The position numbers and the translations under genes are program-made. From contig CP061210.1 of assembly GCA_026016225.1 (NCBI GenBank), forward strand, positions 130,000-193,999: a stretch of DNA of 64,000 nucleotides, given 5' to 3'. This DNA comes from Candidatus Nealsonbacteria bacterium (GTDB taxonomy: Bacteria; Patescibacteriota; Minisyncoccia; Minisyncoccales; JANBVM01). This document shows positions 1-64,000 of the stretch, one piece after another (positions within the stretch are counted from its first letter, which is position 1; each line of letters begins with the position of its first letter). The notes under the pieces were generated by a model. It made no database searches, had not been told where the DNA came from, and saw only the letters and a list, made by a program, of their open reading frames with translations.

Positions 1-1419
1 GGTACAATCTTAGATGTAATTGATGCCGCAGCCTCAGCTATTAAAAAAGAGGCGGAAAAGGAATCAGATATTGTAAGCACTTTCAAGAAAGCAATAGAAA
101 AAGCCGGTCAAGCTCTTCTAGCAACAAGAGAAAAAATGGAAATTTTTAAAAAAGCTAATGTGGTTGATGCCGGCGGTTTAGGTTTTTTAATTATTTTGGA
201 AAGTTTTTTGGGAGCTTTGGAAAAGCCTTCCATAGTTTTAGCTGCAGAGGACAGGGAAGAAATACCTTCAAAAAAAATTAAAAGGTTTATTCAGGTTCTT
301 GCTAACCGATATGAAGTTGTTTCTTTAATTGAGAATTCAAATTTTGACGAAGAGGAAGTTCAAGAAAAATTAAAAAAATTAGGGAACTGTCTGGATATCG
401 TTAAAGTTAAAAATAAAATGAAAATCCACATTCATACTGACTATCCAGATGAAGTAAAGAAAGTTATGGGGAGTTTAGGCCAAATCCAAAAATTAAGGGT
501 TGAAGATATGGCAAAGGAAGTAGTGGGAGAAGAATCTGTCAGAAAGATTTCCATCGGTATTATTACTGATGAAATAGCTGATTTAACCCCAAAAATTATT
601 GAACGTTATCAAATTGAAGTTATACCTTGTAAAGTTGATTGGCCTGAATCCAAACGCCTCAAAGGTAAGAATATTTATCAAAAAATGAGGAATGTGGAAA
701 AACAAAAAATTAAAAATTTACCAAAAACTTCTCAGCCTTCACCAAAAGAGTTTCTGGAAGCGTATAAAAGACAACTGAAAAATTTTGAAAAAGTTTTATG
801 CATTTCCCCTTCTTCAAAACTTTCCGGTGTTTACAACTTAGCTTGTCAGACAAGAGAAATGTTACCAGAAAAACAAAGAAAAAAAGTTTTTGTTTTAGAT
901 TCTTATAATGGTAGTTGCGGCCAAGCACTTTTGATTTTAAAGGCAATTGAGTTAATTCAGAGCCAAACAGAAATAGGGGAAATTATGCTTGAATTAAAAA
1001 AGGAAATTTCAAAAATTCAATTATACGCATTTTTAGCTGATCCAAAGTGGTTAGAGTGGGGAGGAAGAATTAACCGCTCCCAGGCTAACTGGATAAGACG
1101 GCTTCAGAAAATAGGAATAAAGCCTTTGTTAGGATTAAAAAAAGGGAAGATAGAGAAAATTGGTTTTCGGGCTAGAACAAAAGAATCTTCTGAAGCAATT
1201 TTTCGGGAGATAAAATCAAAAAGTAAAAAAATAAGAAAACAAAATAAAAAAATCAGGGTAATAATAACTCACTGCGATAATTCAAAAGAAACTAAAAAAT
1301 TAAAAAAGAAACTAAAAGAGATTAAAGCAGAAGTTTCCTTTATCAATTTAACGAGTTCAGTGGTTGGCGCTCATATAGGACCTGGGTCTTTACTTGCGGC
1401 CTGGATGACAATAGAATAA
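1..1419 (+). CDS. DAK2/FakA-like domain fused to a DegV (FakB-like) fatty-acid-binding domain; 5' end truncated by window edge
   Basis: The reading frame is open from base 1 (GTILDVIDAAAS...), so the start lies upstream. VVDAGGLGFLIILESF and KIHIHTDYPDEV resemble YloV/FakA-type DAK2 proteins. The C-terminal half has DegV hallmarks (ISIGIITDEIADL, TSQPSPKEF, SSKLSGVYN, VLDSYNGSCGQ). Confidence 0.7.
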   Translation, partial: GTILDVIDAAASAIKKEAEKESDIVSTFKKAIEKAGQALLATREKMEIFKKANVVDAGGLGFLIILESFLGALEKPSIVLAAEDREEIPSKKIKRFIQVLANRYEVVSLIENSNFDEEEVQEKLKKLGNCLDIVKVKNKMKIHIHTDYPDEVKKVMGSLGQIQKLRVEDMAKEVVGEESVRKISIGIITDEIADLTPKIIERYQIEVIPCKVDWPESKRLKGKNIYQKMRNVEKQKIKNLPKTSQPSPKEFLEAYKRQLKNFEKVLCISPSSKLSGVYNLACQTREMLPEKQRKKVFVLDSYNGSCGQALLILKAIELIQSQTEIGEIMLELKKEISKIQLYAFLADPKWLEWGGRINRSQANWIRRLQKIGIKPLLGLKKGKIEKIGFRARTKESSEAIFREIKSKSKKIRKQNKKIRVIITHCDNSKETKKLKKKLKEIKAEVSFINLTSSVVGAHIGPGSLLAAWMTIE

Positions 1420-1430
1420 TATCAAATACT

Positions 1431-2555
1431 ATGTATATTAAAGGCGTAGGAATGACAAAATTTGATTATTCTCAAAAGCCGTGGTGGCAAATGGTTTTTG
1501 AGTCTGCAATGGAAGCACTCAAGGATTCCTCAATGAAAATATCTGAAATTGATGCTATTGTTTTATCAACTGTTTCCAGCGCAGCTGGCGGAGAACACCA
1601 GACTCACAAAATATCTTTGCTTTCTGATTTATTTAAAACTCATATCCCCATTATTGAAACCCCATCTGTCTGTGCTGGAGGAGGGGTAGCTATATGGACG
1701 GCGAACCGCCTTAATTTTAATAATATTTTGGTAGTTAGCGGAGAAAAATTAGTAGATAATCGTAGTGAGATAACAGTGGACTGGATATTGTCTGCAGCAG
1801 AAAGAGTAATTGAACAAACAGAAGGATTACTTTTTCCAGTACAAAATGCTTTGGTCTGGCAGCAATATATGAAAACATACAAAGCGACAATGGATGATTT
1901 AGCTCTAATTGCCTTTAAGAATCATCAAAATGCTGCCTTGAACCCAAAGGCTTATTATTATAAACGTCCAGTTTCTCTGGAAAAAATCAAAAGTTCTCCC
2001 CTCGTCACTTCTCCTTTTCGGCTTATGGATTGTTCTTTATCAGTTAATGGGGGAGCTGCTGTAATTCTTTCAAAGGAAAAAACCGACATCGAAATTGTCG
2101 GCTCCGGGTTTGCTACAGATTATCTTTTAACTTTTGGGAGAGAAGAACTTCATCATTTTAAAGCGACGAGGATTGCAGTCAAACAGGCTTTTGAACAAGC
2201 AAAACTAACACCTAAAGATATTAAAATTGCTGAAGTTCATGACGCCTTTACCTCAGTGGAATTATTTTCTTATGAAGATTTGGGTTTTGCCGAAATTGGA
2301 AAGGGAGCAGAATTAATAAGGTCAGGTAAAGTAAATTTGGACGGAGAATTACCAATTAATACTTCGGGCGGCTTAAAAGCTAAAGGTCACCCTATTTCAG
2401 CCACAGGCATAGCTCAGATATATGAAATTGTCAATCAGCTACGAGGAAAATGCGGTCAAAGACAGGTAAACCCTATCCCTAAAATTGGTCTCTGCCACAA
2501 TATTGGCGGAACAGGCGGCAGCGTTACGGTTCACATTCTCAGGAAGAATGCTTGA
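1431..2555 (+). CDS. thiolase-fold enzyme (SCP-x/archaeal acetoacetyl-CoA thiolase-like)
   Basis: 374 aa. It has a PSVCAGGG nucleophile-Cys region and the C-terminal NTSGGLKAKGHPISATG and HNIGGTGG motifs typical of thiolases. Confidence 0.8.
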   Translation: MYIKGVGMTKFDYSQKPWWQMVFESAMEALKDSSMKISEIDAIVLSTVSSAAGGEHQTHKISLLSDLFKTHIPIIETPSVCAGGGVAIWTANRLNFNNILVVSGEKLVDNRSEITVDWILSAAERVIEQTEGLLFPVQNALVWQQYMKTYKATMDDLALIAFKNHQNAALNPKAYYYKRPVSLEKIKSSPLVTSPFRLMDCSLSVNGGAAVILSKEKTDIEIVGSGFATDYLLTFGREELHHFKATRIAVKQAFEQAKLTPKDIKIAEVHDAFTSVELFSYEDLGFAEIGKGAELIRSGKVNLDGELPINTSGGLKAKGHPISATGIAQIYEIVNQLRGKCGQRQVNPIPKIGLCHNIGGTGGSVTVHILRKNA

Positions 2556-3030
2556 ACTTTTTTAAAAGTTCTTTAAAAGTCTTTTTCGTCTTTTCAGAAA
2601 CTTCAATTAAGCAAATTCCCTTGTCAAAAAAACCATAGACCACGGCGCTGTGTTTTTCAGAAAGCAAAACAGCCGGTATTACCAAAAGGTCTTCTTCACC
2701 ATCTATAAATACATTTTTATTTTCTTTTATTGCTTTTTTAATTGTCATCCAAACTTTCTCTTGAATTGTACCGGGTGGATTTGAACAATTTAAAGAAAAG
2801 GGTAAAGATTTTTTAATCTTCTTTCTATTTATTTTCCCATCAAAGATTTTAATATCAGAAGAAAGACTTAAAGAACAAGAGTCGCCAATGGTAATTATTT
2901 TCTTAAACTTCCTTTCTTTAATAAGTTTTTTATACTTTTTTGCAATTTCTTTTTTCTTTCCAAAAATCGGTATTCCCCAAACCTTTCTCAGTTTAGGCCG
3001 AAGTTCGTCTGGTAGATAAAGTGTTTTCAT
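2539..3030 (-). CDS. DUF359 family protein (archaeal-type GTP-dependent dephospho-CoA kinase-like)
   Basis: 163 aa. IITIGDSCS and VFIDGEEDLLVIPAVLL match the conserved VGD / DGEEDL..PA blocks of DUF359. Its 3' end overlaps the convergent thiolase by 17 nt. Confidence 0.55.
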   Translation of the reverse strand: MKTLYLPDELRPKLRKVWGIPIFGKKKEIAKKYKKLIKERKFKKIITIGDSCSLSLSSDIKIFDGKINRKKIKKSLPFSLNCSNPPGTIQEKVWMTIKKAIKENKNVFIDGEEDLLVIPAVLLSEKHSAVVYGFFDKGICLIEVSEKTKKTFKELLKKFKHSS

Positions 3031-3081
3031 ACAATCTTAGTTTATCAAAATTAAATCATTTAATAAATTAATTCCAAAAAG

Positions 3082-4140
3082 ATGTTTTATCAATGTTTAA
3101 AATGTAAAAAAGTCTGGCAATATCCGATTAAAAAATGTCCAGAATGTTTTTCAGAATTAGAAAAAATTGTAAGTGAGAAAATTAAAGTAATTGGTGTTTC
3201 AAAAGTTAATATCCCTACCATCTTACACCCAAAAGTTCCTTATTTTGTCCTGCTCTTGGAAGATGAAAAGGGAAATCGCTGGACTCACAAATCAATAAAG
3301 GAATATAAAATCGGCGATAACTTTGTTTTAGAATCTATTCGAAAAAAAACAGCCGTAGCTGTCTGGCGGGTAAAATATGATATCTTAACAGCTGTTGAAA
3401 AAGCTATTGATTTGATAGGAGAGATAAAAATTAAGCAAAACTCCAAGATTTTAGTTTTACCTGCTCTTTTGTCTCCAAAACATCCCTATTTTTCTGAAAA
3501 TACCAGCCCCCAATTTTTAGAAGCTATAATTGAATATTTAATCCAAAAAGGTGTTAAAGATAAAAACATTAAAATAGCTTCTCAAAGTTTTAATGATTTT
3601 CCGATTGAAGCTTCAGCCCAAAAATCTCAGCTGCTACGTGTCTGTAGGGAAAACAAGGTTACTCTTTTGGATTTATCTAAAACAAACTTTGTAAAAAAAG
3701 AAAAAGATGGATTTTTGTTTGAAATCTCAGAAGAAGTGTTTAATAACGATTTAATAATTAATCTACCAATATTAAAAATTGACCCTAAGATAAAAGTTAA
3801 AGGAGCTGCAGAAAATGTTTTAAAATTTCTTAAAAAAGAGTCGTATCTTTCTTTAAAGTATCTTCACCCATATCAAGATTTGTTAAGAAAAATAGAAGAG
3901 ATTTTACCAAATTATCTAACTGTTGCAGAAGGAATCTCAATCCAAAAATCAACAAAGTATACCGCTCTCTTGGGTTTAGTTTTTGTCAGTTTTAATCCCT
4001 TTAATTTAGATAGGGTTTTTGCTGAAATTGCAATGATAAAAGATTTGCCAGAGTACCTCAAAAGTATTAAAATCGAAGATGTCCCGATTACGGGAAGACA
4101 GATTGAAGAATTGCAATATGATGTTGAAAAATTCTACTAA
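3082..4140 (+). CDS. DUF35 (zinc ribbon + OB fold) domain fused to a DUF362-like domain
   Basis: The N-terminus has YQCLKCKKVWQYPIKKCPEC (a 4-Cys ribbon) followed by an OB-like segment, as in thiolase-associated DUF35 proteins. The remainder (KILVLPALLSP...TSPQFLEAIIEYLIQKG) resembles DUF362. Confidence 0.55.
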   Translation: MFYQCLKCKKVWQYPIKKCPECFSELEKIVSEKIKVIGVSKVNIPTILHPKVPYFVLLLEDEKGNRWTHKSIKEYKIGDNFVLESIRKKTAVAVWRVKYDILTAVEKAIDLIGEIKIKQNSKILVLPALLSPKHPYFSENTSPQFLEAIIEYLIQKGVKDKNIKIASQSFNDFPIEASAQKSQLLRVCRENKVTLLDLSKTNFVKKEKDGFLFEISEEVFNNDLIINLPILKIDPKIKVKGAAENVLKFLKKESYLSLKYLHPYQDLLRKIEEILPNYLTVAEGISIQKSTKYTALLGLVFVSFNPFNLDRVFAEIAMIKDLPEYLKSIKIEDVPITGRQIEELQYDVEKFY

Positions 4141-4726
4141 AGGGAAAAACATAACTTTGATTACAGCTGTTTTGCCGCGAATTGAAAATAATTCTTTAGT
4201 AATAGTAAAAAATGTTATTTTAGTTTTAAGTTTTTCAATTTTAACCGCAATCTCCTCCAAGTTAAAAATCGAAATTGGCCCGATTCCTATAACTATGCAG
4301 ACATTGGTGGTTCTTTTAAGCGGAGCTTTATTAGGAAAAAAGAGAGGAACAGCGTCTCAGATTACTTATCTTTTTTTGGGTTTAATTGGTCTCCCCTGGT
4401 TTTCCAGAGGAGGAGGAATAGCTTATATCTTAAGCCCAACTTTTGGTTATATTTTAGGCTTTATATTAGCTGCTTATTTAGTCGGAGCTCTGTTCGAAAA
4501 GGGATGGGGTAAAAATATAATTTCGGCTTTTTTTGTAATGCTGATTGGAAATTATCTAATTTATATTCCCGGCCTTTTGTGGTTAGGAAACTTTATAGAA
4601 CCTTCAAGAATATTAATAATTGGTCTTTACCCTTTCATTTTCGGAGACCTTTTAAAAATATTTTTGGGAGGAATTATCTTATCTTTCAGCTGGAAAACTA
4701 TTAGCAAAAACAATAAAGTCGTATAA
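4118..4726 (+). CDS. bioY: biotin transporter BioY
   Basis: PIPITMQTLVVLLSGALLG and GYILGFILAAY are typical BioY blocks. The start was moved to the ATG at 4118, because the track start at 4079 overlaps the upstream gene. Confidence 0.8.
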   Translation: MMLKNSTKGKNITLITAVLPRIENNSLVIVKNVILVLSFSILTAISSKLKIEIGPIPITMQTLVVLLSGALLGKKRGTASQITYLFLGLIGLPWFSRGGGIAYILSPTFGYILGFILAAYLVGALFEKGWGKNIISAFFVMLIGNYLIYIPGLLWLGNFIEPSRILIIGLYPFIFGDLLKIFLGGIILSFSWKTISKNNKVV

Positions 4727-4762
4727 GCTGAATATAGTTAAAATTATTAATTTTAATTTATT

Positions 4763-5503
4763 ATGTTAGAAGAAAAAGTAGTTCTTATTACGGGTTCTGC
4801 CCAAGGAATCGGCAGGGCAATTGCTTTAAAGTTTGCTTCTTTGAAAACCAGAATTGCTTTAAACGACATTCAAACCCAGGAAGAAAATTTAAAAAAACTA
4901 AAAGAAGAAATCGAAAAAAAGAACACAAAAGCTCAATATTTTTTAGCCGATGTTTCAAGATTAGAAGAGGTTGAAGAAATGATTCAAAAAATAGAAGCAG
5001 AATTTGGAAGATTAGATATTTTGGTTAACAATGCCGGAATTTGTAAAGACAAAACTTTAGCAAAAATGACAAAAGAGGAATGGCAGAAAGTAATTGATAT
5101 AGACTTAACCGGTGTATTTAACTGCACCAAAGCCAGCTTACCATTAATTATCCAAAATCAAGGAAAGATTATTAATGTTTCTTCTGTGGTCGGACAAAGA
5201 GGAAATTTTGGTCAAACAAACTATGCAGCAGCTAAAGCAGGAATAATTGGCTTTACTAAATCTTTATCTAAAGAAATAGGAAGGTTCGGAGTAACCGTAA
5301 ATGCTATTGCTCCAGGTTTTATTGAAACTAAACTTAGTGAAAATTTGTCAGATGAACTAAAGGTGATGATTAAAAAGTTAACTTCTTTGGGTAGATTTGG
5401 TAAACCAGAAGAAGTAGCTGAATTAGTTGCTTTTTTAGCTTCAGAAAATTCAAATTTTATAACCGGAGCTGTTATTAATATTGATGGTGGATTATCAATA
5501 TGA
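4763..5503 (+). CDS. fabG: 3-oxoacyl reductase (SDR, FabG-like)
   Basis: TGSAQGIGRA cofactor motif, NNAG, and YAAAKAG catalytic YxxxK; 246 aa. Confidence 0.85.
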   Translation: MLEEKVVLITGSAQGIGRAIALKFASLKTRIALNDIQTQEENLKKLKEEIEKKNTKAQYFLADVSRLEEVEEMIQKIEAEFGRLDILVNNAGICKDKTLAKMTKEEWQKVIDIDLTGVFNCTKASLPLIIQNQGKIINVSSVVGQRGNFGQTNYAAAKAGIIGFTKSLSKEIGRFGVTVNAIAPGFIETKLSENLSDELKVMIKKLTSLGRFGKPEEVAELVAFLASENSNFITGAVINIDGGLSI

Positions 5504-6993
5504 TGCTAAATAAAGACCAAATTAAAGAAATTATCCCTTATACAGAGCCTTTTTTATGGGTAGATGAAATAGAGAGCATCGAGGGTAACCTCATAATTGG
5601 TTATAAATATACCTCTCTGAAAGACTCTTATTTTAAGGGGCATTTTGTTGACTTTCCTATAATGCCTGGCGTATTGGTTATAGAAGGAATTGCCCAAACA
5701 GCAACTATTCTCTTAAGAAAAAAAATTGGTAAAATTCATAAACAAAAACATCTTTTAGCCCATCAGGTTAGAAGTGCTTTTTTTTATAAACCAATTTTTC
5801 CCGGGGATAAAATAAGGTATGAAGTTGAGCTTTTGGGATTTTATGGATATAAGATTGCTAATTTTAAAGGAGAAGCTTTTGTCGGAGATGAAAAAAAATG
5901 TGAAGTAAGATTTACAATTGCTGTTATAGAAAAAAAAGGATTTAAAGAAAAATACCAACAAAAAAAACAAGAAAAATCCCTACCTCAAACCAAATTGCCT
6001 CCTTTAAGAATTGGAGGACTTTTTGCAAAAATTCCAATTATTCAAGGTGGTATGGCAGTAAGAGTCTCATTGCATAATTTAGCCGGTAATGTGGCCAAAC
6101 AGGGAGCCGTAGGCATTATTGCTGTTTCTGGAATGAATAATCCTAATGAAGTTAAATCAGAAATAAAAAAAGCCAGGAAAATTGCAGGACCTAAAGGAAT
6201 TATTGGAATTAATATTATGGGAGTAGTAAGTCACTTTATTGAATTGGTAAAAGCTGCTATGGAAGAAAAAATTAATTTAGTCATCCAGGGAGCAGGATTT
6301 AGAAAAGATATCTTTGACTTGGGAGGAAAATATAATATTCCCATATTTTCAATGGCTTCTTCTGTCAGGGTTGCCAAAAAAGGAGAAGCTATGGGGGCAG
6401 AGGCAATAGTTGTTGAAGGAATGGAGGCCGGCGGTCATCTTGGTTTTCCAGAAAGTCACCCTTTTAGAAAAACAATTGATATTGTAAGAGAAGTTGTAAA
6501 AGCAGTAAAAACTCCGGTGATTGCAGCTGGAGGCATATTCAATGGAAAAGACATTGTAGAAATGTTAAGAGCGGGGGCTAAGGGAGTCCAGATGGCAACA
6601 AGGTTTGTTTCTACAAAAGAATGTGATGTTCATCAAAATTTTAAAGAGGCGCACCTGAAAGCAAAAAAAGAAGACGTTGTAATTATTCACTCTCCCGTGG
6701 GGCTTCCCGGCAGAGCAATCAAAAATACTTTGGTTGAAAAAATCTTAAAAGGGAAAGCTCCAAAACCAGACTTGAGAAAATGTCGGGGTTGTATAGGAAT
6801 GATTTGCGATAAAAGCTACTGCATCTTGGAAGTTTTAGAAAAAGCCCGTAAGGGTGACGTAGAAAATGGATTAATCTTTGCAGGTTCTAATGTCTGGAGA
6901 GTTAATAAAATAGTTTCTGTGAAAGAACTAATCCAGGAGTTAGTAAGGGAGGCTAACGAGATTTTAAAACATAAACCCTTAATGGAGTATTAA
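5500..6993 (+). CDS. FabZ-like hotdog dehydratase fused to FabK/nitronate-monooxygenase-like enoyl reductase domain
   Basis: The N-terminal roughly 140 aa carry GHFVDFPIMPGVLVIEGIAQ (FabZ/FabA signature). The C-terminal part has IIQGGMA, VVEGMEAGGHLG and AAGGI motifs of the FMN TIM-barrel FabK/NMO family. Confidence 0.7.
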   Translation: MMLNKDQIKEIIPYTEPFLWVDEIESIEGNLIIGYKYTSLKDSYFKGHFVDFPIMPGVLVIEGIAQTATILLRKKIGKIHKQKHLLAHQVRSAFFYKPIFPGDKIRYEVELLGFYGYKIANFKGEAFVGDEKKCEVRFTIAVIEKKGFKEKYQQKKQEKSLPQTKLPPLRIGGLFAKIPIIQGGMAVRVSLHNLAGNVAKQGAVGIIAVSGMNNPNEVKSEIKKARKIAGPKGIIGINIMGVVSHFIELVKAAMEEKINLVIQGAGFRKDIFDLGGKYNIPIFSMASSVRVAKKGEAMGAEAIVVEGMEAGGHLGFPESHPFRKTIDIVREVVKAVKTPVIAAGGIFNGKDIVEMLRAGAKGVQMATRFVSTKECDVHQNFKEAHLKAKKEDVVIIHSPVGLPGRAIKNTLVEKILKGKAPKPDLRKCRGCIGMICDKSYCILEVLEKARKGDVENGLIFAGSNVWRVNKIVSVKELIQELVREANEILKHKPLMEY

Positions 6994-7013
6994 AAATTAT
7001 TTTTAGAATTTTT

Positions 7014-7952
7014 ATGATAGGAACCAAACTCACCAAACTCTTAAATATTAAATATCCCATAATCCAGGGGGGGATGGCTGGAATTTCAGATTCAATTTTA
7101 GTTTCTGCTGTTTCTAATGCCGGAGGATTAGGGGTAATTGGTTCTGGTTTTCTTCCTCCAAAATGGTTAGAGGAAGAAATTAAAAAAACCAAAGAATTAA
7201 CTGATAAACCTTTTGGAGTTAATCTTTTAATGAGAAACCCGAAAGTAGCAGAATTAGCAAAAATTGTAATTCGAGAAAAAATTCCTGTTATTTTTACCGG
7301 AGGAGGAAATCCCCTTCCTTTATTTCCTCATTTAAAAAAGGTTGGTATTAAAGTTATTCCTGTAGTCGCCTTATCAAGATTAGCTAAAAAAATGGAAGAT
7401 AGCTATGCTGATGCTGTAGTAGTGGAAGGTTTTGAATCCGGAGGCCATATTGGCAGAGTGACAACAATAGCTTTGGTCCCTCAGACAAAAAAATTAATAG
7501 AAAAAATTCCTTTAATTGCTGCAGGCGGCATCTATGATGCAAAAACTGCTTTAGCTTGCTTTATCCTGGGAGCTGACGGCATTCAGATGGGCACAAGATT
7601 CTTAGTAAGCAAGGAATGTCAGATTCATGAGAATTATAAAAAAGCTGTTCTGGAAGCAACAGATGAAAATATCATCGTAGCAGCAAGGTTCACTGGTTAT
7701 CCGGTAAGAGCGATAGAAAATGAATTAACAAAAAGGGTTCAGAAGCTGGAAGAAAAAAATCCTTTCCCGGAAGAGATAAGGGCAGATAGATTCTCCAGCT
7801 CAAAAATAGAAAGCGGAAATATAGAGCAAGCTCCTCTTCTTTGCGGGCTTTGTGCTGGAGGAATTTCAAAGATAAAAAGCTGTAAAGAAATAATAGAGGA
7901 AATTATGGAAGGTTCAAAGAAAATAATAAAAGAAGTAGATAAAGATTTATAA
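7014..7952 (+). CDS. fabK: enoyl reductase II (FabK / NMO family)
   Basis: IIQGGMAGIS, VVEGFESGGHIG and AAGGIYD motifs; 312 aa. Confidence 0.75.
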   Translation: MIGTKLTKLLNIKYPIIQGGMAGISDSILVSAVSNAGGLGVIGSGFLPPKWLEEEIKKTKELTDKPFGVNLLMRNPKVAELAKIVIREKIPVIFTGGGNPLPLFPHLKKVGIKVIPVVALSRLAKKMEDSYADAVVVEGFESGGHIGRVTTIALVPQTKKLIEKIPLIAAGGIYDAKTALACFILGADGIQMGTRFLVSKECQIHENYKKAVLEATDENIIVAARFTGYPVRAIENELTKRVQKLEEKNPFPEEIRADRFSSSKIESGNIEQAPLLCGLCAGGISKIKSCKEIIEEIMEGSKKIIKEVDKDL

Positions 7953-7962
7953 GCTAAAGAGT

Positions 7963-8625
7963 ATGAACAGAGCAGTCTCTTGGTTTTGTAAAATATTTCT
8001 TGCTCCCATTGTCAAAAAACTATTAATAAAAGAAGTGGAAGGATGGAAAAACATTCCTAAAGGAAATTTTATCTTAGCTACAAATCATCAAAGTCATTTA
8101 GATGAGTTAGCTACCGGCTATGTCTGTGTTCCAAGACGGTATCACTTCATTGGTCAAACAGATAGTTACACAGGTCCTACCAAATTTTTACTCTATATTT
8201 TATATTTTATTGCCGGGGTAATTCCTTTAAACAGGAAATGTGAAGAATCAAAAAAAAGAGCAGTAAAAAAAGCAATCGAAGTTTTGAAAAAGGGAGATAT
8301 TTTAATAATTTATCCTGAGGGCACAAGAACAAGAACGGGGAAAATAGGAAGGGGTAAGTGGGGAACAGCCAGGATTTTTTTAAAAACAGGTGTCCCGATA
8401 TTGCCGGCAGGTATTAAGGGAACCTTTGAACTTATGCCTCCTGGAAAAAAATTTAAAATAAAAAAAATAATTAAAATTAACATTGGAAAACCTCTTTATT
8501 TTAAAGAAGAATTTGAAAAAGCAAAAAACTTAAATAAAAACTCAAAAGAGTATAGGTTCTTGCTTCAGAAAATAACTAATAAGATAATGGGAGAAATATC
8601 TAATTTGCAAAAAAGCATAAAATAA
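7963..8625 (+). CDS. plsC: 1-acyl-sn-glycerol-3-phosphate acyltransferase
   Basis: NHQSHLDE (HX4D) and YPEGTRT acyltransferase motifs. Confidence 0.8.
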   Translation: MNRAVSWFCKIFLAPIVKKLLIKEVEGWKNIPKGNFILATNHQSHLDELATGYVCVPRRYHFIGQTDSYTGPTKFLLYILYFIAGVIPLNRKCEESKKRAVKKAIEVLKKGDILIIYPEGTRTRTGKIGRGKWGTARIFLKTGVPILPAGIKGTFELMPPGKKFKIKKIIKINIGKPLYFKEEFEKAKNLNKNSKEYRFLLQKITNKIMGEISNLQKSIK

Positions 8626-8626
8626 T

Positions 8627-10168
8627 ATGACAATTAAAAAAATTCTCATTGCAAACAGGGGGGAGATTGCTCTGCGAATAATTAGAACATGTCAAGAAAT
8701 GGAAATTAAAACCGTTGCCCTTTGTCCTTTGCCAGGACAAGAACAAAATTTCCTTGAGACAAGACTGGCCGACGAATACTATTTCTTAAATAAAGAGGGA
8801 GCTGAAGGTTATCTGGATAAAAAAAAGATTGTTGAAATTGCCAAAAAAGCCAAAGTTGATGCTATTCATCCTGGTTATGGATTCTTATCTGAGAATTGGA
8901 GATTTGCCAGGCTTTGTCAGAAAAACAAAATTTGGTTTATTGGTCCCCATTTCAAGATGTTAAAAAAATTAGAAGATAAAATTGAAGCTAAAAGAATTGC
9001 TCAAAAAGCCGGTATCCCCACGCTTCCTGCAAGTAAGGGTCCCATTAAAACAAAAAAAGACTTGGTAAAATGGGTTGGGCAAATTAAGCCTCCTTTTGTC
9101 TTAAAAGCACAAAAAGGAGGAGGAGGAATCGGTATTCGGGTGATAAATGGAAAAATTGATTTTGGTAATCTTTTTACAATTTCCAGCGGAATTCAGAGGC
9201 AAATAGCTACGGCTTTTTCTGAAACAGATTTTTTCCTTGAAAAACATCTCCCAAATGCAAGGCATATTGAAGTTCAGATATTAGGAGATAAAAAAAAGGT
9301 ACTCCATCTCGGAGAAAGAGAATGTACTATTCAAAGAAGATTTCAAAAACTGTTCGAAGAAGCGCCCTCTCCTTTTCTTGATGATAAAGAAAGAGAAAAA
9401 ATAAGAAATTTAGCGGTAAAATTTGGCAAAAGATTAAGATATCGAGGAGTGGGCACGATTGAGTTTTTAGTGGATGAAAATAAAAATTTTTATTTTTTAG
9501 AAACCAATCCTCGACTCCAGGTAGAACACCCTATTACGGAAGCAATAACAGGTATCGATATGGTGGAACAGCAAATTAGAATTGCTCAAGGACAAGAGAT
9601 TCCTTTTTCTCAAGACGATGTTTTCTTTAATGGCTGGGCAGTAGAAGCACGAATTAATGCCGAAGACCCAAAAAAGAACTTTCAACCTGCACCTGGCGTT
9701 ATCCAGAAATATCTCCCTCCCGGAGGACAGGGAATTTTCTTGCATACCTTTTTACACGAGGGACAAGAAATTTATCCTTACTTTGATTCACTTTTAGCAA
9801 AGATTATTGCCCATGGAAAAACGAGGAAAGAAGCTATTTCTCGTTTAAAGAGGGTTTTAGATGAGATTGCTATTGAGGGAGTTCCAACCACTATTCCTTT
9901 TTTCAAGCTCCTTTTAAAAGATGAAAATTTCCTGAAAGGAAACTTTACCACTAACTTTATTGAAAAAAGCAAGATTTTACAAAAGTTATCCCCTCAAATT
10001 TGTCCCAAAAGACCCTTAAAAACCAGGGAGATAGAAGAAAAAGAATTAGCCAATATCATTTTTCAAATTTACAAAACTTTGAAAAGTTCAGAAAGTATTT
10101 CTCCTGAAAAAAAAGTTTCTGCATCAAACTGGGTAATGGCTGAAAGATCAAAAATGCTTAACGAATAA
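8627..10168 (+). CDS. accC: biotin carboxylase subunit of acyl-CoA carboxylase
   Basis: KILIANRGEIALRI, the ATP-grasp glycine-rich loop KAQKGGGGIGIRV, and EFLVDENKNFYFLETNPRLQVEHP. Confidence 0.9.
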   Translation: MTIKKILIANRGEIALRIIRTCQEMEIKTVALCPLPGQEQNFLETRLADEYYFLNKEGAEGYLDKKKIVEIAKKAKVDAIHPGYGFLSENWRFARLCQKNKIWFIGPHFKMLKKLEDKIEAKRIAQKAGIPTLPASKGPIKTKKDLVKWVGQIKPPFVLKAQKGGGGIGIRVINGKIDFGNLFTISSGIQRQIATAFSETDFFLEKHLPNARHIEVQILGDKKKVLHLGERECTIQRRFQKLFEEAPSPFLDDKEREKIRNLAVKFGKRLRYRGVGTIEFLVDENKNFYFLETNPRLQVEHPITEAITGIDMVEQQIRIAQGQEIPFSQDDVFFNGWAVEARINAEDPKKNFQPAPGVIQKYLPPGGQGIFLHTFLHEGQEIYPYFDSLLAKIIAHGKTRKEAISRLKRVLDEIAIEGVPTTIPFFKLLLKDENFLKGNFTTNFIEKSKILQKLSPQICPKRPLKTREIEEKELANIIFQIYKTLKSSESISPEKKVSASNWVMAERSKMLNE

Positions 10169-10174
10169 ATTTTT

Positions 10175-10561
10175 ATGAACTTAAAAATAAACATTCAAGG
10201 TAAAGAATACGATGTAGAAATTAAAAGATTAAACAAAGATAAAGTGAAGATAAAGGTAGGAAAAGAAGAGTTTATTTTTGAAGAGAAAGAAAAAGAGAAA
10301 GAGAAAATTGTAGTTGCAAAAACCGCTTTGCCTAAAAGAAAATTTAAAACAAAAGAAATTAAAGCCCCTATTGCGGGGACAGTTTCAGAAGTTTTTGTTA
10401 AAGAAAACGAATTCATTAAAAAAGGGAGGAAAGTTGTTTTGTTATCTGCAATGAAAATGGAAAATGAAATAATTTCTGAATTTGAAGGAAGGGTAAAAAA
10501 AATTTTGGCAAAAAAAGAGCAGAAGGTTAAAGAAGGGAAGGTCTTAATTATTTTAGAATAA
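10175..10561 (+). CDS. accB: biotin carboxyl carrier protein
   Basis: C-terminal biotinyl domain with the SAMKMENEI (AMKM) biotinylation motif. Confidence 0.8.
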   Translation: MNLKINIQGKEYDVEIKRLNKDKVKIKVGKEEFIFEEKEKEKEKIVVAKTALPKRKFKTKEIKAPIAGTVSEVFVKENEFIKKGRKVVLLSAMKMENEIISEFEGRVKKILAKKEQKVKEGKVLIILE

Positions 10562-10574
10562 CGTTAAAGAAATT

Positions 10575-11093
10575 ATGAAATTTAAAAAATATAAGAGAAT
10601 TTCTTCGACTAACGCTCTGGCAAAAAAGGTAAAGCATGAACCATGGCTGGTCATCTGGGCAGAAGAACAAACTGCGGGATACGGAAGAAAAAAAGATTAC
10701 TGGTTTTCTCCAAAAGGCGGACTTTATTTTTCGGTTGTTTTGCCAAAAAGCACCATTGATGATTTGCAAACTCTAACTATTTTAGCAGCTTTTGTAGTAG
10801 CTAAAGTGATGAAAGAAAATTTTAATGTAGAACCCATGATTAAATTACCAAATGATGTTTATCTAAACCAAAAAAAGATAGCTGGCATTTTAACAGAAAC
10901 TGTTGTGGGAACTAATGTTAAATTTTCAATAATGGGATTCGGTTTAAATACAAATATTGATAAATTTCCAAAAGATTTGGAAAATATTGCTACATCCCTT
11001 AAAATAGAATTAGGTAAAAAAGTAGACAATGAAAAAATTCTAAAACAAATAATAGAAGAGATAAAAAATCAATTAAGGACAATAAGCGAATAG
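10575..11093 (+). CDS. birA: biotin--protein ligase (short, no DNA-binding domain)
   Basis: GYGRKKDYWFSPKGGLYFSVVL matches the GRGRxWxSxxGxL BirA motif, and KLPNDVYLNQKKIAGIL is also typical. Confidence 0.7.
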   Translation: MKFKKYKRISSTNALAKKVKHEPWLVIWAEEQTAGYGRKKDYWFSPKGGLYFSVVLPKSTIDDLQTLTILAAFVVAKVMKENFNVEPMIKLPNDVYLNQKKIAGILTETVVGTNVKFSIMGFGLNTNIDKFPKDLENIATSLKIELGKKVDNEKILKQIIEEIKNQLRTISE

Positions 11094-11105
11094 TTTAAAT
11101 CCTAT

Positions 11106-12656
11106 ATGGCTTTTGAAAAAGAAATTAAAAAATTAAACGAAAAAATGCAAAGTCTGGAAAATCCAGATTTAATTGAAAAACAACACCAGAAAGGAAAACT
11201 AACTGCCAGAGAAAGGATTAACCTACTTTTAGACGTGGGTAGTTTTGTTGAATTAGATGCACTTGTTGAAACCAGATTTAGTAATCTTGGTCTGGATAAA
11301 AAGAAGTTCCCGGGCGATGCAGTAATTACTGGTTTTGGAAAAGTAAGTAAGAGGCAGGTTTATGTTTACAGCCAAGATTTTTCAAAAATAGGAGGTTCCT
11401 CAGGTGAAATGCACAGCAAAAAAATCATCAAGATTATTAATCTTGCCAGAAAAACAGGTTGTCCCTCAATAGGAATAATTGACTCTGGAGGAGCTAGAAT
11501 CCAGGAAGGGATATCAAGTCTTGAAGGATATGCGGGTATTTTTAGTGAAATGATTAAGTCCTCGGGAGTAATTCCTCAAATATCTATAATTGTTGGGCCA
11601 TCGGCCGGAGGCGCATCATACGCTCCTGGTTTATCAGACTTTGTATTCATGGTTGAGAGAATATCTCAAATGTATATCACGGGACCTAAAGTAATTAAAA
11701 AAGTTACAGGAGAAACGGTTTCTTTTGAAGATTTAGGAGGAGCTGTTGTCCACAGCTCAAAAAGCGGTTGTGCTCATTTTTCTTTTGATTCTGAAAAAGA
11801 GTGCTTTTTGGCAGTAAAAAGACTTCTTTCTTATTTACCGCAAAATAATATGGAAGACCCTCCAAGAGAAAGAAGTTTTCTTGCTGAACTCTTCGAAAAA
11901 GAACAAAGCTATAGGTTATTAGAGATATTGCCAGAAAAAGAAGAAAAGAGTTATGATATGAAAGAAATAATTGAGGAGATTTTTGATAAAAATTCTTTTT
12001 TTGAAGTTCAATCAAACTTTGCCGTAAATTCAATAGTGGGCTTTGTTAAATTAGGAGGTTTAGTGGTCGGCATTGTTGCCAACCAAACAAAATTTATGGC
12101 AGGCACCCTTGATATCGATTCTTCGGACAAAATCGCCCGTTTTGTTAGATTCTGTGATGCATTTAACATTCCCTTGATTAACTTGGTAGATACTCCCGGC
12201 TATCTTCCGGGAAAGGAACAAGAAAAAAAAGGAATAATCCGGCATGGAGCTAAAATATTGTATGCCTTCTCAGAAGCTACTGTTCCCAAAATCAGTTTAA
12301 TTATAAGAAAGGCCTTTGGAGGAGCTTATATTGCTTTAGCCTCTCGCCAGCTGGGGTATGATAAGATAATTGCCTGGCCATCAGCACAGATTGCGGTAAT
12401 GGGTCCTGAACAGGCAGTAAAAATTATCTATAAAAAAGAGCTGACAAAGAGTAAAGACCCAAAGAAATTAGAGAAAGATAAAGTTCAAGAATTAAAAGAA
12501 CTGTTCTTAAATCCCTATCAGGCAGCTAAACTCGGTTATATTGATATGATAATTAATCCAAAAGACACCAGGGTCATCCTAATAAAGTGTATGGAATCGC
12601 TTTTGAATAAAAGAGAAAGTAAAGTTGCCAAAAAACACGGAAATATACCTTTATAA
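11106..12656 (+). CDS. acyl-CoA carboxylase carboxyltransferase subunit (PccB/AccD5-like)
   Basis: 516 aa fused alpha/beta carboxyltransferase. It has QHQKGKLTARERI, GGARIQEG and FGGAY motifs. Confidence 0.85.
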   Translation: MAFEKEIKKLNEKMQSLENPDLIEKQHQKGKLTARERINLLLDVGSFVELDALVETRFSNLGLDKKKFPGDAVITGFGKVSKRQVYVYSQDFSKIGGSSGEMHSKKIIKIINLARKTGCPSIGIIDSGGARIQEGISSLEGYAGIFSEMIKSSGVIPQISIIVGPSAGGASYAPGLSDFVFMVERISQMYITGPKVIKKVTGETVSFEDLGGAVVHSSKSGCAHFSFDSEKECFLAVKRLLSYLPQNNMEDPPRERSFLAELFEKEQSYRLLEILPEKEEKSYDMKEIIEEIFDKNSFFEVQSNFAVNSIVGFVKLGGLVVGIVANQTKFMAGTLDIDSSDKIARFVRFCDAFNIPLINLVDTPGYLPGKEQEKKGIIRHGAKILYAFSEATVPKISLIIRKAFGGAYIALASRQLGYDKIIAWPSAQIAVMGPEQAVKIIYKKELTKSKDPKKLEKDKVQELKELFLNPYQAAKLGYIDMIINPKDTRVILIKCMESLLNKRESKVAKKHGNIPL

Positions 12657-12679
12657 GAACGTTTGGTTAATTGGTTAAT

Positions 12680-13273
12680 ATGAGTAAATTTTTTTCACTA
12701 TCAATCTTTGCCTACTTTTTAGGCTCAATTGTTTTCGGACACATTGTTGCTAAAATAAAAAAAGTTGACCTTTCCAAAATTGGCAGCAAATCTTATACCT
12801 CTACAAACGTTTCTCGGGCTTTTGGGTGGAGGTGGGGAATTTTAACAGCATTATTAGATTTTTCAAAGGGAACAATTCCCACCCTTTTAGCTCTTAATTA
12901 TTTACAAAATGAATGGCAGATTGTCGTTGTAGCAATATTACCTACGCTGGGACACATCTTCCCCGTTCTCTTTAAATTTAAGGGGGGAAAAGGAGGAGCT
13001 ACTTTCCTTGGAACCTGTCTGGCTTTGGTGGGTTTAAAAACTTTTATTCCTGCATTTTTAGTCTGGCTTCTTATCTTTGCTCTAACCAGAATTACAGCCT
13101 TCACAAACTTAATTTTTCCCTGGCTTTTTTCATTATTTTTATATTATTGGAATTTTCCTTTTTATTATTTTATGATTGGGGTTTTAGACTCTACACTAAT
13201 AACTTTTGCTTTAAGAAGTAATATAAAAAGATTCTTTAAAGGCAAAGAGCCTAAAACTCCCTTAAAACTTTAA
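12680..13273 (+). CDS. plsY: acyl-phosphate:glycerol-3-phosphate acyltransferase PlsY (paralog 1)
   Basis: Polytopic membrane protein with the GHIFPVLFKFKGGKGGATFLG PlsY block. The ATG at 12680 is preferred over the TTG at 12671. Confidence 0.7.
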   Translation: MSKFFSLSIFAYFLGSIVFGHIVAKIKKVDLSKIGSKSYTSTNVSRAFGWRWGILTALLDFSKGTIPTLLALNYLQNEWQIVVVAILPTLGHIFPVLFKFKGGKGGATFLGTCLALVGLKTFIPAFLVWLLIFALTRITAFTNLIFPWLFSLFLYYWNFPFYYFMIGVLDSTLITFALRSNIKRFFKGKEPKTPLKL

Positions 13274-13283
13274 TAATACATCT

Positions 13284-13952
13284 ATGGAAAATATTAATCT
13301 TTTTTGGATAATTTTTTCTTACATCTTAGGTTCGATTCCTTTTGGATACATAATTACCAAATTTTCAACAAAAAAGAATATTTTAGAAATTGGCTGGAGA
13401 AAAACTTCCGGTTCGAATGTTTTTAAGAATATCGGCAAATGGCAAGGGGCATTAACTGGAGTTTTAGATTTAGGTAAAGGGTTCTTGGCTGTTAAATTGG
13501 CGCAATTTTTGGGATTGTCAACATTAACCCAGGTTTTGTCAGGAGTAGCTGCTGTAACCGGCCATAATTGGTCGTGCTTTTTAAATTTTGCAGGCGGCAG
13601 AGGAATCGGAACTTTTGTCGGGGCCGGCTTAGCTTTAATTCCAAGAACTTTAGGACTTTCTTTAATCTTTCCTATTATATTAGCTCTAATATGGAACGCT
13701 TCAATTGGTACAATTTTACTTTTAATAACAATTATATTTCTATCTTCTCACTTTAATCAGTTTGAAACAGGAGGATTATTCGGTTTAATATCTTTAATAC
13801 CAATTTTTATTAAAAGGTTAAGTCCGATAAAAGAAATTAAAGCAGCTAAAGATAAAGGTGTTTTGATAAAGAATCGTTTAATTTTTGACGATGATAAAGC
13901 TTATTCGGAATTCAGAATAAAAAGAATAATCAGGAAGTTGACAAAAAAATGA
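13284..13952 (+). CDS. PlsY-like acyltransferase (paralog 2, divergent)
   Basis: GHNWSCFLNFAGGRGIGTFVG aligns with the PlsY core block of the upstream paralog, and the topology is similar. Confidence 0.6.
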   Translation: MENINLFWIIFSYILGSIPFGYIITKFSTKKNILEIGWRKTSGSNVFKNIGKWQGALTGVLDLGKGFLAVKLAQFLGLSTLTQVLSGVAAVTGHNWSCFLNFAGGRGIGTFVGAGLALIPRTLGLSLIFPIILALIWNASIGTILLLITIIFLSSHFNQFETGGLFGLISLIPIFIKRLSPIKEIKAAKDKGVLIKNRLIFDDDKAYSEFRIKRIIRKLTKK

Positions 13953-13973
13953 ATTTCAGTAAAGTTAAAATTA

Positions 13974-14000
13974 GTCCGCCCAAAACGGACACTATTTTTT
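13974..14000 (+). terminator. putative intrinsic terminator after the lipid gene block
   Basis: Stem GTCCG / CGGAC with a 7-nt loop, followed by ACTATTTTTT. Confidence 0.5.
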
Positions 14001-14042
14001 AAAATAATTGAAACCCCATATCAGAGGGGGTCAAGTATCATC

Positions 14043-15272
14043 ATGGATATAAAAAATTTTACATCAGCTATCACTCAAATTGGCGAAGAAAAAGGTCTTG
14101 CTAAAGAAAAGATTGTTGAAACTATTGAACAAGCTTTAGCCGCTGCCTATAAAAAGGACTACGGAGAAAAAGGGCAAATTATTAAAGCTAAAATTAACCC
14201 AGAATCAGGGGATGTTAAATTTTGGCAGGTGAAATTGGTTGTAGATGAAAATATGATTTATTCTGAGGAAGAATTAAAAAAAATAAAAGAAAAAAAAGGA
14301 GAAATCAAAGAAGAATCCCTGTCTGCTAAAGAAAAAGTTCGATTCAATCCGGAAAGGCATATTATGGTGTCAGATGCTAAAAAAATAAAATCAAAAATTA
14401 AAGCGGGAGAAGAATTAATTATTCCTTTGAAAGCTCAAAAAGATTACGGCAGAATTGCAGCCCAAACAGCAAAGCAGGTAATAATGCAGCGAATCAGAGA
14501 AGCAGAGAAAGAGGCTATTTTCCAAGAGTATAAAACAAAAGAAAACCAGATTGTTTCTGGAATCATCCAAAGAATAGAAGGTAGAAATATTCTTTTAGAT
14601 ATCGGCAAAACATTAGGAATATTAGCAAAAGAAGAACAGGTGCCGGGAGAGTTTTATCGCCCCGGTCAAAGATTAAAAGTTTATGTCTTAAAAGTTGAAG
14701 AAACACCTAAGGGTCCGAAAGTCTTCTTATCTAGAGCTTATCCCAGATTAGTATCCAAATTATTTGAGTTAGAAGTCCCGGAGATATCTTCTGGAGCAGT
14801 GGTAATAAAGTCTATAACTAGAGAAGCCGGCTCGAGAACAAAGATTGCGGTTGCTTCAAGTGAGGAAAGTATTGATCCGATTGGAGCAGCTGTTGGACAG
14901 AGAGGAACAAGGGTTCAGGTAGTAATAAATGAATTAGGAGGAGAAAAAATAGATATTATTGAATATTCAGAAGACCCCAAACAATATATAAGCAACTCTT
15001 TAAGTCCGGCTAAAGTATTAGAGGTAAAAATCCTACCCAAAAATAAAGCTTTAGCCATTGTTCCCGAAAACCAGTTATCTTTAGCTATTGGTAAAAATGG
15101 ACAAAATGTCAGATTAGCGGCAAAGCTAACCGGTTGGAAAATAGATGTTAGAGGTCCCGAATCTCAAAAAGAGGAAAAGCAAGAAGAAACAAAAGAAGAA
15201 TCCGCCTCTGTCAAGGCTTCAGCGGACAAAAAGAAAAAGAAAGAAAAAAAGAGTAAAGAACCTCTTTCTTAA
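14043..15272 (+). CDS. nusA: transcription termination/antitermination factor NusA
   Basis: N-terminal domain, then S1 and two KH regions (GAAVGQRGTRV, AIGKNGQNVRLAAKLTGWKIDV). Confidence 0.9.
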   Translation: MDIKNFTSAITQIGEEKGLAKEKIVETIEQALAAAYKKDYGEKGQIIKAKINPESGDVKFWQVKLVVDENMIYSEEELKKIKEKKGEIKEESLSAKEKVRFNPERHIMVSDAKKIKSKIKAGEELIIPLKAQKDYGRIAAQTAKQVIMQRIREAEKEAIFQEYKTKENQIVSGIIQRIEGRNILLDIGKTLGILAKEEQVPGEFYRPGQRLKVYVLKVEETPKGPKVFLSRAYPRLVSKLFELEVPEISSGAVVIKSITREAGSRTKIAVASSEESIDPIGAAVGQRGTRVQVVINELGGEKIDIIEYSEDPKQYISNSLSPAKVLEVKILPKNKALAIVPENQLSLAIGKNGQNVRLAAKLTGWKIDVRGPESQKEEKQEETKEESASVKASADKKKKKEKKSKEPLS

Positions 15273-15321
15273 TTTCTAATTTTATGTTAAAATAATCTAA
15301 GAGTTTTAATTTATTCAAACT

Positions 15322-15915
15322 ATGAATTTAATCCCCACTGTTATAGAAAAAACAAAATACGGAGCAAGAGCTTATGATATTTATTCAAGACTTTTAAAGG
15401 AAAGAATTATTTTTTTAGGAGGGCCAATTGTTGATCCTGTAGCAAATTCTGTTATTGCTCAAATGCTTTTCTTAACCTCCAAAGACCCTAAAAAAGATAT
15501 CCAGTTGTACATAAATTCCCCGGGTGGAATCCTTACCTCAGCCTTAGCCATCTATGACACAATGCAGTATGTGAAGTGCCCTATTTCTACTGTGTGTGTT
15601 GGCTCTGCTGCTTCTGGGGCTGCTGTTTTATTGGCAGCTGGAGCAAAAGGAAAAAGGTTTTCTCTGCCCAATGCTCAGATTTTACTACATCAGGTAGCTG
15701 TAAGCGGAGTAGGAGGAGCTGCAGTAGAAATTGAAATAACGGCTAAACACATCATTAATCTTAAACAAAGGGTAAATGAAATTTTAGCTAAGCACACGGG
15801 ACAAAAATTGAAAAGAATTGAAAAAGATACTGACCGAGATTTTTATCTTTCAGCTAAAGAAGCTAAAAACTACGGCCTCATTGATAAGGTAATAGAAACG
15901 AAAAAGCAAGTTTAA
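15322..15915 (+). CDS. clpP: ATP-dependent Clp protease proteolytic subunit
   Basis: [25 protein letters not shown], and [14 protein letters not shown] (catalytic Ser region). Confidence 0.9.
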
Positions 15916-15970
15916 AGAAAAATTTTTTATAACCGAAAAATTATGACTAACTCTTTAACCCTTTTAAATT

Positions 15971-17500
15971 ATGAATCAGTTAACTCCATTAATCGTGGGA
16001 ATATTTTCCCTTTCCTTAGGAATAATCTTAGGTTATTATTCTCGTCAATCAATTGCCAAAAGGGACTGGAAAACAATCGAAGCAAAACTCCAAAAGAGAA
16101 TTCAAAAAACAGTAAAAGATGCTGAAGGAATTTTATCTAAGGCAAAAGAAAAAGCCTCTTTAGTTTTAGAAGAAACAAAAAGAGAAAGGGAAGTTAGAAG
16201 AAGAAGGCTTTTTAAAACCGAACAACTACTCTCAAGAAGAGAAAATATCTTAGATAAAAAGATAGCTAATTTTGAATTGAAACAAAAAGAATTTCAAGAA
16301 AAAGTTGAAAAATTGAAAGAAATTAAATCGGCATTGGAAGAGTTAAAAAATAAAACCCTTAAAGATTTAGAAAGAACTTCAAGATTAAGTCAAAAAGAAG
16401 CAAAAGCAGAGCTATTTAAAAATTTGGAAGCAGAATATAAGATGGATATTTTAGAGAGAATAAAAAAAATAGAATCTGAGGGATACGAAAAATTTGAAAA
16501 AAAAGCTAAGGAAATCCTGACAACAGCCATTCAAAAATATGCTCTTTCTCAAGCCCAAGAGATTACTACCACCACTGTCTCTCTGCCAAATGAAGATATA
16601 AAGGGGAGAATAATCGGTAAGGAAGGAAGAAATATCAGGACATTGGAGAGATTAACCGGGGTAGAAATTATTATTGATGAAACCCCGGAAACAGTAGTGA
16701 TTTCAGGATTTGACCCTATCAGGAGACAGATAGCTAAGATTGCTTTAGAAAAATTGATTTTAGACGGAAGAATTCAACCTGTTAGAATTGAAGAAAAAGT
16801 ACAAGAGGCAACTAAAGAAATAAATACTCAAATTAAAAAAGCAGGGGAAACGGCAGTTTATGAATTAGGCCTTATTGGTTTAAACCCAAAATTAGTTCAA
16901 TTATTGGGGAGATTGAAATTCAGAACAAGTTATGGTCAAAATGTTTTGCTTCACTCAATTGAAGTAGCTTATTTAGCTTCATTTTTAGCTGAAGAGATTG
17001 GGGCTAATCCTTTAATTTGCAAAAAAGCTGGTTTGTTTCACGATATTGGAAAAGCAGTTGACCATCAGATTGAAGGATCTCATGTTGATATTGGAATAAA
17101 AATCTTAGAAAAGTTTGGTGTGGAAAAAGAGGTAATTAATGCTATGAAGTCTCATCATGAAGAATATCCATATGAAACTATTGAGTCGATTATTGTCCAG
17201 GTTGCTGATCAAATCTCAGGCTCAAGACCGGGAGCAAGAAAAGATACTTTAGAAAATTACTTAAAAAGGTTATCTTCTTTAGAAGAAATTGCCACTTCCT
17301 TTCCCGGAGTAAAAAGGGCTTGGGCTTTACAGGCTGGAAAAGAAATTAGAATTTTTGTAAATCCTGAAGAAGTTGACGATTTTGAGGCGAAAAAAATAGC
17401 TAGAAAAATCGCTAAAAGAATTCAAGAAGAGTTAAGGTATCCTGGAGAAATCAAAGTAACTGTTATCAGAGAAAAAAGAGTAATAGAATACGCAAAGTAA
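15971..17500 (+). CDS. rny: ribonuclease Y
   Basis: N-terminal TM helix, coiled coil, KH motif (GRIIGKEGRNIRTLE) and HD domain (LFHDIGKA). Confidence 0.9.
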   Translation: MNQLTPLIVGIFSLSLGIILGYYSRQSIAKRDWKTIEAKLQKRIQKTVKDAEGILSKAKEKASLVLEETKREREVRRRRLFKTEQLLSRRENILDKKIANFELKQKEFQEKVEKLKEIKSALEELKNKTLKDLERTSRLSQKEAKAELFKNLEAEYKMDILERIKKIESEGYEKFEKKAKEILTTAIQKYALSQAQEITTTTVSLPNEDIKGRIIGKEGRNIRTLERLTGVEIIIDETPETVVISGFDPIRRQIAKIALEKLILDGRIQPVRIEEKVQEATKEINTQIKKAGETAVYELGLIGLNPKLVQLLGRLKFRTSYGQNVLLHSIEVAYLASFLAEEIGANPLICKKAGLFHDIGKAVDHQIEGSHVDIGIKILEKFGVEKEVINAMKSHHEEYPYETIESIIVQVADQISGSRPGARKDTLENYLKRLSSLEEIATSFPGVKRAWALQAGKEIRIFVNPEEVDDFEAKKIARKIAKRIQEELRYPGEIKVTVIREKRVIEYAK

Positions 17501-17520
17501 TTTAATTGCTCTCTAATTAA

Positions 17521-17551
17521 AAGAACAGCTCTAATAAGCTGTTCTTTTTTT
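17521..17551 (+). terminator. intrinsic terminator downstream of rny
   Basis: 10-bp stem AAGAACAGCT / AGCTGTTCTT with a 6-nt loop, followed by a T-run. Confidence 0.8.
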
Positions 17552-17555
17552 AAAA

Positions 17556-17627
17556 AGCGGGCGAAGGGAATCGAACCCTCATCATGGCCTTGGAAGGGCC
17601 AGATAATAGCCGTTATACGACGCCCGC
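17556..17627 (-). tRNA. tRNA-Gly (anticodon UCC)
   Basis: The reverse complement folds as a cloverleaf. Acceptor is GCGGGCG/CGCCCGC, anticodon stem TGGCC/GGCCA with loop CTTCCAA, and T-arm GAGGG-TTCGATT-CCCTT. No encoded CCA. Confidence 0.85.
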
Positions 17628-17668
17628 AAATTCAGCGAAGGTGAATAGTTTTGCAAAGCAAAACTTAA

Positions 17669-17739
17669 TCGGGGCACCCAGATTTGAACTGGGATTAAAG
17701 CCTCCCAAAGGCCTCGTGCTACCATTACACCATGCCCCG
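17669..17739 (-). tRNA. tRNA-Pro (anticodon UGG)
   Basis: Reverse complement: acceptor CGGGGCA/TGCCCCG, anticodon stem AGGCC/GGCTT with loop TTTGGGA, and T-arm CCCAG-TTCAAAT-CTGGG. Confidence 0.85.
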
Positions 17740-17911
17740 ATAAAAATTCTAATTCAATTCCGAATTTTATCACTTTGTTCTTCTTGCGTCAATGAAAGGA
17801 AAAACAGCTAATTGCCTTTATAAATTATCTTTGTTTTCTTTACACTTTATTTTTGGCTGGTTTAATGTTATATTGGGCAGAGGGCGGTAAACGTAATACA
17901 GGTGAAAGTAT

Positions 17912-17985
17912 GCCCTCGTAGCTTAATTGGAAAAAGCAGGACCCTTCTAAGGTCAAGAGTGCAGGTTCGATTCCTGCCGAGGGCA
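17912..17985 (+). tRNA. tRNA-Arg (anticodon UCU)
   Basis: Acceptor GCCCTCG/CGAGGGC, D-arm GCTT-AATTGGAAA-AAGC, anticodon loop CTTCTAA, and T-arm GCAGG-TTCGATT-CCTGC. Confidence 0.85.
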
Positions 17986-18041
17986 CACAAAATGAAAATA
18001 AATTAATAGATGCAAGAAAGATATCTGCTTTTACAAAAACT

Positions 18042-18308
18042 ATGTTAAGTCAAAAAGAGAAAGAAGCAATCATCAAAAAATATAAAATACATACTTCTGA
18101 TACTGGCTCTCCCGAGGTTCAAATATCTTTATTAACAGAAGAAATCAGAAGTGTTTTGTTACATTTAAAAAAACATCCCAAAGACCTCCACTCAAAGAGA
18201 GGATTGTTAAAAATGGTATCGAAAAGAAGAAATTTTTTAAAATATTTACAAGAAAAAAACTCAAAAAGATACAATGCCATTATCAAAAAAATTGGTCTTA
18301 AAAAATGA
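18042..18308 (+). CDS. rpsO: 30S ribosomal protein S15
   Basis: 88 aa. SDTGSPEVQISLLTEEI and HLKKHPKDLHSKRGLLKMVSKRR are classic S15 blocks. Confidence 0.9.
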   Translation: MLSQKEKEAIIKKYKIHTSDTGSPEVQISLLTEEIRSVLLHLKKHPKDLHSKRGLLKMVSKRRNFLKYLQEKNSKRYNAIIKKIGLKK

Positions 18309-18309
18309 T

Positions 18310-18813
18310 ATGGAAATAAAACACTTAGGACAAAGAGTAGCAGTTTTAATTGATGTCCAAAACCTCTATCACTCTGCTAAGAATTTGTATGGAGCAAGGG
18401 TGAATTTTGGAGAGGTTTTGAAGTTAGCGGTTAGTCAAAGAGTTCTAATTAGAGCATTTGCCTATGTGGTTAAAACAAAAACCGGTGAAGAAAAAGCGTT
18501 TTTCGGAGCGCTAAAAAAAATAGGAATTGAAATCCGGGTAAGAGATTTACAAGAATTCTATGACGGTATGAAAAAAGCTGACTGGGATGTAGGAATTGCC
18601 GTTGATGCTATAAGAATCTCTCCAAGCGTCGATACAATTGTTTTAGCATCGGGAGATGGCGATTTTTTACAGTTAATTGAATATTTGAAAAACCAGGGCA
18701 AAAGAGTAGAAGTTATTGCTTTTAGTAAATCAGCTTCTTTAAAGTTAAAGAGGTCGGCCGATGAGTTTATTGAACTTGAAAAGAACTTAGAAAAATATCT
18801 CTTAAGAAAATAA
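18310..18813 (+). CDS. NYN/LabA-like domain protein (predicted RNase fold)
   Basis: VAVLIDVQNLYHS and LASGDGDF motifs of NYN/LabA domains. The ATG at 18310 lies 1 nt after the rpsO stop. Confidence 0.65.
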   Translation: MEIKHLGQRVAVLIDVQNLYHSAKNLYGARVNFGEVLKLAVSQRVLIRAFAYVVKTKTGEEKAFFGALKKIGIEIRVRDLQEFYDGMKKADWDVGIAVDAIRISPSVDTIVLASGDGDFLQLIEYLKNQGKRVEVIAFSKSASLKLKRSADEFIELEKNLEKYLLRK

Positions 18814-18833
18814 TATTAATTAAGTATTTTATT

Positions 18834-20954
18834 GTGAGCAAAAAATTCAAATTAGAAATTGGTAAAAGAGAATTGGTAGCTGATATTAAAAATCTGGCAG
18901 AACAAAGTAATGGTTCTGTTTTTCTTCAGTATGGAGATACGTTAGTCTTAGCTACTGCCGTGATGTCTGATTACGAAAAAGAAGAACTCAGTTTTTTCCC
19001 TTTAACTGTTAATTATGAGGAAAGATTCTATGCTGCAGGTAAAATCAAAGGGCCGAGATATATAAAGAGAGAAACAAGACCCTCTGACGAAGCCATTTGT
19101 AATGCCAGACTAATCGATAGGTCTATTAGGCCGCTATTTCCCAAAAATCTAAACAGGGAAGTCCAGGTAGTAATAACCGTTCTTTCCTGGGACGGTCAAA
19201 ACGAACCCGATATTTTAGGTTTATTAGCGTCTTCTTTAGCTCTTGGAATCTCAGATATACCCTGGAAAGGACCTTTAGCTACCGTGAGAGTGGGACAAAT
19301 TGAAGATAAGTTTATTTTAAATCCAACCTATGAAGAAAGAGAAAAAAGTAAAATTGACATTGTTTTTACCTGTATCGAAAAAGAGGATGTTTTGATTAAT
19401 ATGATTGAGGGAAACTTCGATGAGATAAATGAAAAATTAATCTTAAAGGCATATCAATTCTCAAAACCATATTTAAAAAAGCTCATTAATTTTGAAAAAG
19501 AAATTTTTGAAAAAATCGGCAAAGAAAAAATTCCTCTAACTATCCCTGAAACAGAGCCGGAATTAGAAAAAGACATAAAAGATTTTATAAAAGATAAATT
19601 GGAAAACGCCGTCTACCAAAAGAAAGGGGGGAAAAACGGTATGGCTCAATTAAAAGAGGAGTTAAGTGTTTTTTGCCAAGAAAATTATCCTGAGAAAATA
19701 AGCTATGCCGGGAAATTTTTTGAAAAAGAAATAGAGAAAATAATACATAAAAACATACTCTATAACGAAAAAAGGCCCGATGGGAGAAAATTAGATGAAA
19801 TAAGAGAACTTCACTGTGAAGTAGGAATTATTCCAAGAACTCACGGCTCGGGTCTTTTCTGTCGAGGACAAACAAAATCTCTATCAATTTTAACTTTAGG
19901 TGCTCCCGGAGATGTTCAATTATTAGAAGGAATGGAAATTGTAGGAAAAAAACGCTTTATGCATCACTATAATTTCCCACCCTATTCGGTTGGAGAAACA
20001 AGACCAATAAGAGGACCCGGTAGAAGAGAAATCGGTCATGGAATGTTGGCAGAAAAAGCTATTTTACCCGTTATTCCTTCTTTCGACCAATTCCCCTATA
20101 CAACCCGTATTGTTTCTGAAATTTTATCTTCAAATGGTTCAACCAGTATGGCTTCAATATCCAGCTCTTCTTTAGCTTTAATGGATGCGGGAGTACCAAT
20201 AAAATCTCCTGTAGCCGGAATTGCTTTAGGTTTGATATCTGATAATAAAGGCAATTACAAATTATTAACCGACATCCAGGGTCCCGAAGACCACTATGGC
20301 AATATGGATTTCAAAATAGCAGGAACAAAAAAAGGTGTAACTGTAATTCAAATGGATGTTAAAATTGATGGAATTTCAGAAGAAATTTTTAAAAAGTCTT
20401 TGGAAAAAGGAAGGATAACCCGATTAGAAATTTTAGAGAATATGGCGAAAGTTTTAGAAAAACCAAGACCAAAACTCTCTCCTTTTGCTCCAAGAATTTT
20501 AATTATTCAAATTAATCCAGAAAAAATCAGAAAGGTAATCGGTCCCGGGGGAAAAATCATTAATGAAATAATTGAAGAATGTGGGGTCTCCATTGATATT
20601 GAAGAAACTGGTAGGGTTTTTATTACGGCTGAAAAAGAAGAGGCTGGTAAAAAGGCACTTGCCTGGATAAAGAATATTACCAGAGAAGTAAGGGTGGGAG
20701 AAGTTTTTCAGGGAAAGGTGAAAAGGATTTTAAATTTTGGAGCTTTTATAGAAATTGTACCGGGGCAAGAAGGTTTATTACATATTTCTCGGTTGGCTCC
20801 CCACAGAGTAAAAAGGGTAGAAGATGTTGTTAAAATTGGAGATATTGTTCCTGTCAAAGTAATCTCTATTGACGAACAAGGAAGAATAGATTTATCATTA
20901 AATAATAAAAAACACTATAGGGAAAGAAAAAAATCATATGCCAGAAGAAAATAA
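18834..20954 (+). CDS. pnp: polyribonucleotide nucleotidyltransferase (PNPase)
   Basis: Two RNase PH-like domains, a KH domain (IGPGGKIINEI) and an S1 domain (GEVFQGKVKRILNFGAFIEI). GTG start. Confidence 0.9.
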   Translation: MSKKFKLEIGKRELVADIKNLAEQSNGSVFLQYGDTLVLATAVMSDYEKEELSFFPLTVNYEERFYAAGKIKGPRYIKRETRPSDEAICNARLIDRSIRPLFPKNLNREVQVVITVLSWDGQNEPDILGLLASSLALGISDIPWKGPLATVRVGQIEDKFILNPTYEEREKSKIDIVFTCIEKEDVLINMIEGNFDEINEKLILKAYQFSKPYLKKLINFEKEIFEKIGKEKIPLTIPETEPELEKDIKDFIKDKLENAVYQKKGGKNGMAQLKEELSVFCQENYPEKISYAGKFFEKEIEKIIHKNILYNEKRPDGRKLDEIRELHCEVGIIPRTHGSGLFCRGQTKSLSILTLGAPGDVQLLEGMEIVGKKRFMHHYNFPPYSVGETRPIRGPGRREIGHGMLAEKAILPVIPSFDQFPYTTRIVSEILSSNGSTSMASISSSSLALMDAGVPIKSPVAGIALGLISDNKGNYKLLTDIQGPEDHYGNMDFKIAGTKKGVTVIQMDVKIDGISEEIFKKSLEKGRITRLEILENMAKVLEKPRPKLSPFAPRILIIQINPEKIRKVIGPGGKIINEIIEECGVSIDIEETGRVFITAEKEEAGKKALAWIKNITREVRVGEVFQGKVKRILNFGAFIEIVPGQEGLLHISRLAPHRVKRVEDVVKIGDIVPVKVISIDEQGRIDLSLNNKKHYRERKKSYARRK

Positions 20955-22986
20955 AAAAGAAGAACTACAGTCTCTTAAAGACAAGTTAAAAGAAGAGATG
21001 CCCGGGGAAAAAGAGGAAAGGTTAGAGTTTTTAAAAAGAGAAGAAATAAGAACAATGAAAAAAGATATTGAAAAACTTCGTGAGGTTGAAGCTGAAAAAG
21101 AAAAAGAAAGAATTACTACTTTAGAGTCTGGGAAAGAAATAAAGAAAGAAGAAGTTGAAAAAGAAGAAGTTAAGGAAGAAGAAGAAGTTAAAGGAGAAGT
21201 AAAAAAGCCGGAACCAGAATACGAACCTCAACCTCAAGGAACACTTATTCCCACCCCTCCTAAAAAAGCTTCTTCTTTAAAAAAGGTTTTGGTTAGAATT
21301 GGTTTTGTTCTAATCTTTATTTTTATTCTGGGATTTATTTATTGGTTTTTTGCTCCTGAAATAACAATCTTTAAAGATATCTTTCCCCGTAAAGAAGAAC
21401 CTGTTACGGAAGAGGAAGAACCTGTTACAGAAGAAGTTGAAGAAGAAGAGGAAGAAGTTGAAATTTCTGTTCCCTCTCCTTTGCTTTCGGTTGAGAAAGT
21501 TCTCACTTTTGAAATCTCTGAAAACGAAGAAATCCCTTCAATTATAGAACAATTAATAATTGAAGAATTGCCCCAGAATAGCTTCACTCAAATTGTAATT
21601 AAAAATGAAAAAGAAAATCAGCTGGCAGATTTAGAAGATATTGCTCAAGCTTTTCAGATTGAGATGGTCCCTGAGGTGATACAAAAATTAGATGTAAAAG
21701 ACTTTAACTTACTAATCTACCCCCAAGAAGAAGGCAGAAAAGAAGTTTTTATAATTAAAATTAAAGAGGAGGAAAATTTGCCGGAGGCTCTAAAAATTTG
21801 GGAGACAAAAATAACCCAAGAAGGACTATTTATCTCAAACAATAAAATTTCAACCATATCCTTTTCTTTCAAAACTTTTATATTTAAAGAAGATAAATTT
21901 TCTATTCGATATCTGACTATTTCTAAAAATGATTCAGGGGTATGTTATACTTTATTTGAAAATTACCTTATTTTATCTTCTTCATTTAAGAGCATGCAAA
22001 AAGCTGTTAGAGAACTAAGAGTCTCAATAGCTTCTAAATTGCAAGAAAAAATTGGTCAGTTGTTTATTGTTGGTTTTGAAGGAAAAACAGTAACTCCGCA
22101 ATTGGAAGATTTTTTCAAAAAATACAAACCGGGAGGAGTCTTATTGCTTTCTAAAAATATTGAAAACGAACAACAGTTAAAAAGTCTAATTAAAGACCTC
22201 CAAGACCTTTCTAAAAAAGAAACTGGTCTTTCACTTTTTGTTGCCGTTGACCAAGAGGGAGGACCAATATCCCGAATCGCATTTTTAGAAGAAAAAACTG
22301 TTCAATCAGAAATTGAGGATACGTATAGTTCTTATGAAATCGGGCTGAAAAGAGGTGAAGAACTTAAAGAATTGGGAGTAAATGTCAATTTAGCGCCACT
22401 TTTAGACTATATGAAAGAAGAGGATTTTTGGTTTAATCGTTCTTTTCAAAAATCACCCCAATTATCCGGAGAGTTAGCAAAATCTTTAATTTTAGGACAG
22501 AAAGAAGCTGGAATTTTAACAGCTATTAAACACTTCCCCGGATATGTAAATATTCCTTTTAATCCGGAGGTAAAACTGGCAACGGTTTTGACTCCAGAAA
22601 TATCACAATTCAAAAAAGCAATGGAGGCTAAACCTGAACTAATAATGGTTTCAAATACAGTATACACAGATATTGATTCTCTTCTGCCCTTTACGTTTTC
22701 CCAAAAAGGAATTCAATATCTAAAAACTAATTTAGATTCCGAAGCTTTAGTAGTTTCGGACGATTTAGCACAGAACTCTTTGTTGGAAAAGTTCTCTATA
22801 AAAGAAATAGTAACCAAACCAATCAAAGCCGGAGTAGATATGCTTATTTTTTCTGGTTGGGGGGCTCCGGTTAATCAAGCTTTAGATAGTTTCTTGACAG
22901 CTGTAATAAACAAAGAAATCTCTGAAATAAAAATTGATATAGCTGTTTCAAAAATTATTCAATTAAAAGAAACATTATTAAAATAA
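20938..22986 (+). CDS. glycoside hydrolase family 3 (NagZ-like beta-N-acetylhexosaminidase) with Glu-rich N-terminal region and TM anchor
   Basis: The C-terminal half has GQLFIVGFEG, AVDQEGG, KHFPGY and SDDL motifs of GH3/NagZ. The N-terminus is a K/E-rich coiled region plus one TM helix. Confidence 0.75.
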   Translation: MPEENKKEELQSLKDKLKEEMPGEKEERLEFLKREEIRTMKKDIEKLREVEAEKEKERITTLESGKEIKKEEVEKEEVKEEEEVKGEVKKPEPEYEPQPQGTLIPTPPKKASSLKKVLVRIGFVLIFIFILGFIYWFFAPEITIFKDIFPRKEEPVTEEEEPVTEEVEEEEEEVEISVPSPLLSVEKVLTFEISENEEIPSIIEQLIIEELPQNSFTQIVIKNEKENQLADLEDIAQAFQIEMVPEVIQKLDVKDFNLLIYPQEEGRKEVFIIKIKEEENLPEALKIWETKITQEGLFISNNKISTISFSFKTFIFKEDKFSIRYLTISKNDSGVCYTLFENYLILSSSFKSMQKAVRELRVSIASKLQEKIGQLFIVGFEGKTVTPQLEDFFKKYKPGGVLLLSKNIENEQQLKSLIKDLQDLSKKETGLSLFVAVDQEGGPISRIAFLEEKTVQSEIEDTYSSYEIGLKRGEELKELGVNVNLAPLLDYMKEEDFWFNRSFQKSPQLSGELAKSLILGQKEAGILTAIKHFPGYVNIPFNPEVKLATVLTPEISQFKKAMEAKPELIMVSNTVYTDIDSLLPFTFSQKGIQYLKTNLDSEALVVSDDLAQNSLLEKFSIKEIVTKPIKAGVDMLIFSGWGAPVNQALDSFLTAVINKEISEIKIDIAVSKIIQLKETLLK

Positions 22987-22991
22987 CCCCT

Positions 22992-23357
22992 GTGAACCAA
23001 AAAGCACTTAAGAAAATAAAAGAAAAATTAAAAAGAGAAAAACTACAAATTGAAAAAGAACTTGAGAGTTTCGCTAAAAGAGATAAGAAAGTAGAAGGAG
23101 ATTGGGATGCTCGTTTCCCCAAGTGGAATGGAGGAGGAAGCAGTTCTAATATGGAAATTGCTGCTGATGAGGTTGAAGAATACAGTAAACTTTTATCTTT
23201 AGAATATGTTTTGGAGATACGTCTTAAAAATATCAATTTAGCTTTAGAAAAGATTAAAAAGAAAAAGTATGGAGTTTGTGAAAAATGCGGCAAAAAAATT
23301 CCTAATAATCGTTTGGAAGTATATCCTGAAGCAAGATATTGTTTAAAATGTAAATAA
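22992..23357 (+). CDS. DksA/TraR-family C4 zinc-finger protein
   Basis: C-terminal CEKCGKKI...ARYCLKC four-Cys finger preceded by a coiled coil. GTG start. Confidence 0.65.
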   Translation: MNQKALKKIKEKLKREKLQIEKELESFAKRDKKVEGDWDARFPKWNGGGSSSNMEIAADEVEEYSKLLSLEYVLEIRLKNINLALEKIKKKKYGVCEKCGKKIPNNRLEVYPEARYCLKCK

Positions 23358-23495
23358 TATTAATAAAGCTGTTCTTTCTCCTCTCGCTCTTTTTTTTGTT
23401 TCCTCTCTTCTCGTTTTCTTACTATTTCTCGCCAATCCATTACATATCATCTTCTTTAATTTACTGCTTTACAAATAAAATATCTTTGAGCTTTT

Positions 23496-23540
23496 GTCAA
23501 AGTTTAAAACCTTTGACTTTTTGTTTTTGGAATAAAAAAA
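23496..23540. repeat. terminator-like hairpin module, inverted copy of 29943-29988
   Basis: GTCAAAG-8 nt-CTTTGAC followed by TTTTTGTTTTT. Its reverse complement aligns with 29943-29988 over about 45 nt with few mismatches. Confidence 0.75.
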
Positions 23541-23586
23541 GATGTGTTTCTTGTACCTCTTTGATTGAAAAAATAAAGGACAATAA

Positions 23587-24327
23587 TTATTTCTCGGCTG
23601 TCACTTCTTTTGTTTCTTCGATTCTCTCTTCTACTTTTATTCCACAGAAAGGACAAAACGAGACTATTGATGTTAATTGTACTCCACAAGAGGGACAATA
23701 GAATTCACTTGCCTTTTCCTTAACTTGTGCAACCTTCGCGAGCTTCTCTCTTAATTTCTCAATTGTTTTTTTAGCTTTCTCTTCTACCTCTCTTTTAGCT
23801 TGTTCAATTTTTACTAGTTTCTTTTTTAACTCCCTAATTGTTTTTTTTGTTTTTCTTTCCGCTTTTTCCTCAGACTTCTTTTTAGATTTCTTTTCATGCA
23901 TTTCTTTAGGTTTTTCCTTCACTTCAGGCTCATTTTCATCTTTGATATTTCTTTGGACTACAGTGACTTTAATACTTTTCTGTTTAAGACTTAAGTGAGT
24001 AGGATATCTTTTAAGTGTATCTACAAAAAGAGCTTTCTTAGTTATTTTCCTTCTTTTGCCATCAAACGAAGTTTTCATAACCGTATCCAATACTGCACTT
24101 CCTTCCTTTAAATCTACCCACACATGGCTATTACATCTTTCACAGAATAATGGCAGAAATTTACTGTTGTAGTGGTAGTATCCCTTATAATCTTTAATTT
24201 CTGCTTCAGTAATTTCTTTAACTTCTATTTTACCCTGACACTCTTTATGGTATATAATATCTCCAACATTAACTTCTTTACCCTCAATTGTTTCTTCAAC
24301 CGCAATAGTAAAAGTTCTTTTTGTCAT
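23587..24327 (-). CDS. hypothetical protein with Lys/Glu-rich coiled coil and C-terminal zinc ribbon
   Basis: 246 aa. It has a C-terminal YCPSCG...FCPFCG ribbon and an internal CERC. A strong promoter/RBS module lies upstream. Confidence 0.6.
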   Translation of the reverse strand: MTKRTFTIAVEETIEGKEVNVGDIIYHKECQGKIEVKEITEAEIKDYKGYYHYNSKFLPLFCERCNSHVWVDLKEGSAVLDTVMKTSFDGKRRKITKKALFVDTLKRYPTHLSLKQKSIKVTVVQRNIKDENEPEVKEKPKEMHEKKSKKKSEEKAERKTKKTIRELKKKLVKIEQAKREVEEKAKKTIEKLREKLAKVAQVKEKASEFYCPSCGVQLTSIVSFCPFCGIKVEERIEETKEVTAEK

Positions 24328-24412
24328 TTTACATCACCTTTTAATTCTGATTTTATTTAATTATAAATTTACCATTTTTATCTTACCTCATCTTTCAATT
24401 TTTGTCAAATGG
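24328..24412 (-). promoter_or_regulatory. promoter/RBS module (TTGACA-17-TAAGAT, downstream TATAAT, AAAGGTGAT RBS); inverted copy of 29645-29725
   Basis: The reverse complement reads TTTGACAAAAATTGAAAGATGAGGTAAGAT...TATAATTAAA...AATTAAAAGGTGATGTAAAATG. It aligns block by block with the region upstream of 29726. Confidence 0.7.
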
Positions 24413-24450
24413 TTTTGTTTTGGGAATTGGAAAATTCTGCTATATTAAAG

Positions 24451-24553
24451 CAATATGCCCTCTAAAGTCTTCTCAATAGCCATTGTGGGCTTGTCAACTC
24501 AAATCATTGAAATAAAAATAAATGCCTCATACGGATTGAGGCATTTTGAAATT
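24451..24553 (+). repeat. 103-bp direct repeat, copy A (comM 5' end)
   Basis: It aligns without gaps to 27964-28066 with 6 mismatches by my count. Confidence 0.9.
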
Positions 24554-24583
24554 AAGGGGTTTCTCTCGGATTTTTGTTTTTAA
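24455..24583 (+). pseudogene. orphan 5' fragment of comM/yifB (first 33 codons, then divergent tail and stop)
   Basis: It encodes MPSKVFSIAIVGLSTQIIEIKINASYGLRHFEI. The intact gene at 27968 begins MPSKVFSTAIVGLSAQIIEIETDASYGLRHFEI. Similarity ends at 24553 and a stop follows at 24581. Confidence 0.8.
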
Positions 24584-24638
24584 GTTATTTTTGATAAAAT
24601 AGTAATAAGAGGGAGGTTATAAAGAAATTCAAAAAAAT

Positions 24639-25031
24639 ATGAAAATTAATCCCAAAAAAGAAAGAAAAGAACTACCACCAGAAAAGGTTAAAGAAACACC
24701 TGAAAAATTGTATATAGAAAGAGAAACAAAAATAGAAAAAGAAAAACCTTTAACCGAAGAAGAAAGAAGAAGAATTAAAGAAAAGTATGAAGAGGAATTT
24801 AGAAAAATGAAGCTGAGTCCTGATATGGAAGAAGAAGCAAAAGAGGAAGCAAAACAGATTAAAACGCTTGAAAAAGAAGGAAAAATTAATCGATTATTAA
24901 ATATTGCTAAAGAGAAAGGAGTATATTTTGCAGTAAAAGTAGCAGAAAATATGAACGACCCTTATACCTTAGACATCCTTCATGATATTTTGGCTAAAGA
25001 TGCATTTTATAAAAGGTTTTTAAAACAATAA
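24639..25031 (+). CDS. hypothetical Lys/Glu-rich protein
   Basis: 130-aa ORF immediately upstream of, and co-oriented with, the coupling-protein gene. No recognisable motif. Confidence 0.45.
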   Translation: MKINPKKERKELPPEKVKETPEKLYIERETKIEKEKPLTEEERRRIKEKYEEEFRKMKLSPDMEEEAKEEAKQIKTLEKEGKINRLLNIAKEKGVYFAVKVAENMNDPYTLDILHDILAKDAFYKRFLKQ

Positions 25032-25034
25032 ATT

Positions 25035-27488
25035 ATGGAGATTTTATATTGGATAGTTCTCATTTTGATTTCAGTAATAGGGGGAGTGCTGATTTTTCTC
25101 TTTTTAAAGAAAAAAGAAAAGGGACAAGTTTTAGGGAGCTTAGATATGTCCCTTTTTTTAGTGAGTATGCCAAAGCACAGATTAAAAAAAGAAGAAATGA
25201 CAGGAAAAGAAGAAAAAACCTTAATTGGCCAGATGGAACAGGTTTTAAGTAGTTTTCTTTATCTAAAAAAGCCAGGCTTTTTTGAAAGAATTATTTTTGG
25301 TTCTCCGAGGGTAGTCCTTGAGATTGCTTCTCAGATCGGTGGAACCGATATTTCTTTTTATGTAGCTGTACCTAAATTTTTGGAAACTGCTCTTGAAAAG
25401 TATATCCAGGGGGTTTATCCTCGAGCTTTGGTAGAAAAAATTCCCCAAGATTACACTATTTTTGAACCGGGTGGTTTTACTGCAGGCTGTTATTTAAAAT
25501 TAAAAGAACCTCTTCTTTTTCCAATTAATACATACAAAAACTTAGAAAAAGACCCTTTAGCTACTATAACCAATACCTTAAGTAAAATTGCCCCAGATGA
25601 AGGAGCAGCAGTTCAAATAATTATTAAACCCTCACCATTGAATTTAAAAAAAATAGGCGACAAAGCTTTAGCGAAAATCAGAGAAGGCAAAACCGTGAAA
25701 AATGCGATTTCTGAAGCATGTAGGTCTCCTGCTCTTAGTTTTTTAATAGAGCTATTTAAGGTTTTTTCAGCCCAACCTGGCAAAAAGCCAGATGAAAGAA
25801 GAATGGAAGAATTCAGGAGGACCGGCTCTAAGATTGATGAAAGCACTATTCAATCTATTCAAACTAAAATCCAAAAACCAATTTTCGAAACCAATATTAG
25901 ATTGCTAACTTCAGCTCCAACTTTAGAAAGAGCAAAAGAAATCTTGAGCCATCTTCAAGGAGCTTTCAGTCAATTTTCACTTTTTGTTTCCAATAGTTTC
26001 TATATGGTTGAATTGAAGAAAAAACGCCTTAAAAAACTTGTTTATGATTTTAGTTTTAGAAACTTTAACCCAAATCAAAGGGTTATTTTAAACATTGAAG
26101 AACTAACCAGTATTTACCATTTTCCCACTTATTATACTGAAACTCCTTATATTAAAGCTGCCAAAAGCGGGGTAGCAGCTCCTCCTGCTGAACTTCCAGA
26201 AAAGGGATTAAATTTAATTGGCAAAGTTCTTTTCCGGGGAGAAGAAAAAAGAGTTTCTTTTGCTACCAGAGAAGACAGAAGAAGGCATTTTTACATTATA
26301 GGTCAAACCGGAACCGGAAAAAGCAGCTTATTGCGAGAAATGATCCGCCAGGATATTCAAAATGGCGAAGGAGTAGCAGTTATAGATCCCCACGGCGATT
26401 TAATTGAGGACACCTTGGCTAATATCCCAAAAGAAAGAATAAAAGATGTAGTTTTATTCGAACCTTTTGATATCAGCCGACCTATAGGCTTAAACATGCT
26501 TGAATATGAAAGCCCCAGCCAAAAAGATTTTGCCGTCCAGGAAATGATAGCTATTTTCCATAAACTTTTCCCGCCAGAGATTATAGGTCCAATGTTTGAG
26601 CATTATATGAGAAATGCTATGTTAGCCATAATGGCAAACAAAGAAGACCCAGGTACTTTGGTTGAAATCCCCAGAATGTTTACTGATGAAGAGTTTATGT
26701 CTCATAAACTGAAAAGTGTTACAGACCCTATAGTTAAAAGCTTCTGGCTAAAAGAGTGGAAACAAACAACAGGTGCTACCAGGTCTGATATGTTAGGATA
26801 TGTTGTTTCCAAAATTGGTCGTTTTATTGGAAATGAAATGATGAGAAATATTATTGGTCAACCTCATTGTGGTTTTGATTCAGGAAAAATAATGGAGGAA
26901 GGTAAGATTTTCTTAGCCAATCTTTCCAAAGGATTAACAGGCGAAGTAAATTCTTCTTTGTTGGGCTTAATTTTGGTTTCAAAAATGCAAATGGCAGCAA
27001 TGAGAAGAGCCAAGGTTCCAGAAGAAAAAAGAAAAGATTTTTATTTATACATTGATGAGTTTCAAAATTTCACCACCAACAGTATCGCCACAATTCTTTC
27101 TGAAGCCAGAAAATACCGCTTAAATTTGATTTTAGCTCACCAATATATTCCTCAACTTGTTCCTGAAATCAGAAATGCTGTTTTGGGTAATGTGGGAACA
27201 ATTGGAGCCTTCAGAATTGGAGCCGACGATGCTGAATTTTTGGAAAAACAATTTGAGCCAGAATTCTCTCGGTTTGATTTGGTTAATCTTGACAATTTCA
27301 ATTTAGTGGTAAAGATGATGATTAAAAATAATATCTCAGAAGCTTTTAGAATTCAAACATTTCCTCCTAAAAAAGGAAATCTAAAAATTATTGAATTAAT
27401 CAAAAAAATCTCAAAACAAAAATACGGCCGGCCAAAAGCGTTGGTTGAGACTGAAATCTTAAAAAGGTCAAGGTTAATCAGTCTTTAA
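25035..27488 (+). CDS. VirD4/TraD-like type IV coupling protein (membrane-anchored P-loop ATPase)
   Basis: N-terminal TM helix, Walker A GQTGTGKSS, Walker B LYIDEFQNF, and EARKYRLNLILAHQYIPQL, which is typical of T4CP/TraD-like ATPases. Confidence 0.75.
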   Translation: MEILYWIVLILISVIGGVLIFLFLKKKEKGQVLGSLDMSLFLVSMPKHRLKKEEMTGKEEKTLIGQMEQVLSSFLYLKKPGFFERIIFGSPRVVLEIASQIGGTDISFYVAVPKFLETALEKYIQGVYPRALVEKIPQDYTIFEPGGFTAGCYLKLKEPLLFPINTYKNLEKDPLATITNTLSKIAPDEGAAVQIIIKPSPLNLKKIGDKALAKIREGKTVKNAISEACRSPALSFLIELFKVFSAQPGKKPDERRMEEFRRTGSKIDESTIQSIQTKIQKPIFETNIRLLTSAPTLERAKEILSHLQGAFSQFSLFVSNSFYMVELKKKRLKKLVYDFSFRNFNPNQRVILNIEELTSIYHFPTYYTETPYIKAAKSGVAAPPAELPEKGLNLIGKVLFRGEEKRVSFATREDRRRHFYIIGQTGTGKSSLLREMIRQDIQNGEGVAVIDPHGDLIEDTLANIPKERIKDVVLFEPFDISRPIGLNMLEYESPSQKDFAVQEMIAIFHKLFPPEIIGPMFEHYMRNAMLAIMANKEDPGTLVEIPRMFTDEEFMSHKLKSVTDPIVKSFWLKEWKQTTGATRSDMLGYVVSKIGRFIGNEMMRNIIGQPHCGFDSGKIMEEGKIFLANLSKGLTGEVNSSLLGLILVSKMQMAAMRRAKVPEEKRKDFYLYIDEFQNFTTNSIATILSEARKYRLNLILAHQYIPQLVPEIRNAVLGNVGTIGAFRIGADDAEFLEKQFEPEFSRFDLVNLDNFNLVVKMMIKNNISEAFRIQTFPPKKGNLKIIELIKKISKQKYGRPKALVETEILKRSRLISL

Positions 27489-27539
27489 TTAAAATCTGCC
27501 TGAAAAAGGGGAAAACAGATATTTCCTTAAATCATCCGC

Positions 27540-27569
27540 TTGACAATGGTTTTATTCAAAAGCTAAAAT
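27540..27569 (+). promoter_or_regulatory. putative sigma70-type promoter (TTGACA-18-TAAAAT)
   Basis: TTGACA at 27540-27545 and TAAAAT at 27564-27569, 24 nt upstream of the ATG at 27593. Confidence 0.5.
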
Positions 27570-27592
27570 AAGACAGATAAAGAGAATAAATT

Positions 27593-27862
27593 ATGCCGAA
27601 GAAAAAAAGCAAACAATCGACCTCTTTGAAAGAAATAGAAAAGTTGCTATCTCAACAGACTGTTGTTATTCTTTCGGCTGTAGATGAAAGATTAAAGAAA
27701 ACAGAACTTCGAATTAATAAAAAGATTGATAAACTCACAACAACCCTTGATAGATTCTTAAAAGGACTAAAAGATATTGAAGACGAATTTCAGGCAATGA
27801 AACTCGATATTAATCGAATGAAAAAAGTAATTAAAGAAAAACTTGACGTAGATTTGTTTTAG
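27593..27862 (+). CDS. hypothetical coiled-coil protein
   Basis: 89-aa ORF with its own promoter-like and terminator-like signals. Confidence 0.5.
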   Translation: MPKKKSKQSTSLKEIEKLLSQQTVVILSAVDERLKKTELRINKKIDKLTTTLDRFLKGLKDIEDEFQAMKLDINRMKKVIKEKLDVDLF

Positions 27863-27907
27863 AATTAACCTTTTTCAGGTTACATTTTCACTGTAAATCT
27901 TAAGACT

Positions 27908-27926
27908 GCCCGGAAACGGGCTTTTT
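27908..27926 (+). terminator. intrinsic terminator
   Basis: GCCCG-GAAA-CGGGC followed by TTTTT. Confidence 0.7.
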
Positions 27927-27963
27927 ATTCTGGATTATGCTTTAAGATTTTGTTAAACTTAAA

Positions 27964-28066
27964 CAATATGCCCTCCAAAGTCTTCTCAACAGCCATTGTG
28001 GGCTTGTCAGCTCAAATCATTGAAATAGAAACAGATGCCTCATACGGATTGAGGCATTTTGAAATT
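27964..28066 (+). repeat. 103-bp direct repeat, copy B (5' end of intact comM)
   Basis: Partner of 24451-24553. Confidence 0.9.
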
Positions 28067-29488
28067 GTGGGACTCCCTGACAAAGCAGTGCAGGAATCAA
28101 GGGAGAGAGTAGGGGCTGCGATTGAAAGCTCAGGATTTAAATCTCCTCATCGTCAGCCTGTCAGGGTTCTGGTCTCTTTAGCACCGGCTGACCTTAAAAA
28201 ACAAGGTTCATTGTACGATTTGCCAATCGCCTTAGGTTATCTTTTAGCTGACAAAAAAATTAATTTTAATCCCGGAGGAAAAATAATCTTGGGTGAATTA
28301 GCTTTAGACGGCAGATTAAGACCCGTAAAAGGTGTGATATCTTTTGCTATAGCTTGCAAAGAAAAAGGTTTTTCTGAACTAATCTTGCCAAAGGAAAATG
28401 CTAACGAAGCGAGCTTAATAAAAGGGGTAAAAGTAATTGGCATAGAAAATTTAAGAGAAACTGTTGATTATTTAGAAGGAAAAAAGGAAATTAAACCTCG
28501 AGAAATAGAAATTAAGGATTTTCTCCAACATCCTGAGTATTCAATTGATTTAGGATATATTAAAGGACAAGAGTTAAGTAAAAGAGCCCTGGAAATTGTA
28601 GCTGCCGGCGGCCATAATCTTTTAATGATAGGACCGCCCGGGGCTGGAAAAACTCTTTTAGCAAAAGCTATTCCTTCAATCCTGCCTCCTCTTTCTTTTA
28701 AAGAATCATTAGAAGTAACAAAGATTTACAGTGTAGCTGGATTATTAGCTAAAAACAAACCTTTGATTTCGCAGAGACAATTCCGCTCACCGCATCACAG
28801 TTCCTCTGAAACAGCTTTAATTGGCGGTGGAATCCCTCCGAGACCTGGCGAAATAACTTTGGCTCATCGGGGAGTTTTATTTTTAGACGAATTTCCAGAA
28901 TTCCATCGCGATGTTTTAGAATCTTTGCGTCAACCAATCGAAGAAGGTAAAATAACAATTTCAAGAGCAAGATATTCCCTGACCCTGCCTGCGCGTTTCA
29001 CCTTAGTGACTGCCTCAAACCCTTGTCCCTGCGGTTATTACAAAGACCCTGAAAGAAACTGTACCTGCACTAATTCTCAAATCCAAAAATACAAAAGAAA
29101 ACTTTCAGGTCCCTTAATGGATAGAGTTGACCTTTTTATAACTGTTCCTCAATTAAAATATGATAAATTAACGGCAGCCGATGAGGAAAATTCAAGTCTA
29201 AAAATAAGAGAAAGGGTTGCCAAAACTCGTCAAATCCAACGAGAAAGATTTAAAGCAGAAAAAACCAACTCAGAAATAAAGATTCCCCAGATAAAAAAAT
29301 ACTGCCAGGTTGATCTTGCGAGTCAAAGTCTTTTAAGAAAATATGTTGATTCTGGAAAATTATCAGCCAGGGGTTATCATCGGGTTTTAAGGGTAGCACG
29401 CACTATTGCTGATTTGGAAAACTCAGAAAAAATCAGCTATCCGCACATTTCAGAAGCCCTAATGTATAGAATAAGAGAAGATGTTTAA
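27968..29488 (+). CDS. comM: YifB/ComM-family Mg-chelatase-like AAA+ ATPase
   Basis: Lon-like N-domain (LAPADLKKQGSLYDLPIALG), Walker A GPPGAGKT, Walker B FLDEFPEF, and the C-terminal ARGYHRVLRVARTIADL block. The ATG at 27968 is preferred over the TTG at 27950. Confidence 0.9.
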   Translation: MPSKVFSTAIVGLSAQIIEIETDASYGLRHFEIVGLPDKAVQESRERVGAAIESSGFKSPHRQPVRVLVSLAPADLKKQGSLYDLPIALGYLLADKKINFNPGGKIILGELALDGRLRPVKGVISFAIACKEKGFSELILPKENANEASLIKGVKVIGIENLRETVDYLEGKKEIKPREIEIKDFLQHPEYSIDLGYIKGQELSKRALEIVAAGGHNLLMIGPPGAGKTLLAKAIPSILPPLSFKESLEVTKIYSVAGLLAKNKPLISQRQFRSPHHSSSETALIGGGIPPRPGEITLAHRGVLFLDEFPEFHRDVLESLRQPIEEGKITISRARYSLTLPARFTLVTASNPCPCGYYKDPERNCTCTNSQIQKYKRKLSGPLMDRVDLFITVPQLKYDKLTAADEENSSLKIRERVAKTRQIQRERFKAEKTNSEIKIPQIKKYCQVDLASQSLLRKYVDSGKLSARGYHRVLRVARTIADLENSEKISYPHISEALMYRIREDV

Positions 29489-29512
29489 GATTTAGTTGAA
29501 AAAAGAAGCTTG

Positions 29513-29537
29513 AAAAAAGGAGCTTAGCTCCTTTTTT
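29513..29537 (+). terminator. intrinsic terminator after comM
   Basis: 11-bp stem AAAAAAGGAGC / GCTCCTTTTTT around a TTA loop. Confidence 0.75.
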
Positions 29538-29540
29538 CAC

Positions 29541-29651
29541 TTCCACAACTTCCATAGACCTCATCAGTCTCTAGGTTATATTCCACCTATTAATTTTCAG
29601 ACAAAATACCTAAAAGTGTTACCTATGTACCCTTCTAGTACATCTGTTTGA
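29541..29651 (+). pseudogene. C-terminal remnant of a DDE (rve-type, IS3/IS481-like) transposase
   Basis: It translates to FHNFHRPHQSLGYIPPINFQTKYLKVLPMYPSSTSV*, which matches the conserved YNxxRPHxSLGYxxP tail of rve integrase-core transposases. No upstream coding part remains. Confidence 0.65.
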
Positions 29652-29725
29652 CAAAAACTAAAAGATGAGGTAAAAATAGGTAGATTAAAATTATAATTAA
29701 AAATTACAAATTAAAGGTGATGTTT
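29645..29725 (+). promoter_or_regulatory. promoter/RBS module (TTGACA 29648-29653, TATAAT 29692-29697, AAAGGTGAT RBS); inverted copy of 24328-24412
   Basis: It shares the blocks TTTGACAAAAA.T.AAAGATGAGGTAA, TATAATTAAA and AATTAAAGGTGATGT with the reverse complement of 24328-24412. Confidence 0.7.
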
Positions 29726-29914
29726 ATGGTTTATGGAGAGCAATGGGAATATAAGGTTATAGAATTGGATTGGGAGCCCAAAAAACGAGAAAAGCAATTG
29801 AATCATCTTGGATTTCAAGGATGGGAATTAGCAGCTGTAACAGCATATGAAGCATATAAAGGGTGGTCAGGTACTCCAATGAGATATGCATACCTTAAAC
29901 GAAAGAAAGTTTAA
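29726..29914 (+). CDS. small DUF4177-like protein
   Basis: WEYKVIELD...QLNHLGFQGWELAAV resembles the DUF4177 pattern (YEYKV...LN.lG.eGWELV). The ATG at 29726 sits 5 nt after the GGTGA RBS. Confidence 0.5.
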   Translation: MVYGEQWEYKVIELDWEPKKREKQLNHLGFQGWELAAVTAYEAYKGWSGTPMRYAYLKRKKV

Positions 29915-29927
29915 TCTATTCAACATT

Positions 29928-29951
29928 TGGTGCTTAGCACCATTTTTTTTT
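29928..29951 (+). terminator. intrinsic terminator
   Basis: TGGTGC-TTA-GCACCA followed by nine T. Confidence 0.8.
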
Positions 29952-29988
29952 ATTTCAAAACAAAAAGTCAAAGGTTTTATACTTTGGC
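29943..29988. repeat. terminator-like hairpin module, inverted copy of 23496-23540 (serves the minus-strand M23 gene)
   Basis: GTCAAAG-8 nt-CTTTGGC. On the minus strand it is followed by TTTTTGTTTTG. It aligns to the reverse complement of 23496-23540. Confidence 0.75.
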
Positions 29989-30023
29989 TTTTAAGGTTAA
30001 AATAGAGTTAGAGTGTTTAGGGA

Positions 30024-31070
30024 TTAGTAGGCGAAAGGATTTCTGGCTCCGCTGACTCCAAAATGTACATGGCAACCTGTAGACATTCCTGCTCCCGGTG
30101 TTCCGGACTGTCCGCCCATTAAAGCTATTATTTGCCCCTGATAAACTTGATCGCCAGGATTAACAAAACTGCTCAAAATATGTCCGTACATTGTTACTAC
30201 TCCATTTGGGTGTAAAATTGTTAAATGATTCCCGGCGCCTCCAAAAGCCCAGCGGGAAGTAGAATTGGTTAATTTAACTTTCAGCACCGTGCCGCCGGCA
30301 GCAGCATATATTGACTCTCCGCATTTGCCGTGACTAAAATCAATCGCATTATACCAGTGAAGACCTTGAGTAATTCGACAGGGTAAAGATATTGGACAGA
30401 TAAAATAACTTTTACCTAACGGAACCCAGGTGGAAGCAGTTTGTACGGTAGGAGAAGGCATTACTCCGTTTGGAACAACTAAAATATCTCCAATAAAAAT
30501 ATCAGCCTCGCCTGAAAGCTGATTGAAAGAAACTATTTCTTCTGTTTTAGCTTTATAGTTTTTTGCAATAGCGCTAACAGTATCTCCTGATTTAACGTGG
30601 TGGATTATACCGGACACGGGCGGAATAATTAGTTTTTGTCCGGGTTGAATTGTTGTTTTTTGCAAATCATTAGCCCAGAGAATGCTATTTACAGAAACAT
30701 CAAATTTAGCAGCGATTGACCACAAACTATCTCCTTGTTCAACAATATACTCAACAATTGTTTTTTGAACGTCTTTAAAATCAAAACCTTCAAACAAAGC
30801 CCCCAAAACTTTTGGGGTAATGGTAAAAGGTGGACAGATTGCCCGAAAGCTATTCCTTTGCTCTAAAATAAATTCTGGTAGTTCTGGTTGTGATTTTTGA
30901 GACAAGCTCGCAAAAACATTCTGGGAATTGACAACACTTGCTGAAAATAAATCTAAAACCAAAACCTTCTCAGTGTTTCTTAAAGAACAGACGTAAACAA
31001 AGGTGATTAAAATAAGCGCTCCAAAAAGCGGTTTTAAAATTTCTTTCACTTTGTTATAAGAATCAGACAT
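30024..31070 (-). CDS. LysM-domain M23 family peptidoglycan metallopeptidase
   Basis: N-terminal TM helix, two LysM repeats (GDSLWSIAAKF..., GDTVSAIAKNY...), and M23 motifs HWYNAIDF and GCHVHFG. Confidence 0.85.
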   Translation of the reverse strand: MSDSYNKVKEILKPLFGALILITFVYVCSLRNTEKVLVLDLFSASVVNSQNVFASLSQKSQPELPEFILEQRNSFRAICPPFTITPKVLGALFEGFDFKDVQKTIVEYIVEQGDSLWSIAAKFDVSVNSILWANDLQKTTIQPGQKLIIPPVSGIIHHVKSGDTVSAIAKNYKAKTEEIVSFNQLSGEADIFIGDILVVPNGVMPSPTVQTASTWVPLGKSYFICPISLPCRITQGLHWYNAIDFSHGKCGESIYAAAGGTVLKVKLTNSTSRWAFGGAGNHLTILHPNGVVTMYGHILSSFVNPGDQVYQGQIIALMGGQSGTPGAGMSTGCHVHFGVSGARNPFAY

Positions 31071-31131
31071 TTTTTTCTATATCTTTCTATACTTCTATTT
31101 TCTAATATCATACATAAATGTCAAGTTTTAT

Positions 31132-31962
31132 ATGGACATCAAAACTGTAAAAAACTTGTTAAAAAAATACTGCATCAGACCTTTAAAAGGTTTAGGACAG
31201 AATTTTTTAATTAACAAAAGAGTTCTCAAAAAAATAATTAAAACAGCTAACCTTTCCCAAAATGACACTGTCTTAGAAATAGGACCTGGAATTGGAAATT
31301 TAACTTTGGAATTAGCAAAAAAGGCAAAAAAGGTTATTGCAATAGAAAAAGACAAAAAAATGTGTAAAGTTTTGAAAGAAGTGTTGGATTGTCAGAATAT
31401 TGGAAATGTTGAAATTATAAAAGGAGATGTTTTAAAGATTAAAAATGGTTCAATGGTTAAATGGCTAAATAGCTACAAAGTAGTTGCCAACCTACCATAT
31501 TACATAACCTCTCCTGTTATCAGAAAGTTTTTAGAAATAGAAAATCAGCCAAAAGAAATTGTTTTAATGGTTCAAAAAGAAGTTGCCAGAAGAATCTGTT
31601 CCCAGCCCCCGAAAATGAGTATATTAGCAGTTTCAGTCCAGTTTTATGCAAAACCTGAAATTATCTCTTTTGTCTCAAAAAAATCCTTTTGGCCCCAACC
31701 TAATGTGGACTCAGCCATCATCAAAATAACTCCAAAAAAAATCTCAACGAGAACAGTTCTCGTTGATTCGTTCTTTAAAATTGTTAAAGCTGGATTTTCT
31801 CATCCGAGAAAACAGCTAATAAATAATTTCTCTAAAGAATTAAAAATGAATAAAGAAAAAGTAAAAAATTGGCTTTTAAAAAACGGGATTCAGCCCAGCC
31901 AAAGAGCAGAAACTTTGTCTGTTAAAGATTGGTTAAAATTAGTTAAAGGTTATAACAATTAA
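31132..31962 (+). CDS. rsmA: 16S rRNA (adenine1518/1519-N6)-dimethyltransferase
   Basis: GQNFL, the VLEIGPGIGNLT SAM motif, and NLPYYITSP. Confidence 0.9.
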   Translation: MDIKTVKNLLKKYCIRPLKGLGQNFLINKRVLKKIIKTANLSQNDTVLEIGPGIGNLTLELAKKAKKVIAIEKDKKMCKVLKEVLDCQNIGNVEIIKGDVLKIKNGSMVKWLNSYKVVANLPYYITSPVIRKFLEIENQPKEIVLMVQKEVARRICSQPPKMSILAVSVQFYAKPEIISFVSKKSFWPQPNVDSAIIKITPKKISTRTVLVDSFFKIVKAGFSHPRKQLINNFSKELKMNKEKVKNWLLKNGIQPSQRAETLSVKDWLKLVKGYNN

Positions 31963-31998
31963 GTTGATATATCAAAGGAGTCATTATAAAATAAATTA

Positions 31999-32646
31999 AT
32001 GAAAGATTATAAAACTCTCATTTTAATAATTCTTTTTATTCTTCTTTTGAGCTTCATTACCTGGAAACGATTTGAAACTCTACAAGAGCCCTTTTCTTTA
32101 TATGAAACTAACTTTCCTAAATTTGAAATGCCAAAATTTGAATCTTTCTTTTCCCAAGAAGACAAGGGTTCTGAAGAATTTGTAAGCCCGGATGGAAAGT
32201 TGAAATTAAAATACTCTTCTAACTGGATAAAAATGGAAGAGGAAAGCTTAGAAACATTTAATAAAGAAATAGCAAGAGAAGGAGCGAAAAATTTATTTTT
32301 TGCCCAGAAGTCTAAAATTGAAGAAAATGCTCTCGCTATTCTAATCGTTCAGGAGCTAACTTTGGAAAAAGAAATAAGTTTAGAAGAAATTATTGAAGAA
32401 ATGAAAGAAAAAACAAAAGAAAAAGATGGGGAAATGGAAATTGAAAAATCGGAATTTGATGATAAAATAGCTTACCTTGAAGTAAAATATAAGCGAGATG
32501 AAACTCCTATTTTCTATTCAAAGGAAAAAATAATCCTTGAAGAAGATAAAGCTTATCTAATTATTTTCTTAAATTCCAATAATAATTGGTCGGGATTTGA
32601 AGAAGAAATAAATGAAATTTTTAATTCTATTCAAATTATTGATTAA
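31999..32646 (+). CDS. hypothetical membrane-anchored acidic protein
   Basis: 215-aa ORF with an N-terminal TM helix and a Glu-rich body. No recognisable motif. Confidence 0.4.
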   Translation: MKDYKTLILIILFILLLSFITWKRFETLQEPFSLYETNFPKFEMPKFESFFSQEDKGSEEFVSPDGKLKLKYSSNWIKMEEESLETFNKEIAREGAKNLFFAQKSKIEENALAILIVQELTLEKEISLEEIIEEMKEKTKEKDGEMEIEKSEFDDKIAYLEVKYKRDETPIFYSKEKIILEEDKAYLIIFLNSNNNWSGFEEEINEIFNSIQIID

Positions 32647-32685
32647 TTTGTGGTATAATTTAAATATAAGTATTATAATTAGAAT

Positions 32686-33948
32686 ATGAAGAAATTTATT
32701 AGGAATAAAAAAATTCTCCTTTTATTTGTACTTTTGGGATTTTTTTTCATTGTTTCAAAAACATTTGCTTTAGAAATAGACTGGCCAAAGTCTCCCGTAA
32801 GCGATACTCAATTAAATGATGACAGCGTGCTCGGAGATATGGTTAAGTATTTTTATGAGTGGGGAATTACTATGGGTGGATTAGTAACGTTTTTTTCTTT
32901 ATTAATTGGTGGATTCAAATATTTAACTTCAATAGGAAGTCCAACAGTAATGAAGGAAGCAACTGACCAAATAACCTCAGCTTTTTTAGGTCTCATTTTA
33001 CTTTTATCGTCCTGGTTGATTCTAAACACAATCAGCCCTCAATTTACAACTTTTCAAGCAAATCCTTTTAAGAAAAATCCCTATGGGGGAGAGTGGGGTG
33101 ATTTTTCATTCAAACAACAACCTTCTTGTGATTACGCCATTTTATATGACAATAGTGGAAACGAAATAGAAATTGAGGGAACCACGGAAACTGAATTAAC
33201 TGAAGACTTAGGGATAGTCCATTTAAAATCATCTCCTGTCTCTATTAGAGCCTTCCGCAAAGAAGAAGAGAAAGATAAAGAGTGTGGCCCAGAGGCATGT
33301 TTATGCTATGTAAAATTATATGCAGATGTCGATGAGGGAAGCTGTAATTTTATGGTAGCAGAGCATTTTGCATATCATAATGATCTTCCTAGCTTAATAG
33401 ATCCAGAATACAAACCTATAAAGTGTATACAATTAAAAGCGGGAGGAGCTTGTCGTCCCTGTTATAAGCCCGATGAAAGCGGTAAATGTATTTGGGTTGG
33501 AGACACTAATTGGGGAGAAGGCTTAGCTGAATGTTATGGAGATAACAAACGCTGTTTTGATAAAAAATGTAGAACTTGCGAGGGCTGGTGGGACAATGAC
33601 GGACTGGGTGGAAAGGGCTGCTGGTATAAAGAGAAAGGAGGAGAAGCTGGTCATAGTTGTAATAATGAAATTTGTAAAGACCATGGTGGATGTGTAGATG
33701 CAAATTGGAATGATGATGAGAATTGCACTATCTGCAGGCACTTTTTTGGTTCTGATGCTGGCTGTATTGACGATGCTCATCACCACGCCCCTTTTTGGGG
33801 AAACTCATGGCTCAAATATCCAACTCCCTACTGCTATTATAGGACGGGCGAGCAAGGCAGTTATGACCAGGATTGCGATTCAGGCATTCCAAAGCACTCT
33901 GCATCTTGGGAGAATTGGGAGTGGCGTATATGCGTGTGTGAGTATTAA
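32686..33948 (+). CDS. VirB2/TrbC-like T4SS pilin domain fused to a large cysteine-rich C-terminal domain
   Basis: A signal/TM segment is followed by two hydrophobic helices (GITMGGLVTFFSLLIGGFKYL, AFLGLILLLSSWLILNTI), arranged as in T4SS pilins. The C-terminal roughly 290 aa contain about two dozen Cys plus many Trp, Gly and Asp. Confidence 0.5.
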   Translation: MKKFIRNKKILLLFVLLGFFFIVSKTFALEIDWPKSPVSDTQLNDDSVLGDMVKYFYEWGITMGGLVTFFSLLIGGFKYLTSIGSPTVMKEATDQITSAFLGLILLLSSWLILNTISPQFTTFQANPFKKNPYGGEWGDFSFKQQPSCDYAILYDNSGNEIEIEGTTETELTEDLGIVHLKSSPVSIRAFRKEEEKDKECGPEACLCYVKLYADVDEGSCNFMVAEHFAYHNDLPSLIDPEYKPIKCIQLKAGGACRPCYKPDESGKCIWVGDTNWGEGLAECYGDNKRCFDKKCRTCEGWWDNDGLGGKGCWYKEKGGEAGHSCNNEICKDHGGCVDANWNDDENCTICRHFFGSDAGCIDDAHHHAPFWGNSWLKYPTPYCYYRTGEQGSYDQDCDSGIPKHSASWENWEWRICVCEY

Positions 33949-34007
33949 AATTTGTATTTATATAGAAAGCATTAAAAAATCACTTATCGATTTTTATAAC
34001 TAATAAT

Positions 34008-36533
34008 ATGAATGTGAGAAACAAACTCAAATATCTATTTTTAATAATTACAATAGGCAGTTTGCTTCTTCCTAAACCAACCTTAGCTTTCATTGGAACC
34101 GGAGTTTTTGACTTTTTCAGCACCGCCCTAGGAGGAATAGAAGAAATTTCAGGTCCTGTAGCTAAAATGCTCTTCATTGTTTTAATGGCTTATATTATTG
34201 GCATTGTATGTCTTTATACTTCTGCTTCTCTTTTAGAGCTTGTAATTGAAAATCCTGGATGGCTTTCTTTATCTGGAAACACGATGGTGAAAAGTGGTTG
34301 GGACATAATTTCTGGTCTATCCAATATGTTTTTCATCTTAGTCTTTATAATTATTACTTTGGCTATTATTTTAAAAATTGAAAGCTCCGAGGCAAAAAAG
34401 CTTTTACCAAAATTATTAATTGTTGCTCTTTTAGTTAATTTCAGCTTAGTTTTTATTGGAATATTGGTTGATATTTCAACTATTTTCTATAATACTATTT
34501 TAACAGAAGAAAACGAAGGTCTTCCCACCAAAGCAATTAATATCCTTGGAGTAGACGGACAAAATATCGTAGAGCAAATAATTACTCAAATTATAGCTCT
34601 TGCTGTAGCTTTTGTAGTACCTATTTTTGGTCCTTTCGCTCAACTTGGACTAGTTCTCGGAATAATAACTCTTGGTTATATTTCAAATATTATAATTTGG
34701 ATAGTCCAAAGTATTTGTTTTTTTATGATGAGTGGAATATTCTTTACTTATGCTTTCTTATTTGCCGCCAGGATATATATTATTCAATTATTAGCAATGT
34801 TAGCTCCTTTGGCTTTCCTGTGTTCTGTCTTGCCTCAGACTAAGAAATATTGGGATGAATGGCTTAAAACGATTGTGGAGTGGATTTTTTTAGGAATAAT
34901 CCTTTTCTTATTTTTGGTTTTAGGATTAAGGGCTGCAGATTCTTTACTTCCATCTGAAGGTATAACTTCTATTCCCCTTTTAGCCTGGGGAAATCTACCT
35001 GCCTATTTTCCTTATTATTTCTTCTTGTTTGTTTATTTAACAACTACTCTCTGGCTCAGCAAAAAATATATGCCAGAGCTTGCTGGCGCTATGATTGAGC
35101 AAGGCAAAGCCTGGGGTGGAATGGTATGGTCAAGAGGACTAAAACCACTCGGTAGAGCTGCACAACCAGCTGCAGAAAAAGTAGGGGAGGCAGTTGGAAA
35201 GAGGGTCGGAGGAAGACTTGCAGGATGGGGAGAAAAACAGAGAATAACTGGGGTTGAGAAGTCTAAAAAACTAGAGGAGAAAAAAGGTGCTAAGGCATGG
35301 TTCAGTAGAAGGGGTAGAGGTTGGCAACGAAGAATCGGAACGGGGGCAGAAATAACTGGCAGGGGAATAGCGGCTGGGATAGAAGAATCTAAGATTAGAA
35401 GAATCGAAGAACTAAAAGAGAAAACAAAAGGAAAAACAGAACAGACACAATTTTTTGAACTTCAAAAGGCACTAACTCAAAAACTCCCCGAAGAAGCACT
35501 TGGGATTACGGAAGCCATGATTGAAGACAATACTTTGGAAAAGGCTGAAAAAGCTGGTATTTTTGGGGATAAAGAACATAAAGAGTTAGTAAGGCGTAGT
35601 AAAGAATTGGGTAGAAAGACTATTTATAATTATAAACCAGACATAGCGGCTCCGATAGTAGAAAAAGAAAAGTGGGAAAGGGCAGAAAGTCTAATAAAAA
35701 AAGGAGGAATGCTTAAAGAAGAAGGTTCAGATGAAGAAGGAAATAAACTTATCAAAGAAGGAGAAGAATCCAAAAAAGAAATTTTGTCTGACATGCTTAA
35801 GGGAATTAAACCTTCACAAGTAGCTCAAATATCAGAAGAATCACTTAAAAATAACAAAATAAAAGAAGCTATAATAGATAGCTTTACTGGTAGTCAAATG
35901 GCTGAAATCGGTAGAAATTTTGAAGTAGATACCGTGGAAGGTATCCAAAGAAAAATTGATAAGATAGAAGATTTTGAAGAGTTTGCAGAGAAAAATCCTT
36001 CTCTTACTCTTTGGCTTCATGGAAATGCAGCTCAAAATTTAGGCTTTAGATCACCTACTTCTATTGTTGGTCTTCCTCGAGATGACTTAAGAAAAAGAGT
36101 TGCTGATACCCGGGTATCAGCGGAAAAAACTCGTTCCGACAAGAAAGAGAAGATTAAAATAAAATATTTTCCAGGAAAAGAAGTAATGATGTTTAAAGAT
36201 TATTATCGAAAAGACACTCTAAACACGACTAAATCCTTTATTAAAGAAATTGTGGCTAAAAAAGGAAAAACTATTCCTCTGGAGACTGAAGTTAAAAGAA
36301 GAATTGGAAAGTTTGAAAAAGAATACGATAAACTAAATAAAGAATGGTGGAAAACTTGGAAAAACTTCAAAGAAATAAGGGATGAATATCAGTCGGCGGA
36401 TAGCCCAACTGACGAGCAAGAGCAAGCTTTCCAAAAAGCTAAATCAGATATTGAGAAAAAGAAAACTAAAATCGATGAAACTCAAGCAAAGCTGATAGAA
36501 TCCGAACAAAACGCCTTAAAAGATCTCTGGTAA
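34008..36533 (+). CDS. polytopic membrane protein (VirB6/TrbL-like) with long Lys/Glu-rich coiled-coil C-terminal half
   Basis: A signal peptide and many hydrophobic helices occupy the first roughly 370 aa, and it sits immediately after the pilin-like gene. The C-terminal roughly 470 aa are charged and coiled. Confidence 0.45.
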   Translation: MNVRNKLKYLFLIITIGSLLLPKPTLAFIGTGVFDFFSTALGGIEEISGPVAKMLFIVLMAYIIGIVCLYTSASLLELVIENPGWLSLSGNTMVKSGWDIISGLSNMFFILVFIIITLAIILKIESSEAKKLLPKLLIVALLVNFSLVFIGILVDISTIFYNTILTEENEGLPTKAINILGVDGQNIVEQIITQIIALAVAFVVPIFGPFAQLGLVLGIITLGYISNIIIWIVQSICFFMMSGIFFTYAFLFAARIYIIQLLAMLAPLAFLCSVLPQTKKYWDEWLKTIVEWIFLGIILFLFLVLGLRAADSLLPSEGITSIPLLAWGNLPAYFPYYFFLFVYLTTTLWLSKKYMPELAGAMIEQGKAWGGMVWSRGLKPLGRAAQPAAEKVGEAVGKRVGGRLAGWGEKQRITGVEKSKKLEEKKGAKAWFSRRGRGWQRRIGTGAEITGRGIAAGIEESKIRRIEELKEKTKGKTEQTQFFELQKALTQKLPEEALGITEAMIEDNTLEKAEKAGIFGDKEHKELVRRSKELGRKTIYNYKPDIAAPIVEKEKWERAESLIKKGGMLKEEGSDEEGNKLIKEGEESKKEILSDMLKGIKPSQVAQISEESLKNNKIKEAIIDSFTGSQMAEIGRNFEVDTVEGIQRKIDKIEDFEEFAEKNPSLTLWLHGNAAQNLGFRSPTSIVGLPRDDLRKRVADTRVSAEKTRSDKKEKIKIKYFPGKEVMMFKDYYRKDTLNTTKSFIKEIVAKKGKTIPLETEVKRRIGKFEKEYDKLNKEWWKTWKNFKEIRDEYQSADSPTDEQEQAFQKAKSDIEKKKTKIDETQAKLIESEQNALKDLW

Positions 36534-36674
36534 AGAAAAAAGGGGAATAAGTAGATAATAAAAATAGTTCAGATTTATATTAAAGAAGTAAAAAGAGAAC
36601 TTTTAAAAAGTAAAAAAAAAGCAGTTTAACGACATGCCGGTCTAATTTAGGTATTTAGGACAAAAAAGAGCTAT

Positions 36675-37208
36675 TTAATCTCTTTGATAATTGTTTAGCT
36701 GATCTTGAAACTCTGTAATCAATGCATTTTTTTCATCTTCTGTTAATCTCTCGTCATCTCCTATTCTTTTTAATAGACGTGTCAAACTAGCTCTATGACG
36801 ACTAGTAGTTCCTGGCTGAGTTTGATGAGCTTGATGTAAGGCTTGATGCAATGGTGCTTGTGATGGTTGAACTTGTGGGGATTGAGAAGTATCGGTGCTA
36901 TCTTGACGATTTTCACGAACTATATCTTCCACTTGTCTCCTCACTCCTCTACTTTGATCATTTATATTTCCTGAATCGCTAACCGCTTGATTTTTCTTGG
37001 TAATTCTACTAATCACCTTGTTCCATTCCTTCATTTTTTTCCCCGACTTTTTAATTTCTTTCCGAAGTCTAATTGCCTCCTTGATTGCCCTTTTGCCCTC
37101 TTTTTTTAATTCTTTATCCGACAACTGTTGCTGATTTTGTTGCTGCTGCTGTTGCTGATTTTGTTGCCGAAGACTCTCTTCTTTATCGTCTAAATTGGAC
37201 AATATCAT
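36675..37208 (-). CDS. hypothetical Gln-rich protein
   Basis: 177-aa ORF with a QQNQQQQQQQNQQQ tract. A near-consensus promoter and a GGAGG lie upstream. Confidence 0.5.
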   Translation of the reverse strand: MILSNLDDKEESLRQQNQQQQQQQNQQQLSDKELKKEGKRAIKEAIRLRKEIKKSGKKMKEWNKVISRITKKNQAVSDSGNINDQSRGVRRQVEDIVRENRQDSTDTSQSPQVQPSQAPLHQALHQAHQTQPGTTSRHRASLTRLLKRIGDDERLTEDEKNALITEFQDQLNNYQRD

Positions 37209-37291
37209 TTTTAATTATAACCTCCAATATTTAATTTTTATTTTTCCCCTTAGTTTTATTATATGATTTATACTAAAGAGATTCTATTTAA

Positions 37292-37319
37292 ATTATATCA
37301 TATAATAAAATTTTGTCAA
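37292..37319 (-). promoter_or_regulatory. sigma70-type promoter TTGACA-16-TATAAT for the Gln-rich gene
   Basis: The minus strand reads ACCCTTGACAAAATTTTATTATATGATATAAT, with both hexamers perfect. Confidence 0.7.
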
Positions 37320-37329
37320 GGGTTAACAT

Positions 37330-37755
37330 ATGATTAAAGAATTAACACAAAAAGAATACTGGGAACTTTTTCAAAAACTTCCTGACGAATTAAAAACTCA
37401 AACCTTATCTGAAGAAACAGCTAAGAATATTTTTGATATTTGTCAAAGAAATGACGTAAATGTAGAAGAAATATCAAAAGTAGCCAGTTATGTCGGTCAA
37501 GTTCTACTTGGAATACTTCCACCAGATGAATTTCAAGAAGCGATAGAAAAAGAAGTAAAGTTAGAAAAAGAAATTGCAAAAAAGGTTGCGCAGGAAATTT
37601 ATCGTTTTGTTTTTTATCCGGTAAAATCGAGTTTAGAAGAACTCTATAAAATAGAAATTGCACCTTTAGCCAAAATGAAGATTACCCCGCCTCCGCAAGA
37701 AAAACCACCCACTCCGCCCAAGAAAGAGGATGTATATAGAGAACCGGTTAAGTAA
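37330..37755 (+). CDS. hypothetical protein with Pro-rich C-terminus
   Basis: 141-aa ORF inside the T4SS-like locus. No motif recognised. Confidence 0.45.
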   Translation: MIKELTQKEYWELFQKLPDELKTQTLSEETAKNIFDICQRNDVNVEEISKVASYVGQVLLGILPPDEFQEAIEKEVKLEKEIAKKVAQEIYRFVFYPVKSSLEELYKIEIAPLAKMKITPPPQEKPPTPPKKEDVYREPVK

Positions 37756-37770
37756 TTTGTATCTACTAAT

Positions 37771-38184
37771 ATGCGTTTTACAATTCCTCAATTTATTGAA
37801 CACGAAGCAAAAATAATAGGTCCCTTAACCTTCAAACAGTTTATTTTTGTGGGCATTGCAGGAGCTATTTGTTTTGTGCTTTATTTTACTGTTTCTTTCA
37901 CTATATTTTTACTCTCCTGTATTGTTTTGGGAGGAATAGCTTTAGCGTTTGCTTTTTTAAAGATAAATAATATGCCTCTTCCCGGTTTTATTGCCAATTT
38001 TCTAAAATATAATCTTTCGCCAAAAATGTACCTTTGGGAGAAAAAAGGGATTAAAGAAAGGGAATTTGAAGAACAAATAATTATAAAAAAAGAAGAAATC
38101 GCGGAAGATGAACTTCCTTTAAAAATTGGAGGAAAGAGTCGTTTAAAAAAGATGAAAACACAAATTGAAACAAGAGGTAAATAA
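37771..38184 (+). CDS. PrgI-like (VirB3-analogous) small membrane protein
   Basis: MRFTIPQFIEHEAKIIGPLTFKQFIFVG followed by two TM helices, the pattern of PrgI-family proteins that precede VirB4 in Gram-positive T4SS. Confidence 0.6.
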   Translation: MRFTIPQFIEHEAKIIGPLTFKQFIFVGIAGAICFVLYFTVSFTIFLLSCIVLGGIALAFAFLKINNMPLPGFIANFLKYNLSPKMYLWEKKGIKEREFEEQIIIKKEEIAEDELPLKIGGKSRLKKMKTQIETRGK

Positions 38185-38228
38185 TAATTCACATTACATA
38201 TAAATAATAAAAAATTATAGATTCTTTA

Positions 38229-38873
38229 TTGTCTATGCCTAAATCTGCTACCCAACAACTTTTAGAAGTAGATAAAATTAAAGAGGGAGTAGTTGTTTTG
38301 AAAAATAAGGCTTTAAGGGGAATACTAATGGTCTCTTCACTTAATTTTGCTTTAAAATCTGAAGAAGAACAAAAAGCTATTATCTATCAATTCCAGAGTT
38401 TTTTAAACTCTCTTGATTTTTCTTTAGAGATAATTATCCAATCAAGAAAATTAAATATCACCGGCTATCTGGATAAATTAAAAGAGTTGGGAATTAAAGA
38501 AAAAAACGAACTTTTAAAACTACAAATTGGAGAGTATGAAAAATTTATCGAAGAGTTAATTGCGGGCGGAGCAATTATGTCAAAGAATTTTTTTGTGGTT
38601 GTGCCCTTTATCCTTGCCGAACTTCCAAGATTAATAAAAAGCGAAGACGATGCAAAAAAGACAAAAAAAACCCTTACGGAAGAAAGGTTTCAAAGAGCTA
38701 AAATACAGCTCTGGCAAAGAATGGAATTTGTCGCTTTAGGTCTAAGGAGGTGCGGTCTTCAGGGCATACCTTTAAATACTATTGAATTAATTGAGCTTTT
38801 CTGGAGTTTATACCACCCTGAACAAGCAGAGGTCGGATATTATCCAGAAATCCCTCCTGAGTTATCACAATAA
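38229..38873 (+). CDS. hypothetical T4SS-locus protein resembling the non-ATPase N-terminal region of VirB4-type proteins
   Basis: 214 aa. LEVDKIKEGVVVLKNKALRGILMVSSLNFALKSEEEQKAIIYQFQSFLNSL follows the pattern seen at VirB4/TraE N-termini. The stop lies 1 nt before the VirB4-like start. Confidence 0.35.
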   Translation: MSMPKSATQQLLEVDKIKEGVVVLKNKALRGILMVSSLNFALKSEEEQKAIIYQFQSFLNSLDFSLEIIIQSRKLNITGYLDKLKELGIKEKNELLKLQIGEYEKFIEELIAGGAIMSKNFFVVVPFILAELPRLIKSEDDAKKTKKTLTEERFQRAKIQLWQRMEFVALGLRRCGLQGIPLNTIELIELFWSLYHPEQAEVGYYPEIPPELSQ

Positions 38874-38874
38874 G

Positions 38875-41800
38875 ATGAAATTTCCATTTTTTAAAAAAAG
38901 AAAAGAGCTTCCAAAACAAATCTTTGAAGCTACAACAATAGGGATAAAAGATATTATTGCTCCTTCAGCCCTCACCTCATTAAAACCAGACTATTTAAAA
39001 TTGGGTAAAAGATTAGCCAAGTCTTTTTTTATCTTTTCTTATCCAAGATATATAACTACCGGATGGTTTTCTCCCATTGTTAATCTGGACACACCAATGA
39101 ACATTGCTGTTCACATCAATCCTATCGACACTGGAACCATTTTAAAAGAGTTAAGAAAGAAGGTGACAGAGGTTACGGCTGAAATTATGGAAAGACAGGA
39201 AAAGGGGCTTATCAGAGACCCTGCTTTAGAAATTGCATATAGAGACCTTGAAGATTTAAGGGATAAATTACAAACTGCCCAAGAAAGGATGTTTAAACTT
39301 GGCGTTTATTTAACCGTTCTCGGAGATAACACTCAGCAATTAAAAGAGGTGGAAACAACCTTAAGGTCGATGTTGGAGTCAAGATTAATTTATATTAAAC
39401 CTGCTCTTTACCAACAGCTGGAGGGTTTTAATTCTACAGCTCCTTATGGTTTAGACCAACTTCGAGTCTACACCTCAATGAACACCGCTCCCCTTTCATC
39501 AACCTTCCCCTTTGTTTCTTTTGACCTGAGTTCCAGTGAAGGAATTTTATACGGTATTAACAGACACAACAATTCTTTAATTTTATTTGACCGCTTTAGT
39601 CTGGAAAATGCTAATGAAGTTTTATTTGGTAAGGCGGGCTCAGGAAAGTCAATCCTCGGTTCTGAACCAGTTTTAATAAAAAATAAAGATAAAGTTCAAT
39701 TAATAAAAATAGGGCCTTTAGTGAAAAAGTTAATTAAAAAACACGGGATAACTCAAATTGATGAAGAATTAGAAGGAGTAATTAATCCTGAAATTAGAGT
39801 TTATAGTTTTGATAAAAACTTAAAAGGAAAGTGGTCAAAGGTTACGGTAGCCGCCAGAAAAAAAGCGCCAAAAATTTTCTATAAATTCACTACTAAGAGT
39901 GGTAGAAAAATTACTACAACTGGCGATCATAATATGTTGATTCTAAAAAATGGGAAAATAGTGGCCGCTAAAAGCTCTGAAATAAGAGAGGGTGAATTTG
40001 TTCCTTTACCCCGGGAGGTCTCTGAAACTGACTCTCCTTTAAAATCTTTAAATCTTTTAGAATTACTTAGATATTCAAAAGGGATTTATGTAACAGGTGG
40101 AGAACATTTAATTAGAGAAAATTATAAGAAATTAAAGAGGGCTAATTTAGATAAAAGCTTTAATCGCTATCTTTACAATTATAAATCTGGCCGTCGTGTT
40201 CCTCTTCAATATCTCTGGAAAATATTGGATTACCTTAAAATTAAACCTAATAGCCTAAAACTTAAAAACTTAAAAGTTATTTCAAAAAACGGGAAAAAGC
40301 AATATTCTTTAGATGTTAATTTTCAAATCACGTCAGAGTTTTTAAAGCTAGCTGGTTTCATTGCAGCTGAAGGAACAATTGGAGCCGATTTCATAATGAT
40401 TAGTAATAAAGATAGAGAAGTTCTTAGGGAAATAGATTGCTCTCTTTCGAAATTGAAAGTTCCTTTTTATTATGGAAACCGAGGTATAGTCATTGCTTCT
40501 CGAGTATTTATAGAAATAGTAAAAGCTTTAGGGGGGCAAGGAAAATCAAAACAAAAGAAAATTTTACCGGTTATATTTAATTTAAAAAAAGAAAAAATTG
40601 CTAAATATTTATCAGCTTATTTTGAAGGAGATGGAGGAGTAGAAAATAATGTTTATATTTCAGCAGTCTCAAAATCTAAAAGATTAATTTCAGAAATCAG
40701 CTATCTTCTATATTATTTTGGAATTATTGGGAGAATATCAAAGGCAAAAAAGAAAGCTCCTAATTGGAAGTATAAGAAGGTTTACTGGAAGATTACTATT
40801 TCAGGACAAAAAAACCTCCGGAAGTTTGCCGAGAATATTAATTTTATTTCGGAAAGAAAAAGGAAACAACTTTCTGAAACTATTAAAAAAGAGGGGAACA
40901 CCAATGTCGATATCATTCCAAGATTAGAACCCATCTTTAAAGAGATTTACGAGCTCTTCTCTCCTCATCTTTATGGAATAACAGAAATATCTGAATGGAA
41001 AAGAGGGGTTCGTCATCCTTCTCCTCATCATTTACTAAAAGTAATCAATAAAATTGAAGAAAGAATTAAGCATTTTAAAGATTTAGCTTCTACTTTTAGA
41101 ATCTTAAGCGAGCTCCCAGAATTAGTTACAATAGTTAATTTAGGGAAGAATAATAAAAAATTAAATAGGGCTTTATGGCAAGCTTTGGGTCAGAACTGGC
41201 GAGTAGTAAAAAATGAAGGAGTTAAACCCTTTTGCCGTAATGCTTTTAAAATAATTGAAACAGTAAATGATCAATTTTATTCTTTAAAAAATCTTAAAAA
41301 AACAATCCATTTAGGCTTTCAAGAAATGGGTCTTCCTGTGAAATATTACGATCCCTCTTTACAATCAGCTCTAGTGACAAGACCTGAAAGTAATACAAAT
41401 TACGAAACAATTCAAAAAGCCGCTCAGTTTATTTGGCAAAATTATCAAGAGACTTTAGTAAATAAAATTCCTCAGGTTGAGGAAAAATTGGCTCAACTGA
41501 AAATTTTAGCCGATTCTGATCTTTTCTGGGACCCAATTGTTAAAATTAAGAGAATTAAAAACAAAAAAGAGAAATATGTTTATGACTTAACTGTTGATAA
41601 TGAAGTGTTTTTGGCTGGTGCTGAAGGGATGTTTGTTCATAACTCTTACGCTGTTAAAGTAGATATTATAAGGTCTTTAATGTTAGGGGTTGATGTAATG
41701 GTCCTTGACCCCGAAAACGAGTATAAACACTTAGCTGAGGCAGTAGGAGGCTCTTTTTTCAATATTTCTTTAGCTTCACCAAATCATATCAATCCTTTTG

Positions 41801-42657
41801 ATTTACCTACTCCAAGAGAAGATGAAAAACCAGAAGATGTTTTGAGGTCAAATATTATCAATTTAGTAGGACTCTTGAGAATTATGTTGGGAGGGCTTAC
41901 ACCCGAAGAAGATGCAATTATAGACCAGGCTTTAGCTGAAACCTATGCTGCAAAAGATATTACACCTGAAAGCAACCCATCCACCTGGCAGGAAAGGATA
42001 CCCCTAATGAAGGATTTTGAAGCTGTTTTAGAGGGAATGGAAGGAGCTGAGTCACTGGTAAGAAGAGTAAGGAAATTTACCAAAGGAACCTTTTCTCAGT
42101 TTTTCAACCAACCAACAAACATCACTATGGATAAACCTTTTGTTTCTTTTGGAATAAGGGATATGGAAGATGAATTAAGACCGATAGCAATGTTTATCAT
42201 TATGCGCTATATCTGGAATAAAGTCAGGTCAGAACTAAAAAAGAGAGTTTTAGTTGTTGATGAGGCTTGGTGGATAATGCAAAACGAAGATGGAGCTTCT
42301 TTCCTTTATGGAATCTGTAAGAGGGGTAGAAAATATTGGTTAGGGGTAACCACTATATCGCAAGACCTTAATGATTTTATGAAGTCTGCCTACGGACAAC
42401 CAATTATTACCAACTCTTCCTTGCAGATTTTAATGAAACAATCACCAGCCACTATTGATGCTGTAAAAAAAGCTTTTAACTTAACCGAGGAGGAAAAATA
42501 CATCTTATTGGAAGCTGAGGTAGGGGAAGGAATATTTTTTGCAGGACAAAAGCATGTGGCTATGAAAGTGGTAGCTTCTTACACCGAAGACCAAATAGTT
42601 ACCACCAGCCCTGAAGAGGTTTTAAGGATAAAAAAAGCTAAAGAAGGAACTCTTTAG
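38875..42657 (+). CDS. VirB4-like T4SS ATPase interrupted by an intein
   Basis: Walker A FGKAGSGK|S is split by the insert, Walker B is VLVVDEAWWIM, and GVTTISQDLNDF is also present. The ATG at 38875 is preferred over the track start at 38791. Exteins sum to about 595 aa. Confidence 0.85.
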   Translation: MKFPFFKKRKELPKQIFEATTIGIKDIIAPSALTSLKPDYLKLGKRLAKSFFIFSYPRYITTGWFSPIVNLDTPMNIAVHINPIDTGTILKELRKKVTEVTAEIMERQEKGLIRDPALEIAYRDLEDLRDKLQTAQERMFKLGVYLTVLGDNTQQLKEVETTLRSMLESRLIYIKPALYQQLEGFNSTAPYGLDQLRVYTSMNTAPLSSTFPFVSFDLSSSEGILYGINRHNNSLILFDRFSLENANEVLFGKAGSGKSILGSEPVLIKNKDKVQLIKIGPLVKKLIKKHGITQIDEELEGVINPEIRVYSFDKNLKGKWSKVTVAARKKAPKIFYKFTTKSGRKITTTGDHNMLILKNGKIVAAKSSEIREGEFVPLPREVSETDSPLKSLNLLELLRYSKGIYVTGGEHLIRENYKKLKRANLDKSFNRYLYNYKSGRRVPLQYLWKILDYLKIKPNSLKLKNLKVISKNGKKQYSLDVNFQITSEFLKLAGFIAAEGTIGADFIMISNKDREVLREIDCSLSKLKVPFYYGNRGIVIASRVFIEIVKALGGQGKSKQKKILPVIFNLKKEKIAKYLSAYFEGDGGVENNVYISAVSKSKRLISEISYLLYYFGIIGRISKAKKKAPNWKYKKVYWKITISGQKNLRKFAENINFISERKRKQLSETIKKEGNTNVDIIPRLEPIFKEIYELFSPHLYGITEISEWKRGVRHPSPHHLLKVINKIEERIKHFKDLASTFRILSELPELVTIVNLGKNNKKLNRALWQALGQNWRVVKNEGVKPFCRNAFKIIETVNDQFYSLKNLKKTIHLGFQEMGLPVKYYDPSLQSALVTRPESNTNYETIQKAAQFIWQNYQETLVNKIPQVEEKLAQLKILADSDLFWDPIVKIKRIKNKKEKYVYDLTVDNEVFLAGAEGMFVHNSYAVKVDIIRSLMLGVDVMVLDPENEYKHLAEAVGGSFFNISLASPNHINPFDLPTPREDEKPEDVLRSNIINLVGLLRIMLGGLTPEEDAIIDQALAETYAAKDITPESNPSTWQERIPLMKDFEAVLEGMEGAESLVRRVRKFTKGTFSQFFNQPTNITMDKPFVSFGIRDMEDELRPIAMFIIMRYIWNKVRSELKKRVLVVDEAWWIMQNEDGASFLYGICKRGRKYWLGVTTISQDLNDFMKSAYGQPIITNSSLQILMKQSPATIDAVKKAFNLTEEEKYILLEAEVGEGIFFAGQKHVAMKVVASYTEDQIVTTSPEEVLRIKKAKEGTL
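39649..41643 (+). mobile_element. 665-aa intein with LAGLIDADG homing-endonuclease domain, inserted in the VirB4 P-loop
   Basis: It starts SILGSEPVLIK (Ser1, block A-like). Block B is TTTGDHNML. The LAGLIDADG motifs are LKLAGFIAAEGTIG and LSAYFEGDGGVE. The C-terminus is VYDLTVDNEVFLAGAEGMFVHN, followed by +1 Ser (SYAVK). Confidence 0.8.
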
Positions 42658-42725
42658 TAAATCTTTTATGCTCGCACTAATAAAAAAAGAGGGGTTAAAT
42701 AAAACTCCCTCGTTTTAAAATTTGA

Positions 42726-43916
42726 TTATAGAAGCCATTCAGCGTAGTAACCTTGAGTAAGTTCAGTTTTAGCCGTAGCATCAGACCTTATAGTGTAAAT
42801 GTAACTGTCTTCATAAGACGGACCGACCGCATAAACAAGCCATTGTCCATCAGGCGACCAGGAAGGAGATTCTACTTCTACATATACTCTACCCAATTCT
42901 ATTTTACCAGTCCCGTCAGTGTTTATAATATAATAGATATTTCCCGCAGTAAAATTACTATAGTAGAGAATCTTTGTTCCGTCGGGCGACCAAATTAAAC
43001 AACTATCCCACTTGTCTACCTCAGAATCTACCTTAGTTTTACCTGTTCCATCAGGATTTATAAAACAGAGAGTTGAATTTTGTTCAATTACGTAGGCAAT
43101 TTTTTCTCCATTAGGTGACCATCTAATGCGGCTGCCTCCTATTTTTTCATCATCTATCTTAGTTTTTCCCGTTCCGTCAACGTTTATGATACAAAGGTAT
43201 CCAGAATCATCTCCGTAAACAATTTTTTCTCCATTAGGAGACCAAGAAGGTAGGTGTCCACCACAGCTATCAAGTTGAATTTTTCCGGTTCCGTCAACAT
43301 TAATGACATATAAAGAGCCATCCCAGCCAAGGCAGAGAATCTTTGTTCCATCAGGTGACCAGAAAGCAGTGAAGGGGTTATCAAGTAGTTGAATTTTTCC
43401 GGTTCCGTCAACGTTAATGACATGTATAGACATATTCCAACGGCAGAGAAGCTTTGTTCCATCAGGTGACCATTCAGCAACACTACATCCCTCATCAAGC
43501 ACAGTTTTACCTGTGCCATCAGTGTTTATAACATATAAGGTAGAGGATATAGTATAGGCAATCTTTTCCCCATCAGGTGATAAATGGGGAAAAAAGATAG
43601 AATGGGAAAAAATTCCTGTATCAATCTCTATCTTGTCTGTTCCGTCAGCATTAATAATGGATATATTGCAAAATGTCTCTCCCGTTGATGTTTTTCCTTG
43701 TGAAATAAAAAGGATTTTTCTTTCAGGTAGAATTTCTTCTGGTTCTTCGTCTGGTTCTTCGTCTATTATTTCTTCATCCTCATCTTCTCCTGGAACTCCA
43801 TCTTCTATTTCATTTTCTGACATCTGCATAAGATAGCAAGCAAGTCCTATCCCTCCAGATATCATAATAGCAATCAACACCACAGCAACAATAGCTATTT
43901 TAATCTTCTTTTTCAT
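42726..43916 (-). CDS. membrane-anchored beta-propeller repeat protein (PD40/TolB-like repeats)
   Basis: An N-terminal TM helix and an acidic linker are followed by about 8 repeats of the I/VINxDGTGK...WSPDG(T/E)KI pattern. Confidence 0.7.
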   Translation of the reverse strand: MKKKIKIAIVAVVLIAIMISGGIGLACYLMQMSENEIEDGVPGEDEDEEIIDEEPDEEPEEILPERKILFISQGKTSTGETFCNISIINADGTDKIEIDTGIFSHSIFFPHLSPDGEKIAYTISSTLYVINTDGTGKTVLDEGCSVAEWSPDGTKLLCRWNMSIHVINVDGTGKIQLLDNPFTAFWSPDGTKILCLGWDGSLYVINVDGTGKIQLDSCGGHLPSWSPNGEKIVYGDDSGYLCIINVDGTGKTKIDDEKIGGSRIRWSPNGEKIAYVIEQNSTLCFINPDGTGKTKVDSEVDKWDSCLIWSPDGTKILYYSNFTAGNIYYIINTDGTGKIELGRVYVEVESPSWSPDGQWLVYAVGPSYEDSYIYTIRSDATAKTELTQGYYAEWLL

Positions 43917-43968
43917 TCTATTATCACCACTTTTTAATATATTTTTATTTAAATGTTCTATTATTTAT

Positions 43969-43996
43969 ATAATATATACTTTTAAAATTTTGTCAA
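43969..43996 (-). promoter_or_regulatory. putative promoter TTGACA-16-TATTAT for the propeller gene
   Basis: The minus strand reads ACCCTTGACAAAATTTT..., sharing a 17-mer with the promoter at 37292-37319. It overlaps the jag stop codon. Confidence 0.45.
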
Positions 43997-44454
43997 GGGT
44001 AGGGTCTTATTATTACTCTTCTTTCAGGTTCTTTGCCAATACTCTCTGTAGCTATATTGCTTCTCTCTGCTAATTCCATATGAATAACTCTTCTTTCATA
44101 AGCTGGCATAGGGGGAAGATTTTTTTCTTCTTTCATTAAAGAAACTTCATCTGCAACCGACCTGGCTAATTCTTTTAAATACTCAACTTTTTTCTTTTTG
44201 TAGCCGTTAATATCTAAATCAATATAGAAGTTTTCTTGAATTTTTCTTTTTAAAATTGCTTTTAATAAGCGCTGTATATCAACTAAGGTCTGCCCTTTTT
44301 CCCCGATTAAAATCTGGGGCTCTTCTGTTTCTAAGTTTATGGGCAGGGTAATGTCTTTTTGAGGTAAAAACTCAATTTCTACATCAAAAGTAGTTTTTTT
44401 AAAAAATTCTTTTGTAATTTGTTTAATTTCTTCTAAATTACTTGGGCTTATCAT
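43993..44454 (-). CDS. jag: Jag/SpoIIIJ-associated RNA-binding protein (KH + R3H)
   Basis: GEKGQTLVDIQRLL (KH-like) and PMPAYERRVIHMELAE (R3H). It lies downstream of yidC. Confidence 0.8.
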   Translation of the reverse strand: MISPSNLEEIKQITKEFFKKTTFDVEIEFLPQKDITLPINLETEEPQILIGEKGQTLVDIQRLLKAILKRKIQENFYIDLDINGYKKKKVEYLKELARSVADEVSLMKEEKNLPPMPAYERRVIHMELAERSNIATESIGKEPERRVIIRPYP

Positions 44455-45166
44455 GATTTCTTAAGATATATTGCTGCCCCATTGAAAACAAAGAAGTGGT
44501 TATCCAATATAGTCCGAGAGCTGCTGGTAGTTTGGTAAGAAAAACAAAAGTAAAAACAGAAAGGAAATAAGGCGTTTGTTTTTGAGTCATTTCTGAAAAC
44601 CGCGAAATACTGTCTTTTTTCTTTGTTTTTTTAGATTTTATCTTTGGGCTTGCTGTTTTTAATTGAAAGAATTGAACAACAGCGGTCAAAACTGCCAATA
44701 ATATGTTGGGTTCAGGGAGACTTATTAAACCCAAAAAAAGATAGTTAATTTCTCCGGGGTGGGAAATAAAACCGTAAAGATTATTCATTGACTCTGGCTG
44801 CAGGCCGCTCCTGAACACCTGAAAAAGAGCAATTAAAAGAGGTAATTGAATTAATAATGGTAAAAACACGCTAAAAGGACTTATTTTCTTTTCTTTATAA
44901 ACGTTTATTATTTCTTTTGCCTGTTGTTCTTGATTATTCTTATATTTTTTTTGAATTTCCTGAATTTTGGGCTGGATTTCACTCACGGTCTGTTGATATC
45001 TTATACTCTGTGTCATTAACGGATAAAGAATTAATCTCAGTAAAAAAGTTAAAACAATTACCGCCAAACCAAAATCATTACCGGGTAAATATTTATATAA
45101 TAAAATCAAGACGTTAAACAACGGTCGATACAATAAGGTGTGAAAAGTTTCTGTGAGTAAATTCAT
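44438..45166 (-). CDS. yidC: membrane protein insertase YidC
   Basis: GLAVIVLTFLLRLILYPL, the PLLIQLPLLIALF helix, and position in the rnpA-yidC-jag order. Confidence 0.85.
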   Translation of the reverse strand: MNLLTETFHTLLYRPLFNVLILLYKYLPGNDFGLAVIVLTFLLRLILYPLMTQSIRYQQTVSEIQPKIQEIQKKYKNNQEQQAKEIINVYKEKKISPFSVFLPLLIQLPLLIALFQVFRSGLQPESMNNLYGFISHPGEINYLFLGLISLPEPNILLAVLTAVVQFFQLKTASPKIKSKKTKKKDSISRFSEMTQKQTPYFLSVFTFVFLTKLPAALGLYWITTSLFSMGQQYILRNHDKPK

Positions 45167-45188
45167 AAATTTCTTGATTACGAAGTAA

Positions 45189-45533
45189 TCAAAAGTTCAA
45201 AATTTCTGCCCTTTTAAATAGCTTTTCTATTGTTTTTTTGATTGTCTGAAAATCTTTTGTCTCCAAACCTGGAAGGGCTATTAATACAATGTCTGCCTTT
45301 TTACTTATATTTTTTGCTATTTCTTTAATTGCTTCGCGAAGTCTTCTTTTAACTTTATTTCTGACAACAGCTTTTTTGGAAACCTTCTGAGAAACTATAA
45401 ATCCAAAACGAAGTTCTTTTATTTTATTTTTTTTAATTTTCAAAATTAAAAAATCTTCCTTAAAACCCTTACCATTTTTAAAAACCTTTTCAAAGTCCTT
45501 TTTTTTTCTCAATCGATTCTTCTTTGGCAACAT
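45189..45533 (-). CDS. rnpA: ribonuclease P protein component
   Basis: 114 aa, basic. RFGFIVSQKVSKKAVVRNKVKRRLRE is the RnpA core. It follows rpmH. Confidence 0.85.
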   Translation of the reverse strand: MLPKKNRLRKKKDFEKVFKNGKGFKEDFLILKIKKNKIKELRFGFIVSQKVSKKAVVRNKVKRRLREAIKEIAKNISKKADIVLIALPGLETKDFQTIKKTIEKLFKRAEILNF

Positions 45534-45537
45534 TGAG

Positions 45538-45672
45538 TTATACTGTTAGTCTTTTCCGACCTTTTCTCCTTCTTCTTTTTAAAACTCTTCTTCCTGTCTT
45601 GGTTTTTTTTCTTTTTAAAAAACCGTGTGTTTTCTTTCTTTTTCTTTTTTTAGGATGATAAGTAATAGACAT
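45538..45672 (-). CDS. rpmH: 50S ribosomal protein L34 (below the ORF-track length cutoff)
   Basis: The reverse complement encodes [44 protein letters not shown], a typical L34. Confidence 0.9.
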
Positions 45673-45980
45673 ATTATTTATTTTAAGCACAAAAATAAAC
45701 TAAGTCAATTTTTACAAATAAAAAAGGAACTAAGTTCCTTTAACACGTTTAAGTTGGAATTTTTATTTAAAAGTTAGGAACACTAATGCACAACTTTTAC
45801 CCAGTTTATCAACAAAACAGGGATCTTTACCCTAATTTTACATTCTCTTGACTTGTAGTATAATTATAGAAGAACAAAAGAATAAAAGAATTAACCCCGG
45901 ACTTATTTTACAAAAAAAAGCATTCTTTCTTAAAATTAAAAATCCGCATAATTACTGCGGAATTTATCGCCTAATTCTTT

Positions 45981-47327
45981 ATGAACCAAGAAGAGCTCTG
46001 GCAGGCAGTTTTAGCCCAAATTCAATTACAAATTTCCTCCGCAAATTTTGCAACCTGGTTTAAAAATACCCAGATTGTCTCCCAGAGAGATGGGCTTGTC
46101 TTTGTTTCCGTTCCTAACTCATTCGCTAAAGAATGGCTTGAACAAAAATATAATAAAACTATTTTTAAGGTCTTACATAATTTAGATAAACAAATTAAGG
46201 GGGTAAGGTATGAAACGGGAAAAACAGGTTTAAAAACTCTAAAAAAGATAACCTTCTTTCCGAAAACCGAGCAATTAGAGTTTCAAGAATTTGAAGTTGA
46301 AAGAGAAACAAATCTTAACCCAAGATATACTTTTAACAATTTTGTCGTGGGACCCTTCAATGAATTGGCTCACGCAGCAGGATGGGCAATAACGCAAAAC
46401 CCTGGCAAGGTTTATAACCCTCTCTTTGTTTATGGAGGGGTTGGCTTGGGAAAAACTCATCTTTTACAAGCTATTGGTAATAAAATAATAAAGAATTTCC
46501 ACCAAAAAAAAGTCAAGTACATCCCAACGGAAAAATTTGTCTCAGAGGTTATATCTGCAATTAGAAATCGTCAAATTGAAAAACTTAAATTAGAATATCA
46601 AAAAAATGATGTTTTAATTATAGATGATGTTCAATTCTTAGCCGGCAAGGAAAAAACGCAAGAAGAATTCTTTTATACTTTTAATAGTTTATATGAAAAA
46701 AACAAACAAATAGTTCTTTCTTCTGACCACTCGCCAAAAGCTATTCCATCCTTAACGGAAAGATTAAGGTCCCGCTTTGAGGGGGGGATGATGGCTGACA
46801 TATCTCTTCCCGACCTGGAAACAAGAATAGCTATTTTAAAATCTAAATGCCAGGAAAGAAAGACTGAACTCCCCGAAGATATTTTAAACTATATCGCCTC
46901 TATTATTAAACGAAACATTAGAGAGTTAGAGGGGGCCCTAAATATATTAATCGCCTATCAAAAATTAAATGGTTCTCAGCCCGATTTAAAAACAACAAAA
47001 TCTCTATTAAAAAATTTAATTTCTTCTCAAAATAAAATTGTTAATGCAAAGAGAATAATTCACACAGTAGCTAATTTTTATGATTTAAGGGAAAAAGATT
47101 TAATCTCTGTATCAAGAAAAAGAGAAATTGTCCTCCCAAGGCAGATAGCAATGTATTTATTAAGAAAGGAACTAAAAGCATCCTTTCCCTTTATCGGTAG
47201 AAAGCTTGGCGGTAAAGACCACACTACGGCTATTCATGCCTGTGAAAAAATCAATAGAGAAATAGAAAAAGATGAAGGTTTAAACCAGGAAATCGGGTTA
47301 ATAAGACAGAGAATTTTATATGGATAA
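45981..47327 (+). CDS. dnaA: chromosomal replication initiator DnaA
   Basis: WQAVLAQIQLQIS N-terminus, Walker A GGVGLGKTHLL, DDVQFL, and the C-terminal DNA-binding block GRKLGGKDHTTAIHA. Confidence 0.95.
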   Translation: MNQEELWQAVLAQIQLQISSANFATWFKNTQIVSQRDGLVFVSVPNSFAKEWLEQKYNKTIFKVLHNLDKQIKGVRYETGKTGLKTLKKITFFPKTEQLEFQEFEVERETNLNPRYTFNNFVVGPFNELAHAAGWAITQNPGKVYNPLFVYGGVGLGKTHLLQAIGNKIIKNFHQKKVKYIPTEKFVSEVISAIRNRQIEKLKLEYQKNDVLIIDDVQFLAGKEKTQEEFFYTFNSLYEKNKQIVLSSDHSPKAIPSLTERLRSRFEGGMMADISLPDLETRIAILKSKCQERKTELPEDILNYIASIIKRNIRELEGALNILIAYQKLNGSQPDLKTTKSLLKNLISSQNKIVNAKRIIHTVANFYDLREKDLISVSRKREIVLPRQIAMYLLRKELKASFPFIGRKLGGKDHTTAIHACEKINREIEKDEGLNQEIGLIRQRILYG

Positions 47328-47387
47328 ATATGGGGAAAAAATTAAGAAAACTAAAGGCCGAAAATATACAATTTAAAAAATAACAAT

Positions 47388-47396
47388 TTATCCACA
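47388..47396 (+). promoter_or_regulatory. perfect DnaA box TTATCCACA in the dnaA-dnaN spacer
   Basis: Exact 9-mer match to the consensus. A one-mismatch box, TTATCAACA, lies at 45806-45814 in the rpmH-dnaA spacer. Confidence 0.6.
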
Positions 47397-47480
47397 ATAA
47401 ATCCCGAAAAAATCCCCAAATATTACCCAATTCATTTCCTCTAAAAAACCAAAGAATAAACAATAACAACAACAATAACA

Positions 47481-48605
47481 ATGAAATTAATTATATTAAA
47501 AGAAAAATTAAAAGAGGGTATAAATATAGTTGAAAAAATTTCACAAAAATCCTTAACCCTACCTATTTTACAGAATACGTTTTTAAAGGCGGAAAAAAAT
47601 TTTTTAAAACTCTCAACAACTAATTTAGAGTCGGGTATAAGTTGGCAGAACTTAGCTAAGATAGAAAAAGAAGGAAAAATATGTATTCCAACCCGATTTT
47701 TATCCACCCTTCTTAATTTTTTACCCGACAAACCCATAAGCTTAGAACTAAAAGATTTTACCCTATCTTTGGAGTGTGAAAATTATACTACTAAAATAAA
47801 GGGATTGAATCCGGAAGACTTCCCAATTATTCCTCAACCAAAAGAAGGAGAGAGTGTTAGTATTTCTAATTCTAAGTTTTGCCAGGCTTTAAATCAAATT
47901 GTTAATATTCCCTCCCCATCTACAACAAGGCCCGAAATTTCAGGAATTTTTTTAATTCTTCAAAAAGATTTAATTAAAATGGTAGCAACCGATAGTTTTA
48001 GATTGGCCGAGAGAAAAATCTTCATTAAAACAAATCTTTCTAAGGAGTATTCTTTAATCCTTCCTCACTCAGCAGCAAAAGAAATTATTAGTATTTTTGG
48101 CGAAAAAGAAGGTGATTTAAAAATCTACCTTTCACCCAATCAAATTTTATTTGAATATATAACAGGTGAAATTTCTCAACCTCAAATTCAATTTACGTCA
48201 CGGCTTATTGAAGGAGAATACCCAAATTATGAAGAAATAATACCTAAAAAATATGAAACCCAAATTCAGGTTCAAAAGAAAGATTTTCTAAATCAGATTA
48301 AAACGGCCAGTCTTTTCAGTGGTAAAATAAACGAAGTTAAATTAAGTATTGATTCAAAAAAAGGAAAAATTAATGTTTTTAGTCAGAGCCCTGATTTGGG
48401 GGAGTATAAAGGGTTTTCAAAAGGAAATATTAAGGGAAAAGATATTGTGATTTCTTTTAATCACCGCTTTTTAATTGATGGTATTTCAGAAGTAAAAGGA
48501 AAAGAATTGAATTTTGAACTAACAAACGAAGATGGACCGGCTGCCTTAAAACCCCTGGGCAGCCAGGACTATCTTTATATAATAATGCCCATTAAGGCTA
48601 GTTAA
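47481..48605 (+). CDS. dnaN: DNA polymerase III beta sliding clamp
   Basis: 374 aa immediately after dnaA, with a three-domain clamp pattern (ATDSFRLAE, SRLIEGEYPNYE). Confidence 0.9.
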   Translation: MKLIILKEKLKEGINIVEKISQKSLTLPILQNTFLKAEKNFLKLSTTNLESGISWQNLAKIEKEGKICIPTRFLSTLLNFLPDKPISLELKDFTLSLECENYTTKIKGLNPEDFPIIPQPKEGESVSISNSKFCQALNQIVNIPSPSTTRPEISGIFLILQKDLIKMVATDSFRLAERKIFIKTNLSKEYSLILPHSAAKEIISIFGEKEGDLKIYLSPNQILFEYITGEISQPQIQFTSRLIEGEYPNYEEIIPKKYETQIQVQKKDFLNQIKTASLFSGKINEVKLSIDSKKGKINVFSQSPDLGEYKGFSKGNIKGKDIVISFNHRFLIDGISEVKGKELNFELTNEDGPAALKPLGSQDYLYIIMPIKAS

Positions 48606-48701
48606 TCCAACAAAAAAACACTTTTTTAAAGTGAAATAATTCATAGAAGGAACCAGTCGCTCCGCTCCCTGTAATTACTTCGTAATTGAGAAAGCATTAT
48701 T

Positions 48702-50672
48702 TTATGGAGTTATATTGGGTTCTTGTTCAGGGGGTTTAAATTCTTCTTTTTGGAATTCTGGCAATACCTGTTCCATAAAATTATGGAAAATAGGTCCTGC
48801 TAAAACAACTCCTGGTTTTTCCGACATAGCTTCATTATTATTATTGCCCACCCAAACCCCAACAACTATCGAAGGGGAATATCCAATTGTCCAGGCATCT
48901 CTAGAGTTTTGAGTTGTTCCGGTCTTAGCTGCTACTTGATAATCTTTAAAATATAAATTTGATGAAGGGCCGAACATGGGAGTTCGAGCCTCATTGTCTG
49001 ATAAAATATTATTTATTAAACGTGCTGTTTCATTATTTAAAACTCTCATTGGGGTTTTTTTGTTTTCTTCAATAATACTTCCAGATGAATCTTCTATTTT
49101 TAAAATAGAAACAGGGGGGATTCTTAGACCATCATTAGCAAAAACCCCATAAGCAGAAGTAATTTCTAATAGTTTTACTTCCCAGCTGCCCAGAACAATG
49201 GCGGGTCCGTAAGGAGGATTTAACGTGGTGATACCTAAATCTTTGGCTGTTTTTATACTTTCTGGTAAACCCGCCAAATTAAGGAGAACTTTTACTGAAG
49301 GAACATTAAGAGATTGAGCTAAGGCAGTTCTTAAAGTTACTTCTCCCCGGAAAATACCATCATAATTCTTGGGGATATAATCTTCTCCTCCCCAAGGTCC
49401 AAAATTAGTAAGTTTGTCTATAACAGTGTTTTTGTCATTATATCCTTTTTGAAAAGCGGTAGCATAGACAAAAGGCTTAAACGCCGAACCGGGCTGACGG
49501 CCAGGATTAGTTTCCGTTCCAACCACCACGTTAAATTGAGGATCAAATAAACAAGTTTGACCCTCAATACAGTTTTCTGGAAAAGGTTGAGCATAATAAT
49601 TCCCCGTTCCCACTGTCATAGCTAAAATTTCACCGTTTTTTGGATTAATTGCTACCAAACCCGCATTATGAGCGTTGTATATTTTATTTTCCTTAACTCT
49701 TTCCCTTACTATCCCTTCAGCCATTTGTTGGATTTCCCAATTTAAAGAAGTATATATTTTTAACCCCTTTTTCCTTAAAAACTCTTCACTATATTTTTTT
49801 TCTAACTGTTGTTTTACCCATAAGGTGAAATAAGGAGCTTTAATTTGAACTGATTTTTCAATAAAGCTTATCTCTTCTTTTTTAGATTCATCAGCTTTTT
49901 CTTTAGATAAAAAACCTTCTTTCACCATTCTATCTAAAACATAATCTTTTCTAACTAAAAGATTATCCTTATTCTCTCCATAGGGAGAAAGACGGTAGGG
50001 AGCTTGAATTAAGGCAGCCAAAACAGCTGATTCAGAAACTGAAATTTCAGATACAGATTTATTAAAATAGGTTTGACTTGCTGCCTCCGCCCCATAGGCG
50101 TTTTGACCAAACGGAACCTGGTTTAAATACCATTCAAGAATTTCATTTTTAGAGTAGCGACGATCCAATTCGAGAGATAAAATAATTTCACGGAATTTTC
50201 TCTCGGGCGTTTTTTCTAACGATAGAAAGGTGGACCTAATCAACTGTTGGGGGATTGTGGAACCTCCATAAACAAGCCTTCCGATTTTTAAATCAGCTAA
50301 AACAGCTCTAATAATTCCTTTCAAATCAACTCCAAAATGATTATAAAAATTCGCATCTTCAGCTGAAATTACAGCCTGTTTTAAATAGTAGGGTATGGAG
50401 TCTAAAGAAACCCAGGTCCTCTTTTCCTCACCGTAAATCTCATATAAGAGGATTTGGCCCGTTTTATCATAAATTTTAGTAGATTGAGCAAGTTGTCTTT
50501 CGGTAAATATTTCAGGTCTTGGGAAGTCTTTGGCATAATAGATAAACAGGAAGAGAAAACAAAAAGCAGAAAACAGAAAACAGAAAAAAATAAGTTTAAT
50601 GATTAAATTTATACCCCTCTTTTTCTTTTTGGTTTTTTTATAGGTTTTTCTATAATATTTTCTTTTTGGCAT
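48702..50672 (-). CDS. class A penicillin-binding protein (glycosyltransferase + transpeptidase)
   Basis: GT51 motifs EDANFYNHFGVD and GGSTIPQQL. Transpeptidase motifs SAFKPF (SxxK), SLN (SxN) and KTGTT. Confidence 0.9.
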   Translation of the reverse strand: MPKRKYYRKTYKKTKKKKRGINLIIKLIFFCFLFSAFCFLFLFIYYAKDFPRPEIFTERQLAQSTKIYDKTGQILLYEIYGEEKRTWVSLDSIPYYLKQAVISAEDANFYNHFGVDLKGIIRAVLADLKIGRLVYGGSTIPQQLIRSTFLSLEKTPERKFREIILSLELDRRYSKNEILEWYLNQVPFGQNAYGAEAASQTYFNKSVSEISVSESAVLAALIQAPYRLSPYGENKDNLLVRKDYVLDRMVKEGFLSKEKADESKKEEISFIEKSVQIKAPYFTLWVKQQLEKKYSEEFLRKKGLKIYTSLNWEIQQMAEGIVRERVKENKIYNAHNAGLVAINPKNGEILAMTVGTGNYYAQPFPENCIEGQTCLFDPQFNVVVGTETNPGRQPGSAFKPFVYATAFQKGYNDKNTVIDKLTNFGPWGGEDYIPKNYDGIFRGEVTLRTALAQSLNVPSVKVLLNLAGLPESIKTAKDLGITTLNPPYGPAIVLGSWEVKLLEITSAYGVFANDGLRIPPVSILKIEDSSGSIIEENKKTPMRVLNNETARLINNILSDNEARTPMFGPSSNLYFKDYQVAAKTGTTQNSRDAWTIGYSPSIVVGVWVGNNNNEAMSEKPGVVLAGPIFHNFMEQVLPEFQKEEFKPPEQEPNITP

Positions 50673-50753
50673 ATTATCTAATCATTATAATTACTTTTTA
50701 TTTTTTTTCAAAAAGAGAGTTGAAATTTTTAAATTTTAATTTATGATAAAAAT

Positions 50754-51947
50754 ATGATTAACAGCAACCCTAAAAAAATAGAAGAAGTTTTAAGTAAAGG
50801 AGTAAGCCAGATTTTGCCAGGCAAAAAAGGATTAAAGAGCTTGATGAGAAAACGCAAAATTAAGCTTTATCTTGGGATTGATCCGACATCTCCTAACATT
50901 CATCTTGGGAATGCTGTTTGTTTAAGAAAATTAAAAGAATTTCAAAACCTTGGGCATGAAATAATTTTTCTTATTGGAAGTTTTACTGCCCAGGTTGGTG
51001 ACCCTTCAGAAAGAGATAAAAAAAGGAAACCTTTAACCTTGACTCAGATAAAAGAAAACATGACTGCTTACAAAAAACAGGTAGCAAAAATACTTGATAT
51101 TTCTAAAGTTAAAGTTAAATACAACTCTAATTGGTTAACAAAACTTAAATTTAAAGATTTAATAGCCTTAGCTTCTCATTTTACCACCTCCCGTTTATTA
51201 GAAAGAGATATGTTTCAAAAAAGATTAAAACAAGGAAGAGAGGTATGGTTAAGTGAATTATTATATCCTTTAATGCAAGGTTATGATTCGGTAGCAATGA
51301 ACGTTGATTTGGAGATAGGTGGCACCGATCAAACTTTTAATATGTTGGTAGGGAGGAAATTACAAAGGATTTATAATAAGAAAGAAAAGTTTATTTTAAC
51401 AGTTCCTTTGCTAACCGGTTTAGATGGTAGGAAAATGAGTAAAACCTATAATAATGTTGTTAATTTAACCGATAAACCAAACGAGATGTATGGAAAAATT
51501 ATGTCTTTGAAAGATAATTTAATTACTCATTATTTTGAGTTATGTGTTGGAAGTCCTTTAGCCGAGATTAAAAAAATGGAAAAAATGTTGAAATTAAAGA
51601 AAGTTAACCCAAGAGATTTAAAAGCTAAATTAGCCAAAGAAATTGTTAGAATTTATTATGGGACAAGAGCAGCAAAAAAAGCTGAACAAGACTTTAATAG
51701 AGTTTTTAAGGAAAAGAAACTGCCATTAAAAATCGAGGAAATAAAGATAAAAGAAAAAGAACTTAATATCTTGGTTCTTTTATTAAAAACAAAAAAAGTT
51801 GCTTCAAAATCTGAGGCAAAAAGATTAATTTTACAAAGAGCAATTAAAATTGATAAGGTTTTAAAGGAAAATTGGCGAGAGGTGGTTAAAATAAAAAAAG
51901 GTTCTGTAATTAAAATCGGTAAAAAAAAGTTTATAAAAATAATTTAA
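50754..51947 (+). CDS. tyrS: tyrosine--tRNA ligase
   Basis: The HIGH-type motif PNIHLGN, KMSKT, and a C-terminal S4-like domain. Confidence 0.85.
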   Translation: MINSNPKKIEEVLSKGVSQILPGKKGLKSLMRKRKIKLYLGIDPTSPNIHLGNAVCLRKLKEFQNLGHEIIFLIGSFTAQVGDPSERDKKRKPLTLTQIKENMTAYKKQVAKILDISKVKVKYNSNWLTKLKFKDLIALASHFTTSRLLERDMFQKRLKQGREVWLSELLYPLMQGYDSVAMNVDLEIGGTDQTFNMLVGRKLQRIYNKKEKFILTVPLLTGLDGRKMSKTYNNVVNLTDKPNEMYGKIMSLKDNLITHYFELCVGSPLAEIKKMEKMLKLKKVNPRDLKAKLAKEIVRIYYGTRAAKKAEQDFNRVFKEKKLPLKIEEIKIKEKELNILVLLLKTKKVASKSEAKRLILQRAIKIDKVLKENWREVVKIKKGSVIKIGKKKFIKII

Positions 51948-51962
51948 GAATAGAAGTTTGTT

Positions 51963-52430
51963 TTAAGCCTCCTTTAGAAGATAAGTGATGGCAATTGCCA
52001 GGGCGTCAGCAGCATGGCTTGGTTTTGGAACCTCTTTTAGTTTAAGCATTTTCTTTATTTTTTTCTGAACTTCTTTTTTGTCCGCCCGCCCGTTCCCGGT
52101 AATTGCTAACTTTACCTGAAGAGGGCTAAATTCATAGACCGGAACTTTTTTTTTCGCTGCCGTCAAAAGAATTGAACCTTTAGCTTGCGAGACAGGAATG
52201 GCTGTTTTTAAATTTTTAAAAAAATAAACGTTTTCTATTGCTAAAACGTCAGGTTTATACTCTTTTATTATTTTAGAGAGCTTGTTGTTTATTATTCTTA
52301 AGCGTTCCCCTGGATTTGAATTAGGAACAGTATGAATTACATTATAGTTTAAACACTTTAAAGTTTTGGCTTTCTTAACAATCCCATAACCCGTATTAGC
52401 CGTACCGGGATCAATACCTAAGACAATCAT
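51963..52430 (-). CDS. ruvC: crossover junction endodeoxyribonuclease RuvC
   Basis: IVLGIDPG and AIENVYF at the N-terminus, and a C-terminal HAADALAIA. Confidence 0.9.
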   Translation of the reverse strand: MIVLGIDPGTANTGYGIVKKAKTLKCLNYNVIHTVPNSNPGERLRIINNKLSKIIKEYKPDVLAIENVYFFKNLKTAIPVSQAKGSILLTAAKKKVPVYEFSPLQVKLAITGNGRADKKEVQKKIKKMLKLKEVPKPSHAADALAIAITYLLKEA

Positions 52431-53161
52431 AGTTCCACATTAGAGTATATGTCTTGTACGTCATCGTTTTCATCTAAGGCTTCAAAAAGTTTTAAACAAG
52501 AAGCTTTTTCTTTTTCTTTTAAATTAATTGTTTCTTTAGGTTTCCAATCTAAGGAGCTTGATTCAATTTTAACTTCTTTTTCTTCTAATATTTTTTTTGC
52601 TTCTTCCAAACTTTCAGTACTAACATAGATGTCTAAATTACCGTTGCGCCAGCCAACATCTTCGGCCCCGGCTTCAATAGCTATTAATTCCAGGTTTTCT
52701 TTATTTTGTAACTCTTCTTTTTGTTCTTTTATATTTATAGTAATACACCCCTTCCTTTCAAACATCCATCTTACAGCTCCCTCTTTTACTAATTTTCCGT
52801 TATACTGGTTTAATGTTTTTTTAACCTCTCCGAGAGCTCTATTTTTGTTATCGGTGATTCCTTCAATAAGGAGAGCTGTTCCTGCTGGACCATAAGCCTC
52901 AAAAAGAATTTCTTCAAGTTTTTCTCCGGTAAGTTCTCCGCTGCTCCTTTTTATAGCTCTCTCTATATTGTCATTGGGCATATTATAAGAGCGAGCCGTT
53001 TCAATAGCTATTCGTAATTTAGTATTAATTTCAGGATTAGGTCCCCCTTCTTTTACTGCAACGGAAATTAATCTGGCCATTTTCGAAAAAATCTTGCCTC
53101 TTTTTTTAGCATCCAGGTCTTTTTTATGTTTTACGGTTCTGGCATGAGAATGTCCTGACAT
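52427..53161 (-). CDS. yebC: YebC/PmpR family DNA-binding regulator
   Basis: MSGHSHARTVKHKKDLDAKKRGKIFSK is the canonical YebC N-terminus. Confidence 0.9.
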   Translation of the reverse strand: MSGHSHARTVKHKKDLDAKKRGKIFSKMARLISVAVKEGGPNPEINTKLRIAIETARSYNMPNDNIERAIKRSSGELTGEKLEEILFEAYGPAGTALLIEGITDNKNRALGEVKKTLNQYNGKLVKEGAVRWMFERKGCITINIKEQKEELQNKENLELIAIEAGAEDVGWRNGNLDIYVSTESLEEAKKILEEKEVKIESSSLDWKPKETINLKEKEKASCLKLFEALDENDDVQDIYSNVEL

Positions 53162-53220
53162 AAAAATAAGTGAATTAGTAAATAAATTAGTGAGTTAATA
53201 AGTATTTTTCTAAATTAACC

Positions 53221-54021
53221 TTATCTTATTTTTGGTAATAAATCAAATTTTTTTATTTTCTTTTTTAAAAATAAGATTGTTATAGCGGAGAATACAGCTA
53301 AGGCCAGGGCAATTAAAAAAACATCAGAAGAATCAGGCTTCTCTTCAAAAACCTGTTTACCGACAGCAGCTAATCCCTCTTTTTCAGCTTCTTCCTCTTT
53401 TTTATCTTTCGGCTGTTCGGTTTCTTTCACAATTTCCAGAAACCCTGCTTCTATGGATTTTAAGCTGTTTTTTGTTTTTGGTGTACCGCCAGAATTTTGG
53501 GAGATTTGCCAATTTTTAGAATTATTTCCAGTAAGCTGGGGGCTTTTTCTTTCCATTGTTTGTTTGGTAGAGTTGTCGCCCGCAAACCAGTCATTAGTAC
53601 AACTTACCTCGTCAATTAGATTATTTTGTTTATCAAGAAGCTTTAGATACTCTCCTTTATTATTTAAAGCCCCGGTATATATTTGGTCAGCCACTATATC
53701 AGGAAGAGTAGTATCATCAGTTCTTTCTAATAAGTAAAAACCCTTACCGGGGATTATTCCTGTAAGGTTAATTTCTGGAGTGCCGTCAGCGGCTTTTAGC
53801 GACCATCCATCAAGATTTATTGATAAATCGGTATTATTATATAGCTCAATCCATTCGTCACTATATGAAGTTTTAGTACCCATCCATGCTATTTCGTTAA
53901 CAACAATATCAAAGGGACTAGCTGCTTTAACAGGAAGTGTAATAAAAATTAAAAGCAGTATTATACCTGCTTTTAATATAGAAGATAAAAAGGTAGTGGG
54001 AGGGGTTGACAAATTTTCCAT
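53221..54021 (-). CDS. lamin-tail-domain (LTD) surface protein with N-terminal signal and C-terminal TM anchor
   Basis: IVVNEIAWMGT...DEWIELYNNTDLSINLDGWSL matches the LTD pattern. Hydrophobic segments are present at both ends. Confidence 0.65.
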   Translation of the reverse strand: MENLSTPPTTFLSSILKAGIILLLIFITLPVKAASPFDIVVNEIAWMGTKTSYSDEWIELYNNTDLSINLDGWSLKAADGTPEINLTGIIPGKGFYLLERTDDTTLPDIVADQIYTGALNNKGEYLKLLDKQNNLIDEVSCTNDWFAGDNSTKQTMERKSPQLTGNNSKNWQISQNSGGTPKTKNSLKSIEAGFLEIVKETEQPKDKKEEEAEKEGLAAVGKQVFEEKPDSSDVFLIALALAVFSAITILFLKKKIKKFDLLPKIR

Positions 54022-54048
54022 AATATATTAAAATAAAGAATATAAATA

Positions 54049-54172
54049 GAGCCCCAAGGCTGGGGGTTGGGAGTTTTTCTTAGTCGGATAACTTGGCTCA
54101 GGCTGAGTTACTCCTCGGAAAAATTCTAAGCTTTGCGTTCCTAATACCTAGTGACCCCCAGCCTTGGGGCTT
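54049..54172. other. GC-rich structured element closed by a 16-bp perfect stem (candidate ncRNA or miniature inverted-repeat element)
   Basis: GCCCCAAGGCTGGGGG (54051-54066) pairs perfectly with CCCCCAGCCTTGGGGC (54155-54170) around an 88-nt core that contains further pairing (CTTAG/CTAAG, GGATAAC/GTTACTCC). The surrounding intergenic DNA is AT-rich. Confidence 0.5.
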
Positions 54173-54173
54173 T

Positions 54174-55511
54174 TTACTCTTCGCCTGTTACCCGTTCTAC
54201 TTCTTCAATAGTGGTTATTTTTTCTAAAACCTTTGTCATTCCGTCTTGATACATAGTAATCATTCCTTTTTTTATCGCTTTTTCTCTTAAAGCAGCGATG
54301 GAAGGAAAAGTTAAAATAAGTTTTTCTAATTCATCATCAATTAAGAAAGCTTCATATAATCCGGTTCTTTCTCGATAACCGGTAAAATTACAATCTTTAC
54401 AACCTACGGCTTTAGGAATTTTTATCTCAGGTTTTATTTTCCAACCTTTATTTATTTTTGGAATATCCTTTAAGGCTTTTTTAAGCTTTTTTAAATCAGA
54501 AGGCGAAATTTTTTCAAGTTTAAAACAGCTTTTACAGACCTTTCTGACAAGCCTTTGAGCAATAGCTATATTTATAGCCGGAGCTATATTAATCGGTTTT
54601 TCTCCTAAGGCCTGCAGTCTGGCGATTGTACCGGCTGCATCATTTGTGTGTAAAGTGGTAAAAACCAGATGTCCGGTTAAAGCAGCTTGAAGAGCGATAC
54701 TGGCTGTCTCCAAATCCCTGATTTCTCCTACTAAAACAACGTCAGGGTCCTGACGCATAATAGACCTTAGACCATTAGCAAAATCATAACCTTTAGCAGG
54801 ATTTACCTGGGTCTGAGAGATGCCTTTTAAGTGATACTCAATCGGGTCTTCGATAGTAATGATTTTGTTTTCTGGCTTTTGAACTTTTTTTAAAAAAGCA
54901 TATAAAGTAGTAGTTTTACCAGACCCCGTAGGGCCTGTAACTATCACCATGCCGTTAGGTTTTTTTATTTCTTTATTAACGAGTTTCAATAAATCTTCTC
55001 TTAATCCTAAAGTTTCCAGGTCAATTAAACTTTTAGGGTTTAAGATTCTCAGGACTATTGTTTCTCCATACTCTGTTGGAAGGGTGGAGGTTCTAATCTC
55101 TATCATATAAGATTTTGTTATAGCTTTTGTCACATCTTCTGGTATTAAAACAGAAAATCGGCCGTCCTGAGGCCGATCATCAATATTTAACTTAAGCCCT
55201 GAAACAAGCTTAATTCTTGAAACAAGTTTTTGATATATTTTTTTGTCGATAGAAAAAACATCCTGTAAAAGACCGTCAATCCTAACTCGGATTTTTACCT
55301 CTTTTTCTTTAGGTTCAATATGAATATCAGAAGCGCCTAAATTAATCGTTCCCCCTAAAATAATCTCCAAGAGTTCAGTCAGTCTTCCCTTTAAAGAATC
55401 TTCAATTTTATCTTTAAAAGAGGGAAGGTTTTTTATTTCTTTTTGGATTTCAGTTAGAATCTCAGTAGGGATTATTACTTGCCCCGTAATCTTTTTTGAA
55501 ATTTCAGGCAT
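54174..55511 (-). CDS. GspE/PilB-family type II/IV secretion (type IV pilus) ATPase
   Basis: Walker A GPTGSGKTT, the Asp box, Walker B VVLVGEIRD, the His box, and a C-terminal Cys cluster (CKSC...CKDC). Confidence 0.85.
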   Translation of the reverse strand: MPEISKKITGQVIIPTEILTEIQKEIKNLPSFKDKIEDSLKGRLTELLEIILGGTINLGASDIHIEPKEKEVKIRVRIDGLLQDVFSIDKKIYQKLVSRIKLVSGLKLNIDDRPQDGRFSVLIPEDVTKAITKSYMIEIRTSTLPTEYGETIVLRILNPKSLIDLETLGLREDLLKLVNKEIKKPNGMVIVTGPTGSGKTTTLYAFLKKVQKPENKIITIEDPIEYHLKGISQTQVNPAKGYDFANGLRSIMRQDPDVVLVGEIRDLETASIALQAALTGHLVFTTLHTNDAAGTIARLQALGEKPINIAPAINIAIAQRLVRKVCKSCFKLEKISPSDLKKLKKALKDIPKINKGWKIKPEIKIPKAVGCKDCNFTGYRERTGLYEAFLIDDELEKLILTFPSIAALREKAIKKGMITMYQDGMTKVLEKITTIEEVERVTGEE

Positions 55512-55627
55512 AAGAGTTTAAAATGAAAATAATCTAAAGGTTAATTAATTGAATTTATCTCATTCTTTTTAAAAAGTCAATCTTGAGGAGAGATTATAAT
55601 CTCCCTTAAAAATTTTTAGACAAGTAA

Positions 55628-56179
55628 ATGGTATTAAAATATATAACTAATAATTCTTCTCAGACAAAGAAAATAGGAGAGTGTTTGGCAAAAAGAATTC
55701 TTAATAAAAAAAGAAGAGGCAGAAAAGCTCAGGTTTTGGCTTTGCAGGGAGAGTTAGGGGGAGGAAAAACAACTTTTTTACAAGGGTTTGCCAGAGGGTT
55801 GGGAATCAAAGAAAAAGTTTTAAGCCCTACTTTTGTAATTCTTAAAAAGTTCAAGATTTCTAATGAGAACTTTAATTTTTTCTATCATATTGATTGTTAT
55901 CGAATTAAAAAACCAAAAGAGGTTTTAAGTTTGGGTTTTAAAAAAATTACTTCTGACCCTCGAAATATTGTCGCTGTTGAGTGGGCTGACCATATACAAA
56001 AAGTTTTGCCCCCAAAAACAATTCTGATTACTTTTGAATTTTATAATGCAAAGCATTTCAAGGTTCTGAAACGCAAAGCGTTTCATGGTTCTTATAATGC
56101 AAAGCATTTCAAGGTTCTGGCAAAGCCAGGTTCTTATAATAAAAATAAAAGAAAAATCACCGTCAAAATTTCATCTTGA
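55628..56179 (+). CDS. tsaE: tRNA t6A37 biosynthesis ATPase TsaE with repeat-derived C-terminal extension
   Basis: LQGELGGGKTTFLQG P-loop, SPTFVI, HIDCYR and VEWAD motifs. The last roughly 45 codons are encoded by the hairpin repeat array. Confidence 0.8.
   Translation: MVLKYITNNSSQTKKIGECLAKRILNKKRRGRKAQVLALQGELGGGKTTFLQGFARGLGIKEKVLSPTFVILKKFKISNENFNFFYHIDCYRIKKPKEVLSLGFKKITSDPRNIVAVEWADHIQKVLPPKTILITFEFYNAKHFKVLKRKAFHGSYNAKHFKVLAKPGSYNKNKRKITVKISS
56041..56140 (+). repeat. tandem array of short hairpin units with GC-AAA-GC apex separated by GGTTCT
   Basis: The perfect 28-mer TTATAATGCAAAGCATTTCAAGGTTCTG occurs at 56041 and again at 56092. The interleaved units are AAACGCAAAGCGTTTCATGGTTC and GCAAAGCCAGGTTC. 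Confidence 0.85.
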
Positions 56180-56195
56180 CTAATCCTTGATTAAA

Positions 56196-57146
56196 ATGGA
56201 GCAACAAAAAAAACGATTAATCATCATTGATAGTAATTCTATTATACATAGAGCTTTTCATGCCCTGCCGCCCTTAACTACTAAAAAAGGAGAGTTGGTT
56301 AATGCTGTTTACGGATTTTTGTTAGTTTTTTTTAAAGCAATTAAGGAGTTTCAGCCAGATTTTATTGCAGCCTGTTTTGATTTTCCCGCCCCCACTTTTC
56401 GTCATAAAAAGTTTAAAGATTATAAAGCAAAAAGACCGCCAACTCCGAAAGAGCTTTATGAGCAAATTCCCAGAATAAAAAAGATTTTACAAATTTTTAA
56501 TGTTTCCATTTTTGAAAAACAAGGTTTTGAAGCAGACGATATCATAGGTACAATCAGCAAAAAATTTCCTGAGAAACAAATTTTTCCAGAAGTGGAAACA
56601 ATTATTTTAAGCGGAGACTTAGATACCCTTCAATTAGTTGACAGACATACAAAGGTATACCTTTTAAAAAAGGGAGTAAAAAATACAATTTTATATGACG
56701 AGAAATTAGTCAATGAGAGGTATTCGGGATTAAATCCTAATCAACTGGTTGATTTTAGAGCATTAAAAGGAGACCCTTCAGATAATATCCCGGGTGTGAT
56801 TGGTATTGGAGAAAAAACAGCAATTAATCTGCTAAAAGAATTTAGAACGCTTGAGAATATTTATAAACAATTAAAACAAAAAAATAAAAAGTTTAATAAC
56901 GTAAAACCTAAAATAAAGAAAGCATTACTTCAACAAAAAGAACAAGCCTTTTTTAGCAAAGATTTAGCTGAAATTGAAAAAAATGTTCCAATTAGTTTTA
57001 CTCCCAAGAAGATTCAGTGGGGTAAATACGATAAAGAAAAGATTATTCAGATACTCGAAAAACTGGAGTTTTATAGTTTAATTAAAAGATTGCCTAAAAA
57101 TAAAGAAAAAACAATAGCAGACAGGAAAAATTTAAAGCTATGGTAA
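56196..57146 (+). CDS. 5'-3' exonuclease / flap endonuclease (Pol I N-terminal domain homolog)
   Basis: LIIIDSNSIIHRAFHALP, GFEADDIIGT and GDPSDNIPGV motifs. There is no polymerase domain. Confidence 0.85.
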   Translation: MEQQKKRLIIIDSNSIIHRAFHALPPLTTKKGELVNAVYGFLLVFFKAIKEFQPDFIAACFDFPAPTFRHKKFKDYKAKRPPTPKELYEQIPRIKKILQIFNVSIFEKQGFEADDIIGTISKKFPEKQIFPEVETIILSGDLDTLQLVDRHTKVYLLKKGVKNTILYDEKLVNERYSGLNPNQLVDFRALKGDPSDNIPGVIGIGEKTAINLLKEFRTLENIYKQLKQKNKKFNNVKPKIKKALLQQKEQAFFSKDLAEIEKNVPISFTPKKIQWGKYDKEKIIQILEKLEFYSLIKRLPKNKEKTIADRKNLKLW

Positions 57147-57215
57147 AATAAAAAAAGAAAGTGACAATTTTCTCTTTCACTGTTCCAATTCATGGCGGGT
57201 AACCATTTTAAAATA

Positions 57216-57329
57216 ATGCCTGAATTACCAGAAGTAGAAACAACAGTCAGGGGTTTAACGGCAAAAGCTATCAACAAGACCTTTTTTAATATTAAACTAG
57301 TTTTATCTTTTAATGCATATTATAAATAA
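57216..57329 (+). pseudogene. N-terminal remnant of formamidopyrimidine-DNA glycosylase (mutM/fpg)
   Basis: It encodes MPELPEVETTVRGLTAKAINKTF, the signature Fpg N-terminus, then an unrelated tail and a stop after 37 codons. Confidence 0.6.
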
Positions 57330-57375
57330 GTTGAAATAAAGGTCAGAAAATATCTAAAATTTAACAAAAAAGAAT

Positions 57376-57591
57376 ATGGATAAATATTATTTCAATCTTA
57401 TTATAAATGAGATGAAGAAATTCAAAAAATTACAGAAACAATGGGATTATGAGAATTTAGATGATTTAATTGCTCACTATATTGAGGAAAACGTAATTTC
57501 TTCGAAAGAAGAACTGGGAAAAGTATTAAAAATTTTAGAGACGAAATTGGGAATTAAAACTAAAGTGCAAACTTTTAATAGTTGGTGGTAA
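57376..57591 (+). CDS. hypothetical small protein
   Basis: 71-aa ORF between the mutM remnant and nth. No motif recognised. Confidence 0.35.
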   Translation: MDKYYFNLIINEMKKFKKLQKQWDYENLDDLIAHYIEENVISSKEELGKVLKILETKLGIKTKVQTFNSWW

Positions 57592-57653
57592 TCCACCACT
57601 GTGATAATAGTAATGTTCATTTTTTTAAAGATGAATTTCTAATAATTAATAAT

Positions 57654-58289
57654 ATGATTCAAAAAACTGAAATACTTATTAAATTATTAAGGAAAGAATA
57701 CCCTTCTGTTAAACTTGCCTTGAATTTTAGTAATCCATTGGAACTTTTGATAGCAACCATTCTCTCTGCACAGTGTACCGATGAAAGAATAAACAGAGTA
57801 ACAAAAAATCTGTTTAAGAAATATAGAAATGTAAGAGATTACGCAAAGGCTGATTTGAAGATTTTTGGAGAAGACATAAAAGCTACAGGTTTTTATAAAA
57901 ATAAAGCAAAGAATATAATCGCTGCTTGCCAAAAAATAATAGAGAAATTTAAAGGAAAAGTACCACGAAAAATGGAAGAGATAACAATCCTACCAGGAGT
58001 TGGAAGAAAAACAGCAAATATCGTTCTTACTTTTGCCTTTAAGAGAATAGAAGGAATTGCTGTTGATACTCACGTTAGGAGATTATCAAAACGGTTAGGA
58101 TTATCAAAAAATGATGATCCAAATAAAATTGAACAAGATTTAATAAAAATAATTCCAAAAAAAGACTGGGGAAATTTTAGTTGCCTTTTAATAGAACATG
58201 GAAGGAATGTTTGTTTAGCGAAGAAACCACTTTGTAGAGAATGTATACTTAAAAACATTTGTCCATCTTTTAACTATTTTATAAAATAA
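57654..58289 (+). CDS. nth: endonuclease III
   Basis: LIATILSAQCTD, the helix-hairpin-helix LPGVGRKTANIVL, the catalytic-Asp region VDTHV, and the 4Fe-4S cluster C-x6-C-xx-C-x5-C. The ATG at 57654 is preferred. Confidence 0.85.
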   Translation: MIQKTEILIKLLRKEYPSVKLALNFSNPLELLIATILSAQCTDERINRVTKNLFKKYRNVRDYAKADLKIFGEDIKATGFYKNKAKNIIAACQKIIEKFKGKVPRKMEEITILPGVGRKTANIVLTFAFKRIEGIAVDTHVRRLSKRLGLSKNDDPNKIEQDLIKIIPKKDWGNFSCLLIEHGRNVCLAKKPLCRECILKNICPSFNYFIK

Positions 58290-58320
58290 TTTTTTTAGAT
58301 TTTTAAGAATATTTTTATTT

Positions 58321-58923
58321 ATGGTTAGGTATAAAAATGCTAGTGAGTATAGGAGGATTATAGGAATTAGAACAATTCGGGATATTATTTTTTATCAATA
58401 TGCTAAAATTATTACAAAAAGTGCTTTCAAGGTTCAAGATGGAAGAAAAGCAAAGAAAAAACACTTCGGTTTCATAAAGAAAACATTTCTGGAGTTTAAA
58501 AATGGTAGCAAGTCCTGGTCTGACATAACTCGAGAAGATTGGCAATTTGTCGAAGCTAAGAAGGAATGTATATATTGTGGTACTAAAAATAATCTTCATA
58601 AGGAGCATATTGTACCAAAATCACTACTCATTAAGCAGGAGTGTAAAACCTGTAGCACAATACAAAGTATTCACAATCAAATATGGGCATGTAGACAATG
58701 TAACTCCGTTAAAGGTACAAAGGGTCTTTATGAGTTTTTTAAATTAAAATATTCCAACAAGAAAAAATTCTATGACTTTATTCCACTATTATTAGAGAAG
58801 AAATATTTAAAGACAATTTATAATTGTCATAAATGTGCTAAAACATTAGAGAAAGAGGATTTAGATGGCGATGGAAAAATAACTGTACTCGATATTGATT
58901 TTATAATTCATCGCTCGGTTTAA
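58321..58923 (+). CDS. HNH endonuclease-domain protein with C-terminal DxDxDG calcium-binding-like motif
   Basis: CIYCGTKNNLHKEHIVPKS ... IWACRQCNSVKG forms the HNH core. The C-terminus has DLDGDGKITVLDIDFII. Confidence 0.6.
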   Translation: MVRYKNASEYRRIIGIRTIRDIIFYQYAKIITKSAFKVQDGRKAKKKHFGFIKKTFLEFKNGSKSWSDITREDWQFVEAKKECIYCGTKNNLHKEHIVPKSLLIKQECKTCSTIQSIHNQIWACRQCNSVKGTKGLYEFFKLKYSNKKKFYDFIPLLLEKKYLKTIYNCHKCAKTLEKEDLDGDGKITVLDIDFIIHRSV

Positions 58924-58940
58924 TAAATTGAGATTACACT

Positions 58941-59867
58941 ATGATTATTTTTCTTTACGGTCCTGATACATATAGGTCTCGCCAGAAATTAAGTGAGATA
59001 ATTAAGCGATATAATAAGCTTCATAAAAGCGGCTTGAATTTAAAGTATTTTGATTGCAGTAAGTTAAATTTTCAAGACTTTTATGACAATACAAGACAAT
59101 CCTCGATGTTTAAAGAGAAAAAAATGATAATTTTAACCAATTCTTTTTCAAGCACTGAGTTTAAAGAAAAATTTATGGAAAAAGAAAAATTTTTTGTTGA
59201 CTCTAAAAACATAATAGTATTTTATGTAGAAAATCAAATTTCAAAAAAAGACCCCTTGTTTACTTTTTTAAAAAAACATGCCGAAGCTCAAGAATTTAAG
59301 TTTTTGCAAGGCATTAACTTAAAGAACTGGGCGAAAAAGGAATTTGAGAAATTGGAAGCTAAGATTGAAGATAGGGCACTGGATAAGCTTATTTTTTTTG
59401 TTGATAACAATCTTTGGCAAATGGCAAATGAGATTAAAAAACTATCCACTTTTAAAACAGGTGAAGAGATTAAAGCAGGAGATGTTGAGCTTTTGGTAAA
59501 GCCAAAGATTGAATCAGATATTTTTAAAACAATTGATGCTATAGCTTCAAAAGATAAAAAGAAAGCTTTGAATTTATTAAAAGCTCATTTAGAAAAAGGT
59601 GATAGTCCTTTTTATCTTTTTTCAATGATTAACTTTCAGTTTCGTAACCTTCTTATTATTAAAGACCTTATTATAAAAAATCTTTCCCCCTTTACTTTAA
59701 CTGATTTACACCCTTTTGTTGTTAAAAAAAGTTATCTTTTAGCGAAAAAATTTGAAATTTCAGAACTAAAAAAAATCTACCAGAAAATTTTTGAAGTAGA
59801 TTTAGCCGTAAAAACAGGTAAGATAGGGCCGGAGGCAGCATTGGAATTACTTATTGCAGAAATATAA
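58941..59867 (+). CDS. holA: DNA polymerase III delta subunit
   Basis: 308 aa with the IIFLYGPDTY N-terminus and an overall pattern typical of HolA. The motif support is modest. Confidence 0.6.
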   Translation: MIIFLYGPDTYRSRQKLSEIIKRYNKLHKSGLNLKYFDCSKLNFQDFYDNTRQSSMFKEKKMIILTNSFSSTEFKEKFMEKEKFFVDSKNIIVFYVENQISKKDPLFTFLKKHAEAQEFKFLQGINLKNWAKKEFEKLEAKIEDRALDKLIFFVDNNLWQMANEIKKLSTFKTGEEIKAGDVELLVKPKIESDIFKTIDAIASKDKKKALNLLKAHLEKGDSPFYLFSMINFQFRNLLIIKDLIIKNLSPFTLTDLHPFVVKKSYLLAKKFEISELKKIYQKIFEVDLAVKTGKIGPEAALELLIAEI

Positions 59868-59904
59868 CAATCGCCGTGGACGTGCGATGTCTAAATTGGA
59901 TTGT

Positions 59905-60186
59905 TTATTTGATGTTTGGTGTTTGAGATTTAGTATTTATTAATTTTGTTATTCTTGATTTTTTTCTTCTTGCAGTACCTTTTTTGATTAGTCCGATTTT
60001 AGATACTTTATCTAAAGTCTTATATACCTCGGGTAAGATTTTTTTTGCCTCTCCTATTTTCTTTTGAGCAACCAAAGTTTTAACCTTCTTTAAAAGGTTT
60101 TTTAATTTTTTCTTTTTTTTGAGATTTTCTTTTTTTCTCTTTTTGCTCTGGCGCAATGCTTTTTTGGCAGATTTAGTGATAGGCAT
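59905..60186 (-). CDS. rpsT: 30S ribosomal protein S20
   Basis: MPITKSAKKALRQSKKRKKEN N-terminus; a 93-aa basic protein. Confidence 0.85.
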   Translation of the reverse strand: MPITKSAKKALRQSKKRKKENLKKKKKLKNLLKKVKTLVAQKKIGEAKKILPEVYKTLDKVSKIGLIKKGTARRKKSRITKLINTKSQTPNIK

Positions 60187-60331
60187 AGTAGTGCTACAAA
60201 TATTCTAAACTATTTTGATTTTTTAATCAAATCCCTGATGGTCGGGTTTCGTAATAAATAATTTCGTAAATTAAACACTGAATTTTGATAGATTCGTGAT
60301 ATAATTATTTTAGAGCTATTGAGGTTGTAAT

Positions 60332-61627
60332 ATGAAAATTTTTAATAAATTAAAAAATTTAATCAGGAAGATTCTACCTCCTTTTTTAATAAGCTGGTAC
60401 CATTTTTTATTAGCGCTTTTGGCAGCTATTATTTATTGTTTTCCCTCTTATCAAAAAAAATTGAAGGTAATTGGAATAACAGGAACGAACGGAAAATCAA
60501 CCGTGGTTAAAATGGCTTCTAAGATTTTAGAGGAAGCAGGTTTCTCGGTTGCCTATTCCTCGTCAATAAAATTTAAAATTGGAAAAAAGGAAACAGAGAA
60601 TGTTTTAAGAATGACAATGCCGGGTCGTTTTAAGATGCAAAGATTTTTAAGACAAGCTTTAAACAATAATTGTCAGTATGCTGTCTTGGAGGTAACCTCA
60701 GAAGGAATAAAGCAACATAGACATAGATTTATTGATTTTGATGTAGTTTTGTTTACTAATTTGACACCAGAACATATTGAAGCTCACGGCTCTTTTGAAA
60801 AGTATCGTGAAGCTAAAGGAAAACTTTTTAAAACTACTGGAAATATCCATATTCTAAACTTAGACGACAAAAACATTGAATATTTTTTAAAGTTTCCAGC
60901 TGAAAAGAAGTATGGATATACAATAAATTCAGAGTTAAAGATTAAAGATGAAAAAATAAAAGTAGTCAAAGCAAAGAATTGCTTAATATTAGATAAAGGG
61001 ATAAAATTTTCTGTTAACAATAGCGAAATTAATTTGAGATTACTGGGTAACTTTAATATTTATAATGCCTTAGCTTCAATTTGTGTTGGTTTGTCTCAAG
61101 GAATCGATTTAAGAACCTGTAAGTCAGCCTTAGAGAAAATAGAGGGAATTCCAGGCAGAATGGAAATAGTAATTTCAAAGCCATTTAAAGTTTTGGTTGA
61201 TTATGCTTTTACTCCTGACGCTTTAGAAAAGGTTTACCAGACAATTAAAAACAATTTTGGTTCTCAAAAAATGATATGTGTTTTAGGTGCTGCTGGCGGA
61301 GGCAGGGATAAGTGGAAAAGACCTGTTTTAGGAAAAATCGCAGCAAAGTATTGTGATAATATTATTATTACCAATGAAGATCCTTATAATGAAGACCCAA
61401 TGGAAATTATAAATCAAGTTGCAGAAGGAGCGGGATTAAAAGCAAAAAAGATATTAGATAGAAGAAAAGCAATTAGACAATCCCTAAAAGAAGCTAAGAA
61501 AGGAGACATAGTAGTCATTACAGGTAAAGGTTCTGAACCTTGTATATGTATAGCCGGAGGCAAGAAAATACCATGGGATGATAGAAAAGTAGCGAGAGAG
61601 GAATTTAAGAGATTAAAGCGATCCTAA
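60332..61627 (+). CDS. murE: Mur ligase family enzyme (MurE-like UDP-MurNAc-tripeptide synthetase)
   Basis: GITGTNGKST P-loop, the central Mur ligase domain, and C-terminal ITNEDPYNEDP. Substrate specificity cannot be inferred. Confidence 0.7.
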   Translation: MKIFNKLKNLIRKILPPFLISWYHFLLALLAAIIYCFPSYQKKLKVIGITGTNGKSTVVKMASKILEEAGFSVAYSSSIKFKIGKKETENVLRMTMPGRFKMQRFLRQALNNNCQYAVLEVTSEGIKQHRHRFIDFDVVLFTNLTPEHIEAHGSFEKYREAKGKLFKTTGNIHILNLDDKNIEYFLKFPAEKKYGYTINSELKIKDEKIKVVKAKNCLILDKGIKFSVNNSEINLRLLGNFNIYNALASICVGLSQGIDLRTCKSALEKIEGIPGRMEIVISKPFKVLVDYAFTPDALEKVYQTIKNNFGSQKMICVLGAAGGGRDKWKRPVLGKIAAKYCDNIIITNEDPYNEDPMEIINQVAEGAGLKAKKILDRRKAIRQSLKEAKKGDIVVITGKGSEPCICIAGGKKIPWDDRKVAREEFKRLKRS

Positions 61628-61748
61628 CCTACAGCATCCGAACAGCGCAACCCTCGACCTTCGGTTTCGGGGTATCCGAAAGCGCCCATCCGAAAAAAAA
61701 CACATATAATCTATTCGGAGAATTCGGATCGCTTTAAGATTTTAGAAT

Positions 61749-61817
61749 ATAGAGCTGATTAACACTACTACCTTGCCGGGTATTGTGAAATATACCTTAG
61801 CTATGCCTGACAATCAT
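61749..61817 (+). pseudogene. decayed 5' fragment of an rtcB-like gene
   Basis: It encodes IELINTTTLPGIVKYTLAMPDNH; intact RtcB at 62449 reads LEQLVNIAFLPGIVKYSLAMPDIH. Roughly four-fifths of the nucleotides match over the core (my by-eye count). A weaker, frameshifted resemblance may extend upstream to about 61670. Confidence 0.6.
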
Positions 61818-61869
61818 CATTTCTTTGTATTACCGTTTGTGTTATAATTATAGTATAATCTATGATTAT

Positions 61870-62376
61870 ATGAAAAATTCACCGGAAACATTAAGAAAAA
61901 GAAATAAATTAAAAAGAATGTGGAAGAGAAAAATAGATATAAATTCTTTTCCACATGAAATAAGGAGAAAATGTAAAGAATGCGGAAAGATAAAATTATG
62001 CCAATGGCAGCATTCTTTTACGCAAACAGGCAAGCCAGAATATAGGGCGAGGTGTAGGAATTGTCAAAAGATTTATTTGAAGAGGATTAGGAGTCAAGAG
62101 AAATATAAAAATTATAGAAATAAAAGGAGAAAAGAAATTCAAATTGAAAGAAAAAAATATGCAGTAGATAAATTGGGTGGTAAATGCGAATTGTGTGGAT
62201 ATAATAAATCTTTATCAGTACTAACGTTTCATCATAGAAACCCAAAGGGAAAAGAAAAAACCGTTGGACAAATGTTAGATTATTCACTAAAGAAACTTGA
62301 TAGAGAATTAAAAAAGTGCCAATTACTATGTTTCAATTGTCATATGGAACTACATGAAAAATTAAATGAAACATAG
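61870..62376 (+). CDS. free-standing HNH endonuclease
   Basis: CELCGYNKSLSVLTFHHRNP ... LLCFNCHMELH forms the HNH core, with additional CxxC pairs. Two TATAAT hexamers lie at 61843 and 61854. The ATG at 61870 is preferred over the TTG at 61825. Confidence 0.7.
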   Translation: MKNSPETLRKRNKLKRMWKRKIDINSFPHEIRRKCKECGKIKLCQWQHSFTQTGKPEYRARCRNCQKIYLKRIRSQEKYKNYRNKRRKEIQIERKKYAVDKLGGKCELCGYNKSLSVLTFHHRNPKGKEKTVGQMLDYSLKKLDRELKKCQLLCFNCHMELHEKLNET

Positions 62377-62448
62377 GAATACATACAAAGTTCAACTTTC
62401 AACAATTTCTCAGATAAAAAGTTGAAACAAAGATAAGTTTTTCGTTAA

Positions 62449-63888
62449 ATGATTTCTAAGAATAACTTTAAAAAAGTAAAAAATTATTTATGGGAGATTC
62501 CTAAGAGTTTTCGAGTTGGCATGAGAGTTCCAGCGCGTATTTATATTTCTGAAAAGATATGGGAACAGGTTGAAAGCAAAGCATTGGAGCAACTGGTAAA
62601 TATTGCTTTTTTGCCTGGAATTGTAAAATATTCTTTAGCTATGCCAGATATTCATACCGGCTACGGCTTTGTTATTGGTGGAGTGGCAGCCACTAAATTC
62701 CCAAATGGAGTAATTTCCCCCGGCGGAATAGGATTCGATCAGAATTGTGGGGTTAGATTGTTGAAATCAGAATATACTGAAAAAGACGTTAAATCCCATT
62801 TAGATAGATTAGCTACTGAGATACAAAAAGAAGTTCCTTCTGGTTTAGGGAGAGGCAGGAAAATAAAATTAAGCATTGAACAGATTAATAAGATTTTAGA
62901 GGGTGGAGTTTCTTATCTTGTAAAACAGGGCTATGGAGAAAAAGAAGATATTGAAAACTGTGAAGAAAGAGGAAGATTGGAACAAGCAGAGGCTTCAGTT
63001 GTTTCTGATCGAGCTAAAAACAGAGGGAGAAATCAAGTTGGGACTCTCGGATCAGGGAATCATTTTTGTGAAGTTCAAAAAGTAGACGAGATTTTTAACG
63101 AAGAAGTAGCAGAAGCATTTGGGTTATTTAAAAACCAAGTAGTGATAATGATACATACTGGTTCAAGGGGCTTGGGTCATCAAAACTGTACAGATTATTT
63201 GAGGGTAATGGCGCGAGTTATGCCCAAATACAGTATAAAATTACCAGACAGAGAACTAGCCTGTGTTCCTTTCAACTCGCCAGAAGGGCAAATATTTTTT
63301 AAAGCAATGTGCGCTGGAGCAAACTACGCCTGGGCTAATCGTCATATGATAGCTCACCATGTAAGGAAAGCTTGGAAAAAGATATTAGGAGAAAAAGAAG
63401 AACTTAGTTTGCTTTATGATGTTGCCCATAATATCGCTAAAATTGAGGAGCATGAAGTTAACGGAGAGAGAGTGAAATTAATTGTACATCGAAAGGGAGC
63501 GACAAGAGCTTTTCCTCCTCATCATCCTGAAATCCCGGAAAGATACCAAGCAGTTGGGCAGCCAGTTTTAATTCCGGGCTCAATGGGAACAGCTTCTTAT
63601 ATTTTGGCAGGGACAGAACAATCTAAGGAAACATGGCATTCTGTTTGCCATGGCGCAGGACGAATAATGTCCCGACGTCAGGCTACAAGGACAATTTCTG
63701 GGCAAGAAGTGGTGAAAGATTTAGAGCAAAAAGGGATTATTATTAAATGCCAGAGTTTGAGAGGAATTGCCGAGGAAGCCCCAATGGCCTATAAAGATAT
63801 TGATAATATTGTCCAGATAGTCCATAATGCTGGATTGTCTAAAAGAGTGGCAAAATTAAGACCACTAGCTGTTATTAAGGGAGAATAA
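62449..63888 (+). CDS. rtcB: RNA-splicing ligase RtcB
   Basis: MPDIHTGYGF, GFDQNCGVR, GSGNHF, HTGSRGLGH and HGAGR motifs; 479 aa. Confidence 0.9.
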   Translation: MISKNNFKKVKNYLWEIPKSFRVGMRVPARIYISEKIWEQVESKALEQLVNIAFLPGIVKYSLAMPDIHTGYGFVIGGVAATKFPNGVISPGGIGFDQNCGVRLLKSEYTEKDVKSHLDRLATEIQKEVPSGLGRGRKIKLSIEQINKILEGGVSYLVKQGYGEKEDIENCEERGRLEQAEASVVSDRAKNRGRNQVGTLGSGNHFCEVQKVDEIFNEEVAEAFGLFKNQVVIMIHTGSRGLGHQNCTDYLRVMARVMPKYSIKLPDRELACVPFNSPEGQIFFKAMCAGANYAWANRHMIAHHVRKAWKKILGEKEELSLLYDVAHNIAKIEEHEVNGERVKLIVHRKGATRAFPPHHPEIPERYQAVGQPVLIPGSMGTASYILAGTEQSKETWHSVCHGAGRIMSRRQATRTISGQEVVKDLEQKGIIIKCQSLRGIAEEAPMAYKDIDNIVQIVHNAGLSKRVAKLRPLAVIKGE

Positions 63889-64000
63889 CAAAAAATGTAA
63901 AATTCAAATTGCAAAATGCAGAACGAAAATTTAAAATTCAAAATTTCTAAGAAATTTTATTATTTAAATGAAAGAGAAAAGGATGCCAAAATCATTACGG

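Follow-up and report, generated by a model that had tools for sequence, protein, structure and literature searches.

A decayed islet at codon 33 of comM in a Candidatus Nealsonbacteria genome, probably left by site-specific insertion at a serine-recombinase attachment site

Site-specific insertion of DNA into the end of a conserved gene is known from the SCC and SCCmec elements of staphylococci, in which the CcrAB large serine recombinases (LSRs) target orfX/rlmH, and remnants devoid of ccr are known (also discussed in PMC3146451). In the ssrA islands of Dehalococcoides the serine recombinases DsiB/DsiA, one of about 540 aa and one of about 200 aa, are encoded on the reverse strand beside attL, and some islands lacking this module are read as cis-mobilisable or fixed; the ssrA islands accumulate in tandem, their target being the 3′ terminus of the tmRNA gene and their repeat 20 bp long (PMC3146451). 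The serine-integrase phage A118 of Listeria targets the coding sequence of the competence gene comK, which is split and restored only through excision (PMC3556126), and comM is a recurrent, specific target of the AbaR islands of Acinetobacter baumannii, which insert by Tn7-like transposition and inactivate the gene, an outcome argued to be a selective strategy (PMC11441513).

Here, we describe an insert in comM found in a stretch of 64,000 nt from a Candidatus Nealsonbacteria bacterium (GCA_026016225.1 CP061210.1:130000-193999; hereafter the window, 64 kb), whose features are collected in Table 1. The host has a tiny genome. The insert is probably a decayed integration islet, and the repeats around it would be the attL/attR-type scar left when DNA entered codon 33 of comM site-specifically, at an LSR attachment site. 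As in SCC, LSRs (in the relative L087 together with a small resolvase) insert DNA at one end of a housekeeping gene that is conserved, present in single copy and kept intact, gene-end direct repeats flank the element, and islands without recombinase persist and decay; unlike SCC, the target is the 5′ and not the 3′ end, and the repeat comprises about 100 nt of coding sequence with new expression signals instead of 15-20 nt. Further differences are the host, a Patescibacterium, and the cargo, which in the window is an ATPase pair of core type. With the ssrA islands the comM loci share the module layout, seen in L087, and the duplication of the target gene end; they differ in the target, here the 5′ end of a protein-coding gene, and in the use of two distinct fixed breakpoints. 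In contrast to A118, the incoming DNA supplies a new comM 5′ end, so that comM is functional and excision unnecessary, and in contrast to AbaR the event would be a site-specific recombination by which comM is preserved.

Table 1. Features of the comM locus, in positions counted from the first letter of the window.
Feature	Position	Strand	Remarks
Segment present in the window and absent from L186	23560..24524		blastn of window against L186; 4-nt CCTC microhomology at bounds
Zinc-ribbon gene (in the preceding segment)	23587-24327	-	promoter and 5′UTR at 24331-24409
Copy A, native comM 5′ end (4 nt upstream and codons 1-33)	24451..24553	+	97/103 against copy B; attL-like side
Palindrome, 8-bp stem	24522..24544, also 28035-28057		within the repeat
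Inferred crossover dinucleotide AT, codon 33 positions 1-2	24551..24552; copy B counterpart 28064-28065		from L007 junctions
Insert left end	24554..24638	+	AAGGGG motif, T-rich tract, extended -10-like TGATAAAAT; sequence reading; 5′ of 130-aa gene
130-aa K/E-rich protein	24639..25031	+	upstream partner of the 817-aa ATPase
817-aa ATPase	25035..27488	+	DUF8128 and DUF87/TrwB-like P-loop domain; domain profiles; phrog_5156, E 6e-80
Right-end module	27519..27967	+	promoter, 89-aa gene, terminator, region 5′ of replacement comM start; sequence and L120 homology
89-aa coiled-coil ORF	27593-27862	+	ORF call
Copy B, replacement comM 5′ end	27964..28066	+	attR-like side, runs into functional gene
comM, YifB/ComM Mg-chelatase-like AAA+ ATPase, 506 aa	27968..29488	+	intact, starts in copy B
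Second window-specific segment	29491..30018		against L186

The insert (24554-27963, about 3.5 kb) is flanked by direct repeats of 103 nt, copy A and copy B, which align without gaps and are identical at 97 positions, as the initial annotation had reported. All six mismatches (24463, 24477, 24497, 24515, 24519 and 24521) are transitions in which copy A has A/T where copy B has G/C, and the final 32 nt of the repeat (24522-24553 and 28035-28066) are free of them. A repeat search gave the pair as 128 nt at 88% (24431-24558 and 27944-28071); in the 40 nt 5′ of the ATG only 21 positions match, which we take as about the level of unrelated A+T-rich sequence, so that the true left boundary would lie about 4 nt before the ATG, where it had been placed originally. 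An ORF of 42 codons (24455-24583) opens in copy A and departs from the comM frame once past codon 33, and copy B continues into intact comM; the earlier description holds in both respects, and only its length of 507 aa for ComM has to be corrected to 506 aa. At four of the six differences the base in copy B is that of at least 93% of the 87 relatives compared, and an A/T variant stands in copy A. Copy A is the native comM start, stranded and decaying, and copy B is a replacement start joined to the intact gene.

The close relative L186 is an independent NCBI MAG with 96-98% nucleotide identity to the window and the same junction, gene order and flanks, in which copy A is reduced to its final 29 nt. 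Since the insert is common to both genomes and copy A is mostly deleted in L186, the insert has been inherited vertically and is fixed. The L186-absent segment upstream includes the first 74 nt of copy A and is best read as a deletion in L186, because it completes copy A in register. Between the two genomes the ATPase gene differs by 70 synonymous and 23 non-synonymous codons and comM by 34 and 5, which indicates that the 817-aa ATPase is under purifying selection and that comM is preserved under the same kind of constraint. Copy A bears 4 to 6 changes per 103 nt, a rate similar to the synonymous divergence per lineage between the window and L186, as roughly estimated from the synonymous differences in 817 and 506 codons. 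ComM itself is full-length (TIGR00368, 584.7 bits against a cutoff of 362.4), with ChlI, Mg_chelatase and Mg_chelatase_C domains.

In dozens of relatives DksA is directly followed by comM, and the site is uninterrupted in 82 of 96 pattern matches (93 metagenome stretches); on this comparison DksA-comM is evidently the ancestral order. In three lineages an LSR element or prophage occupies comM codon 33 and leaves a similar 5′ fragment behind. The order in L007 and L140 is DksA, comM′ (codons 1-33), LSR, an HTH_17 excisionase-like gene and comM, the LSR being a minus-strand protein of 511 aa with Resolvase and Recombinase domains (phrog_95 integrase, E 1e-89). L087 carries an LSR 63% identical to the latter, a small resolvase, HTH_17, a methyltransferase and a phage capsid gene, adjoining comM′ (codons 1-35) and DksA, and L102 and L152 have another LSR at the codon-33 junction. 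Other comM inserts are devoid of recombinase and hold varied small cargo (HicA, PIN, SocA/Panacea, CutA1, DUF4177). We propose, from these junctions, that codon 33 of comM is the attachment site of a family of LSR phages or elements in Nealsonbacteria-like Patescibacteria. These loci support the view of comM as a recurrent site-specific target and agree with two suggestions of the initial annotation, namely insertion inside comM with a replacement 5′ end and recurrent use of the gene as an integration target. Its remark that no integrase is left was also borne out: an LSR gene is present in L007, L087, L102 and L152, and in the window no LSR or other recombinase was found in the insert or the rest of the 64 kb (Pfam; tblastn with five recombinases, all E > 0.6).

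The position of the break links the window to these elements. In L007, the native sequence is kept in attL through GAAAT, and attR matches the element up to AAT|AT; the two have only AT in common, which bounds the exchange to the AT of codon 33. Homology in the window ends 1 nt past this crossover. The breaks fall after GAAATT in the window (24553), after GAAAT in L007 and L140, after GAAATT in L102 and L152, and at the equivalent AT in L087; GGATTGAGGCATTTTGA is common to all junctions, and divergence then sets in 0-4 nt from the window break. Just left of the crossover lies the palindrome ATGCCTCA-TACGGAT-TGAGGCAT, kept in sequence at the junctions of L087, L007 and L095, which may be part of the recombinase site. 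Directly after the equivalent break, L095 and L136 read AAGGGGG/GAAAGGGGGG and the LSR-bearing elements GAAAGG/GAAGG; the AAGGGG arm motif is common to the window, L095 and L136. Comparison of the arm of the window, AT|TAAGGGGTTTCTC, with that of L007, AT|GTTTGAAAGGTTATTC, gives a common AAGG-TT-TC-like motif with the spacing off by 3-4 nt, and AAGGGGTTTCTC, right of the window break, bears a loose likeness, with different spacing, to the right arm of the LSR elements. A second recurrent break lies about 36 nt downstream of that at codon 33, around small recombinase-less inserts in about 10 other contigs; its position is nucleotide-exact, and next to it comes a right arm, conserved over about 40 nt, with a small hairpin.

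The cargo consists, as first described, of ORFs of 130, 817 and 89 aa, the last with its own promoter-like site (TTGACA-18-TAAAAT, 27540-27569) and terminator-like site (27908-27921); a further promoter at the left end presumably precedes the 130-aa gene. The 130-aa protein belongs to no Pfam or PHROG family, and its gene is paired with that of the ATPase in L002, L003, L005, L183, L184 and L186. The 817-aa protein has one N-terminal hydrophobic, probably membrane-spanning helix (residues 1-27), a Patescibacteria-specific DUF8128 over the N-terminal 390 residues, Walker A GQTGTGKS at 423-430 and Walker B YLYIDE at 670-675. The right-end module, promoter included, is homologous to part of an unrelated class-2 insert, that of L120, in which the corresponding DNA lies just 5′ of comM and encodes a counterpart of the 89-aa protein with 62% identity.

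These observations suggest how the islet may have arisen. The incoming DNA would have carried at its right end signals for expression together with codons 1-33 of comM (the 89-aa module and copy B); having brought its own comM start, it would have kept the gene intact on recombination, with the native start cut off on the left. We infer that an LSR made the junction, either in cis and then lost or in trans. The 130-aa and 817-aa genes are a conserved chromosomal VirD4-like module that would have moved here from its usual site next to EF-P. The islet, now without recombinase and inherited vertically, is eroding, with copy A gaining G/C-to-A/T changes and, in the sister lineage, mostly deleted. 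Since no LSR remnant is detectable, the argument for an LSR origin of the window junction is one of positional coincidence.

The initial annotation saw in the insert a decayed or non-autonomous integrative or mobilisable element. In the mobilisable version, the VirD4/TraD-like ATPase would serve the transfer of the element, and a recombinase encoded elsewhere in the genome would move it in trans. A decayed integrated element agrees with the probable reading given above; that it is mobilisable with its own coupling protein now appears unlikely. Att-like direct repeats at a proven LSR target would fit such an element, as would a Patescibacteria T4SS cluster (pilin, PrgI, VirB4-like) 5-11 kb downstream and the precedent of recombinase-less islands between att repeats that are cis-mobilisable elsewhere (PMC3146451). 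The cluster is chromosomal and is also present in L007, there without the ATPase. Like the T4CPs VirD4, TrwB and TraD, the 817-aa protein combines an N-terminal membrane anchor with an FtsK/HerA-type P-loop domain, and its matches to T4CP families are weak: Pfam TrwB_AAD_bind reaches 40.5 bits (cutoff 20.5) and spans just 80 of 387 model positions, T4SS-DNA_transf 21.1 (cutoff 20.1), TraG-D_C is under cutoff, and the NCBIfam TraD/VirD4 models give 18-40 bits against cutoffs of 250-650. The matches lie mainly in residues 390-500, with little beyond the Walker A region, that to TrwB (PDB 1e9r; E 5e-6) in residues 402-461; the AlphaFold model, at pLDDT 48.8, is too poor for fold comparison. Unlike those T4CPs, the protein carries DUF8128 and has no relaxase nearby: none was seen in the 64-kb window or in the housekeeping-context loci of seven relatives. 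It has more than 6000 homologues, the best 120 of which are 66-79% identical, and their usual neighbour is EF-P. In L002, L003, L005 and L184 the pair stands in housekeeping contexts, and its identity to the window copy (73-79%) is close to that of the backbone gene PNPase (69-82%). A survey of Patescibacteria counted 5,713 VirD4-like homologues in 2,918 genomes, few of them near virB4 and with few relaxases, mostly chromosomal and thought to be exapted to other roles (PMC12102498). By the homologue search and that survey, the family belongs to the chromosome and occurs almost throughout the phylum, and a role of the ATPase as the mobility gene of the insert is not supported. The lack of relaxase and recombinase in 64 kb, the descent shared with L186, where most of attL is lost, and the finding of no copy of the islet in other genomic contexts or viral contigs likewise argue against mobilisation; the insert shows no sign of current mobility.

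A more serious alternative, to which we give a minor though real share of the probability, dispenses with a site-specific recombinase: DNA taken up from a close relative would have recombined at the comM 5′ segment by homologous, Campbell-type or homology-facilitated illegitimate recombination, with duplication of that segment and exchange of islet content through flanking homology. comM itself is a transformation gene. In six of eight two-copy loci the comM starts share 88-97% identity and are particular to the lineage, and copy B is clearly foreign only in the LSR-bearing L007 (62%) and L009 (76%); such near-identity could equally come from homologous (Campbell-type) recombination or gene conversion; similarity begins at the ATG, many inserts have very varied small cargo and no recombinase, the L186 deletion used a 4-nt microhomology, and a patch in the ATPase (12 of 21 amino-acid differences from L186 fall in residues 459-506) suggests allelic recombination. 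However, random or homology-driven joins would not end repeatedly at one nucleotide: the window break is at most 1 nt from the L007 crossover bound, the other LSR junctions are 0-4 nt away, the second break class is nucleotide-exact with its right arm of about 40 nt, and by our own arithmetic only about 0.3% of breaks placed at random in a 1.5-kb gene would fall within 2 nt of a specified position. Homologous exchange may well preserve or swap islets once a site-specific event has founded them, so that it is partly complementary to an LSR origin. Against the latter count the loose right-arm likeness, the near-identity of most copy pairs and the more distant L183, in which the 130-aa and 817-aa pair stands right after DksA with no comM fragment, its proteins being about 80% identical to those of the window. 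L183 thus holds two of the three genes that, found together in relatives without the fragment, had been named at the outset as evidence against insertion, and comes close to that case; either the pair has been in the locus far longer than the 6% divergence of the copies suggests, with later homogenisation, or it arrived independently. A chimeric or mis-joined contig at the short repeat, finally, is hardly credible. The Logan contig L001, from a separate assembly, matches 24524-28064 at 100% and starts and ends in the 32-nt exact repeat, so that alone it cannot tie the insert to its flanks. Six positions distinguish the copies, and both are therefore present in the data; L186, which comes from a different assembly, has the matching junction, order and flanks, and the two-copy layout recurs on single contigs from unrelated metagenomes (L007, L100, L120, L161). 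An artefact, which the initial annotation had raised as a concern, is accordingly rejected.

A broader and improbable extension of the LSR reading is that the first 33-44 codons of comM form a gene-capture platform with two nucleotide-exact entry points, at which an LSR-phage recombinase acting in trans exchanges cassettes. Each entry point would have its own conserved element arm and each cassette would regenerate the comM start, the cassettes being toxin-antitoxin pairs, DUF4177, the 89-aa gene and, in the window, the VirD4-like ATPase pair. If true, this would amount to a system of integron or satellite type in bacteria otherwise thought poor in mobile DNA, and would have placed a VirD4-like ATPase by comM and a T4SS cluster in this genome.

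Outside the insert, exact-protein look-ups with ComM and its zinc-ribbon neighbour gave no match. The second window-specific segment contains the comM terminator, a C-terminal remnant of an IS3/IS481-type transposase (29538-29651), a second copy of the promoter and 5′UTR (29647-29723), a DUF4177 gene (29720-29914) and a second terminator copy (29944-29986).

The two copies of the comM start align without gaps and are identical at 97 of 103 positions, including all of the 32 nt at their right end, and upstream of the ATG similarity falls to 21 of 40 positions, so that the repeat begins about 4 nt before the ATG, where the initial annotation had placed it. That annotation had also described three ORFs between the copies, with promoter-like and terminator-like sites belonging to the 89-aa ORF, and all of these were found again. 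Copy A begins a 42-codon ORF that is out of the comM frame past codon 33; copy B continues as a complete comM of 506 aa (TIGR00368, 584.7 bits). The genome, of a Patescibacteria (CPR) member, has about 33% G+C. The 6 mismatches are all transitions, each setting an A or T of copy A against a G or C of copy B. At 4 of the 6, copy B carries the base present in at least 93% of 87 relatives, and the other 2 fall at variable sites. The load of copy A, 4-6 changes per 103 nt, is about the per-lineage synonymous divergence from the close relative L186, which is a rough estimate drawn from the codon differences between the window and L186.

The order of the locus in relatives indicates which start is native. 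One genome per species was scanned, with ComM as the query, and then searched by tblastn with the proteins of the window; the conserved order is NYN-domain protein, PNPase, (GH3), DksA, comM, M23 peptidase (minus strand) and rRNA dimethylase, with comM starting from a few to about 140 nt past the DksA stop. Since comM directly follows DksA in relatives, copy A, on the DksA side, is native and copy B came with the insert. A second comM 5′ fragment occurs in the window, L007 and L009, among 81 sequences (the window and 80 loci) in which the comM N-terminus was found. In L007, from Parcubacteria CG1_02_39_15 (ComM 76% identical to that of the window), the comM fragment directly follows DksA and abuts a 511-aa large serine recombinase (LSR) on the opposite strand, and the LSR is followed by an excisionase-like HTH_17 gene overlapping the start of a complete comM. 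The stretch L087 carries an LSR 63% identical to that of L007, together with a small resolvase, HTH_17, methyltransferase/Mrr and a phage capsid gene, in an element that abuts comM codons 1-35 and DksA; it is a prophage at the comM site used in the window and in L007. Its small resolvase (182 aa) lies directly upstream of the LSR (L087 4176-6300), a two-recombinase arrangement shared with CcrA/CcrB and DsiA/DsiB. A further prophage with terminase and DnaB-like genes (L089, Nealsonbacteria CP179889.1, 380629-402221) has at its end an LSR 39% identical to that of L007. It lies a few kb from the EF-P/PadR/inositol-phosphate synthase block in which another relative, L184, has the pair of 130-aa and 817-aa genes, and this pair was not seen within 380629-402221 of L089.

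The aligned junctions all share ...GGATTGAGGCATTTTGA and diverge within 0-4 nt of one another: the window reads GAAATT/AAGGGG and L007 GAAAT/GTTTGAAAGG (the slash marks the break), and L087 breaks at the equivalent AT. Because the two comM starts of L007 are just 62% identical, the exchange in this locus can be confined to the codon-33 AT, which in the window lies 1 nt inside the repeat end. A scan of the JGI metagenomes with an exact 22-nt pattern of the junction region gave 96 matches in 93 stretches; comM is uninterrupted in 82 of the 96, and 4 more, plus one at a contig end, break where the insert of the window breaks (class 1). Among the stretches with this break, L140 is L007-like, L102 and L152 carry another recombinase, and no recombinase is found in the visible part of L095 and L136. 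A second break, about 36 nt further on (class 2), is seen in 8 JGI matches and, with L009 and with L145, added through a junction-motif search, in about 10 loci (L092, L099, L100, L118, L120, L145, L149/L090, L161, L173 and L009). It is nucleotide-exact at about comM codon 44, where GAATCR/ gives way to a conserved arm of about 40 nt, ACTGTCGTGACAAAAC.TTCAAGGTATTCTTGAA, that holds a 6-bp hairpin. No recombinase was found in the class 2 inserts (0.8-3 kb), whose cargo is a HicA toxin, a PIN toxin, SocA/Panacea, CutA1, DUF4177 or a protein homologous to the 89-aa one. Window positions 27519-28066 have a homologous counterpart in L120, made up of the gene for the 89-aa homologue (62% identical), its promoter and the comM upstream region, and the right-end module of the insert is therefore a recurrent "replacement start" module. 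IMG/VR gave no match for the att pattern, the class 2 junction pattern, the ATPase or the LSR, and an Rfam search of the junctions and of the repeated promoter and terminator elements found no RNA family. A tyrosine integrase or a tRNA target was considered and rejected, the nearest tRNA genes being 6.5 kb away (17556-17986) and no integrase having been found in the window.

In L186 (GCA_030639995.1; 96-98% nucleotide identity to the window), DksA is followed by an unrelated 160-aa gene and by the same terminator as in the window. Of copy A just the final 29 nt are present, at a window-type AAGGGGTTTCTC... junction, and further on lie the genes for the 130-aa, 817-aa and 89-aa proteins, comM and the gene for M23. 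Two segments of the window are extra in comparison with L186. The simplest reading of the left one is a deletion in L186, because this segment completes copy A in register; with such a deletion, the islet is older than the split between the window and L186 and was vertically inherited. Codon differences between the two are 70 synonymous versus 23 non-synonymous in the ATPase gene and 34 versus 5 in comM, and both genes are under purifying selection. The ATPase gene has 95.8% nucleotide identity to L186, its neighbours 97.4-99.3%, and 12 of the 21 amino-acid differences (window 25035-27488, L186 10001-12454) fall in residues 459-506, a clustering that resembles a tract imported by recombination. 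Upstream of the 130-aa gene, 30 nt with the ribosome-binding site (window 24609-24638) are missing in L186 (around 9600), where the ATG lies 8 nt past a -10-like element, TGATAAAAT, which suggests a leaderless transcript.

Table. Repeats, proposed crossover site and segments extra to the close relative L186 at the comM locus (window positions)
Feature	Positions	Paired positions	Remarks
Copy A	24451-24553		native comM start
Copy B	27964-28066		imported start of intact comM (27968-29488)
AT of comM codon 33	24551-24552
Inverted repeat pair 1	24331-24409	29647-29723	promoter and 5′UTR, ~78 nt, -35 box to ribosome-binding site
Inverted repeat pair 2	23498-23540	29944-29986	terminator hairpin, 43 nt, 86% complementarity
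Segment extra vs L186, left	23560-24524		zinc-ribbon gene, its promoter, first 74 nt of copy A; CCTC microhomology bounds
Segment extra vs L186, right	29491-30018

The founding events at this site were probably site-specific. As for the islet of the window, it probably arose by LSR-mediated insertion at codon 33, in which an LSR would have recombined a circular DNA, running from the left arm to the 89-aa module and comM codons 1-33, with comM at the AT; the imported start would have kept comM functional, the recombinase would have been lost later or would never have been on the incoming DNA, and the stranded native start would now be decaying. The ATPase pair may have entered either within an element (e.g., after an aberrant excision event at the EF-P locus) or through a later rearrangement. 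A purely homologous or illegitimate origin is rather unlikely, given that the break of the window lies 0-4 nt from those of the LSR-bearing loci. Three observations complicate the picture. In the majority of loci with two copies, the comM starts are lineage-specific and share 88-97% identity. L183, more distant than L186 (PNPase 82%, ATPase 78.5% identical to the window), has DksA, 143 nt with a terminator, a pair of 131-aa and 815-aa genes and, past these, genes of 679 and 73 aa; a comM fragment is absent. In the metagenome stretch L095, from a fairly close relative (DksA 78.5%, M23 81%), the comM fragment is truncated, shows the break of the window (L095 1270-3500) and is followed by a strong terminator, a 353-aa regulator-like gene (HTH, HATPase, DUF4325) and a zinc-ribbon gene, and no comM was found at this locus beyond the truncated 5′ fragment. 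Together with the similarity of the two-copy starts, these loci suggest an old, flexible islet with content turnover, whose flanking repeats appear to have been kept similar through homologous exchange or gene conversion. That the duplication is an assembly artefact is highly improbable, the window-type junction being present in L186. In a check for a circle or an empty site, the Logan stretch L001, the sole other assembly of the insert, proved to have both ends within the exact repeat of 32 nt, as a k=31 graph would produce, and exact-protein look-ups of ComM and the zinc-ribbon neighbour gave no match.

The initial annotation had read the insert, with its VirD4/TraD-like ATPase, as a decayed or non-autonomous integrative/mobilisable element, a view that we regard as improbable. 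The 817-aa protein, identical to an NCBI entry labelled Candidatus Nealsonbacteria, does have one N-terminal hydrophobic helix, a DUF8128 region and, in a P-loop domain, the Walker A and B motifs. The matches that it gives to TrwB_AAD_bind, DUF87, TraD, VirD4, HerA and TrwB (1e9r) cover essentially residues 390-500 only, those of TraD/VirD4 type are far under NCBIfam thresholds, and phrog_5156, a family of unknown function, is matched along the full length. Homologues number more than 6000, the best 120 at 66-79% identity; in L003, L005 and L184 the pair, of about 130 and 817 aa, occupies a housekeeping context upstream of EF-P, and in L002 it is found elsewhere, on a contig that also carries an intact DksA-comM (L135). 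A published survey counted 5,713 VirD4-like homologues across 2,918 Patescibacteria genomes, only 148 of them near virB4, with relaxases rare, and its authors suggest exaptation of the gene to other roles (PMC12102498). These numbers, contexts and survey results make the ATPase a core-type gene of the phylum and no signature of a mobilisable element. Searching GenBank phages with it by tblastn found only Bacillus-phage ATPases, 20-23% identical, and its AlphaFold2 model (20 homologues) has a mean pLDDT of 48.8.

Both inverted-repeat pairs flank the whole comM locus, and the repeated promoter module drives unrelated genes, a zinc-ribbon gene on the minus strand and a DUF4177 gene on the plus strand. 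One reading considered for pair 1 was that its two members terminate an IS or composite transposon around the locus; this was rejected because the similarity spans exactly the -35 box to the ribosome-binding site of the two genes, limits that identify the pair as duplicated promoter-leader modules. The zinc-ribbon gene of L095 has the same promoter (2766-2795) and lies across the locus in the opposite orientation, implying a history of inversion or duplication. A 37-codon remnant at 29538-29651 (HFHNFHRPHQSLGY...), missing from L186, resembles the extreme C-terminus of IS3/IS481-family transposases (E 0.03-0.06; model positions 349-368/369 and 264-282/284), and the stop codon of the remnant and the DUF4177 promoter overlap at the -35 box.

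The closest analogues of the comM site are the SCC elements (CcrAB, orfX) and the Dehalococcoides ssrA islands with their serine recombinases DsiB/DsiA (PMC3146451), in which serine recombinases adjoin attL, the end of a conserved single-copy gene is targeted and the gene is kept intact, and recombinase-less islands remain between repeats, as at comM. Unlike these, the comM site has a 5′ rather than a 3′ target, a long coding repeat, two fixed entry points and a CPR host. In contrast to A118 in comK (PMC3556126) and AbaR in comM (PMC11441513), the target gene is preserved in the window. The locus is a counter-example to Acinetobacter, where mobile DNA gains by breaking comM. The temperate phages and integrative elements of Patescibacteria and their insertion sites are very poorly known, and a search of a collection of papers found nothing joining Patescibacteria, prophage and serine recombinase. 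Here, a concrete attachment site is defined (comM codon 33, with a bounded AT crossover), its cognate recombinases are identified as a family (L007, L087, L102) and another entry point lies nearby; together, these could become a landing pad/integrase pair for genetic work on a phylum very difficult to manipulate. The case also advises caution in annotating "VirD4-like" ATPases of CPR genomes as evidence of mobile elements.

Paralogues of the ATPase, about 40% identical, lie 0.5-2 kb from comM in two distant CPR lineages (L066 12042-14381, a MAG labelled Saccharibacteria, and L075 7170-9479, a Levyibacteria MAG), which hints at a possible functional link of this family with comM. In the window, a Patescibacteria T4SS cluster (38791-42657, also 32686-33948 and 37771-38184) has pilin-like and PrgI genes upstream of a VirB4-like ATPase gene (P-loop_TraG/AAA_10), and an intein that contains a LAGLIDADG homing endonuclease domain splits this ATPase. 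The position of this cluster places the relocated VirD4-like ATPase within about 12 genes of virB4, a proximity that is rare in the phylum (PMC12102498).

Follow-up and report, generated by a model that had tools for sequence, protein, structure and literature searches.

Within a 64,000-nucleotide stretch of a Candidatus Nealsonbacteria chromosome (the window), the gene for a VirB4-like ATPase is interrupted in its nucleotide-binding loop by 665 additional codons, which raises the questions of what this insert is, how it came to be there and how the ATPase could work with it. An initial annotation had taken it for a LAGLIDADG intein in the Walker A motif. Taken together, the data make it very probable that a canonical class-1 LAGLIDADG intein occupies the Walker A motif of a chromosomal VirB4, that it was recently gained, and, as we infer from its residues and predicted fold, that it splices and homes. 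The biology is of a textbook type, a selfish intein within the catalytic loop of an important ATPase.

The virB4 precursor gene (N-extein, intein and C-extein) was delimited by open reading frame call and homologue match to positions 38875–42657 (1260 codons plus stop). It lies on the plus strand, as do all its parts and the neighbouring TrsD/TraC-like and PrgI genes. The ATG at 38875 (MKFPFF...) agrees with homologues both in N-terminus and in the 595-aa length, and the TTG start mechanically assigned at 38791 is almost certainly wrong. The N-extein (258 aa, 38875–39648) ends in FGKAGSGK, the beginning of Walker A, and its blastn alignments with intein-free loci end precisely at 39648. The C-extein (337 aa plus stop, 41644–42657) begins with Ser+1, which is the Walker A serine, contains the Walker B motif VLVVDEAW, and is matched by the P-loop_TraG, AAA_10 and DUF87 profiles. 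Against the NCBIfam model NF045971 (CD1110-family VirB4, cut-off 325) the spliced protein scores 367.3 bits and the unspliced one 343.9.

The neighbourhood is that of a type IV secretion system (T4SS). The VirB4 N-terminal domain is encoded by a separate TrsD/TraC-like gene (38235–38873; NCBIfam TrsD, and CD1110 profile positions 2–107), whose stop falls 1 nt ahead of the virB4 ATG and whose orthologues match PF26593 (TraC-like). A separate gene for this domain is a known arrangement in Patescibacteria (PMC12102498). A split gene or frameshift upstream of virB4 was considered and rejected, since the upstream 214-aa ORF lies in another frame and is conserved in relatives too as a TrsD/TraC-like gene of its own. 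The same cluster holds a PrgI (VirB3-like) gene (37771–38184; Pfam PF12666, 42.5 bits), a T4SS_pilin profile match at 32686–33948, and an 841-aa polytopic gene at 34008–36533 that is without any profile match and would be VirB6-like; dnaA lies at 45981. This organisation, with TrsD-like, PrgI/VirB3-like, putative VirB6-like and pilin genes near dnaA, agrees with that described in PMC12102498. The host is thus a CD1110-family VirB4/TraC ATPase of a Patescibacteria MPF-FATA-like T4SS.

The insert itself (39649–41643) is translated without a stop from SILGSEPV to GMFVHN and is flanked by ...NEVLFGKAGSGK upstream and SYAVKVDIIRSL downstream. Translation bore out the features first noted: Ser1 (TCA, 39649–39651), the block B sequence TTTGDHNML, two LAGLIDADG motifs, and FVHN followed by Ser+1 (TCT, 41644–41646). 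The Walker A loop is split between Lys and Ser (GKAGSGK/S), and GKAGSGKS is whole only once the insert is removed. At local base composition the chance of 665 stop-free codons is ∼4e-27, and the other two frames carry 65 and 82 stops. The GC content of the virB4 gene is 31–37%, and third-position GC is 22% in the intein versus 32% in the extein.

Profile searches returned the intein models well above their cut-offs: Pfam Intein_splicing (PF14890) at 75.4 bits against 35.8, TIGR01445 (intein_Nterm) at 45.8 against 24.5 and TIGR01443 (intein_Cterm) at 25–26 against 15.6, together with two matches to Pfam LAGLIDADG_3 (PF14528, 67.1 bits). An AF2 model of the intein (pLDDT 92.5, pTM 0.85) found solved intein endonucleases as its top Foldseek matches (PI-PkoII, 2cw7, E 9e-26; TliVMA, 7qss; PI-PfuI, 1dq3). 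The predicted structure contains a Hint fold that superposes on the mini-inteins 5o9i, 6rpq and 4e2t with an rmsd of ∼2 Å over ∼125 residues, and the hedgehog Hint domain 1at0 was also among the matches. By sequence and predicted fold, then, the 665-aa insert (Ser1 to His664-Asn665, followed by Ser+1) is a class-1 intein.

The splicing domain is formed by two lobes at the ends of the insert. The Hint-N lobe (residues 1–125, 39649–40023) carries block A at Ser1 and block B at T91-G-D-H94 (39919–39930), and residues 2–140 match the TFIIB mini-intein 5o9i and PI-PkoII by phmmer. The Hint-C lobe (residues 625–665, 41521–41643), delimited by TIGR01443, carries block F (VYDLTVD, with D646 at 41584–41586) and block G (FVHN, with His-Asn at 41638–41643). 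Between them lies a double-motif LAGLIDADG endonuclease core (residues 229–413, 40333–40887), with motif 1 LAGFIAAEG at 40348–40374, K303 at 40555–40557 and motif 2 LSAYFEGDG at 40609–40635. In both motifs the penultimate residue is acidic (the presumptive catalytic acids E241 and D328), the order of predicted secondary structure in the AF2 model fits the pseudo-dimeric alpha-beta-beta-alpha-beta-beta-alpha fold, and Foldseek matched the core to I-DmoI (2vs7), I-Tsp061I (2dch) and PI-PfuI. The intein is very basic (net charge +55). Part of this charge falls in an insert that separates Hint-N from the endonuclease (residues 133–226 by AF2 boundaries, 40045–40326, net charge +15), which is found in only part of the family, gave no family match in an NCBIfam search and is a putative DNA-recognition region. 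Both the Ser1/Ser+1 chemistry and the intact endonuclease motifs anticipated by the initial annotation are therefore present, and the intein is probably competent for splicing and for homing.

Comparison with relatives shows that the insert is not part of the ordinary protein. Deletion of its 1995 nt leaves a 1788-nt gene that aligns without indels to three intein-free alleles, and the spliced VirB4 is 595 aa, colinear with and 98% identical to the intein-free orthologues P0001 and P0002. The intein-free virB4 alleles come from fully syntenic Ca. Nealsonbacteria loci and are 96–97% identical at the nucleotide level, the DNA flanks being 93–97.5% identical; in two of them (L001 and L002) the empty site reads ...GGAAAG/AGTTATTGCATC... 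(slash, insertion point). All 120 of the closest VirB4 homologues listed are without the insert, and for this reason the view that it is a normal VirB4 domain was rejected.

Flanks so close to those of intein-free strains might suggest a contig that merges reads from two co-occurring populations, all the more so as the assembly is probably metagenomic and the exact sequence is unmatched in the protein and contig collections searched. An artefact of this kind is nevertheless extremely unlikely. The reading frame and the chemistry are exact at both junctions, the same architecture recurs in at least 70 independent assemblies, and a chimera would need an intein-bearing allele whose flanks match this species within ∼20–90 nt on both sides. 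The biological conclusion would then be the same.

The intein-free orthologues also bear on the idea, raised in the initial annotation, of splicing as a post-translational switch. A domesticated regulator, whose conditional splicing gates the T4SS ATPase and which is retained on that account, would be in keeping with the position of the intein in a catalytic P-loop, with the requirement for the T4SS in epibiotic growth of one cultured relative (PMC12102498), with the strong conservation of splicing-domain residues, and with the view of Novikova et al. that some P-loop inteins may benefit the host (PMC4760082). We consider it highly improbable. The intein is missing from the 98%-identical orthologues and from all 120 of the listed closest VirB4 homologues, and is therefore dispensable. 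Moreover, its distribution is sporadic, and selection keeps the endonuclease, which fits selfish homing. The nucleophiles are Ser/Ser, the intein holds only two Cys, none of them catalytic or near either junction, and the extein Cys at +3 is replaced by Ala in the window; a redox switch was rejected for want of any Cys at or near the junctions. The regulatory part of the initial annotation thus found no support.

A probable trace of the invasion is seen at the 3' junction. Over its initial 16 nt (41644–41659) the C-extein reads TCTTACGCTGTTAAAG and differs at 10 of 16 positions from the intein-free sister alleles (AGTTATTGCATCAAGT), but agrees with the consensus of intein-bearing alleles (TCnTAtncngtnAAa). 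No other 16-nt segment of virB4 has more than 3–4 mismatches, and after correction the P value for the patch is ∼1e-8 to 1e-7. The changes include the synonymous AGT to TCT, TAT to TAC and AAG to AAA, as well as the Cys replacement at +3, and sparser window-specific changes extend past the patch to ∼41728. On the 5' side, only three window-specific changes were found over the final 100 nt of the N-extein, which is not significant. Co-conversion of flanking extein codons upon invasion is documented (PMC10643990), and the donor-type patch is read here as a co-conversion footprint. Together with the ∼96–97% identical genomes that are without the insert, and with the selection on the endonuclease considered below, this patch adjoining the insert favours the earlier suggestion that the element is possibly still mobile.

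The Ser+1 codon is TCN in 71/71 intein-bearing but in only 3/10 intein-free alleles (Fisher p = 3.5e-8). The sister alleles have AGT at this position, whereas all intein-bearing alleles have TCN, and for this reason, if the endonuclease requires TCN, the intein may have entered by ordinary homologous recombination and not by endonuclease-driven homing.

Taken alone, the pairwise pattern is symmetric for gain and loss. It could equally have arisen if the intein were old and vertically inherited and if recombination with an intein-free allele had removed it precisely from the three sister alleles (L001–L003), the patch then being foreign in them. Indeed, intein identity tracks extein identity across the family (Spearman 0.72), and much of the history of the family has therefore run vertically or among close relatives. 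The window and its relative L004 (extein 88%, intein 73% identical) lie on this trend. In the extein tree, however, the window is nested in a clade of otherwise wholly intein-free alleles. None of the next outgroups (P0003–P0007; as DNA, L084 and L085) carries the intein, and their flank is of the AGY/SYC type, as in the three sister alleles. The nearest intein-bearing allele is several nodes off, beside another intein-free allele, and an old intein would therefore require many independent precise losses. Ancient inheritance is accordingly improbable, and a recent gain in the window lineage, nested as it is among intein-free alleles, is the most parsimonious reading. A search for the donor found no intein more than 73% identical among 5.8 billion proteins, a 50%-identity representative library, GTDB species genomes and JGI metagenome contigs.

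Relatives of the intein were found in at least 132 species-level genomes, and at least 70 further Patescibacteria species-level genomes, as well as some DPANN archaea, have an intein at this same site. Among 42 full-length family members Ser1 is kept in 40 (Thr1 in the other two), T91, H94, E241, K303, D646, H664 and N665 in all, and D328 in 41. The Hint-C lobe is the most conserved domain, with a mean pairwise identity of 75.5%. The endonuclease core has a dN/dS of 0.05–0.26 and every other intein domain is also well under 1, values to be read with dS near saturation for most pairs; on these ratios purifying selection acts on the endonuclease within the family. Degradation is seen in some relatives, which are missing the first LAGLIDADG half or the helical module described below, and the loss of an endonuclease half in a few of them is decay of the kind that the homing cycle predicts.

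Such degraded members, and the fact that splicing and cleavage are read from residues and predicted fold, could be taken to mean that the window intein is itself a dead remnant, with the virB4 copy effectively a pseudogene or the endonuclease merely persisting. Inteins with Ser at both positions can, in addition, splice slowly. This too is very unlikely. The window has the full-length form with all nine key residues, each conserved across the family, in a 1260-codon frame that is intact at 31–37% GC, and dN/dS is well below 1. Moreover, the extein shows no excess of replacements outside the junction region and is otherwise 98% identical to orthologues that look functional.

If the intein is active, its life cycle would be as follows. 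The 1260-aa precursor would be translated first. An N-O acyl shift at Ser1, aided by T91 and H94 of block B, would be followed by attack of Ser+1 to give a branched intermediate, and cyclisation of Asn665, aided by His664 and D646, would release the intein. An O-N shift would then link GKAGSGK to SYAVK, and the GKAGSGKS loop so restored would allow VirB4 to bind ATP. Insertion into Walker A of an ATPase makes host function depend on splicing, and from the split P-loop we infer that VirB4 function here needs it. The free, highly basic intein would cut intein-free virB4 alleles entering the cell in a site-specific manner, and repair from the intein-bearing copy would carry over the intein and a short flanking extein stretch. 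In the window lineage the element would most likely have been gained recently, from an unsampled, related donor. This is a well-understood kind of selfish element, with no new mechanism.

The best structural matches (PI-PkoII, the Thermococcus kodakarensis DNA polymerase intein 2, with PI-PfuI and TliVMA; Foldseek E 9e-26 to 1e-17) share a common plan with the window intein, in which Hint is split by a two-motif LAGLIDADG endonuclease with accessory DNA-binding parts, and PI-PkoII is also matched by sequence across the Hint-N and endonuclease regions. They are, however, only 15–16% identical to it, are shorter as solved (432–537 versus 665 aa), and reside in archaeal polymerase, RNR or V-ATPase genes and not in virB4. 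Closer in host are five VirB4 (COG3451) inteins of Firmicutes and Proteobacteria in the catalogue of Novikova et al., which also holds the P-loop inteins DnaB-b, MCM-a and RFC-a (PMC4760082). These are likened to the window intein by host class and by the logic of Walker A insertion, at a level above that of exact sites. The catalogue predates most Patescibacteria genomes, and none of its entries is from Patescibacteria.

Homing elements of another kind are known from the same radiation. For I-ShaI and other LAGLIDADG enzymes of CPR rRNA introns there is likewise evidence that they spread horizontally by homing (PMC11270868), but they are mostly single-domain enzymes in group I introns that are removed as RNA, whereas the window enzyme has two motifs and belongs to a protein-splicing element. 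Inteins of haloarchaeal MCM and PolB also show presence and absence among close relatives, co-conversion of extein codons and an essential P-loop ATPase as host; their homing has been shown experimentally (PMC10643990), whereas that of the window intein is suggested by its footprints in sequence alone.

The nearest comparison is the same-site family itself, represented, for example, in other Patescibacteria (L004 of Paceibacterales, L014 of Nealsonbacteria and P0132 of Harrisonbacteria) and in DUF87/VirB4-like ATPases of Micrarchaeota (P0160 and L069). Its members share the identical insertion point (G-x-G-K/S ... H-N/S-[YF]) and the same domain order, including basic insert and helical module, at 38–73% identity to the window intein. 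Many have lost the insert, the first half of the endonuclease or the helical module and are correspondingly shorter (391–615 aa), and a few have Thr1 or Cys1. This same-site intein accounts for VirB4 proteins of 1000–1260 aa in a sizeable minority of Patescibacteria genomes. The main survey of Patescibacteria T4SSs (PMC12102498) makes no mention of inteins, and the lengths, alignments and phylogenies of T4SS signature proteins consequently need intein-aware handling. Furthermore, one strain carries the intein and ∼96–97% identical relatives do not; together with the co-conversion tract, this difference gives direct evidence, at the sequence level, that homologous DNA has recently been exchanged among uncultured episymbionts with reduced genomes.

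The least familiar part of the intein is an all-helical module (residues 427–621, 40927–41511; AF2 pLDDT 94.3). Its first ∼50 residues are weakly common to other LAGLIDADG inteins, whereas residues ∼481–621 are peculiar to the VirB4-type family, the only place where local HMM matches were found, and are without counterpart in PI-PkoII, PI-PfuI and TliVMA. Foldseek searches of the PDB and BFVD gave no match to the module with E<0.1, nor did a search of NCBIfam give any. A bolder reading, which is possible but doubtful, is that the window records a fresh invasion, inside a single species-level population, by an actively homing intein family with the VirB4 P-loop of Patescibacteria and some DPANN archaea as its specific target. 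The helical module (∼140–195 aa) might then be a new accessory domain for DNA-target recognition or for coupling splicing to T4SS assembly, and the TCN codon at Ser+1 might reflect target specificity or an AGY-based immunity of uninvaded alleles. New parts for splicing or DNA recognition could also come from this Ser1/Ser+1 family, which has many size variants in nature and an as yet unclassified helical module. The module has been deleted in some family members; where retained, it has a dN/dS of 0.04–0.18, with dS near saturation for most pairs.

Translation of positions 39649-41643 (+) agrees exactly with the initial annotation of a 665-residue insert in the Walker A motif of a VirB4-like ATPase. 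The insert begins SILGSEPV and ends GMFVHN, is flanked by ...FGKAGSGK on its N-terminal side and SYAVKVD... on its C-terminal side, and carries block B (T91-G-D-H94) and two LAGLIDADG motifs (LAGFIAAEG and LSAYFEGDG). The 665-codon open frame is not due to chance, since a stop-free run of this length has P ~ 4e-27 at this base composition and the other two frames contain 65 and 82 stops. The host ORF is listed as 38791-42657 (+), 1288 aa; the real virB4 start is almost certainly the ATG at 38875 (MKFPFF..., 1260 aa), as the resulting N-terminus agrees with that of homologues. The VirB4 N-terminal domain is encoded separately by a TrsD/TraC-like gene in another frame (38235-38873), whose stop codon is found 1 nt upstream of the virB4 ATG. 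Every relative examined shows this arrangement, which has been described for Patescibacteria (PMC12102498).

Comparison with profile libraries bore out the assignment of the insert as an intein. The insert matches the Pfam model Intein_splicing at 75 bits and contains LAGLIDADG_3 twice (67 bits), its flanks match the TraG P-loop domain, and both the intein_Nterm and intein_Cterm models of NCBIfam exceeded their cut-offs. The unspliced whole protein belongs to the CD1110 family of VirB4-like conjugal-transfer ATPases (NCBIfam, 343.9 bits; cut-off 325), and removal of the insert in silico gave a single continuous match of 367.3 bits.

The spliced extein (595 aa), used as a query, found thousands of VirB4 proteins. 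None of the 120 matches listed contains the insert, because all 120 are 591-604 aa in length, and the element is thus not a normal domain of these homologues. The two best matches, P0001 and P0002, each have a length of exactly 595 aa and share 98% identity with the spliced extein. The corresponding loci, namely L001 (CP179892.1, a 654 kb Ca. Nealsonbacteria genome) and L002 and L003 from two other assemblies, are fully syntenic with the window, the common gene order being ksgA, pilin-like, polytopic membrane protein, PrgI, TrsD/TraC-like, virB4, jag, yidC, rnpA, rpmH, dnaA and dnaN. The flanking DNA is 93-97.5% identical, with alignments that stop exactly at 39648 and restart at 41660. Once 39649-41643 is deleted, the remaining 1788 nt gene is colinear with the intein-free alleles of L001-L003, with zero indels and 96.0-96.9% identity. 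The reading of the element as a VirB4 P-loop intein is correct and well supported.

The P-loop is a recognised hot spot of intein insertion, and five VirB4 (COG3451) inteins have already been catalogued (PMC4760082); those are from Firmicutes and Proteobacteria, whereas the present intein resides in a Patescibacteria VirB4. Some Patescibacteria proteins of the family are already labelled ‘intein/homing endonuclease’ in databases, and a literature search found no paper on the family itself. The added interest is modest, and lies in an apparently recent invasion and an unclassified accessory module.

An AlphaFold2 model of the intein, built from a 30-sequence family alignment, was very confident (pLDDT 92.5, pTM 0.85). 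Its best PDB matches by Foldseek are the intein homing endonucleases PI-PkoII (E 9e-26), TliVMA and PI-PfuI; lower-ranking matches are mini-inteins, which align with the Hint lobes, and I-DmoI and I-Tsp061I, which align with the nuclease core. The solved chains nearest in sequence are those of the TFIIB mini-intein and PI-PkoII. The intein comprises Hint-N (residues 1-125), a basic insert (133-226), the LAGLIDADG core (229-413), a helical stretch (427-621) and Hint-C (625-665). The helical module, chiefly residues ~481-621, is predicted with confidence (pLDDT 94). Structural searches of PDB and BFVD returned no match for it, it belongs to no Pfam or NCBIfam family, and a local HMM search of 316 fetched proteins returned no full copy outside the VirB4 P-loop intein family. 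A role in extra target recognition is our guess. The intein is very basic (net charge +55, pI 9.9) and the extein acidic (pI 5.9), while GC3 is 22% in the intein versus 32% in the extein; the basicity and low GC3 fit a DNA-binding element of foreign origin.

The junction carries a probable footprint of acquisition. Of the 16 nt that open the C-extein (41644-41659), ten differ between the window (TCT TAC GCT GTT AAA G..) and its sisters (AGT TAT TGC ATC AAG T..), against at most 3-4 mismatches per 16-nt window elsewhere in the gene (corrected P for the patch 1e-8 to 1e-7), and 14 of 31 window-specific substitutions fall at +0 to +84 of the C-extein. Three codons in the patch are switched synonymously, in one case between the two Ser codon families, and selection on splicing therefore cannot account for the changes. 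The patch matches S-Y-A-[VI]-K (TCn TAy GCn), the usual flank in alleles with the intein; in the clade to which the window belongs, all four alleles without it have AGY together with SYC or SYS. In the wider set of alleles the first C-extein residue, Ser+1, is encoded by TCN in 71/71 intein-bearing and 3/10 intein-free alleles (Fisher p = 3.5e-8), an association that may stem from endonuclease specificity or from the adjacent codon having hitch-hiked. The three intein-free TCN alleles (L093, L094 and L096) also encode S[YF]A[VI]K, a flank otherwise typical of intein-bearing alleles, and may either have lost an intein precisely, leaving a scar, or represent naturally susceptible targets.

In a neighbour-joining extein tree the window groups with P0001 and P0002 inside an intein-free clade, and the closest intein-bearing allele, L004, lies several nodes off, adjoining another intein-free allele. 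Most parsimoniously, the lineage of the window gained the intein once and recently, and a short segment of donor extein was co-converted in the process, as documented for haloarchaeal MCM inteins (PMC10643990). Protein, species-genome and metagenome searches did not find the donor intein, the best matches being 73% (L004, Paceibacterales) and 70% (metagenomes).

An intein occupies this insertion point (G-x-G-K | S/T/C ... H-N | S-Y/F) in ~40 VirB4 proteins retrieved by the protein search and in 70 of 80 fetched species-representative genomes, themselves part of 132 with a match. Carriers include Paceibacteria-type, Microgenomates-type and Saccharibacteria-labelled MAGs, and more distant relatives occupy the same P-loop position in other ATPases. 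A few DPANN archaeal (Micrarchaeota) DUF87/VirB4-like ATPases (L051, L069; P0160, P0161, P0178) also have relatives there; transfer between CPR bacteria and DPANN archaea is suggested because the inteins (39%) are closer than the exteins (~22%). Across the family, intein identity rises with extein identity (Spearman 0.72), which suggests that the inteins were passed on mainly by vertical descent or between relatives.

Family inteins span 391-679 aa, with a modal full-length form of 650-680 aa; shorter members lack the basic insert, the first LAGLIDADG half or the helical module, an outcome that the homing-cycle model predicts. T91, H94, E241, K303, D646, H664 and N665 are each conserved in 42/42 full-length members, D328 in 41/42 and Ser1 in 40/42. 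A few members begin with Thr or Cys rather than Ser (L004, L006, L075; L056, L060, L072), Thr being an unusual N-terminal nucleophile. In close family pairs, Nei-Gojobori dN/dS was 0.05-0.26 for the endonuclease core, 0.04-0.18 for the helical module and 0.03-0.06 for Hint-C, and the least saturated pair (dS 0.30) gave 0.23 overall. Such low values indicate that the nuclease is maintained, not merely carried.

Splicing would follow the standard class-1 pathway, with Ser1 and Ser+1 as nucleophiles and subsequent cyclisation of Asn665, and would join GKAGSGK to S to complete Walker A. Because the P-loop remains split by 665 residues until then, the ATPase activity of VirB4 is expected to require splicing. 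The further proposal of the initial annotation, that splicing acts as a post-translational switch, is not supported: near-identical strains do without the element, and neither the junctions nor their surroundings contain a Cys. The host system, the chromosomal T4SS that Patescibacteria carry near dnaA, is relaxase-poor. It has been described as a relative of monoderm conjugation machinery, and Ca. Southlakia was found to need it for epibiotic growth; the paper concerned makes no mention of inteins (PMC12102498).

Among ten large window ORFs scanned no further inteins were seen. RtcB is a frequent intein host in other bacteria; the window copy (62449-63888) is intein-free, as is an 817-aa VirD4/T4CP-like P-loop ATPase (TrwB_AAD_bind + DUF87; 25035-27488) ~11 kb upstream of virB4. 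DNA identity to the sister genomes is only ~79-80%, or no alignment is possible, for an 841-aa polytopic membrane protein (34008-36533; presumed VirB6-like, without a profile hit) and for the C-terminal part of the pilin-like gene (32686-33948), within flanks of 93-97.5% identity; the variable parts look like hypervariable, surface-exposed T4SS components. Two further ORFs, neighbours of virB4, are strain-variable. A PD40/WD40-like beta-propeller (42726-43916, -) lies between virB4 and jag, where L001 has, on the same strand, a 416-aa gene for which no Pfam hit is recorded and the slot in L002 and L003 is empty; a Gln-rich 177-aa ORF (36675-37208, -) matches no family and lacks a called counterpart in L001. 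Fatty-acid-related genes at 136-1419, 5500-6993 and 8627-12656, in an otherwise reduced CPR-type genome, encode a DegV/FakA-like protein, a FabA-like + NMO (FabK-like) fusion, a biotin carboxylase and a carboxyltransferase.

Follow-up and report, generated by a model that had tools for sequence, protein, structure and literature searches.

Convergent, 3′-overlapping cis-antisense pairs that share a bidirectional terminator are known from Enterococcus (RNA II/RNA I, or fst, at the pAD1 par locus) and from Bacillus subtilis (RatA/txpA and SR4/bsrG). In bacteria, convergent genes are also known to have bidirectional intrinsic terminators between them, and comparative genomics has yielded orphan conserved structured non-coding RNAs such as the raiA motif RNA and OLE RNA. 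The CPR/Patescibacteria account for much of the diversity of bacteria, and to our knowledge no lineage-specific non-coding RNA has been described for them. Here, we analyze a stretch of 64,000 nt from a Candidatus Nealsonbacteria genome (the whole of this stretch is called the window). Between the genes for a lamin-tail-domain (LTD) protein and a pilB/gspE-family ATPase, we find what is very probably an independent plus-strand gene for a structured small RNA (sRNA) of a new family.

The locus resembles the fst, txpA and bsrG pairs: a separate promoter aims a small RNA at the 3′ end of a protein gene, and overlap at the terminator gives this RNA perfect complementarity to the mRNA 3′ end. It has the 3′-overlap geometry of these pairs: the sRNA is convergent with pilB and, in the window, its U-tract overlaps the pilB stop codon. 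However, the RNAs of the described pairs have small toxin mRNAs as targets and a narrow distribution, and they lack an elaborate conserved fold. The sRNA is instead partnered with a pilus/secretion ATPase gene encoding a 445-aa T2SSE ATPase, not the small toxic peptide of a type I toxin-antitoxin system. The overlap is a covarying three-way-junction RNA, and the pairing with the partner has been kept through a Parcubacteria-level clade.

Bidirectional terminators offer a second comparison, as they likewise place a GC-rich helix, A-rich on one side and T-rich on the other, between convergent units. Ordinary terminators have loops of 3 to 8 nt, whereas the helix here encloses a conserved, structured interior of 86 nt and comes with a dedicated promoter. 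The raiA motif and OLE RNAs are similar in being known by covariation, conserved loops and lineage-wide spread. The sRNA is much smaller than either, occurs in Parcubacteria-type CPR bacteria only and is tied in antisense to one gene.

Among known regulatory RNAs, 6S RNA (RF00013 and related families) shares an abundant-type promoter and a mostly helical architecture with a long stem formed from the 5′ and 3′ ends. Both also have a G-C-rich stem beside an asymmetric central region, and a small hairpin on the 3′ side. Yet 6S RNA is ~180 nt long and the sRNA ~135 nt, with no Rfam hit even at E = 10. Furthermore, the 5′ strand of the sRNA junction has 1 to 7 nt, and its 3′ side holds the small hairpin P4 and a few nucleotides; the sRNA thus lacks the large central bubble by which 6S RNA resembles an open promoter.

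Rfam 15, searched over the whole window at gathering thresholds, returned three tRNAs only. When positions 53900 to 54300 were scanned with E values up to 10, the best match was a plant miRNA precursor (21.5 bits against a cut-off of 70), because that model simply fits the long stem. The original prediction, made from the letters by eye, had failed to match the element to SRP, 6S, tmRNA or a riboswitch class; the Rfam search that it proposed agrees, assigning no known family. The sRNA family is absent from Rfam and from the literature searched, in which a full-text search found no description of this RNA.

A predicted sRNA gene convergent with pilB

The genes and signals at the window locus are as follows.

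53221 to 54021, minus strand: gene for the LTD protein (Pfam LTD, E = 8e-13), in the same direction as pilB
54006 to 54011, plus strand: −35 box TTGACA, from a consensus scan (promoter score 11/12)
54019 to 54024, plus strand: spacer motif (C)ATAAT, the complement of which contains the ATG of the divergent LTD gene
54029 to 54034, plus strand: −10 box TAAAAT, from the consensus scan, after a 17-nt spacer (family consensus TAtAAT)
54041 to 54176, plus strand: predicted sRNA transcript of ~135 nt, with its start placed ~7 nt past the −10 box and its end at the U-tract after helix P1
54171 to 54175, plus strand: U-tract of the sRNA (terminator), TTTTT, overlapping the pilB stop codon
54174 to 55511, minus strand: gene for a pilB/gspE-family ATPase of 445 aa (Pfam T2SSE, E = 4e-115), convergent with the sRNA gene

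The best NCBIfam matches of the pilB product are GspE and PilB, both of which score under the cut-off because the N-terminal domain is absent. The only exact match to the protein came from a single short contig (run DRR463595). On the other side, the start of the LTD gene (54021) falls within the sRNA promoter, and beyond this gene lie yebC and then ruvC, all on the minus strand.

The original prediction had described a GC-rich element in AT-rich DNA, closed by 16-bp arms and lying between pilB and the LTD gene, with TTTTT after it on the plus strand and the pilB stop codon against its right arm. This description is accurate. The left arm, GCCCCAAGGCTGGGGG at 54051-54066, reads as first given, and 54155-54170 complements it exactly. 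The stem does continue into the flanking bases, to a perfect inverted repeat of 18 bp (54050-54067 and 54154-54171) with 86 nt between the arms. GC content is 0.47 in the element against ~0.30 to 0.37 in the window, TTTTT follows on the plus strand at 54171-54175, and the pilB stop codon at the right arm is the complement of 54174-54176. The 16-mer occurs in the 64-kb window at the two arm sites only; shuffled windows held a mean of 0.10 matches, and two matches were found in 0 of 100 shuffles. On the plus strand, the minimum free energy (MFE) is −66.1 kcal/mol (z = −6.1 versus dinucleotide shuffles). We also considered a small open reading frame within the element and rejected it: the plus strand has no ATG, and substitutions are compensatory pair by pair, not codon-like.

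What the original prediction missed is the promoter. Among the 94 loci with enough upstream DNA, 93 have a promoter that scores at least 10/12. TTGACA is invariant in all 93, the 17-nt spacer is kept in 90, and the distance from the end of the −10 box to P1 is mostly 13 to 14 nt. An ATAAT motif 8 nt past the −35 box is conserved in the 87 distinct promoters. The family consensus is CTTGACAAAtTtttcATAAT.TgtTAtAAT, with a partly conserved TG extension. The sRNA is most likely highly expressed.

At the other end, the 8 nt past P1 are 74% T across the family, with at least five T among the eight in 78 of 94 members. The 9 nt ahead of P1 are 49% A, and the pilB strand therefore has a weaker U-rich tail. 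Stem and U-tract are those of an intrinsic terminator, but 86 structured nucleotides take the place of the short loop (~3 to 8 nt): the terminator belongs to a larger RNA. At the sequence level, the predicted gene thus has its own promoter at a fixed distance and its own terminator. A small RNA was among the readings first offered for the element, and the promoter in 93 of 94 loci, the terminator after the closing helix and the covariation described below all speak for it.

Fold and covariation

The predicted fold is a three-way junction of P1, P2-P3 and P4. Its parts in the window are listed here in order.

54050 to 54067, plus strand: 5′ arm of P1, the closing helix; its upper CUGGGGG, which pairs with CCCCCAG, is nearly invariant
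54070 to 54080, plus strand: 5′ strand of P2, GGAGUUUUUCU, from the MFE fold
54081 to 54085, plus strand: 5′ side of an asymmetric internal loop, conserved in sequence and with no supported pairing partner
54086 to 54114, plus strand: P3 hairpin, formed by 54086-54097 and 54102-54114, with a bulge at C54111 and a UCAG loop (54098-54101)
54115 to 54116, plus strand: UC, the 3′ side of the internal loop
54117 to 54127, plus strand: 3′ strand of P2, GGAAAAAUUCU, inside the most conserved stretch, ACUCCUCGGAAAAAUUCUAA
54132 to 54151, plus strand: P4 hairpin, weak in the window member, in which 54132-54139 pairs with 54144-54151 around a conserved CCUA tetraloop (54140-54143)
54154 to 54171, plus strand: 3′ arm of P1, a perfect inverted repeat of the 5′ arm, with covariation

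Covariation across relatives supports this fold. RNAalifold on a plain MAFFT alignment gave 38 pairs, 27 of them compensatory. In a model-based alignment of 94 distinct sequences, also with 38 pairs, 95.6% of cells were paired, compared with 46 to 58% when the structure was slid by 1 to 3 columns; changes on both sides were seen in 30 of the 38 pairs, and 0 of 500 shuffles equaled the observed values. The 48-pair structure that includes P4 had 93.4% of cells paired (44 to 55% in slid controls) and 36 compensatory pairs. By mutual information, the top 15 column pairs were all predicted helix pairs, and two more covarying pairs lengthen P1 and close the CCUA tetraloop of P4. Covariation analysis of homologs, as called for by the original prediction, yields compensatory pairs beyond both slid and shuffled controls.

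All four helices contribute. Compensatory changes occur in 16 of the 18 pairs of P1 (95.6% of cells paired), 7 of the 11 pairs of P2, 8 of the 11 pairs of P3 (96.4% of cells paired) and 5 of the 8 pairs of P4 (82.5% of cells paired). When the P4 segment is folded alone, the hairpin appears in nearly all members, and alignment columns 132-137 within it covary (UA 43, CG 13). The interior is better conserved than the ends of the P1 arms. Conservation extends to a CUUAG that spans 54079-54083 and to a G-U of P2 at alignment columns 35/119, which 87 of 94 sequences keep. A conserved G-G or G-U mismatch lies near the tip of P3, the loop of which varies (UCAG, UUCG, GAGA, UUAG).

The interior helices first proposed by eye fared unevenly. 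The helix of GGATAAC with GTTACTCC covaries and is P3. The CTTAG/CTAAG helix does not stand, as relatives with GCAG for UUAG show no compensating change and these bases pair in P2 instead. The central palindrome CTCAGGCTGAG is present, but it is simply the tip of P3, with a loop that differs among relatives.

Several known motifs and contacts were also compared with the fold. A tertiary pairing between the CUUAG internal loop and the CCUAA loop of P4 was rejected, with no covariation and no mutual-information signal. A hammerhead-type junction, a T-loop, an 11-nt tetraloop receptor and a kink-turn did not fit when compared by eye: the strands of the junction vary, and P3 lacks a conserved GNRA loop. 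The apical GNAR tetraloop of 4.5S SRP RNA and its two conserved helix 8 internal loops, one symmetric and one asymmetric, were not found either: the P3 loop is variable, and the helix is continuous with one bulged C.

Distribution and linkage to pilB

A search with the PilB protein, taking one genome per species, gave 28 loci, all from Patescibacteria MAGs and with PilB identities of 50 to 77%. Their titles name Nealsonbacteria, Wildermuthbacteria, Yanofskybacteria, Paceibacterales and the Parcubacteria group. Using nhmmer with the element, we found a match just past the pilB stop in more than 20 of the 28 loci, always antisense to pilB. A covariance model built from 23 sequences matches 25 of the 28 at E ≤ 7e-10 and a 26th (L026) weakly. 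Another locus (L025) carries what we judged by eye to be a diverged relative of the element, in which P1 is AU-rich and P4 is missing. The contig of L014 stops 79 nt past pilB, too early for the element there to be judged. In the window, the model gives a single hit (54040-54180, 138.5 bits); it gives none on 64 unrelated viral control loci.

We also ran a DNA pattern that is independent of pilB (GGGGG, 40 to 64 nt, CTCCTCRRRRANNYTCTNA, 18 to 42 nt, CCCCC) on metagenome contigs. It recovered at least 120 loci, and among those listed, 118 are true members; L156 and L205 were discarded as GC-rich false positives of the pattern. A looser core pattern in viral contigs gave 64 hits, which is about the number expected by chance on our own estimate, and 0 of them fit the covariance model. 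As far as these sequence searches reach, the family is restricted to Parcubacteria-type CPR bacteria.

The linkage to pilB is strict. In nine of the 118 listed true members the contig ends within 110 nt, and these were left out of this comparison. All of the remaining 109 listed loci, where the downstream DNA exceeds 110 nt, encode a PilB homologue (52 to 79% identity) in convergent orientation. The distance from the pilB stop to the base of P1 has a median of 6 nt and is at most 10 nt in 41 of 61 loci. At one locus (L148), an insertion of ~940 nt with an integrase-fragment ORF separates the RNA from pilB, and direct overlap of the two is thus not strictly required. An apparent second gap, at L201, was dismissed: pilB is frameshifted there and actually adjacent.

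The other flank is variable. Among 82 loci, the neighbor on the promoter side encodes an LTD protein in 44, RuvB in 24, YebC in 4 and other products in 10. This gene nearly always runs in the same direction as pilB and starts ~20 to 50 nt from the sRNA promoter, which leaves little room for a promoter of its own.

Candidate roles of the RNA

The most likely arrangement is a convergent antisense sRNA together with a bidirectional terminator that has been elaborated into a three-way-junction RNA. We put about even weight on the fuller reading that this conserved sRNA gene, tail-to-tail with pilB, acts on the pilB transcript as its antisense partner or as an insulator. A near-consensus sigma-70 promoter would start the sRNA near 54041, and P1 with the U-tract would end it near 54176. 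Because the gene is convergent with pilB and overlaps the pilB stop with its U-tract, transcription of pilB must extend into the sRNA gene, and the sRNA would therefore match perfectly, as a complement, both the 3′ end of pilB and the spacer downstream of pilB. The closing helix P1 would be a bidirectional terminator, acting on the pilB strand as a second, weaker terminator or attenuator ahead of the co-directional LTD or ruvB gene. The sRNA would then be both a cis-antisense RNA and an insulator. Pairing of sense and antisense would begin at the complementary P3 and P4 loops, and convergent transcription from the strong sRNA promoter would add to the effect. The combined outcome would set 3′-end formation and stability of the pilB mRNA and read-through into downstream genes.

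An antisense or terminator role alone leaves several features unexplained. These are the CUUAG, the UCCUCGG, the CCUA loop, the G-G/G-U mismatch and the bulged C of P3, as well as the selection of G-U pairs on one strand. Taken together, these conserved features and the one-strand G-U selection speak for a function residing in the folded RNA, and the conservation of unpaired nucleotides suggests an additional role in binding a protein or other partner. Furthermore, the closing helix is very stable, so full-length pairing of sense and antisense would be kinetically slow.

Two readings of the element itself, both raised by the original prediction, can be weighed on the evidence for its strand and mobility. 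A mobile or repeat element with terminal inverted repeats of 16 to 18 bp, such as a miniature inverted-repeat transposable element, would account for the perfect repeats and for a GC content foreign to the AT-rich surroundings. We give this almost no credence. The proposed count of copies found a single one in the 64-kb window and one at each related locus, and the syntenic position is shared by all listed loci. The proposed look for target-site duplications found none around the terminal inverted repeats, the flanks compared (AAATAG and TTTTAC) being without a common direct repeat, and a BLASTN search of phage records with the element gave no match. The arms covary as an RNA helix, and conservation is higher in the interior than at the ends of the arms. 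The other reading places the function on the pilB strand, as a 3′ UTR or intercistronic terminator, stabilizer or processing site (the original prediction spoke of a 3′ UTR or leader structure), with the plus-strand promoter being incidental. This would fit an element that always lies directly past the pilB stop in the listed loci, a mirror fold that is still stable (−53.8 kcal/mol, z = −5.1) and co-directional downstream genes without room for their own promoter. The strand signals nonetheless render it improbable. Paired columns contain 349 G-U/U-G cells versus 54 A-C/C-A cells, and on the pilB strand the G-U at columns 35/119 would become a conserved A-C mismatch. The alignment fold reaches −62 kcal/mol with 43 pairs on the plus strand but half that energy on the pilB strand (−31 kcal/mol, 26 pairs), and single sequences fold more stably on the plus strand in 93% of members, by ~10 kcal/mol. 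The T-rich tail is on the plus strand (74% T versus 49% on the pilB strand). Nor can the promoter be incidental, because TTGACA is invariant and the spacer and the distance to P1 are fixed, in 93 of 94 loci.

More weight, although still the lesser share, goes to a housekeeping or trans-acting RNA unrelated to pilB, such as part of an RNP, a protein sponge or a small 6S analogue, with adjacency arising from the shared bidirectional terminator. Constant adjacency could reflect two genes with a common terminator in a streamlined genome, and one locus tolerates the 940-nt insertion before pilB. The promoter is of the stable-RNA type (invariant −35 box, 17-nt spacer, partly TG-extended −10 box), unpaired nucleotides and non-canonical positions are conserved, selection on the fold is strand-specific, and the RNA occurs in several candidate Parcubacteria lineages (Nealsonbacteria, Wildermuthbacteria, Yanofskybacteria and Paceibacterales). 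However, adjacency to pilB in 109 of 109 listed loci, with the other flank variable, is unusually strict for an unrelated pair, and the RNA has no Rfam match, 6S and SRP included, and no 6S-type central bubble at its 1- to 7-nt 5′ junction strand. No trans target emerged either. The pilB 5′ UTR resembles the sRNA segment AAUUCUAAACUUU marginally (local-alignment score 6.3, versus 5.8 in 371 control start regions; P = 0.03), which is too weak a basis for a function, and an RNAduplex scan of the start regions in the window found only the trivial antisense overlap with the 5′ region of the LTD gene. Mimicry of the anti-Shine-Dalgarno sequence by CUCCUC/UUCCU was set aside as unlikely, because only 3 of 55 window ORFs have a Shine-Dalgarno-like motif. 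A bolder version, which we regard as rather unlikely, is that the sRNA may be a core, lineage-defining RNP or regulatory RNA of Parcubacteria/Paceibacteria, either a mini 6S analogue or a type IV pilus/DNA-uptake RNA, whose locking to pilB would reflect functional coupling with pilus biogenesis.

With well over 100 members that covary extensively, share an invariant promoter and keep strictly to one genomic partner, this sRNA family has comparative support beyond that of many curated Rfam families. The family would be a ready new Rfam entry and could be a phylogenetic marker. It is unusual in that a terminator hairpin appears to have been elaborated into a conserved three-way-junction RNA. The partner gene, for the pilus ATPase, is part of the type IV pilus machinery, which is generally regarded as central to the way these organisms attach to hosts and take up DNA. 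The family offers a concrete way to test RNA-based regulation in bacteria that are hard to culture. If the RNA should prove to be a core RNA coupled to pilus biogenesis, it would be an abundant structured RNA tied to the pili of ultra-small episymbionts.

The RNA promoter and the start of the LTD gene

The promoter of the small structured RNA (sRNA) overlaps the beginning of the neighboring gene, which encodes a lamin-tail-domain (LTD) protein. The LTD start codon is the complement of 54019-54021, within the promoter spacer, and the complement of the -35 box encodes the N-terminus of the protein, M-x-N-L-S-S (window 54006-54024). Among the matches listed, this overlap was seen in the 44 loci with an LTD neighbor. 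Promoter and protein N-terminus therefore constrain each other. The spacer (54012-54028 in the window) is itself conserved across 87 related promoters, with ATAAT lying 8 nt past the -35 box and a partly conserved TG preceding the -10 box. ATAAT is also retained in sRNA promoters that have no overlapping start codon. The motif might therefore be a binding site for a regulator.

A terminator-like hairpin followed by a T-run (ATTAAAAGCAGGTATAATACTGCTTTTAAT TTTTATT) lies on the minus strand within the LTD coding sequence, toward its 5′ end (53948-53977). It gave a weak, below-threshold match to the RsaE model, which is probably due to chance. The only RNAs in the window recognized by Rfam are three tRNA genes, which form a small cluster spread over both strands (17556-17985).

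Expression signals of pilB

In the minus-strand region 55512-55600 of the window, and in the corresponding regions of ~60 loci, we found that pilB has a conserved promoter of its own, TTGACTTTTT followed by (G)ATAAATT. Across the same regions, the 3′ end of the pilB leader has the consensus TTAATTTTAAAC(C/T)TTT-ATG, and a Shine-Dalgarno motif is absent from the leader. Of the 55 ORFs in the whole window that are 110 aa or longer, only 3 have GGAG, GAGG or AGGA between positions -20 and -4 relative to the start codon. Shine-Dalgarno sites seem to be little used by this organism. The intergenic region of the divergent gene pair tsaE and pilB contains a 22-nt overlapping palindrome, AATCTTGAGGAGAGATTATAATCTCCCTTAAAAATT (55579-55614), immediately upstream of the promoter of pilB.

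Variation among related loci

Among the matches listed, sRNA and pilB are separated in a single locus, L148, by an insertion of ~940 nt (L148:660-1600). The insertion contains an ORF for an integrase-core-like fragment, together with a small ORF whose N-terminus resembles a signal peptide. At another locus, L027, a run of Ns flanked by a duplicated sequence of ~55 nt lies between pilB and the sRNA (L027:4330-4620); this appears to be an artefact from the scaffolding of the deposited MAG.

Divergent forms of the sRNA were found behind more distant pilB genes at four loci.

Divergent forms of the sRNA
L025:4290-4480, AU-rich closing helix (P1) of 25 bp, without the small hairpin P4; missed by the covariance model
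L016:4245-4395, Wildermuthbacteria; model score only 45-50 bits
L018:4327-4477, Wildermuthbacteria; model score only 45-50 bits
L013:4431-4576, behind a more distant pilB

Given that the model missed the L025 form and gave such scores to both Wildermuthbacteria forms, the sRNA family extends beyond what the current model detects.
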